Shown in pieces: positions 1 to 64,000 of a stretch of 64,000 bases of DNA. Each line of letters begins with the position of its first letter. Position 1 is the stretch's first letter. Location: positions 310,001 to 374,000 of the forward strand of contig QPMI01000044.1 in NCBI GenBank assembly GCA_004431415.1, given 5' to 3'. Origin of the DNA: Cyanophora paradoxa CCMP329. Its lineage: Eukaryota; Plantae; Glaucophyta. Below the pieces are notes generated by a model. It saw only the letters and a program-made list of their open reading frames with translations. It did not search any database and had not been told where the DNA came from. A program made the position numbers and the translations under genes.

Positions 1-3000
1 GGGCCGGGGCCCGCCCCTCTGGCATTGTGCGGGGCCTGACGCGCCGGCCGGGCAGCTTCTTCATGTGGGGCGTGCGGTGCGGCGAGAAGGGGAGCGAGGA
101 GAACCTCCTCGTCTGCTGGAGCGCCCCGCACCGTCCGCGCCCCTCCCCGCCCGGTCCCCGCCCCCGCGCGCCGCGGCCCCTCACGCGGCCCCGGCCCGCA
201 GTGATCTACCTCGGGGTGAGCATCATCGCGCTCCTGCTCTTCGTGCCCTACGCCTGCCTCATGGCCCTCGTTTACCACGGTCGGCCCTCCAGCTCCCTTG
301 AGCCGCCTGCCCTCGCTCCGCCCGCTTTGACCGGGCCCGGTCCGCGGGCGCGCGCGCGGCAGACCGGAAGCCGCTGTCGCGGGACATCGAGTCGCGCCCG
401 CACGGCCGCTTCGACTTCCTCTACCTCCTCATCCGTACCGCCATGGCGCGCCCCGCCCCGCCCCGCCCGGCCCCGCCGGCCCCGCCCGGCCCCGCCCCGC
501 CCCGCCCCGGCCCCGCCCCCGGCCGCAGCTGATTCGCGCCGGCGGCGCCCGGCAGGTCCTGATCACGGCGCTCGTCCCGGCGAGCCAGGTGGCGGCCATC
601 AACTTCACCATCTTCGTCCTCATGCTCCTCGCCGCCGGTCCGCCGCCGCCGCGCGCGAGGGATCCGCAGCCCGAGCTGACGCCGGCGCCGGCGCGCGCGC
701 AGCCTTCCTCATCGTGGTGCAGCCGTTCTACCGGCCGCGGATCAACGCCTTCCGCTGCGCGCTGATGACGAGCGCGGCGGTCTTCGCGCTCTGCTCCTGC
801 TTCCTCTCCTTCCTGGACACCGGCGCCAAGCTCGTCGCCTCCGTCGCCTGCCTTCTCCTCTCTATCGCCGCCCTCCCCGCCGGCTACTACATCTCCCGTG
901 CGCCCGCCCCGCCCCGCCCCGCCCCCCGCGGGGGCCGCCCGCCCGGCCCCCTTCTCGCGCTGACCGCGCCGCCTCGCGGGGCCCCGCGCGCAGTGATGTA
1001 CGTGCGGAAGGTGCTGCGGCGGCACATCAACGTCGAGGCGCCGGGCCCCGCGCGGCTCGCCACTGTGGACGAGGCGGGCGAGGAGAGGGCGGCCGCGGGC
1101 GAGGCGGGCGCCGACGGGGCCGGCTTCGAGGCGACGGGGGCCCTGAACGCCGGCGGGAGCTTCGCGCGGCGCGTCACGAAGGCGGCGCTCTCGGAGAGCG
1201 ACGACCTCAACGACGAGGACTTCAGCTGGCGGCGCCTCTTCCTGCGCGGCTACTTCTCCGAGAGCAAGTTCCTCTCCGAGGGCGAGGTCGAGGTCGCCAC
1301 CCGCTTCCTCCGCCGCGACCGCTCCCCCGAGGCCCTCGAGCGCGCCGAGGTGCCTCGTTCCCCGCCCCGCCCCGCCCCGCCCACCCGCCCCGCGCCGACT
1401 GCGCGCTCGCCCGCGCGCCCCGCAGGCGATCTACAAGCGCGGCATGGCCCAGTTCCCCGACTCGTCCTACGTCCGCATCTGCTACGTGCGCGCGCCCCCC
1501 CCCGGCCGGGGCCCGCGCGTTCGCGGCCCCGGCTCACTTGCGCCCGGCCGGGCGTCGCAGGCGAGCTACCTGATCCACTTCCGCAAGAACGCGCCCAGCG
1601 GGCTCCTGGAGCTCAAGGGCGCTTGGAGCACCAAGCCCCGCTTCGACATGCGGTGCGCCTGCGCACGCCCGGCGCCCGGCCCGCCGCCCGCCCGCGCAGG
1701 CTAGCGCTCTGACGCGGGCCCGGTCCGCCGCGCAGGTTCGCGCTCTCGTCGATCCGGCGGGACTGGGAGCAGATGAATACGGGGGGCGCCATCGGCGAGG
1801 AGCTCAACTTCGTGGGGATGCTCGAGTTCAAGCGCTTCTACGGGGAGGCGCAGAAGCACCACAAGGAGTGCCTGCGGCTGCTGAAGGCCTTCTGGCGGTA
1901 CCTGGCGAAGAAGAGCAACGGGAACCTGGGGACGGGGGTCGTGGAGGACGTCCCCAAGAAGCTCGCCGGCATCTACGCCGAGAAGCGCCTCGCCACCTCC
2001 GCCTACGAGAACCTCGTCAAGAAGTACCCCAACTCCAAGGTCCTCCTCCGCGCCTACGGTCCGCCACGCCCCGCCGGGCCCCGGCACCGGGACCTGCGGC
2101 CCTGACGGGCGCGGCCGCGGGTCTCACGCGCGGCGCAGGGACGTACCTGGAGGACGTGGGGAACGAGCCGGAGAAGGCCGCCGTGCAGTTCCAGCGCGCC
2201 GACGAGATCGAGGAGAAGGAGGCCAAGCTGCGCGGCGCCGGCTCGAGCCAGGGCGACCACTCGCGCACGAACGACGACAGCTCGGGGACGGGCAGCCACT
2301 CGCAGGGGACCGGCTCCGAGGGCTCCTCGCAGGCGGGCCAGGCCAAGAAGCGGCGCCGCCGCGGCCGCGAGTACAAGATCCAGACTAAGGAGGTCGACGC
2401 CGTCAAGCGCCTCTCGTACGGGTGCGCCCGCGCCCCCGCCCGCGCCCCGTCTGCTTAAGCTCTCATCCGAACTCGGCTGAACCCGCCGCGCGCGCGCGCA
2501 GCATCATCACGGGCCTGATCGTGCTTATGACGATCGTCGCCGTGACGTACGTCGTTGTCCGTGATCTCTTCGAGCAGTACGGGAAGAGGTCCGGCTCGCT
2601 TCGCCGCCCCGCTTCGCGGAGCGGCGCTGACGGCCGCGGCGGCCGGCGGCGGGCAGCATCAACCGGAGCCGGACGATCAGCCAGGAGCGCCGCGCCATCA
2701 GCGACATCACCTACTACGGCGCGCCCGCCCGCTTGCCCGCGCGGCCGCCTCTTCCGTGTTCCGATCCATGGCCACTCGCTGACGGCTGGCGCGCGCGCGC
2801 GCGGGGCGCAGTGCGGTCGCTGAACCTGATCGCGTTCGACAACGACGCGGAGACCTTCAAGCAGCAGCAGGACCTGCTCAACGTGGTGCGCCCTTCCCTC
2901 GGGCCATCGATATCGGATCTTTCTGCAGCTGTCTAATTTTCGCGCGTTTTCGCAGGCTGTGGACGAGTTCCTCAAGTACCACCGCATGCTCTACCTCACG

Positions 3001-6000
3001 AGCGACCCGGGCAACGTCGCCTCGTCAGACGCGACTGTAAGGACCGCGTGGACCACGCCCTCGATCGCCATCGAGTCGTGGAACCCGGGCCCGCCGGAGC
3101 GCATCACGACGCAGCTCCGCAACCTGTGGGACGCCGGCAACCTCTACAGCGATAACGTGCGCGCCCGCAGCCGCAGCAGCATGCGCAGCCGCCCGCGCCT
3201 CTGTTCACCGCTGACCGCGGAGTCGGCGCGCGCGCCCGACGGCTGGGCAGGCGCGGGAGTTCCAGTTCGCGAGGATGGAGGACCTCGTCGACGTTCAGAT
3301 GAACCCCCTCTTCCGCTTCGTGCGCCCCGCCAGTCCCCCGCCCGCCAGCTGCGGGCCCCGCCCCGCCCCCGGCCCAGGCCCGACGGCCCGGCCCCCGGCA
3401 GGTGATCCGCAACGGCGTCTTCGGCATCCTCGACGGCTCGCGCCGCGCCGTCACCGCCTACACCGACGAGGTGGACGCCCCGCCCTCCCCGCTTTCCCCA
3501 GCCGCCCCCGCCCCTCCCCGCCCCTCCCCTCCCGGAGGCCGCCCCCCACGACACCGACCGGAGGCCGACTGCCGCTGCGCGCGTTAAGCTAACGCGTCAG
3601 CCCGGAGCAGATCTAGTCGGAGCGCTAGAGTGACTCTTGGCACTGCGTGCACGTGCTCGGCGTCCGTCTTTGTGGCGACCATCTTATTCTCGCTTTTCGG
3701 AATCGTCCGGGTGAGATTTGTGCTGACTTGGGCGGTGGTTTCGCGCTTGCTCTCCCGCTATTTCCTGCTTTTGCTCGCATCCGCGCGATTAGATTACGAA
3801 TGGTCTGCCCAGTGGTTCCTATGCCCCGCTAACTTGCTAACCCCTCCCAAGCGATCCAGCGGTCCGGGGGTCTGCTGGGCGGCATGCTCGGCATCTTCTG
3901 CACAGCCATCCTAGTTCTTGTCTTCGGCGTTTTTCGCGTTGAGTGGACCCCCGATTCTGCGTTTTCTGCGCGGCCCGCCGGCCTCGGCTGCTTTCTTTCC
4001 CTCGCGGTTTCGCGGCCCCGCGCTGACGGCCGCTCCTCCGGTCCCCGCAGCCGGCGTTCAAGAAGGTCAACGCGATGCAGAAGGGCATCGTCGAGGTCTG
4101 CCGCGCCGCGCCCCGCGGGTTTCGCGGGCGCTGACGGGGCCGGGCCCGCAGATCCTGATGAACGTGCCGCGGCCGGTGATCCGCGCCATCTCGAAGCACT
4201 ACTCGCGCAAGAAGCTCGGCGGCGCCGCCGACGAGTCCGAGGAGTCCAGCTCGGACGACGACGCTGATGACGACAAGGCGCGCTCGCCCGAGCCGCACCC
4301 GCGGGTCGAAGGCCGCCGGCTGACGGGCGCGCGGCAGGCGGTCAAGTTCAAGAGCGCGAAGAGCATCGAGAACTTCGCGGAGGCGCCGGCGGCCAAAGGC
4401 AGCGAGGGCGAGGACGGGGCCCACACGCACCGCACGGACGGGACCGAGGACAGCGAGACAGAGAAGAAGCGGCTGCGCAAGGAGCGCAAGGCGGAGAAGA
4501 AGCAGGAGCGGGCGGAGCGGCGCGAGGCGAAGCACGCGGCGCACGTCGCGGCGGCGGAGGAGAAGAAGCGGCACGAGCACGAGAGGCACAAGGCGAGGCA
4601 CGGCAAGCAAGGCAAGCACGAGAAGGGCGCCGAGTCGGGCAGCGAGGGCGAGGCGGCGGCGCACCCGCACAAGTCGGCGAGCGTCAAGCGCGGCCAGGTC
4701 GCCCCACACTCGGCCAGCATGCACCTGAAGACGTCGGCCACGCCGCGGGCGGAGCAGCTGGCGGCGCCGCCGACGGAGGAGGCGCCCCCGCGGCCGACGG
4801 CGTCGCCCAAGTGCTCGGCGCGGCTGCGGCCGTCCTCGATGGAGGACGTCGCCGCGGCGGCGGCGGCCGCGGCCGCCGGCCGCCCCGCGGTGCCGGCGCT
4901 GCCCCACGTCGTGAGCGACGTCCTCACCTTCAGCCGGAGGTGCGCGAGGCCTAGAGGGGCGAGCGCGGGCGGGCGGCGCTGATCGCGGGCCGCAGCGACG
5001 ACGAGCGGGAGGAGCGGGAGCAGCCGGTCGACTCGAGCTCGGGAGCCGGCTCGAACAGCCCGCACAGCCCGCACAGCCCGCTCGACGTCCTCGGCCTCTC
5101 TTCCCCGCCCCTCCGTGCGCCCCGCCCCGCCGGCCCCGACCCTCGAGGCGCCTGCCGGCTCTCGCGACCGCTCTCGATCGCCGACGGTCGCCCCGCGCAG
5201 AGGAGGCGAGCTCGAAGGGCTCGAAGAAGGTCGAGGATGACTTCTCGATGATGACCGTGGACCTGGGGTCCTCCGTCAAGGCGCCGGCGGCCTCGCACGT
5301 GACGGAGTTCGGCGGAGAGCCGGCGCCGGCGCCGCGGCCGCGGCGGTCGAGCCTGCGGGGCGGCAACTCGCTCGGGGCCGACTCGAAGTACGCGCGCGCC
5401 GGCGGCCGCCCGGGGGCCGTCCAAGCGCTGGGCGGGGAGGGGATCGAGCTGGCGCGGGCCGAGTCGCGGGAGGACCTGAAGCCGCTCTCGAAGGGCTTCC
5501 TCGAGCGCATCCTCGCGGGCGGCCCCGCCGAGAAGAGCGCCTGGGACGTGAAAGACGACGAAAAGGGCGCCGCCGGCGCGCTCGCCAACGGCGAGGAAGA
5601 GAAGGCCGGGACCGACGTCGCGAGCACCGACGAGCAGCCGGGGAGCAGCGGGCACGGTGCCGCCGTGCCAACGGTCGACGCCGACGAGATCGACAAGAAG
5701 TGAGCGACGCGGATCGATATCCGAGCCGCGCGTGGCGCGCGCGCCGGCGCTCATGATCACGCCGCGGCGCCGCCGGCGGGGCGCAGGTTCACGGATGCGG
5801 CGGCGAAGACGCTGCGGCGGCTCACGATGAAGTACGTCCTCGGCTTCACATTCATCACCCTCGTCCGCCCCGCCCCGCCGCCTCGTCCCGCGTCGAGCCG
5901 CCGCCGACGAGCCTCTGCCGACGACCGTCCCTGCCCCGCAGGTCTGCGGAGCGAATATCGGTATGCCCTTCGCGCTTCGCTTTCCGAGTGCCCGTGGGAC

Positions 6001-9000
6001 TCCGGTTTTACGCACTGCCCACTATGTTCCATCTCGTTAACGCGTCGCCCCGCCTCCCACTCATACGCCACAAGCCACCCTCTACAAACCCCCTCCCAGA
6101 GCCCCCTTCCCCTCCCCGATACCCCTCCCCGAACACACTACCCCCTCCCCGAACCCCCTTCCCGAACGCACGCCCTGACATACTCCCCGAACCGTCTCCC
6201 CCAAGCTACCATGCTGTGGTTTATGGCGCGTACGCGTGGCCCCATTGCTGACTGTTTCGCTCGCTCGCCCCGCTCTCGCCCCGTCCCGTCTGTCCCTTCG
6301 CCTGGCGTCCTCTCTTAATCTGGTGTCTTCAAAGGCGTCTGCTTCTTTTTCAGTGCGTCCCCAGCCCCCCCCTTGGAATCGTCTGCGCATGCTGACTGGC
6401 GCGCAGTGGTATCGTCTGCTGTTCTTTGAACGGGGATGCTTAATTATAAGCAGCAAGACCGCTAACGGCGGGAGCGCGGGCCGCGATAGGCTGTCGGGAT
6501 TTTGCGCAAACTCGCGATATACCGCGAAATCACGCCCCCTCGCGCCCGGCCGAGCGCCGCGCCCCGCCGCGCGGCTCACGCCGCTCGCTTGCAGGTAAGC
6601 CCCACCAATTGCGCGCCCTCTTCTTTCTTTCCCCACTACCATTCTCAGTAAGCCCATTATCCATTTTCAAATTTCTCAGTAAGGCTCAGTAACAAATCAT
6701 AAATTAGCACTGTATTTTTCAAACATCTAACTCCTCCTTACTGAAACCAATCACAAAAACCTACATATAATCTTCTCTCTAATCCCTTACCATTTTCAGT
6801 AAGCCTTTATTCCGCCTTCCGATCTCTCAGTAAGGACAGTAAGACCCTATTTTTTGCGTAATGTTCCCGATCCTTGTCAAACTGTTTTCAGTAATTCAAA
6901 TTGAAAAATCAAGGTGAGCCCCACCGATAGGTTAAAACAACTTATGAAGTGCGTATATCCCCACTTAAAGATTTCCCACTATACAAGTATAAAGATGCCG
7001 GGTAATCAGCTCCCCTTACCTAAAAGTAAACTGTGCAATGTGTGCAAAGAGGTCAAGCCTGCATTGTGGTTCCCTTTGCGCAAGTGCAAGTCGGGAAATA
7101 TAACATTATATTGGAGATGCATAGAGTGCCACCGTGACTATCAAAATGATCACTATCACAATGTCTTAAAAACGCGTCCGAAAATCGAAGTACAATCGAA
7201 GATATGCCCGGATTGCAAGATTGAGAAGCCTGCAAGCGAGTATAATAAAAAGCAAAGTACGAAGGATGGTCTCTACTATAAATGCCGACAGTGTTATAGT
7301 GAGACTCGGACAAGCTAATCAATGAATACCTAATCGAATTTCATTTTATATTTTTTAAAGCAAGTTTGTGCTGCCGAAAATGCCCACCTGCACAAACTTG
7401 CGAGATCAAGGTAAGCCCCACCGACAAAGTACGACGATAGACCACGTTAAAATACACTCGCGCCCCGCCCACTATGCAAGATACATGCAAACTACATGCG
7501 AGTTCTATGAAAACAATAACGATTTAGTCATGTATATATTTCGTATATATGTCCGAACCTCCGTGTGTGTGATCCCGCACAACTTTGAATTTTTTGGTTT
7601 TTTTTGTTTTTTTTCGCATATGACGACATATACATATATATACCGGCGTCACCGACATATTCGGGGTCATCACATCGCGGCGATTCCGAAAACATATAGC
7701 ATGCCAGAAAGTAGTTTTTGAAGTGTTTTTCGATGTTCAACCAATCGCAAGCAGGGCGAGGAGGCTTGTCTAGGCTTGTCGAGGCGGCTTGTCTAGGCTT
7801 GTCTAGGCTTGTCTAGGCTTGTCTAGCGGCTTGTAATTGTAATTGTAATGCTGACGGCTTGTAATTGTAATATAGCATTCATGAGTGACAGGGGGGATAC
7901 CTAAAAGGAGACAGTTCTATTCATAAAGGAGACACCGGGGATACCATAAAGGAGACACCGGGGATACCGGATAAGAGACAGGTTTCTATTGACAGGTGTC
8001 GACAGCTGTCGTTTCTATTGACAGGTGTCACATGCAAAAAAAACCAAACAAAAGGCAAACAAAAACAAACAAAACAGCAAAACTAACAAAACTCGAAAAA
8101 CAAACGAAACCGCACCACAAACCGTTAAACGCTTGTATCTCTTCACCAGCTCATCGCCTCGCAAAACCAAAAATAGCGCCGTGACCGTCTTGACGAGACC
8201 AGCACGCACATGTAGATATCATAGGGTCATTAAAATATGTGTCAAATAATTAATAATGGATTCCCGATACCGCGGCTACCACGTAATGCTTGACTATATA
8301 ACCGACCCGTTCACCGAGTCTCCGGAGGCATGCGCCGAGTGGATCACAGCGAACCTATCGCAATATATCACAGATCGCAATATGCGCATCGTGCACCAGC
8401 ACACTTGCATTTTCGATGGCTCTATTTCCCCTCCCGGTTTCGCGATTGGCTTTCTATTAGATGAGTCGCATGCCACAGCTCACTCTTATAGCGACCAGGG
8501 GCTATTAGCGATCGATATCTTTACATGCGGCTCAAATGCCGAAGCAAAGACGATGGGTATAGCACGGGACATTAACGAACTCATACAGGAAAGGCTGAAA
8601 GTGCGAAAGTGGGACTTACAGGTCGAGCAAAGGTTCCCAATTTCATAAAAAATGAAAAAAACGACAGATATATTTAATGCTCCTTGATCGGAAACTTGCC
8701 CATTAGCGGGTGATCGAGACCCATGACATACCAGCATCGCATAACGGGATCCCAGCGGGCTTTCTCAGCCTTCGCTTGATCCTTAAATTCATAAGGAATA
8801 TCGAGGTAAACCTTCACGTTTCTTTGATACACTTGCTCATAGCTTAGAGTTTTGAACTGAGAGCATAGGGGGTGATCTTTCTTCGTGACATACCAGCATG
8901 AATTCTCACGATCCCACTTTCCACCGAGGGATTTCGCAACGTCTTTTTTATCAAACGGAATATCAACATAATACTTTTCACCCTCCATCTCTTTTATATT

Positions 9001-12000
9001 TACCGGAGAAAATAATTTCGGGGTTTGTTATGAACGAGAAGACCGAAGAATGCGCGTAGTAGGGGCTGTGTAGCTTGCGCTCTGATTCTTGAACGATTTA
9101 TACCACCTCTGACTGTTTACCTCTGAGAGCTTCTCAGTTCCCGCGATCGTTAGTTTAGCGAGCTCTCTCAGCGCCCTCTTTGTCTTTTCTGCGCGATCTT
9201 CCAATAAAGCCCCTTTCGGAACACTTGCGGCGACATCTATGCCTTCCTTTTGAACCTGCCGGATCGAAGCTGCCTCTACATCAGCCGCTAAAATAGCGTT
9301 GCCTGATGGCTCCACCACAGCCTCGACCTCTGTAATGATTTGCAATTCGTGCGGCTTAAAAAGCTTCGGCATTACGTTCCCCGCTGCATCTTGCACCTCT
9401 ATCGCGTTTCCTCTCCTTCCCGCAATTTTGTAGACCTCTCGGCTATACCTTTGGGTCGCTCCTTTATCAAACTTTGATCTCGGCAATAATACACGGACGT
9501 GGAGACCCGGCTTAAAGTCGCTGAATATATCCTTTACGATTGTGTTCTTCTTTGAAATAATAGCCGCTCGGATCCGCTCCATATCAGAAAGCTTAACATC
9601 TGCGGGTTTCATTCCTATGGTTCTGTGAATGGTGTTATTATAATTGAAAACGAAGTCGTCCAGCTTGTCCATAAATCGCACTGTGTTATAAGCGACACAA
9701 TAATTATTTATCATCGTTTTAAGGGTCAAATGAAAGCGATTCATTATTCCCAGCGAAGTGTGATCTCCGACCTGTTTAAAGCGGTGTTCTATTCCATTAT
9801 TTTTAACGACCTCCTGAAACTCCTTCGCGATGAATTCCGAACCGTTATCTGTCTCCAATCGAATCATCGGAGCCGGGAGCTCTGTGAGCATCTCCGCAAA
9901 AGCGGCGGCAACACTTGCGCCCTCTTTGTTCTTTAACTTCTTGGCATATGCTTTTCGGCTTGTCATCTCGATGAGAGTAAGGACTGCAATGTAGCCGGAA
10001 TTATAGCTGCCATATGAGAGATAAAAGATGAGATCGGCTTGGTAGCACCACGGCGGGGCTGTGATGGGAATAAAAGCTGTTTGGGTCGGTGCGGGGGGCT
10101 TCTTGTTGATCTGCATAAATTCTTGTTTCGCTGCGACATCTTGCACTTCTTTTAATGTGAGGGTCTTGTCCTCTTTTCTCAGCTCTTCGTATATCGCGGA
10201 CGGGTTCTTAAAACCTGTCTTCGGGTCATACATGCGTCGCACGATCTTAGAGGACGGGTTAGCAATGCTAAAAGGAACATCTCCTAATAAATTTGATTTT
10301 GCTTGGCGTTTTGTGATTTTTTGGGGGACTTGCTCAGTTTCAGGAACCGCGATAGGTAGAATGGTGGTCTCCGTTTCCTCGCCCGCTACCCTTCTGACGA
10401 TCCGTGACATTCTTCTAATTAACCCTGTTTATTTTTTGCTGCAATTGCACCCGTGATGCGCGAGTTGACAATTGTCTTTAAGATGTGGGCGCCTGTTGTT
10501 TATGCGATCCACGACGAGCCTATAATTCGGATCTTGCGGCTCAATCGGAATCGGAAGGGAACAGATCGCACAGGCGCCCTTCTGTTGCTTCTTGCGCTCT
10601 AATATCCACTCCGGCGTAATATAATCCGTCTCGTCGAAATCGCGCCCGGCACGCTGATCCTGGCATTTGTAGCCGCGAATCTTCGTTTTCAGATATTCGA
10701 TGTAGTCATGCTTACCTTGGAACTTGTGAATCGGTGTATAAATCAGCACAGTGGACAGATCGCGGTTACGAGTTAGCGCGGTATAGAACCATTCGCGAGT
10801 GGTATAGCGGAACGTAGCCTCACAAATGACAATGCCCGAATCAAGTGTGAGACCTTGCGTTGAATGACCTGTTCCTGCATAAGGGAGAGAAAAATGTTCT
10901 AACATCGCGCACGGAACCTCGAACGTTACACCATCGAAAACGTCAGTTAATGTGACCATTTGCTTTGTGATTTTGGTGATTCGATAGGTGTAATTTGTGT
11001 ATGCATTAATAGACTCACCCTCAGACCGCGAAATGCGTAGATACCTGCGGCAAACGACTTCCAGACCCTTGTAGAATTTGATGCCATTGACCTCTACGGT
11101 TGGGATATTTACTTTCCGTCTATCGTGCATCAGTTTGTTATAGGCTAAGGTCATTTCGTTTCTGTAAGCGATGCCAAAGTAGCCGTCAGGAATTGCGTTT
11201 AGATCATTAATTGTCGGCAACCCGTATTTCGAGATAATCTGTGCGGCTTCGAGTCCGTTTTCGAAGAGATCCTCTTTGATCGCCCGAATTAATTCACGGT
11301 CTGTCTCCTTCTTGTGCCGCTTGTTAATGCGTAGACTCAGGACGTTAGGGAACATGCTCTGCACAGCGCGCTTATAGTAGCCTTTGCGATCAGAAACCGA
11401 GAGGTCGTCATTAATCGGTTCGTTCTGATAGGTATCGCCATTAGCCAAATATTTGATATCCGGATAGCGATCGATAAACGACTTGATCTTAGCGAGATCT
11501 TTTACAGAATACGCGAATATCTCGTCGAACATAATGTGACTGAACTCGGAGACGAACGCCCTCTGGTCTTTTTCGCTCATAGCCTCTTCGTAGGTCTGAT
11601 CATTTGAGACACGGATCCCGAGAACATTATACAAAGTACGAACGGTAATATTCTCGATGCCGCGGACTTTGAGAGAGTCCCTTAGCTCTGCGCACTGTTT
11701 GTTATAGGGGCAAATAACTAAGCAATTCGACTTCTGAGATGCGAAACAGTTAATACCGAGTGTCGACTTTCCACTTCCGGGCATGTCAGCAAGGACAAGC
11801 ATACGATTATGGAGCTCCGCAACCCAATTAAAGCACTCAGGATTAAATTCGTCCCTCAGCGAGAACCGGTTAATGAGTGTGTCGGGATCCTGAAATTCGA
11901 GAGTTACACCCCGTGGTGGGCGGAGTGCATTCTCAGGGCATCTTTTCCCGGGAATATAGCTGAATTTGCCCATGTTCTCAAACGCATTTCGGTCGAACTC

Positions 12001-15000
12001 TTTCTTACTTGTCCATGAACCTTCGATATATAGACAGTCCGTTCTGATCCCGGCAACCTTGTGCCCGCGCGCTGTCAGGCGCTTGTATTGCGCAAACATA
12101 TTAGCGCGGTTACGATCGTAAATATGAAAGTGGATAGGAAGGAATCCGTTAACGAGCTCGCGGTGGGAGCTGATCTTAACGAAATAGATGTGACCTTCGA
12201 ATTCGCTAAGAGTTTTGACACGTTTCGAATTCTTAGGATTGAAAGTAAACACCTCTACTGTTCCTCCGCATTCTTGGGCAAACCTCTCAGCCTCGGCACG
12301 GTTGTAGAACATTTTCGTGGATGTTTGCGAGTCTTGGAATTTGCCGAGCATTCCGATCTCTTTCACTAAAATGTGCTTCTTATCTGTGGTTTGAATGTCG
12401 CTTGACAGCACTTTTTGCATCTCAGCGATCGACGTATTGGGCACCAAATGCGAAGGCTCCGCGACCGCGATAATCTCTATCTTGTCCTTTACGTCCGCCC
12501 AATGCATGGAGAGAGTGTAGCCTGTCATGAAATTATAACAGCGACCACTCACGGAAAATGCGCGATCCAGAATAATTTCGATTCCATCAATCTTGCGAGA
12601 CATGGCGGCATCATAATCTACATCCTCATCGTCGGCGAAAGTCGCTTGCTCTCTCTCAAACGCAACGACACGCACGTAGTAGATCGCGTGTTCGAGAATA
12701 TCGCTTCCCGCTTTAAAGGGAACGAAGTCATCAAACACATTGTATTTCGGAAGATATTGCATGCCTTTCAGTATCGAAGGGTAGCACTTCGCCATATCGA
12801 CAGCTGTGTAGGTGGCTTTCGGGTTCGGCTTATAGAAAAAGCCACTTAGTGCGGATCGCTTGTAGTGCGTGAGAATTTCGCGCATGTTCGGGCTGTAATG
12901 TGAGATATTCGTCGCATTTAGAAGCGACTCGCGGAAACCCTTACCGATTTCACAGACCTTATTATAATACTCTTCTGTTTCGAAATCTTGCTCAATAAAG
13001 TGGTCTGTTGTGCGTGGATCTTTGATAGAGAACATCGAGCCATTAGCTTTGAATGTGATGCTGTCGATCTGTTTCGATGGTGTTAGCTTCACTGCGGGTT
13101 CATATCGCATTTTCAGGAACGTAAATAGAAGACCTTCCAGACCTTCGCGCCCAGTATACAGAATGCGGATGAAACTGCGCTCGTCGGGCGATAGTTTTAA
13201 TTGCGTGATCTTTAACAGATCCTTGGATGTGTGCGCGAAGATATCGTGAGTAAGACACGTCGGAATTTTATAGAGTGCTAACGAAGAGGTCGACTTAGGA
13301 ACATGATTATCGAGCTCTTCGACCTCCATCTTTGCCATGCGCATTTCGAGCGACTTGATGTTATCGTTGAATATATAGATGTGCTTGTTGTGAATCATAA
13401 AGTGAATATTGCGGGGATTGATGTTTTTGTTAATTGATTCCGCCGCGAATTTGTATATTAACTTTCCGTCGACATCAAAGACGCGGAAGCCTGTCTGGAT
13501 TCTCTTACAGAATTTCTCGATATGGCGGAGGGTGAGAGCCAGAGAGTCGCCAGGTGTGCGCTCACGACCGTGAAAGAATTTATAGAGACCGTCGTAGGAC
13601 ATAGTTAAGTCAGTATATCGCGGTTTTGGCGCCTCCTGACACTTCTTAATGGACGCTCCCCATGTGGAGATGATCATATCATAGCCGCAAGCGTTAGATG
13701 TCGATGACTTGGGAAGCTCAATAACATCTTCGAACTCAGACGCGTTTGGATTTAATGTGTAGTCTGTGAATTTGCTCATAATCGCGGTGCATCGCATACT
13801 GTCCATAAGCTCCTCATCCAGAAACTCATAGCGATTGCCAGGTATAGCACCGGCTCCATCGTCCTCGACACCTTCATCCCCATCGATCGCGACCTCATGA
13901 ACAGTTATAAAGGCATCATCGACACTGCCGCCAAAATCATCGAAACCTTTGCGTAGTTTTTTCTGTTCCTCGGTTGGTGGTGTCTTAAAGAAGAACATCT
14001 CGTATGCTTGTCCGAAAGTTCCCAGACGAATCTTCAATTCATCGTAGTTTTCGAGTAAATCGAAGATTGATTCGCTCTCATGCCAATCATGACGAACTTG
14101 ACCCGGTCTAATTAGAATTTGAGACATTCTATCCATTTTCGCCAGAGCAAAGTTTCTCAACACCCTCACCGAAACTGTCTCTCTTATATTGCGGTAGGTG
14201 ACAAAGGTTCTGTCTGGTATATTTAATTCGGGAATTCCGGGAATAACAATTACCTCCGACGACCGAGCACCGGATCCGGGCGCCCATAGCTTGAACGTAA
14301 TTGTTGCGAGAGTTTCCGGATCATATTGGGCGATTGGGTCGAGAATAGTGCGTTTAATCGCATCCTCTACCGCTTTTAGTTTACCTCTCTGCTGCTTCGC
14401 TTCGAGTTTCGCTTCTTTCGCTCGTTTCTGTTCTTGCTTGCGATCGAAGCGCTGTAAACGCTTCGCCTCTTGTTCTTTTTGCTTTTGCTTTTCTATATTA
14501 ACTTGGGTGCGAGCGGCGCGCTTCTCTTTCCGCTCTGCCCTGCGGAAAACGCGGGGATTAATGATGCCATTCAGAGTATCCCGAATGTCTATCAGCGTTT
14601 GGAGCTTGGGCTTCCGATTCATTGTGTTGTGCATCGCCCAATGCGCCTGTTCTTCGGTTAGCAAATCCTGACTCAATCCCTGCATAATGTATCCGATAAT
14701 TTCATCCCGAACATTGTTAGCGATTCTGTTGGTTGCGCGCGGCATCTCTATTAGTTCTTTTAAAATAACCGGAGAAAATAATTTCGGCGCAATCTACCAA
14801 ATTCTCCTTTTCATACCCTTGTCGCCAAATCTTTAAGTGCTTTTTTGACCGATACGGGGAATAAAAATGGAGGTAAAAAATTAATCATTTTTTGCATCGT
14901 ACGGATACTTTCCGCTACGAATTTTTTGCGTTCTCGACGACATGCTTTCGGGGTCTCCCAGCGGGCTTTTGCGGCTGGGGCTTCACCGGCGGATTCAGCT

Positions 15001-18000
15001 TGCGTTCCGCTCTTTTCCTTCGTTGGTATTCACGTGCCTTCTCTCGGATTTTCTCCCGATACTCTTCATCGTCTTGGTATCGCTGCTGTTTACGAATTGC
15101 GATCTTTTGTAGCTGTTCCGGTGTGAATATAGTAGCCTCTCCGGCGGCTAATCGCTCTTGCTTTTGTCTCTGATGCTTGTTTCGCTGCCGCTCTGCATCT
15201 TTCTCGCGTTTTAGTCTTAATCTCTCCGCTTTCTCCTCTTCTGTGATCACCTTCTTCGGTCGCCCTGGTCTGCGCTTTTCTTGCTGTGCCGCCATTGCCT
15301 CTTGGTTTGAAATCTTGGGTTTCGCCATTTACTATAACCGGAGAAAATAGTTTTTTGTCACTCTGTATTATTTCCCTTGCCCTTATATACCTTTTACCGA
15401 AACCTTCAATTTTTGCCCTTGGCTCGATACAAGCGCCACCGAAATTCACCGCTCAATAACCGTTCCAGACGGTTTGTTCTTGTTGCTGAGGATATACATA
15501 AGGGTTTGTTAAGCTGTCATCGTCGCCTAATGCCATTTGATCCAATCTATACATCGGATAAGGGGAGTCAGCGCGAAAATGCCCTTCCACAAATTCAGGA
15601 CATGAGCGCCTTCTAATATGCTCTACATGCACATCCTCTATCTGAGAGGTTTCGATATTGGAACTCATAGCCGCGGGCACAGGCGAGGGCGATCGAGATC
15701 TTGGGTGGTTGTGATTGTCGCTGTGGTTAGAATATACAGAAAGGCGCCTACCTCCATTCTCGTCGTCAGAAATATTAACCTCTACGGTTGTGTCGCAACA
15801 GGAGTTATGGCACGTGCTCGTGAAATGTAAATGAAACATTTCGATGCATTGTGTGATGAAATTCATCGACCCTACAAATGGGCAACGTATTAAATATCGG
15901 AGAAAATAAAAGGGAATGAGGGCTTTACTTGCTCGTGTGTTCCCTACGAATTAGTCGACCTTATAATGCTGTTTATGGAGCCGACATGCCCGTTTTGCAA
16001 GGGCATTCATATTAAGACACGCTCTAAATACGGGCGGGTTCAGCTTTGCCTTGCGGATATTCACAGCCATTAGCGGATATGGCGTTTACCACCAAGCATT
16101 GCGGCATAATTTACGGGTGCAGTCGGCACTATGTGCGCATATTGCGGGGCGACCGATTGCTGACGAGTTACGGCTTGCGCATCTGTCTTTTCCTCCTTTT
16201 TAATCTCCTCTACGTCGACTTTTTGCTTTAATCCGAGTTTGGAGATCTCTTTCTTTACAAGCCCCTTTAATTTCTTGCGTTCGTTATAATCTTGCATCCA
16301 TTTCTCGTAGTTTGACACTTTCATTTCAAGATCTCGCACTTTCTCTTCGAAGCTCATGACAACGTCGACTGGAACAGTGTGTTTTTGATAGGATCCGCGC
16401 TTTTTAAGCTCGGTTTCGGCGGCTTTCGGGACGTCTTGTGTCTTGTGCTGGCTTGCAACAACTTGCGCTTTGAGTACTTTGTCGGTTGCTTCATCAACAG
16501 AGCCGCCTCCAATCTGTGGTTTTACAGTAGCTAAATCCTCCATTTGGCGTTTACCGCTATCTTGGTTTCCCTTGTCCGCGGTGGCACTCGCAATAATCGC
16601 CTCTTGCTTGGCGACCTCTTCTGGCGAAGTGTCTACCAGATATTCGGGCATTTCGAGACCGCCGCCCGACGTTAATCCAGACTCTTCAAGTCCGCGATTT
16701 GGATTACCAGAAGCGACCGTTTGAATGGTTTGAGGCTTCTTTCGGTAGACCATGATTATCTTTTCTTACACTTTATTAACATTTTCTTTTTCTTCGGCGA
16801 AATTTGGGAAAGTTTGGGGATACCTTCAAGCTCACGTTCAAATTTCGATAAAGTTTTACAGACAGTTGTCGAATCTTTGACAGGCGGCGGTTTTGTAGCT
16901 TGCTCTTCTTGTTGTTTGCGCTTCTTTTCTTCAAAAGCCGCCCGCTTGTGGAATTTAGTAAACGGGTGGTCATCGATCATATCGGCTTTTTCGACCCACC
17001 ATCGCACAGAATACCCGGTATTATCGTGAATGATCGCTTGGTAGCTATGACAGAATTCTTGGAACATGCGCTTGAAACTCTCTTTATCCATGTTCCCGAA
17101 TTCCTCGTGATATGCTTCAAACTCTCGCATGTTTGACCAGCTTAGGAATATGATATACTCCGCATTGCTGCGAATGATCGTTGACAGCTTTGTTAGTTTC
17201 TGCGATATTAAAGCGACGCTACAAAACGTATGACGACCTTGCGCCATCAATTTATTTAGCAAATGATCGCGCGAAAGATCGATAGTTCCGGACTCCAAAC
17301 AATCGTCGAGCACGATAAGAATATTCTTTGGTTTCTTTCCAGCGATGATAGCTTTCTTGCGGGCTTCTATGATCGACTCTACGTATTCCGGTTTCCAGGT
17401 ATCATGCACTTCGTCTGTTATTTGACCCCAGAAACCGTTAAAACTCGTAGGACAGAAAACCAGAACATACGAGATCTGGTCTTCGAGTTCTTTGATCAGC
17501 CACTTTAAGAATACCGATTTACCACAATTGGTTTTCGCCAATAGGAGAAATCGTGCGGGAAGTTTCACCCTTTGTTTCGGGTTCCATTCTTCGAGATCCA
17601 TGGGCGTCGTCCCTTTTTGCATTCTTTCACTATAAAAACAATAGAAAAATAAGACTGAATGTGGTAATCGCACGAATTCCTCATGCTGATACTCTTCGGA
17701 TTCCGTCGGCGGAAATTATCATTATGTTATGAGCGAGGGCAATGCACTGAATTTGCATCTTCTGATAAGCGGTACCCGCATACCACTCCTCATTACCGAC
17801 TCCACCGGCTGTGACACCATTGAATTCGAAGACCAGATCGAACGCCGATGTGCCTGTGGCATCGATGTAGCCCGTGTTCTCTTGGTTGAGAAGCGACGCC
17901 TTTCCGTTTCCAGCACCGAAGTAAATGCCAGAGAGAGCCGGGTAGCTTGTGCTCTCGGTAAAGATCGCCGAATTATATTTATCTTGAAGTTCGGTCGCGG

Positions 18001-21000
18001 CAATCATGAGAGGAAGCGAAGTATTCGAGTAGAGGCGGTTATTGTTGAGTTCCACATAGAAGCTTACAGCGTTGGTTCGGAGTGCACGAGGAGCCAGAAC
18101 CGAGAGAGTTCCGTTGTTCACCTTTGTCTTCGCGTTTTGGCGCACAGAGAATACGAGAGTGTGGATGAGACCCGCACCTGTGAGTTGCGAGAGATTGACT
18201 CGCGAACCGGAGGCGGTCGGCTGGAAATCTGTGTGGAGGAAACCGATTTCGTTGTAGGGGATCGCGATACCAGTCGATTTAACACGGGCAATGGTCTCAG
18301 ATACAACCGCCTCATCGGCATTTACGACCTTGCAGATAATGCGGGGTTTCAGCACTTGAAGGGAAGCACCACTGTTTACGACCGAAATATTGCCAACATT
18401 GTTTACATCCTCAATGATACCATCACCAATCGCCTTGAATTCGATTTCGACCACGATCTCAGAGTTCAGAGCGCAAAGTGGGAACATCGCCTTCTCGAAA
18501 GGAGAGGGTAAATCGATTTCGTAGGTTCCACCGACAGTGTTACCAGCGGTTCCGACAAGACCACCCACATAGCGAAGTTTCTTATCGAGTTCTCCCTGTT
18601 CGGTCATCAGTAGAAAATACTGGGTGACGAAATCCTCTGGGACAACATAGCGGAATGAAGCGTGAGAGATTTCAATGCGCTTAATTAGCGATCCAATAAC
18701 GCGAAGGTAGCCAGTAGTTCCAGCGACACCATTCGTGAGATCAGTGAGGGTGATCGGGTTAAGATCGAGTTGCAGCGCGAGACCATTCAGGAAATGGTAG
18801 CGGGGGATTTTGAAGACAACTCGGTTGCCGAGAGCGCTGGGTGGCTCAGTGTCGGGGGCGACCAGAACTCGAAGTGGCTTAGTGCCAGAGGACGTTCCAA
18901 TGACCAGCGACTTGTTTAGGAAATAATCCTTGTAGTCATCGGTGGTGAGCATAGATTTCAGCGTTGGGCGCTGGAATTGGCTGTTTGTCTCCATGAGCGT
19001 TTCTTCTCTTATCTTTGGGATCAGAAAATAATTTACAGGGCTTAGTAGAAATTCATTTCGGGCGGTGCGTCGTAGGTTTCGATCTCAAAAGTGAAATAAT
19101 GCGCCCAAATCCCGAAATCTAAGAGAGCGCCATCATGGTCGATGAGTTTAATCGTCAAGCGGTCGAACGATTTTAATTCGCGGAATTCACGAATGAGAGG
19201 CACAGTTGTGGACGTGTCGAAGTGGTAGATATCACCATGTTCGAGTTCCTGTGGGATTGGAATGCGCATGAAATAACCGTCGACGTGCTTGTTGACTGAG
19301 CGAATAAACGGCGCGAATTCGTCAATATATAGCCAGATCATTGCAGCCGGGGTCTCATCTCCACGAGTATAGCCGCGAATGCGTCGATTAAGTGTCACAG
19401 TCCCCGATCCAGGATTAAACACAAGGAATGTATCGTTTGCAAGAGGTGTAAATGTCTCGTAAACATATAGTTGAATATCTTTGAAACCGAATATTGCGAG
19501 TTTCTTAGCGATTGCTTTGCGGTTACTGGATTTTCTGAGTGTTTCAGGGGAAGCTTTGGAGAACTTGAACCAAAAGTTACTATCACTGAAAAACTCATAG
19601 ATCTTTGAAGTAGTATTATAGCGGCATTTAATATATTTTCCACCGAAATCTGAAAGGCGAGCTGCTTCGAGTCTTTCTGTGACTTTTGCGGCAAGGTCGT
19701 CTTTGGTGTAAAATCCTTTGGGGATTGTGATGGTCACGAATCCGGAATCCGAAGCTGTGACCGAGAAATAGAGTTCCATGCGCTCGATGGTTGCACCAGT
19801 GGCGTCTATATCGTTTGTCACGGTCGAAAGAACATTGGGAACCGTTGCCTGCACCAGGCGCACCGATTTTACGTTGTCATAGCGACGGGGTAATGTCACT
19901 ACATACTGGTTTGGCTGAGTAAACTCCTCGTCGCGATCATCGCTCGAAAAGCTCAGGTATTCTTTCATCTTACTATAATAGATTATGAAAAGAATAACAA
20001 TAAATTGCGACAGTAGAGACCTTGAAAACGGCGTGCTGCACTTGAAAACGCGCCTTAATAATGTACGACGATTTCGTGTGCTATCCGCTGAGATTCCCAA
20101 TAGCTCTTATGTTGTTCCGCCCGAACAGACAATAACTATAACGCTTTTGAACGAAGAGCCCACAGTAATCCCCGCATCCAAAATGATAGCACCGATTCCC
20201 AGCGTAAACGATTATTATTACGTCGATGCTGATAACGAACGATATCCGAAAGAGAGAGCTCTAAACAGTGATGCTTTACTCGGATTTGCGGGCGGTTCTT
20301 TTAATCCACTCGGTCTCTTCCCGGTTTCCTATTCTCTCGCTCTGTCTACGAACCGCTTCGTGTTCTCATCTCCGAATAGCCCTTTTACATTAGAGTCCTC
20401 AGACCAGGAGTTCTGTGACTGTCTCGGCATAGAACCCGGAGTGGTTTACGCCAGCACACCAGAACCAGTGCCGGTTCCACTCAGAGATTACCCCAGTCGC
20501 TACGCGATTATATGCCCGAAAATGGTCGACTTTAATGCAATTCCATATATTTACCTTGATATCGAAGAGCTCCGCCCGTTTACCAAATTCGCAGCGGTTA
20601 CTGGGAGACAGAACAATTTCGACGACTCCTATCTATTGCGAATTCAGATGAACTCGGACTTTGGTAGATATTCCTTTTACCACGAACCGAGCGCAAGCAT
20701 CCCTTTCGTAAATGTCACATCGCAACTCGATTTAGATCGTCTCACAATATCGCTTCGAAAATGGCGGGGCTCTGTTGCGGATATAAACGGTCTCTCATAC
20801 TCGTTCCAGCTCGAAGTGATCACCGATTAAGCGCTGTTCACACGTAGTAGCCCTCGAAATCTATTCGGCATGCCGAAGCTACGTTCGTTGTGAGCACCCA
20901 GATTACGAGGGTTCTCACAGATCTCGGGTTTGCTAAGAAATGTTCGTCAGGATCGGCACTTCCGGCTATTTGATTTGCATTGGTAAACACTCTCGTCGCG

Positions 21001-24000
21001 CCGGCTTCTGTGTATGTAACAAGCGCAGAAACTCCCGGAGTTAATTGGTAATCGATCTCAAACGTTTTAATGTAGTTTCCATTCGCAGCCGGCTTCATTT
21101 TTATTGAGGAAAGCATAAACAGACGCGGAAAATCAATGCGTAAATAATTGCCTCCCGACCTACTACCTTGCGGCGGGTTAGTAAATCCCACCCACCCCGT
21201 GGCATTCGACCAGCGGGCATTGGAGGCTGTGCCGAATTCCGCAATAAAGGCGCTATTATCGAGCGGCACCCAGTTAGACTCCGGGGGTGCACTTATATCT
21301 GTGCATCCGGACAGATTAATTATGGGAACATCGCCCTCTGATATATTCATCGTCAGCACCGAATACATTGCATTAAAATAGGTTTGCTGTGCGGAAACAA
21401 AGGCGAGGGCTTCCGTTTCCAAATATTGCAGGTGACTCGTTGTGATAGTATCGAGAGTCATTTTATCTTTCGGTAAAGGCACGCTCAGCTTATAGTAGCG
21501 ATCGTAATTCTGATCATCATTTCTTGGTAAAAGTTCCAGTAGCTTTACGTGGGCGTTTAGATCGCTCGACTCTAAGAACATGCTGAGAATTGGCGATCCT
21601 GTGGCGCTTAGCATCCATTGCACGATCCCCCAATTTTTCATAGTGTCGTACGAATATCCAGATGTCGCCTTATCAGAGTCTTGGACGTGACCCGCCGTAA
21701 TCGAGACCACGATTAGCTCCTCCTCGCAAGAGTTTCCGAATAAAGTGCGGGCGAATGTGTAGCCGCAAACCCCGGGCGAATTATTTCCACTCATGCAACC
21801 ATCAATTAAACAGTATGTTCTTCCGGCGACTGTGACTTGTTTCGGCTCGAAATAGGTCGGAGCAGCCGAGGTAGCCCTTGCAGCATCGCGCACAAGCATC
21901 CCATTAATGTCTTCATCGTTGCTTGAAATAAAAACGGGGGACATTAAGATCGTGTCAAACGCAGTCACGATGGTGGGTTTATAGAGATCCGCCATGGTCG
22001 CTGAGCCGCAGAGTTCCAGAGCCACAGCTTCTAAGTTAGTTGCTTCGTACTTTGGGCGCTGTACAATCGATGTAAGCACTCGCGGATTCGCGAAAATCAG
22101 TGGTAGTTTCGCTTTGTAGAGCGCGAGAATATCAGTAGCAGTATATTTAGGGGCGCCATCGGTTCCCTTGATATTCAATAGGAGCGCGATTAATCCACCT
22201 GTGGATGTTCCCGCAAAGCAGTCGAATAGCTGTTGGATTCGTTTACCTGTTTGGGCTTCAATCTGTGCCAGTATAGCAGCCTCGATTATTCCACGCGACC
22301 CTCCACCACTCAAAGCGAGGCAGGTCTTCATTATCTTATATACTTCTTATATATCTTCTTTGTTTATAAAGAGGATGTCGTTCCTGAATCCGAGACCCGA
22401 TGCGCGAGTAATTAATTCGACCACGCAGATAGAAGACACTGATCAAGTAAACAACGAAATTCGCGGGTCTCTGAGAATAAATTACAATGCAGACCGCGAA
22501 GATCCAGTCAGTGGAACACCGAGCAGACCCGCAGCTTTGCAGTTAATGAACGTCGAGAAGGGGGATCATAAACTTGGAATCGACTTTTTACTTGATGATA
22601 ACGAACGAAACCGAGTTGCCAGCATTCAGGCAACCCGCCAGCTACCGAAAACGGTGCGATATAATCGCAGGAACATCCCGAAAGCATTCGATAGAGGTCG
22701 CTTAAACTTCTTCATTCAAGATGAGAGCGGTTTCCAAAATGCAGCTATGAGAATCGTGGATAATAGCACACTTATAGCGGGAGTATCCACACGAAAAACA
22801 AAGGTAGAGGTCGTTCATGATCTCTCAGCAGGTAATCTTACGACGAGTAATATTACAGCAAGTAACATCACTACGGATACCCTAAACGTAAACTCGCTTA
22901 ACTCCGAGTCGTTTTTCGCCACTAATGTCGCAACCTGTAACCTAAACATCGAATCCTTTGTGATTCAGAAGAGCGAATCGGTTCCCCAGATAACAGAGGG
23001 CGTTTTCACATTAGACCCCGCGAAACCGACCTTAGAAATTGTCGAAAATGGGGACGTTGTGGATATAATTGGCGCCAATGCTCCGAATGTGAGATCCTTA
23101 GCACTTGATAAAACGACTATATCATTTGCAGAGGAAATTCCGGCATTTACCACAGAGAAACAGGCACTGAGAACAGATCATGTTTACATTACCAGAGACA
23201 ATATAAACGATCTTTTAGGCAAGGACATCGTAAAGGCGTTTTTGGAGTTCGAGAGGAGCAAGAACACCAAAGATTCCAGCCAGGATGGAACCCTCACGAC
23301 CCACACTACCGAAATCGCCGCTTTGCAATCCGAAATTAATGCTCTGTTTGCAGCAGATGGAGCGCTTGCAATTACCTTAGCCCATATTCTATCGAAAAGG
23401 AACATTTACCCCGCGACTGACAACACATACCGAGTTGGTTTATCGAATCTGAGATGGTCAGAGGTGCATGGAGTTTCCATGTTTGCCTCCAATTTAATCC
23501 TTCCATTTAATCACTCACTCCGACCCAATCAGATTCTCACCAGTGATAATGCACTAATCAGCTACACCGACTATAATAGTAACCTTTCCCGCTCGGTTTC
23601 GCAAACTGAGACCTACACTGTCGAGGGATACCCTCAGCAGCTCGCGAATGGGGTCTATGTCGCTTATGTAGGCAAACCTACATATACATTCACTTGGGAT
23701 CAGTTGGGTGTCACAGGTTTCGAGACGACTATACCCACTGTTTCATTGGTGGATCACACTACTTATTATAATCCTATCTATAACAATAATGAATCTAATA
23801 AAGCATTTATCCAAAATGTCACCTCCACAGGGTTTCAGGTTTCGTTTGTCATTAACGAGACATACAATTTACTTATCATCCGAAACAACTCATTGAGTTC
23901 CGAAGCTACTATAAGTTTCACTCTTACCATCAATTATATCACCCCTGAATTCGATAGCAAACCCAGAGTGAAGGTTTACCGAGATTTACAAGGTAGCAAT

Positions 24001-27000
24001 ATCGTTCCCTTCTCACAGAATTTCGATCTTGGCGCGAATTCTTTGAGGTGGAACACAGTTTACTCTTTGAGTGCAAACACCTGTAATATTGTAGTCGCAG
24101 GTTCATCGGCTACTATTGGAGATCTGACCGCCCCTTTTAAAAAGGAGTATCTTAAAGAGCTGTATATAACAAAGTCTGATTTACCAGATGCTATTTCGTT
24201 GGTGCTCTCCCCGACTCCCAGCATCTCATACCACAATGTGAAAGACACAAGTAATGTAGTGCGGAGTGGAAGCAAAGTATTCCAGGCATCCGAAATAGGA
24301 TCGGTCTCATATAGATATCTTGCAGGGGTTCCAGCGAATTTTAATTTCACATTTGAGACACCATTTGTTTCCCCTCCTACTATTGAAATAACAGACACGA
24401 ATTTGTATGTGGTCAATGATGGGTCAGCTACATCACTTCAAAATGCACCAGCCGGCTACTCCCATTTGTTGCAACTAACATAACAACCACCGGCTTCACA
24501 CTTGTCGGAAATGCAACAGTGACATATGCTCTGTCAGGGTATCCTGTTGGTTGTATTTTTCGAAATTTAATCTCTCTGTTATCCCAGCAGTGTCCCTTGC
24601 TCCTCCTTTACTATCAGTTGGAAGGCAACAGGAACTATTCCGCGATTTGACCCCGAAGATCGATTAAAAATAAGGTATCCTCTCGATGTTACAGACATTC
24701 ACACTACGAGGATCAATGGGCAGAATTTCGTGTTTAATGGAACCAATGCGACTTTGATCGATAATAGAGTCACAAATAATTACTTTTTCGATTCTCGATA
24801 TATTAATACTTGCAACATTGTCATACAGAAAACGTTTGAGGATCGCAGTAAGACCTTAACAGTCACCTTGCCCACTCATTCGAATGTCTCAGATGGATTT
24901 TACTATTATCTTTTCAATCGTAATTACACCTCATATATTCCATATCCTTCTGAGACTGTCAACATGAGCTATCCCAGAGCTACCCTAACATCGACCAATG
25001 CTGACTTCTTTGGATCCACGGACTTTATGACCTTCTTTGCTTTCACATCCTCTACTGATGGTCTGTTAGTTTATTACACTTTCAGGTATGATGCTGTTTG
25101 GACTCAGCTTGACAGCCACCCAAATACAGATGTAATCGAAGTGGGCGATAAGAAATATATCAAAACCGCTTCCCCATGGGTGTGCACTGTCCGGCTCGAT
25201 GACAGATACACTCCTAACCTAAATAACATTGGATTGCACTCGACATGCAATATTTATGTGCAAGGTGCAATATCGGCTTCGAAGTACTTTGAGGGTGGTA
25301 ACTGTGATGCAGGGCATCGATTGCTATCGCGAAATGGATTCTTTGAGTCATTCAGTGGGACGGCTCTACCGCCCTTTATCAGGGACACAGTCTATGATAC
25401 CACATGCAATATTTGGGTGTGTCGATCTGTGAGCAATCCACCTGTGACACAGGAATTATACAAGTATCTCGCAGATACCTATGGTGCAATCTCAGGATCC
25501 TCCACAGGAAATCCAGCGACGGCTCCCATCGTGTTTGCGAATGCATACACAGCGCCAACCTCATTAGCAGGGTCGACGGAACCGCCACCAAACGATCCAA
25601 ATCCGAACCAGCCTAACCCAGATCCCGATTCAAAAGATCCCCCTACAACTGATCCAGATCCAAACACACCACCTAATAATCCCACAAATCCTACTAATCC
25701 AGTCGGAGCACCGGGAACTGATCCAGGAACGTTAGTGCTTATGATTCTCTTGCCTATTCTCGGTGCTCTTGGGCTTGTGCTTGCATACAAATTCCGAGCT
25801 TTGTGTTGTGCATGCATAGACAGAACCATTGCAGGAGCAGGAAATAAATACTCAACACCTGAGCTTAATGTGACCCAAACAGCCGAAGGAGATGTGGGGT
25901 TAGAGGTGAGGTCAGCCGAGGGGCATGGTCTTAGTGTTGTGAGAACTGATCAACCACCAGCAAGTAGGGCAGCACCCAAAAAATCACGAGCACAACAAAT
26001 GGCTGAATCAATAATGAATGAAAATGCAGACTTTATGGCGGAAATTGCACAACGAGAAGGGAGAATATATGAACATGTTCCAAACGTTATGTAACAACCT
26101 TAATTTTTGTAGTATTCCATAATAGAGTATAATGACGGAACCCATAGTAGAAACGACAATAAAGAATGCGGTATTGGATAATAATTTTTATATAACCCAT
26201 GCCAATATACCCAGTGAATCCAATGACCTGATAGTAGATCTAAAAGGGTATGTGATGGGAGCTATGGCTTCCAACCTGTGGAATGACATTTTCGGTTACG
26301 AGTTTGGTCACATCTATGACATTGCAAATGGGATCGGCTATGTGGATGCAATGGCAGGCACAGCCTTTCGAAATCTAAATTGCAACTGTGTGGGAGGGTG
26401 GATGTTTCAGATCTGTTCAAATGTCGATCCTACTATTGATCCAGCTACTGTGACCTTTGATTGCAATCTATTCGCCCCTAAAACCATTTTCTCCATCACT
26501 TGCAATCTCGTTAATTCAGATGTCCCTATTGTAGCACCTATAATTGGTGCAAGTAATATTTATATTCAGAGAGAGCCTGTTGTAACTTCAAATGTTGTGC
26601 AGGGATGGATACAAAACCACACGCACACAAAAGCCCAAATAACAGATTTCGATCACACTCATTTATGGGAACATATCACAAATCCGCCATTGACCTTCCC
26701 ACCTGCTGCACACACTCATGATTATTCCCAGATCACCAATTCGAACCACTTTCACACTAAATCCGAGATCACAGATTTTGCCCACACTCATTTATGGGAG
26801 CATATCACAAATCCGCCATTAACCTTCCCACCTGCTGCACACACTCATGATTATTCCCAGATCACCAATTCGAACCACTTTCACACTAAATCCGAGATCA
26901 CAGATTTCGCCCATACTCATTTATGGGAGCATATCACAAATCCTCCGTTAACCTTCCCACCTGATTCACACACTCATGATTATTCAGAGATTACAAATAG

Positions 27001-30000
27001 CAACCACAGGCACCCATGGAGCGAAATAGACGAACAGCCAGTTTTTGCCCAATTGAATGCAATCGGAAACGTTTTTAATGGAGTCACACTTTACCAATCA
27101 ATTAATACACCTGAAAGGCTATTTTTGAATGATCATTATGTTAGTCTCAATGGTTCATTTACAGGTGAAACAGGCACACCGATGGTGGGAACTCTTGCAG
27201 TAAGATTACCCAGGGATCCAATCGTAAATGGAGTGTATAGTGGCGATTTCAATGTAGGAGTAAACGATACTTTCCCCAGTATCTATGTTACGAATTATCA
27301 CCCAGGAGAAATAGGACAAGTAGCGGATTTTTCAGCAGCTATTCAAATTAACGTAACAGATCAAAGCGCATATGATGGAGCAAGACCTAAAATAGTATTC
27401 ACAAGGGAGAAAGTTGTTAACTATCTTCCCGTTGCGGGACAACCCACAGATGATCACGGGAAATGTGAAATGGCGTGGATTAAAACGACATCAGGTGGCG
27501 CCTTAGAAGTCAATCAGAGAATGGCGGCGAAAAACTTACACAATACCACCCTTTCGGGTGTGGTTACAGATGATTACCTTACCAATAAAGGATATCTTAC
27601 CACAGCAGATCTTAGCAGTTATACAACAGATGCGGAATTAACTACGGCTCTTGCGAATTATTTACCTCTTACAGGTGGAACCGTCACCGGAACCGTTAAC
27701 TCTACCACTTTACAAATTGGCGGAACCACAATACCGAAAGGTTACGAATTCGACCAATTAGATAGTATTTCAACAGATAGAAGCGCTAATAATTGGACTG
27801 TCAATTGGACAGGACATAGAACAGGGCAAACAGGATGTTATACTACACCATTAAATGATGAAGATTGCAGCGGTTGTTTTATGCGTTGGACAGTTCCAGA
27901 AGGTATGAAATCGTTTTACATTCAACTTTTAAATTGGCATAATTGTAGATATTTCGACATTTACGGTGAAACTGTAAATGGACATCAGCATTTCTTAAAA
28001 CGTGTTAATCACTATCAAGCAATACAAGATAGCGGAATTCAAGATGGAACCTATAATGCTATTATTTACACTTCTATTAACTGTGATTTCTATAAAAAGA
28101 TTTTGGTGAAAGGTGTGAAAGGTCGCATTCATCTTACGGGGGTTTTCGGTTGGAGTAGACAAAGAGCAACCGATAATGATGTTGGATTAATTCATTATGA
28201 TAATATCGCTTTTAATCCTGTCGGCAAATATTCCGATTTTGATGTGGTGAGTGGTTGGAATAGCACAGGTGTAGAGTTTGTCGGAAGTTGGCAGACCAAT
28301 TGGAAACCTACAACAGATAACCCAGTAGCAGGATTTCATAGCACTATACAAAATGATGAGACCAGTAGTGACTACGCGCAAGTTATAGTGCCGACGGGAA
28401 TGAAAACATGTCACATCCAATATTTATGTTGGACGAATGCAAGATACTTTGATATTCAGGGATACCGCAACAGTCGATGGAATCATATTATGAGAGTGAA
28501 TACTTACCAAAATGTATCAAACACAGCCGATTCATTATGGCATGACAGTTTATTATGGACTTCCGTATTTTGTGGGAATTTTACACATATTAGAGTTGTG
28601 GCAAGAAAAGGACGCGTTCATATTGGAATGCTTGGATGGACAAAAGAGGTAGGAAGAACAGCACCCGCGAATGGTATGATTAGTTGGGATAATGTTTATA
28701 GCAAACCGTCATTTTATTCAGCCGCAGACCTTCCAGGAACAGCTACATGGGCTACAAACACATGGTTAAAATCAGTAGATGCAGTCGAGCGTGTTTGGTT
28801 TGGTAATGGCGATTGCACGTATATACGAGGGAGACCAAATGGTGATGGTGTGTCAATTGAATTTAGAAACTCAGCAGATGGAGCAATTTTAAAATCTTAT
28901 AACAATGGAAACCTTTGGATTAACAACACTTTGACAGTTCCGACAATAAGCGCTACCACCATCGGTGCAACAACCATAGATGTTGCAACACTAAAAAGAA
29001 ATGGTTATGACGTTCCAAAATGTTACGGTTTTGATGACACAGTAGCGGGTGGCGCTTATCATTCATCGGGCGGAACTTGGACAGTTGGTTATGGGTCATC
29101 TTGGGATCCAGGATATAATTATGGTAGTTATGTATTCAATAGTGAAGCCGATGATACAGAATCTACATCTACTTGGATTCAGTATACAATACCCACAGCA
29201 ATGGTTAATGGGACAGCATTCCTTACACATTTACCGTGGACTAATTGCCGTTACTTTGAAATTTGGGGAGTCCGTAGTAATGGAGCAATTGTATTTATTA
29301 CGAGAGTTAATAACTATCACCCTCATAATGGCGATTCCGGCGGTCACCACAACGGGTTAAATAATGTCCCTATCTTCCTTGCGGGTCGATTTACTCACAT
29401 CCGTATTTATCCGAGAGTTGGAAGAGTTCATATTATGGGTATTGGTTTCACACATGATCGCGCACATAGTAGTTCTTATGGTGGACACACCGGTTACATT
29501 TCTTGGGATAACATTTATAGTAAGCCAAATCTACTTACACCGAGTTTAGTTGGAAACATTACAGGTTTTGATACTTGGAGTGGAACAGGTAGTGGCGGTC
29601 TATCATTTAGCGGATCTTGGGTATCGGGTTGGACGGCTACTAATGATAATCCCGTGGACGGATTTTATAGTAGTGTTTCAGGTGATACGACGAGCAGTGA
29701 TTGGGCGCAAATCGAAAAACCAGCAAATATGAAAACATGTCACGTTCAATATTTGTGTTGGACGAATTGTAGATATTTCGATATTGGAGGTTATCGATCG
29801 GGTAGATGGTTCCACATTATGCGTGTAAATACTTACCAGGCTATCTCAAATTATGGAACTTCTGATTATCACGATGGGTTGGCGTGGGCTTCCTTTGCTT
29901 GTGATAACTTTTCACACGTAAGATTCGTTGCAAGTAAAGGGCGGTGTTACATCGGTATGGTTGGATGGACAAAAGAAAAAGGAAGAACGTCACCCGCTAA

Positions 30001-32985
30001 TGGTATGATAAGTTGGGATAACGTTTTTAGTAAACCGCTGTCGGCAACTTGGGCTACCGGAGATTGGATTAGATCAAGTGATGATTATGAAAGAGTATAT
30101 TTCGGTTCAGCAGGAACTACATACATTAGAGGTCATACAACAACAGTAGTAGAGTTTAGGAATACGATAGATACACATGTAGCATTTATAAATGACGACG
30201 GTTACATGTGGGTTAGAAACTATCTTGGACAAGGTAGCGATAGAAGATACAAAACCGATATTAAAAAGATAACCGGCGCTCTTTCAGCAATTGAAAAATT
30301 GGAAGGAGTGAGTTTTAAACGAATCGGAAGTGAAAAAGACGGAACAAGATTAGGTTTAATTGCGCAAGATGTGCAACAGGTTATACCAGAAGTTGTGAGA
30401 GCAAAACAAGATGATGGCTACTTAGCTCTCGAATACACGGGTTTAATTCCTGTTCTCATAGAAGCCGTTAAAGAGTTATCTAAGAAATGCAAGAGTCTAC
30501 AAGATCAAATAGATCAAATTAAAAATGTCACAGTATAATAAATGGCGACCTATCCACTTGGTGGATCTCCTTCCACTACTACTGAGCCTGTCGCTCTTGC
30601 ATTCGATACTATTAAACTTGTAGCCGCACTACAAAATGTCGAAAAAACAATTCAGCAAACTAACAAACTGTCCCCAGTTGTTCATGAATATAAAAACCTC
30701 TTGGTTAATGTCCTTGCGCAATCGGCTTATGGTGATCCCGTAGCACGTTACGCCGAATGTGATTCTAACCTTAAAGCGATGACATCAAACCTCCAATGTC
30801 TAACAACCGCTTACCAATCTCTTGGATCGAATCTTATCACATTGGCTTAATGGTTTATTTTTATTTTTCATAGAGCATGCATAAGAAAGGCATGTATCTT
30901 GCATAGTGGGCGGGGCGCGAGTGTATTTTAACGTGGTCTATCGTCGTACTTTGTCGGTGGGGCTTACCTTGATCTCGCAAGTTTGTGCAGGTGGGCATTT
31001 TCGGCAGCACAAACTTGCTTTAAAAAATATAAAATGAAATTCGATTAGGTATTCATTGATTAGCTTGTCCGAGTCTCACTATAACACTGTCGGCATTTAT
31101 AGTAGAGACCATCCTTCGTACTTTGCTTTTTATTATACTCGCTTGCAGGCTTCTCAATCTTGCAATCCGGGCATATCTTCGATTGTACTTCGATTTTCGG
31201 ACGCGTTTTTAAGACATTGTGATAGTGATCATTTTGATAGTCACGGTGGCACTCTATGCATCTCCAATATAATGTTATATTTCCCGACTTGCACTTGCGC
31301 AAAGGGAACCACAATGCAGGCTTGACCTCTTTGCACACATTGCACAGTTTACTTTTAGGTAAGGGGAGCTGATTACCCGGCATCTTTATACTTGTATAGT
31401 GGGAAATCTTTAAGTGGGGATATACGCACTTCATAAGTTGTTTTAACCTATCGGTGGGGCTCACCTTGATTTTTCAATTTGAATTACTGAAAACAGTTTG
31501 ACAAGGATCGGAACATTACGCAAAAATAGGGTCTTACTGTCCTTACTGAGAGATCGGAAGGCGGAATAAAGGCTTACTGAAAATGGTAAGGGATTAGAGA
31601 GAAGATTATATGTAGGTTTTTGTGATTGGTTTCAGTAAGGAGGAGTTAGATGTTTGAAAAATACAGTGCTAATTTATGATTTGTTACTGAGCCTTACTGA
31701 GAAATTTGAAAATGGATAATGGGCTTACTGAGAATGGTAGTGGGGAAAGAAAGAAGAGGGCGCGCAATTGGTGGGGCTTACCTGCAAGCGAGCCACGCCG
31801 GGCCCCCGCAGGAGTCGTCGCGGTCCTTCGCGCAGGAGGTCATGCAGGCCGGCGTCCGCCGCTCCCTCGCCCGCGAGTGCGCCGCCCCCGTCCCCGCGCC
31901 GGCGCCGGCACTGGCGCGGCCCGCGGGGGCCGACCGGGGCCGGCAGGATGATGTTCTTCGCGCGCGAGCTGTACCTTAACCAGTCGATCGTCATGTCCCG
32001 CGAGACGATGATCAGCCGCTTCCAGGCGCGCGCCCCGCCCCGCGGCGCCCGCCCGCCGCTGCACGATCTGACGCCTTTGCGCAGACGAACATGGAGCTGT
32101 TCCGCGAGATCGACCTCGGGCTGAAGTTCGGCAGCCCGTCGCTGAAGCTGCCGGGGAGCGACAACCGCTACGCCCCTCAGGTGCGGCCTTTGCAGGCGCA
32201 GCGCTCCCATCAGACTCTGCTGCCCGCCTGACCTGCGCCCGCCCCGGCCGCGCCAGGACCACCTGAACTACGACAAGAACCAGTGCATGGCGGAGAGCGG
32301 CGACTGCTCGGACCTCAATCCGCGGGAGCGCGCAATGTGTACGCCTGCGCCCGCCCGCCGCGAAATTTTAAGCTCCAGCTTTGCTTTCGCCGTTTCTGAG
32401 GCGGCCGGCCCTGCGCGCAGTTATGGTGGGCCTCAACTCGCTGACGGAGCGCTACCTGTCGGGCTGCCTCCAGATCCTGCAGGACAACCTGTGCGAGATC
32501 GAGGGCTGCACCTCGCAGGCGAAGTACACGTACAGCACGAGCCAGTCGCTCAAGGAGATCGAAACCATCTCGCGCCGCTTCCTCGACCGCGGCATGCGCA
32601 CTGCCATCGATCTCTACATACAGGCGCGACCTCGAGGCTACCGGCTCCCACTCCCGCTCCCGTGCGCTGACGCGGGGGCGCGCGCGCGCAGGAGACGGAG
32701 GCGAACATCGCGATGATCCTCATGATCGAGGCCGTCATCATGACCATCGCATTCGTCTTCCTAACCGGACTATACTTCGTGCGTGCTCGCGCGCGGGCGG
32801 GCGGGCGGCGAACGGGCGCCGGCGCTGACGGGGCGGGGCGGCAGCTGCTGTTCAAGCCGATGGTGCAGGGGCTGATGGACGAGGCGAACCGGACGTCGCA
32901 GATGCTCATGATGATCCCCAAGCGCTTCATCTTCGAGGTCGAGTACCTCCACTCCTACTTCTCCAACTCCGTCGGCGACGACTGA
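1..32985 (+). CDS. Multi-exon TmcB/TmcC (tiny macrocysts)-like multi-pass membrane protein; 5' end lies outside the window; one intron carries the PLV
   Basis: Spliced exon peptides include several TM helices, a TPR-like TmcB/C region (FYGEAQKHHKECLRLLKAFW...YENLVKKYPNSKVLLRAYG-YLEDV-NEPEKA) and IVE-ILMNVPRPVIRAI. Coding resumes after the insertion at 31812 (ESSRSFAQEVMQAGVRRSLARE) and ends LFKPMVQGLMDEANRTSQMLMMIP...SVGDD-TGA at 32985. Exon limits approximate. Confidence 0.75.
6577..6582 (+). repeat. Left target-site duplication CACGCC
   Basis: Identical hexamer directly outside both TIRs (6577-6582 and 31794-31799). Confidence 0.95.
6583..7488 (+). repeat. Left terminal inverted repeat (906 bp)
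   Basis: Starts GCTCGCTTGCAGGTAAGCCCCACC; reverse complement of 30890-31793. The differences I found are two 1-bp homopolymer indels near 6850-6870. Confidence 0.95.
6995..7318 (+). CDS. TIR-encoded tandem CxxC zinc-finger protein (copy 1)
   Basis: Two K-x-C-x2-C-x3-K...C-x2-C units (KLCNVCKEVK..CIEC; KICPDCKIEK..CRQC). ATG 6995 preferred over GTG 6914. Confidence 0.75.
   Translation: MPGNQLPLPKSKLCNVCKEVKPALWFPLRKCKSGNITLYWRCIECHRDYQNDHYHNVLKTRPKIEVQSKICPDCKIEKPASEYNKKQSTKDGLYYKCRQCYSETRTS
7762..7849 (+). repeat. Tandem AGGCTTGTCT 10-mer array followed by TTGTAA repeats
   Basis: About six near-perfect 10-mers directly visible. Confidence 0.85.
7891..8030 (+). repeat. Short direct repeats (GGGATACC..AAAGGAGACA several times; GTTTCTATTGACAGGTGTC x2)
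   Basis: Directly visible in the non-coding region inside the left TIR. Confidence 0.75.
8256..8648 (+). CDS. speD: Prokaryotic-type pyruvoyl S-adenosylmethionine decarboxylase proenzyme homologue
   Basis: 130 aa with G-x-H start, LDESHATAHSY self-cleavage motif and AIDIFTCG catalytic Cys motif. Confidence 0.88.
   Translation: MDSRYRGYHVMLDYITDPFTESPEACAEWITANLSQYITDRNMRIVHQHTCIFDGSISPPGFAIGFLLDESHATAHSYSDQGLLAIDIFTCGSNAEAKTMGIARDINELIQERLKVRKWDLQVEQRFPIS
8674..8988 (-). CDS. Tandem DUF5710-like domain protein
   Basis: Two copies of Y-[VL]-DIP-[FY]-x2-KD-x-AK...[KR]WD...CWYV. Confidence 0.8.
   Translation of the reverse strand: MEGEKYYVDIPFDKKDVAKSLGGKWDRENSCWYVTKKDHPLCSQFKTLSYEQVYQRNVKVYLDIPYEFKDQAKAEKARWDPVMRCWYVMGLDHPLMGKFPIKEH
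9002..9019 (-). promoter_or_regulatory. Candidate viral promoter motif GAAATTATTTTCTCCGGT
   Basis: Just upstream of the ATG at 8988. Exact copy at 14768-14785; variants at 15337, 15896 and 19023. Confidence 0.65.
9028..10410 (-). CDS. Retroviral-type (rve) integrase of Polinton/PLV type
   Basis: YQADL, ETDNGSEF, GIMNRFHLTLK, YNNTIHRTIGMKP and SH3-like FKPGLHVRV...FDKG...YSREVYKI. Confidence 0.93.
   Translation of the reverse strand: MSRIVRRVAGEETETTILPIAVPETEQVPQKITKRQAKSNLLGDVPFSIANPSSKIVRRMYDPKTGFKNPSAIYEELRKEDKTLTLKEVQDVAAKQEFMQINKKPPAPTQTAFIPITAPPWCYQADLIFYLSYGSYNSGYIAVLTLIEMTSRKAYAKKLKNKEGASVAAAFAEMLTELPAPMIRLETDNGSEFIAKEFQEVVKNNGIEHRFKQVGDHTSLGIMNRFHLTLKTMINNYCVAYNTVRFMDKLDDFVFNYNNTIHRTIGMKPADVKLSDMERIRAAIISKKNTIVKDIFSDFKPGLHVRVLLPRSKFDKGATQRYSREVYKIAGRRGNAIEVQDAAGNVMPKLFKPHELQIITEVEAVVEPSGNAILAADVEAASIRQVQKEGIDVAASVPKGALLEDRAEKTKRALRELAKLTIAGTEKLSEVNSQRWYKSFKNQSASYTAPTTRILRSSRS
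10429..14745 (-). CDS. Divergent family-B DNA polymerase fused to SF1 helicase and C-terminal HNH/EndoVII-like domain
   Basis: PolB motifs AVDMAKCYPS, K..LVKEIGMLGK, GIRTDCLY. Helicase motifs MPGSGKST, MFDEIF, GDTYQNEP, TGHSTQGLT, YTALTR. C-terminus CAIC...VDRINN..HLKDNC...CN. Confidence 0.88.
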   Translation of the reverse strand: MPRATNRIANNVRDEIIGYIMQGLSQDLLTEEQAHWAMHNTMNRKPKLQTLIDIRDTLNGIINPRVFRRAERKEKRAARTQVNIEKQKQKEQEAKRLQRFDRKQEQKRAKEAKLEAKQQRGKLKAVEDAIKRTILDPIAQYDPETLATITFKLWAPGSGARSSEVIVIPGIPELNIPDRTFVTYRNIRETVSVRVLRNFALAKMDRMSQILIRPGQVRHDWHESESIFDLLENYDELKIRLGTFGQAYEMFFFKTPPTEEQKKLRKGFDDFGGSVDDAFITVHEVAIDGDEGVEDDGAGAIPGNRYEFLDEELMDSMRCTAIMSKFTDYTLNPNASEFEDVIELPKSSTSNACGYDMIISTWGASIKKCQEAPKPRYTDLTMSYDGLYKFFHGRERTPGDSLALTLRHIEKFCKRIQTGFRVFDVDGKLIYKFAAESINKNINPRNIHFMIHNKHIYIFNDNIKSLEMRMAKMEVEELDNHVPKSTSSLALYKIPTCLTHDIFAHTSKDLLKITQLKLSPDERSFIRILYTGREGLEGLLFTFLKMRYEPAVKLTPSKQIDSITFKANGSMFSIKDPRTTDHFIEQDFETEEYYNKVCEIGKGFRESLLNATNISHYSPNMREILTHYKRSALSGFFYKPNPKATYTAVDMAKCYPSILKGMQYLPKYNVFDDFVPFKAGSDILEHAIYYVRVVAFEREQATFADDEDVDYDAAMSRKIDGIEIILDRAFSVSGRCYNFMTGYTLSMHWADVKDKIEIIAVAEPSHLVPNTSIAEMQKVLSSDIQTTDKKHILVKEIGMLGKFQDSQTSTKMFYNRAEAERFAQECGGTVEVFTFNPKNSKRVKTLSEFEGHIYFVKISSHRELVNGFLPIHFHIYDRNRANMFAQYKRLTARGHKVAGIRTDCLYIEGSWTSKKEFDRNAFENMGKFSYIPGKRCPENALRPPRGVTLEFQDPDTLINRFSLRDEFNPECFNWVAELHNRMLVLADMPGSGKSTLGINCFASQKSNCLVICPYNKQCAELRDSLKVRGIENITVRTLYNVLGIRVSNDQTYEEAMSEKDQRAFVSEFSHIMFDEIFAYSVKDLAKIKSFIDRYPDIKYLANGDTYQNEPINDDLSVSDRKGYYKRAVQSMFPNVLSLRINKRHKKETDRELIRAIKEDLFENGLEAAQIISKYGLPTINDLNAIPDGYFGIAYRNEMTLAYNKLMHDRRKVNIPTVEVNGIKFYKGLEVVCRRYLRISRSEGESINAYTNYTYRITKITKQMVTLTDVFDGVTFEVPCAMLEHFSLPYAGTGHSTQGLTLDSGIVICEATFRYTTREWFYTALTRNRDLSTVLIYTPIHKFQGKHDYIEYLKTKIRGYKCQDQRAGRDFDETDYITPEWILERKKQQKGACAICSLPIPIEPQDPNYRLVVDRINNRRPHLKDNCQLAHHGCNCSKK
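14768..14785 (-). promoter_or_regulatory. Candidate viral promoter motif upstream of the polymerase gene
   Basis: Identical 18-mer to 9002-9019, about 22 nt upstream of ATG 14745. Confidence 0.65.
14915..15328 (-). CDS. Basic coiled-coil protein with AT-hook-like motifs (putative DNA-binding)
   Basis: RRPGRPKK and PAGRPRK flank a K/R/E/Q-rich helix; promoter-motif variant at 15337. Confidence 0.7.
   Translation of the reverse strand: MAKPKISNQEAMAAQQEKRRPGRPKKVITEEEKAERLRLKREKDAERQRNKHQRQKQERLAAGEATIFTPEQLQKIAIRKQQRYQDDEEYREKIREKAREYQRRKRAERKLNPPVKPQPQKPAGRPRKHVVENAKNS
15453..15866 (-). CDS. Hypothetical viral protein
   Basis: ATG ORF co-oriented with neighbours; promoter-motif variant at 15896-15909. 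Confidence 0.55.
   Translation of the reverse strand: MNFITQCIEMFHLHFTSTCHNSCCDTTVEVNISDDENGGRRLSVYSNHSDNHNHPRSRSPSPVPAAMSSNIETSQIEDVHVEHIRRRSCPEFVEGHFRADSPYPMYRLDQMALGDDDSLTNPYVYPQQQEQTVWNGY
16070..16753 (-). CDS. Hypothetical coiled-coil viral protein
   Basis: 227-aa ATG ORF starting 2 nt after the ATPase stop. Confidence 0.7.
   Translation of the reverse strand: MVYRKKPQTIQTVASGNPNRGLEESGLTSGGGLEMPEYLVDTSPEEVAKQEAIIASATADKGNQDSGKRQMEDLATVKPQIGGGSVDEATDKVLKAQVVASQHKTQDVPKAAETELKKRGSYQKHTVPVDVVMSFEEKVRDLEMKVSNYEKWMQDYNERKKLKGLVKKEISKLGLKQKVDVEEIKKEEKTDAQAVTRQQSVAPQYAHIVPTAPVNYAAMLGGKRHIR
16756..17622 (-). CDS. A32/FtsK-HerA family genome packaging ATPase
   Basis: Walker A AKTNCGKS, Walker B ILIVLDD, GRH...ISQ, IRSN. 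First ATG is at 17622. Confidence 0.93.
   Translation of the reverse strand: MQKGTTPMDLEEWNPKQRVKLPARFLLLAKTNCGKSVFLKWLIKELEDQISYVLVFCPTSFNGFWGQITDEVHDTWKPEYVESIIEARKKAIIAGKKPKNILIVLDDCLESGTIDLSRDHLLNKLMAQGRHTFCSVALISQKLTKLSTIIRSNAEYIIFLSWSNMREFEAYHEEFGNMDKESFKRMFQEFCHSYQAIIHDNTGYSVRWWVEKADMIDDHPFTKFHKRAAFEEKKRKQQEEQATKPPPVKDSTTVCKTLSKFERELEGIPKLSQISPKKKKMLIKCKKR
17681..18994 (-). CDS. Major capsid protein (double jelly-roll, predicted)
   Basis: 437 aa, beta-rich (VVFKIPR..FL, LIKRIEI, FPLCAL..EIVVEIEF), located between ATPase and penton genes. Fold is inferred. Confidence 0.8.
   Translation of the reverse strand: METNSQFQRPTLKSMLTTDDYKDYFLNKSLVIGTSSGTKPLRVLVAPDTEPPSALGNRVVFKIPRYHFLNGLALQLDLNPITLTDLTNGVAGTTGYLRVIGSLIKRIEISHASFRYVVPEDFVTQYFLLMTEQGELDKKLRYVGGLVGTAGNTVGGTYEIDLPSPFEKAMFPLCALNSEIVVEIEFKAIGDGIIEDVNNVGNISVVNSGASLQVLKPRIICKVVNADEAVVSETIARVKSTGIAIPYNEIGFLHTDFQPTASGSRVNLSQLTGAGLIHTLVFSVRQNAKTKVNNGTLSVLAPRALRTNAVSFYVELNNNRLYSNTSLPLMIAATELQDKYNSAIFTESTSYPALSGIYFGAGNGKASLLNQENTGYIDATGTSAFDLVFEFNGVTAGGVGNEEWYAGTAYQKMQIQCIALAHNIMIISADGIRRVSA
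19042..19968 (-). CDS. Minor capsid (penton) protein 1
   Basis: SSDDRD...Y.VTLP..Y.NVKSVRLV.A.VPN N-terminus and DRLTIKL.D..G.LLDF....FTFEI C-terminus typical of single jelly-roll pentons. Confidence 0.8.
   Translation of the reverse strand: MKEYLSFSSDDRDEEFTQPNQYVVTLPRRYDNVKSVRLVQATVPNVLSTVTNDIDATGATIERMELYFSVTASDSGFVTITIPKGFYTKDDLAAKVTERLEAARLSDFGGKYIKCRYNTTSKIYEFFSDSNFWFKFSKASPETLRKSSNRKAIAKKLAIFGFKDIQLYVYETFTPLANDTFLVFNPGSGTVTLNRRIRGYTRGDETPAAMIWLYIDEFAPFIRSVNKHVDGYFMRIPIPQELEHGDIYHFDTSTTVPLIREFRELKSFDRLTIKLIDHDGALLDFGIWAHYFTFEIETYDAPPEMNFY
19985..20830 (+). CDS. Minor capsid (penton) protein 2
   Basis: I..DSRD...L.NV..FRVLSAEIPNS, YIYLDIEEL, LDRLTISLR..G...DING..YSFQLEV; paralogous to penton 1. 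Confidence 0.8.
   Translation: MKRITINCDSRDLENGVLHLKTRLNNVRRFRVLSAEIPNSSYVVPPEQTITITLLNEEPTVIPASKMIAPIPSVNDYYYVDADNERYPKERALNSDALLGFAGGSFNPLGLFPVSYSLALSTNRFVFSSPNSPFTLESSDQEFCDCLGIEPGVVYASTPEPVPVPLRDYPSRYAIICPKMVDFNAIPYIYLDIEELRPFTKFAAVTGRQNNFDDSYLLRIQMNSDFGRYSFYHEPSASIPFVNVTSQLDLDRLTISLRKWRGSVADINGLSYSFQLEVITD
20838..22331 (-). CDS. Patatin-like phospholipase with C-terminal discoidin (F5/8C)-like domain
   Basis: LSGGGSRG, GTSTG nucleophile elbow, SAAPTYF, IDGC (DGG variant). C-terminal YLRIDF...YIKTFEIDY...RIDFEG. Confidence 0.88.
   Translation of the reverse strand: MKTCLALSGGGSRGIIEAAILAQIEAQTGKRIQQLFDCFAGTSTGGLIALLLNIKGTDGAPKYTATDILALYKAKLPLIFANPRVLTSIVQRPKYEATNLEAVALELCGSATMADLYKPTIVTAFDTILMSPVFISSNDEDINGMLVRDAARATSAAPTYFEPKQVTVAGRTYCLIDGCMSGNNSPGVCGYTFARTLFGNSCEEELIVVSITAGHVQDSDKATSGYSYDTMKNWGIVQWMLSATGSPILSMFLESSDLNAHVKLLELLPRNDDQNYDRYYKLSVPLPKDKMTLDTITTSHLQYLETEALAFVSAQQTYFNAMYSVLTMNISEGDVPIINLSGCTDISAPPESNWVPLDNSAFIAEFGTASNARWSNATGWVGFTNPPQGSRSGGNYLRIDFPRLFMLSSIKMKPAANGNYIKTFEIDYQLTPGVSALVTYTEAGATRVFTNANQIAGSADPDEHFLANPRSVRTLVIWVLTTNVASACRIDFEGYYV
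22375..26094 (+). pseudogene. Large fibre-like protein with C-terminal TM helix, frameshifted at about 24460-24610 (real lesions or assembly indels)
   Basis: Fibre motifs IYPATDNTYRVG..NLRW and FDLGANSLRW. A beta-domain (FETPFVSPP...TNITTTGFT...ISWKATG) reads across frames and links ORFs 22375-24483 and 24730-26094. Confidence 0.65.
26132..30538 (+). CDS. Tail-fibre-like protein with HxH repeats, four internal repeat domains and C-terminal peptidase S74 intramolecular chaperone
   Basis: HTHTKAQITDF/HTHDYSQIT repeats; SDRRYKTDI...GLIAQDVQQVIPEVV...YTGLIPVLIEAVKEL. Confidence 0.88.
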   Translation: MTEPIVETTIKNAVLDNNFYITHANIPSESNDLIVDLKGYVMGAMASNLWNDIFGYEFGHIYDIANGIGYVDAMAGTAFRNLNCNCVGGWMFQICSNVDPTIDPATVTFDCNLFAPKTIFSITCNLVNSDVPIVAPIIGASNIYIQREPVVTSNVVQGWIQNHTHTKAQITDFDHTHLWEHITNPPLTFPPAAHTHDYSQITNSNHFHTKSEITDFAHTHLWEHITNPPLTFPPAAHTHDYSQITNSNHFHTKSEITDFAHTHLWEHITNPPLTFPPDSHTHDYSEITNSNHRHPWSEIDEQPVFAQLNAIGNVFNGVTLYQSINTPERLFLNDHYVSLNGSFTGETGTPMVGTLAVRLPRDPIVNGVYSGDFNVGVNDTFPSIYVTNYHPGEIGQVADFSAAIQINVTDQSAYDGARPKIVFTREKVVNYLPVAGQPTDDHGKCEMAWIKTTSGGALEVNQRMAAKNLHNTTLSGVVTDDYLTNKGYLTTADLSSYTTDAELTTALANYLPLTGGTVTGTVNSTTLQIGGTTIPKGYEFDQLDSISTDRSANNWTVNWTGHRTGQTGCYTTPLNDEDCSGCFMRWTVPEGMKSFYIQLLNWHNCRYFDIYGETVNGHQHFLKRVNHYQAIQDSGIQDGTYNAIIYTSINCDFYKKILVKGVKGRIHLTGVFGWSRQRATDNDVGLIHYDNIAFNPVGKYSDFDVVSGWNSTGVEFVGSWQTNWKPTTDNPVAGFHSTIQNDETSSDYAQVIVPTGMKTCHIQYLCWTNARYFDIQGYRNSRWNHIMRVNTYQNVSNTADSLWHDSLLWTSVFCGNFTHIRVVARKGRVHIGMLGWTKEVGRTAPANGMISWDNVYSKPSFYSAADLPGTATWATNTWLKSVDAVERVWFGNGDCTYIRGRPNGDGVSIEFRNSADGAILKSYNNGNLWINNTLTVPTISATTIGATTIDVATLKRNGYDVPKCYGFDDTVAGGAYHSSGGTWTVGYGSSWDPGYNYGSYVFNSEADDTESTSTWIQYTIPTAMVNGTAFLTHLPWTNCRYFEIWGVRSNGAIVFITRVNNYHPHNGDSGGHHNGLNNVPIFLAGRFTHIRIYPRVGRVHIMGIGFTHDRAHSSSYGGHTGYISWDNIYSKPNLLTPSLVGNITGFDTWSGTGSGGLSFSGSWVSGWTATNDNPVDGFYSSVSGDTTSSDWAQIEKPANMKTCHVQYLCWTNCRYFDIGGYRSGRWFHIMRVNTYQAISNYGTSDYHDGLAWASFACDNFSHVRFVASKGRCYIGMVGWTKEKGRTSPANGMISWDNVFSKPLSATWATGDWIRSSDDYERVYFGSAGTTYIRGHTTTVVEFRNTIDTHVAFINDDGYMWVRNYLGQGSDRRYKTDIKKITGALSAIEKLEGVSFKRIGSEKDGTRLGLIAQDVQQVIPEVVRAKQDDGYLALEYTGLIPVLIEAVKELSKKCKSLQDQIDQIKNVTV
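26618..27015 (+). repeat. Three 129-bp (43-aa) His-rich tandem repeats in the fibre gene
   Basis: CACACTCATTTATGGGA at 26654 and 26783, with a variant at 26912. Confidence 0.9.
30542..30850 (+). CDS. Hypothetical helical viral protein
   Basis: ATG 3 nt after the fibre stop; ends just before the right TIR. Confidence 0.65.
   Translation: MATYPLGGSPSTTTEPVALAFDTIKLVAALQNVEKTIQQTNKLSPVVHEYKNLLVNVLAQSAYGDPVARYAECDSNLKAMTSNLQCLTTAYQSLGSNLITLA
30890..31793 (-). repeat. Right terminal inverted repeat (904 bp)
   Basis: Ends GGTGGGGCTTACCTGCAAGCGAGC; reverse complement of the left TIR. Confidence 0.95.
31060..31383 (-). CDS. TIR-encoded tandem CxxC zinc-finger protein (copy 2)
   Basis: Translation identical to 6995-7318. 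Confidence 0.75.
   Translation of the reverse strand: MPGNQLPLPKSKLCNVCKEVKPALWFPLRKCKSGNITLYWRCIECHRDYQNDHYHNVLKTRPKIEVQSKICPDCKIEKPASEYNKKQSTKDGLYYKCRQCYSETRTS
31794..31799 (+). repeat. Right target-site duplication CACGCC
   Basis: Matches 6577-6582. Confidence 0.95.
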
Positions 32986-34550
32986 GCGCGCCGGCGCCCG
33001 ATACCGATCCCGGGACCCACCCGCCGGGCCCCGGGGGGGCGCGCGGCCCCCCGCCCGTCCGTGCGGCCGCGGGGCGGGGGCCGGGGCCGGGCTGTCGCGA
33101 GCTCGAGCCCTTTTATAGTATAATTTTAGGCGCCTTGTTGAAAATCGTAGCTTCCTCGCATTCCTTTATCTCCGTAGACGTCGATTCAGCGCAAGCTTCA
33201 GGTTGTTTTCCCGTATGCCTCTGTATGCATGCGCATACTATGATATGTATATTCGCGTATGCCATTCGCTCTGTGTATTTGCGTATCAGATTTCTATTCG
33301 CTTCTATATTCACAGAGATTTAGTCGCTTTGCAAGATAGTTATATATCTAGAATTAGGTTCTTTCGGCTCTTGCAGCCGTTTGATGATACTCTGAGATGA
33401 GACTTTTTCGAATTCTCGACGCTGACTTCGAATATTAATTTGCGGAGCGCAGCTGTCACAGTGTAGATTCTGTAGATCGATTCCAGTTCTCGAGATTCGC
33501 AACATCGATATCGCTTGTCTGGCCTGAGTCGCAGCGACTCTAATTTGCCGCTTATTCAAGATCGGGGGTGCGCAGCACAGCAGATTCAATTTTAGACCCA
33601 TTGGGTTGTGTTCATAACAGGTTGTGTACATGTACATGTTGTGCGCAGGAGCCTTGGGCTTCGGTCAGCCGCCGGGCTGCAGCCTGACGAGCCCCAGCGC
33701 CACGCCGCCAGCCCCGCGAGCTCGAGCTCGAGTCGATCGCCGGCGGGCCCCCCGTGGGCCCCGGGCCCCGGCCGGGGCGCCCGCGCGGTTCACTACTACA
33801 GTAGTACTGGGCCGCCTGCATGCATATGACACACACTGTGACACACAGGCCTGATTCGCGTCACAGGCCTGAAGACTCAAATGCAGTGTACCTGATCGAA
33901 AACCGTTGATTTTGCAAAAACAAAAAAGAAAAGGCCGCGAGGCTCCTGAGAGCTCATGATCACAACTCAAGTTTGCAAATTGCTGGGTACGTATATACAA
34001 CCGTACAAGTTGCGAAGGTGGCCATGCAATATTCAATGATTATGGCCGATTCGTATATCAAAATCCGCGATCATGATGAGCTCGAGTCATGATCAGCTGC
34101 AGAGTCAGTGCTAGTGCAGACTGCAGTCCGACGGTCTGCCACTGAGACTGCCAGGCTGCAGCTCCGAGTCATGATCCCGCCGCTCGCCAGCTGTTTGTAA
34201 CTTATAATTAGTAAGAGCATTAGCGCCGCATGCACGCCGCCGCCGCCGCCGCGGCGCACGCCAAGTGCACGCTCCGAATATATTAATCCTCCGATCGCGA
34301 GGCTCGGCTGCACTAGCTAGCAGTGCCTAGCACTGCGGCAGCTGCAGCGGCTCGCGACTCGCGATCCGATCGCCTCATGATCACGCAAGCCTGAAGCGCT
34401 GCGGCAGCATATATACCGCGCGCCGGGCCGCACGTGCACTATAGCTATATAGCTACGTATACCGTGATACGCATGCACATACGGGTAGTCTAGATCTGGT
34501 ATACGTACTGCATGCGCAGCTGCAGCTGCAGGCTCCATATGCATGTATAT

Positions 34551-35119
34551 ATGGCGTCCAAGCGGCCTTCGCCTCCTCCTTCGGCGCAATCGTTATCGTT
34601 CCTCCTTGTCACCTTCAGCTTGAGCTTGGCGGCGGTGGCTCCGGCGCTGGTCGGCGCGTGCTCGGACTGCGAGGTGGATCGCTCGGTCATTCTATCCGGA
34701 ACAAGCTGCTTGACGGGAGATTGCGATATCGCCAGCGGCACGCTTACGGTCGTCGAGTACCTCGGCGAGTCCTACTGCCTGCAGACGAACTGCACCGCGG
34801 GCCAGGAAATGGTCTCCGCATTCACGTGTACCGACGGTAATCTCGTGGGAGACGACATGTCCAGCTGGCACTACCCAGAGCGCGACCGGTTCATCGAGAA
34901 ACAGACGACCGGCGAATCGCCCTTCTTCGTGGCAATGCGCCCCGTCTGCGCGTGCCAGCCGCCCCTCGTGAACGTCTCCAACGTCTGCGTGAACCCCGTG
35001 ACGCCGTCCCCCAGCCCCAGCCCCAGCCCCTCGCCAAGCCCCAGCCCCAGCCCGTCGCCCAGCCCCAGCCCCAGCCCCTTGCCCAGCCCCAGCCCGTCGA
35101 CGTCTCCCTCCCCTTCAAA

Positions 35120-35158
<39 letters not shown>

Positions 35159-64000: not shown

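Follow-up and report, generated by a model that had tools for sequence, protein, structure and literature searches.

A Polinton-like virus in an intron of Cyanophora paradoxa supplies a splice acceptor to the host transcript and probably acts as a gene trap

The window analyzed here is a 64,000-nucleotide stretch of Cyanophora paradoxa CCMP329 DNA (contig QPMI01000044.1, positions 310,001 to 374,000, forward strand), most of whose first half is taken up by a TmcB-like host gene interrupted by a large mobile element (Table 1). One host exon matches the TPR_TmcB family (E 5.9e-11), and the matching exons of the host model are identical to the EukProt Cyanophora paradoxa model g12767. The model has 32 introns, five of which (72, 3482, 3616, 3862, and 5076) are of low confidence and were excluded before donors were counted. 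Host introns had been described as mostly very short in the preliminary description of this DNA, which agrees with a median of 79 nt (n = 26), although the intron that carries the virus measures 369 nt. The splice signals of the gene are unusual: the donors are mostly GYGCGC, with C at +4 in 23/27, GTRAG in 1/27, and GTAAG in 0/27, and 6/27 are GC donors. The model is unreliable at 3482–4050, a region close to which the EukProt models of the three paralogs all stop; it may contain a longer intron, microexons, or an error in the assembly. Further along the window, host repeat arrays at 53727–57501 (11 copies, spacing about 350 nt) and 59402–62066 (8 copies, spacing 276–431 nt) are probably repeated exon-intron units of repeat proteins.

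The element (6583–31793; 25,211 bp) is an endogenous Polinton-like virus (PLV) as judged by its TIRs, TSD, and gene content. A TSD length of 6 was the sole matching length among lengths 3–11 checked, the GC content of the element is 39–51% versus roughly 70% in the flanking host gene, and at least 17 ORFs are spread over both of its strands. Of the features that define a PLV, the TIRs, TSD, and size, a predicted double jelly-roll capsid, and an A32 ATPase with an integrase were found together; for the replicase, protein-primed PolB or a helicase, an SF1 helicase was detected. The structure model of the capsid (pLDDT 62) matches the iridovirus and PBCV-1 MCPs in Foldseek (E 4e-17 to 7e-17; Atlas 0.98), and just 5 sequence relatives were found among 1.84 billion representatives. 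One of these relatives (39%) is an annotated Cyanophora paradoxa gene, which implies that this host harbors at least one further endogenous virus family, a divergent one. Ahead of its SF1 helicase the 1438-aa protein carries PolB-like (pPolB-like) motifs, recognized by eye alone, and profile searches (Pfam, PHROGs) returned no polymerase family match for this protein; its domain order resembles the Tlr1-type PolB-helicase order mentioned in the available text of PMC12721341. An endonuclease VII-like part follows the helicase at the C terminus. In PHROGs (E 1e-10 to 1e-11), the 124-aa CxxC protein encoded in the TIR resembles HNH/endonuclease VII families in their zinc-binding parts, and a homologue search with it gave none at E<=0.001. 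The element also codes for a patatin, an S74-domain fibre-like protein, and an S-adenosylmethionine decarboxylase-like protein, the product of a polyamine-pathway gene (8256–8648, + strand; Pfam E 1.4e-11); three tandem 129-nt repeats (26615–27001) lie within the 1468-aa fibre-like gene and are His-rich when translated.

Table 1. Positions of host and viral features in the window
Feature	Position	Strand	Basis or remark
Host TmcB-like gene, interrupted by the element	55..32985	+	Gene model; 5′ end beyond window
Host 20-nt microexon upstream of insertion	6206..6225	+	Joined to 6595 and 31812 in RNA contigs
Native GC donor (GCGCGT) of virus-holding 369-nt intron	6226..6231	+	RNA contigs, gene model
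Putative cryptic 54-nt GT-AG intron	6353..6406	+	Acceptor seen; donor by arithmetic
Host branch motif CTCAC, A at 6578	6575..6579	+	Last three bases within TSD; putative branch use
Left TSD CACGCC	6577..6582		Repeat comparison
Left TIR	6583..7488		906 bp
TIR-supplied acceptor CAG, used in vivo	6592..6594	+	RNA contigs X15, X16
Donor-like GTAAGC	6595..6600	+	Sequence only; no RNA joint from 6595
Array of 7 GTRAG	6595..6927	+	At 6595, 6648, 6679, 6799, 6830, 6839, 6914
In-frame TAA for exon-6595 product	6649..6651	+	18 codons into TIR
TIR-encoded 124-aa CxxC protein	6944..7318	+	Mirror copy 31060-31434 (-)
Third copy of AGGT(A/G)AGCCCCACC repeat	7405..7424	+	TIR repeat analysis
rve (retroviral-type) integrase	9028..10410	-	Pfam PF00665, E 2.5e-13
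1438-aa protein, SF1 helicase at C terminus	10429..14745	-	PHROGs Dda-like helicase, E 2.3e-13
A32-type packaging ATPase	16756..17622	-	Pfam PF04665 (Pox_A32), E 1.7e-10
Major capsid protein, predicted double jelly-roll	17681..18994	-	Structure model, Foldseek, Atlas clusters
Right TIR	30890..31793		Two 1-nt indels vs left TIR, both in homopolymer runs
GCTTAC	31776..31781	+	Reverse complement of donor GTAAGC
Right TSD CACGCC	31794..31799		Branch A position kept (31795), motif there GCCAC, not CTCAC
Native acceptor CAG 31809-31811 and downstream exon	31809..31876	+	RNA contigs in 3/3 runs

Single TIR contigs in the DNA run X2 have depths of 53–491, compared with 13–16 for single-copy junction contigs, and contain variant letters; depth is not copy count, and together these data point to a virus family with copies numbering roughly in the tens. 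A search with the pattern of the TIR end gave 0 matches in viral contigs and 0 in metagenomes, and no relative with intact termini was confirmed via capsid, ATPase, and integrase searches and capsid alignments. Just inside the left TIR, short tandem repeats (7775–7870 and 7890–8030; units GGCTTGTCTA, TTGTAA, and GGAGACA/GATACC) are possible replication or packaging signals. The motif TATTTTCTCCGG, common to the upstream regions of several leftward viral ORFs (14915–15866, - strand), is a candidate viral promoter element.

The outermost part of the TIR is rich in motifs that resemble splice signals. GTRAG occurs 7 times in the first 340 nt (20.6/kb, versus 1.2–1.5/kb inside) and so does CAGTAA, all on the inward strand, and part of the GTRAG array arises from an internal duplication of 74% identity. 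GGT(A/G)AGCCCCACC is present in three copies per TIR, two of them inside a 20-nt repeat. The conserved CCCCACC tail of this repeat has no role in the splice consensus, which suggests a repeat at the DNA level; AGGTAAGCCCCACC would be chiefly a DNA element repeated in the TIR, which, speculatively, the small CxxC protein encoded there could bind. The density of GTRAG and the frequency of the terminal motif in shuffled sequence (0.04%, see below) are also compatible with selection on splice signals.

The insertion point lies inside the host GC-AG intron, 4 nt past the branch A. The left junction reads GCTCACGCC/GCTCGCTTGCAG/GTAAGC and the right junction GCGAGC/CACGCC GGGCCCCCGCAG/exon, and these letters, the TSD, and the GCTTAC near the right end are exactly as the preliminary description gave them. 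The viral CAG closes the first 12 nt of the TIR and GTAAGC follows directly. The distance from the branch A to the acceptor G is 16 nt in the filled site (6594) and also 16 nt in the reconstructed empty site, so that the earlier statement that the virus supplies a YAG at exactly the host spacing is literally correct. However, the host has no single spacing: CTNAY branch motifs occur in 20/26 modelled host introns at 12–36 nt from the AG, with exactly 16 in 1/20. The equal spacing is a 1–2% coincidence that function, given this range, does not need. The possibility of chance, already raised with that statement, was quantified by dinucleotide shuffling of the TIR (20,000 starts): the first AG was a YAG ending at 5–30 nt in 6640/20,000 (33%) and one ending exactly at 12 nt in 317/20,000 (1.6%), and YAG/GTRAG was found in 8/20,000 (0.04%). 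The terminal acceptor-donor combination is therefore unusual, AG/GTRAG at the terminus being rare under shuffling.

After use of the viral acceptor the regenerated donor would read ATG/GTAAGC, which scores 6.0 on a host-donor matrix (host leave-one-out scores 0.2–9.9, median 6.4) and fits the canonical donor at 6/9 positions, the same as the best host donor; with such a mid-range score there is no ground for calling the viral donor unreadable, and it should be usable. The GCTTAC at the right end had been proposed as a branch site, and splicing in either orientation had been suggested. The letters are present, but as the reverse complement of GTAAGC they are forced by TIR symmetry, from which the suggestion about orientation also follows, and neither point adds independent evidence. 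Between GCTTAC and the native acceptor lie two AGs (31788 and 31792). RNA structure at the junction gave z = -0.15, and an Rfam search of 6200–8300 gave 0 matches. In the single other flank among the X2 records listed, the 32 nt that precede the TIR contain no CTNAC on the strand that reads inward (n = 1).

Transcripts at the insertion were followed in assembled contigs from runs X15 and X16, which come from one sample, and X17, from a second; the records of all three lack an RNA label, and we took them as RNA by their spliced junctions. Product A joins the microexon to 6595 (X15, 50-nt contig; X16, 58-nt contig) and is absent from the X17 contigs. The TIR acceptor is therefore used, in keeping with the earlier proposal that the viral terminus rebuilds the host acceptor, and the intermediate joined to 6595 that was predicted with it, i.e. 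the first step of recursive splicing, is seen in 2/3 RNA runs and one of the two samples. Product B, present in 3/3 runs, consists of contigs whose alignment starts at 6407, continues past the TSD, and is unspliced across 6594/6595 (CAG/GTAAG). These contigs carry 156 unaligned letters before 6407, and 6197–6352 is exactly 156 nt long, which suggests that in product B the intron is kept from 6226 and the cryptic intron removed (X15: 156 + 217 = 373 letters); product B reaches a stop inside the retained intron. Product C joins the microexon to 31812, in 3/3 runs. Products A and C use GC-AG and product B a putative GT-AG pair on the + strand, and all are thus sense host transcripts. Transcripts exonising or ending inside the TIR, which had been named as counting against removal of the provirus by splicing, are in part what the contigs hold: RNA enters the TIR in the manner of an exon, both spliced and read-through.

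No joint from the TIR to 31812 was found in the contigs of 3/3 runs, in an assembly type that drops rare variants, and the single contig per run that enters 31811 carries the microexon alone. Product B RNA spliced from 6595 or 6914 to 31812 was likewise unassembled in the three runs, which makes such a copy-specific product less likely, within the limits of contigs that drop rare variants. Splicing from the internal donor 6913/6914 to 31812 was considered and rejected for X15, where a contig ends at 6914 and no follow-on contig or joint appears (6/6 X15 records). Contigs of the TIR end without loose ends at left-equivalent positions 6914 (X15), 6847 (X16), and 6762 (X17), where the DNA continues; as the three stop points differ, they are a weak hint of termination in the TIR. 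The contigs, which cannot show ends or levels, contain no poly(A) tail or RNA 3′ end, and in a search for poly(A)-like words neither AGTAA (15 observed versus 10.3 expected) nor TGTAA was enriched. From about 6915 to 9000 there is no RNA contig in X15 or X17, a gap in cover that we do not count as evidence. RNA contigs of a sequence-variant TIR in X17 span the same terminal zone, so other copies of the element are likely transcribed there too. The right TIR is short of one base at each of two homopolymer runs (31509 and 31521), where the X15 RNA contig has the left-TIR version; the gaps are possibly assembly errors, yet the X15 RNA probably comes from the left TIR.

The contig depths of products A + B were 8.6 + 9.2, 8.4 + 12.4, and 0 + 5.4 (= 17.8, 20.8, and 5.4) in X15, X16, and X17, respectively, and those of product C 19.2, 15.1, and 11.4, i.e. 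of the same order. For a transient intermediate one would expect lower depths than these, bearing in mind that contig depth measures level poorly.

Product C has a second possible source. The paralog g12766 (P0008) has the next gene number, lies on the same contig as g12767, and is ~98% identical to it in amino acids over the modelled part. RNA contigs carry g12766 letters at 998 (G>A, Met>Ile; X17) and at 2348–2350 (Lys>Arg; X15), the X15 contig with the latter variant matching the window without difference in its three other listed pieces, and the paralog is expressed in both samples. Run X2 contains a 445-nt DNA contig (depth 12.8, compared with 16 for the filled left junction) in which 31802–31879 is preceded by 284 letters for which no TIR match is listed and which make no joint. 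This one contig would represent the virus-free paralog. The right DNA junction of the filled copy is not among the X2 records listed, from which we conclude nothing. The exon-31812 junction can come from a near-identical paralog that is expressed, and product C is consequently not diagnostic of the filled copy: the joining of the upstream exon to 31812, earlier put forward as a check on removal of the provirus, does occur in 3/3 runs, but the normal mRNA would derive from the insertion-free paralog. A second allele of a diploid was considered and dropped in favor of the paralog, since the variant letters are those of g12766 and the available text of PMC6704402 reports haploidy as the more likely state of the species.

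Taken together, we consider it probable that this locus is an intronic gene trap set by a recently integrated PLV and buffered by a near-identical paralog. The viral integrase would have cut just past the branch motif and before the acceptor of the host intron, the match in spacing being an accident of the cut site. The host branch A would then select the CAG of the TIR, the spliceosome taking the next YAG, now a viral one, and joining the upstream exon to it. The TIR would likely be kept as the last exon, with transcripts ending, probably polyadenylated, 170–330 nt into it, such that this gene copy would be truncated and full-length mRNA supplied by the paralog. One mark of a gene trap, a host exon spliced into element sequence, is observed. 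Against this reading, the exon-6595 junction is the exact intermediate of recursive splicing, and the product of a completed second step would equal the paralog mRNA.

That intermediate is the starting point of the alternative in which the element removes itself: ATG/GTAAGC would be spliced to 31811, so that the 25.2-kb provirus is taken out and the filled copy yields normal mRNA. The first-step junction exists, the regenerated donor scores as usable, the normal junction is present in every run, and both ratchet halves plus a downstream donor at 6914 are in place, as in Drosophila ratchet points (PMC8605326, available text). We nevertheless regard self-removal as unlikely. The read-through RNAs cross the donor unspliced and their copy-specific join to 31812 is unassembled in 3/3 runs, the normal junction is explained by the expressed paralog, at the right end the branch motif is damaged and other AGs compete, and GTAAG is absent from the 27 host donors counted, which favor C at +4. 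Polymerase would moreover have to traverse 25 kb containing at least 17 ORFs on both strands, in a gene with the short median intron given above. An evolved form of the same idea, in which the terminal acceptor, the seven inward donors, and the branch-like CTTAC on the outward strand make up a TIR splice array by which the 25-kb provirus is ratcheted from pre-mRNA, mimicking an intron, is doubtful to the same degree. Removal in one step, with the GC donor at 6226 spliced directly to 31811 as a 25.6-kb intron, possibly aided by TIR pairing (SOS/hybrid splicing), would also account for the normal junction, and the TIRs are near-identical over 906 bp; in animals ITR pairing triggers transposon excision (PMC12779559, available text). 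It needs the same 25-kb read-through, and the GC donor, itself weak, is already either spliced to the closer TIR acceptor or passed over, which makes this route very unlikely.

The motif density of the TIR could instead reflect an evolved insulator, in which a terminal array of an acceptor, GTAAG, and CAG/TAA repeats has been selected to trap and end host transcription that enters from either flank, so that the provirus stays silent. The GTRAG and CAGTAA motifs, seven of each and uniformly on the inward strand, are what such a device would contain, the variant-TIR contigs of X17 cover the terminal zone, and the stopping of contigs within this zone is a weak hint in the same direction. However, the array is largely one internal duplication, so the counts are not independent; AGTAA shows no enrichment as a candidate poly(A) word of the host; and searches found no relative with termini in which conservation could be tested. 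An insulator therefore seems rather improbable as an explanation, and the gene trap remains the reading we prefer.

Many endogenous PLVs are present in protist genomes, and how they are tolerated inside genes of intron-dense hosts has been little studied. At this locus the consequence is visible in public RNA data, where the splicing of the host gene to a viral terminus uses a composite signal of host branch motif and viral CAG. The insertion likely shortens the host message rather than the virus splicing itself out; self-removal is possible, at a low probability. If the second step occurs, recursive splicing is supplied by a virus; if it does not, the locus is an ordinary but well-documented gene trap. 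Were ratcheting true, a virus would mimic an intron in a host with introns of less than 100 nt on average, and the first step of this ratcheting is already seen in RNA. The locus is a suitable test case, as the alga is in culture, the virus family has many copies, and a near-identical, apparently insertion-free paralog serves as a built-in control.

Intronic gene traps that act through a splice acceptor are known from L1, endogenous retroviruses, and proviruses. The element described here shares with these exonisation, intron retention, and probably a truncated transcript from an intronic insertion, and differs from them in that its acceptor is a composite of host branch motif and viral YAG and in being a DNA virus in a glaucophyte. 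The endogenous PLVs of protists are 14–40 kb long with long TIRs and a TSD of 5–6 bp (PMC12220804 and PMC12721341, available text). With these the element has in common its size class, long TIRs, a 6-bp TSD, an rve integrase, a packaging ATPase, a double jelly-roll capsid, a GC contrast with the host, and many copies (PMC12220804; PMC12721341); unlike the PLVs described, its capsid has few sequence relatives (5), and the available text of these two sources does not describe host use of a TIR splice acceptor. A literature search, with most subscription papers outside its scope, gave no report of a PLV terminus serving as a host splice site, and the word "Polinton" has 0 occurrences in the available text of PMC12130899 and PMC12779559. 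Drosophila ratchet points consist of a tandem acceptor/donor with a downstream alternative donor (PMC8605326, available text), and the element has the tandem YAG/GT (6592–6600), the first-step junction, and the downstream alternative donor. At a ratchet point a second step, sawtooth coverage, and conservation would be expected as well; of the two splicing steps the element shows the first-step junction, and its site came with a recent mobile insertion instead of being a host feature that is conserved. For Tc1 ITRs, spliceosomal sites have been proposed to act upon landing near a host splice site, and in introners, Tc1, and the present element alike a splice signal sits in the mobile terminus and the remainder is borrowed from the target site (PMC12130899, PMC11282704, and PMC12779559, available text). 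Introners, however, are mostly short and non-autonomous, create new introns, and are removed (PMC12130899; PMC11282704; PMC12779559), whereas the element is a 25-kb coding virus that lies inside a pre-existing intron rather than forming a new one.
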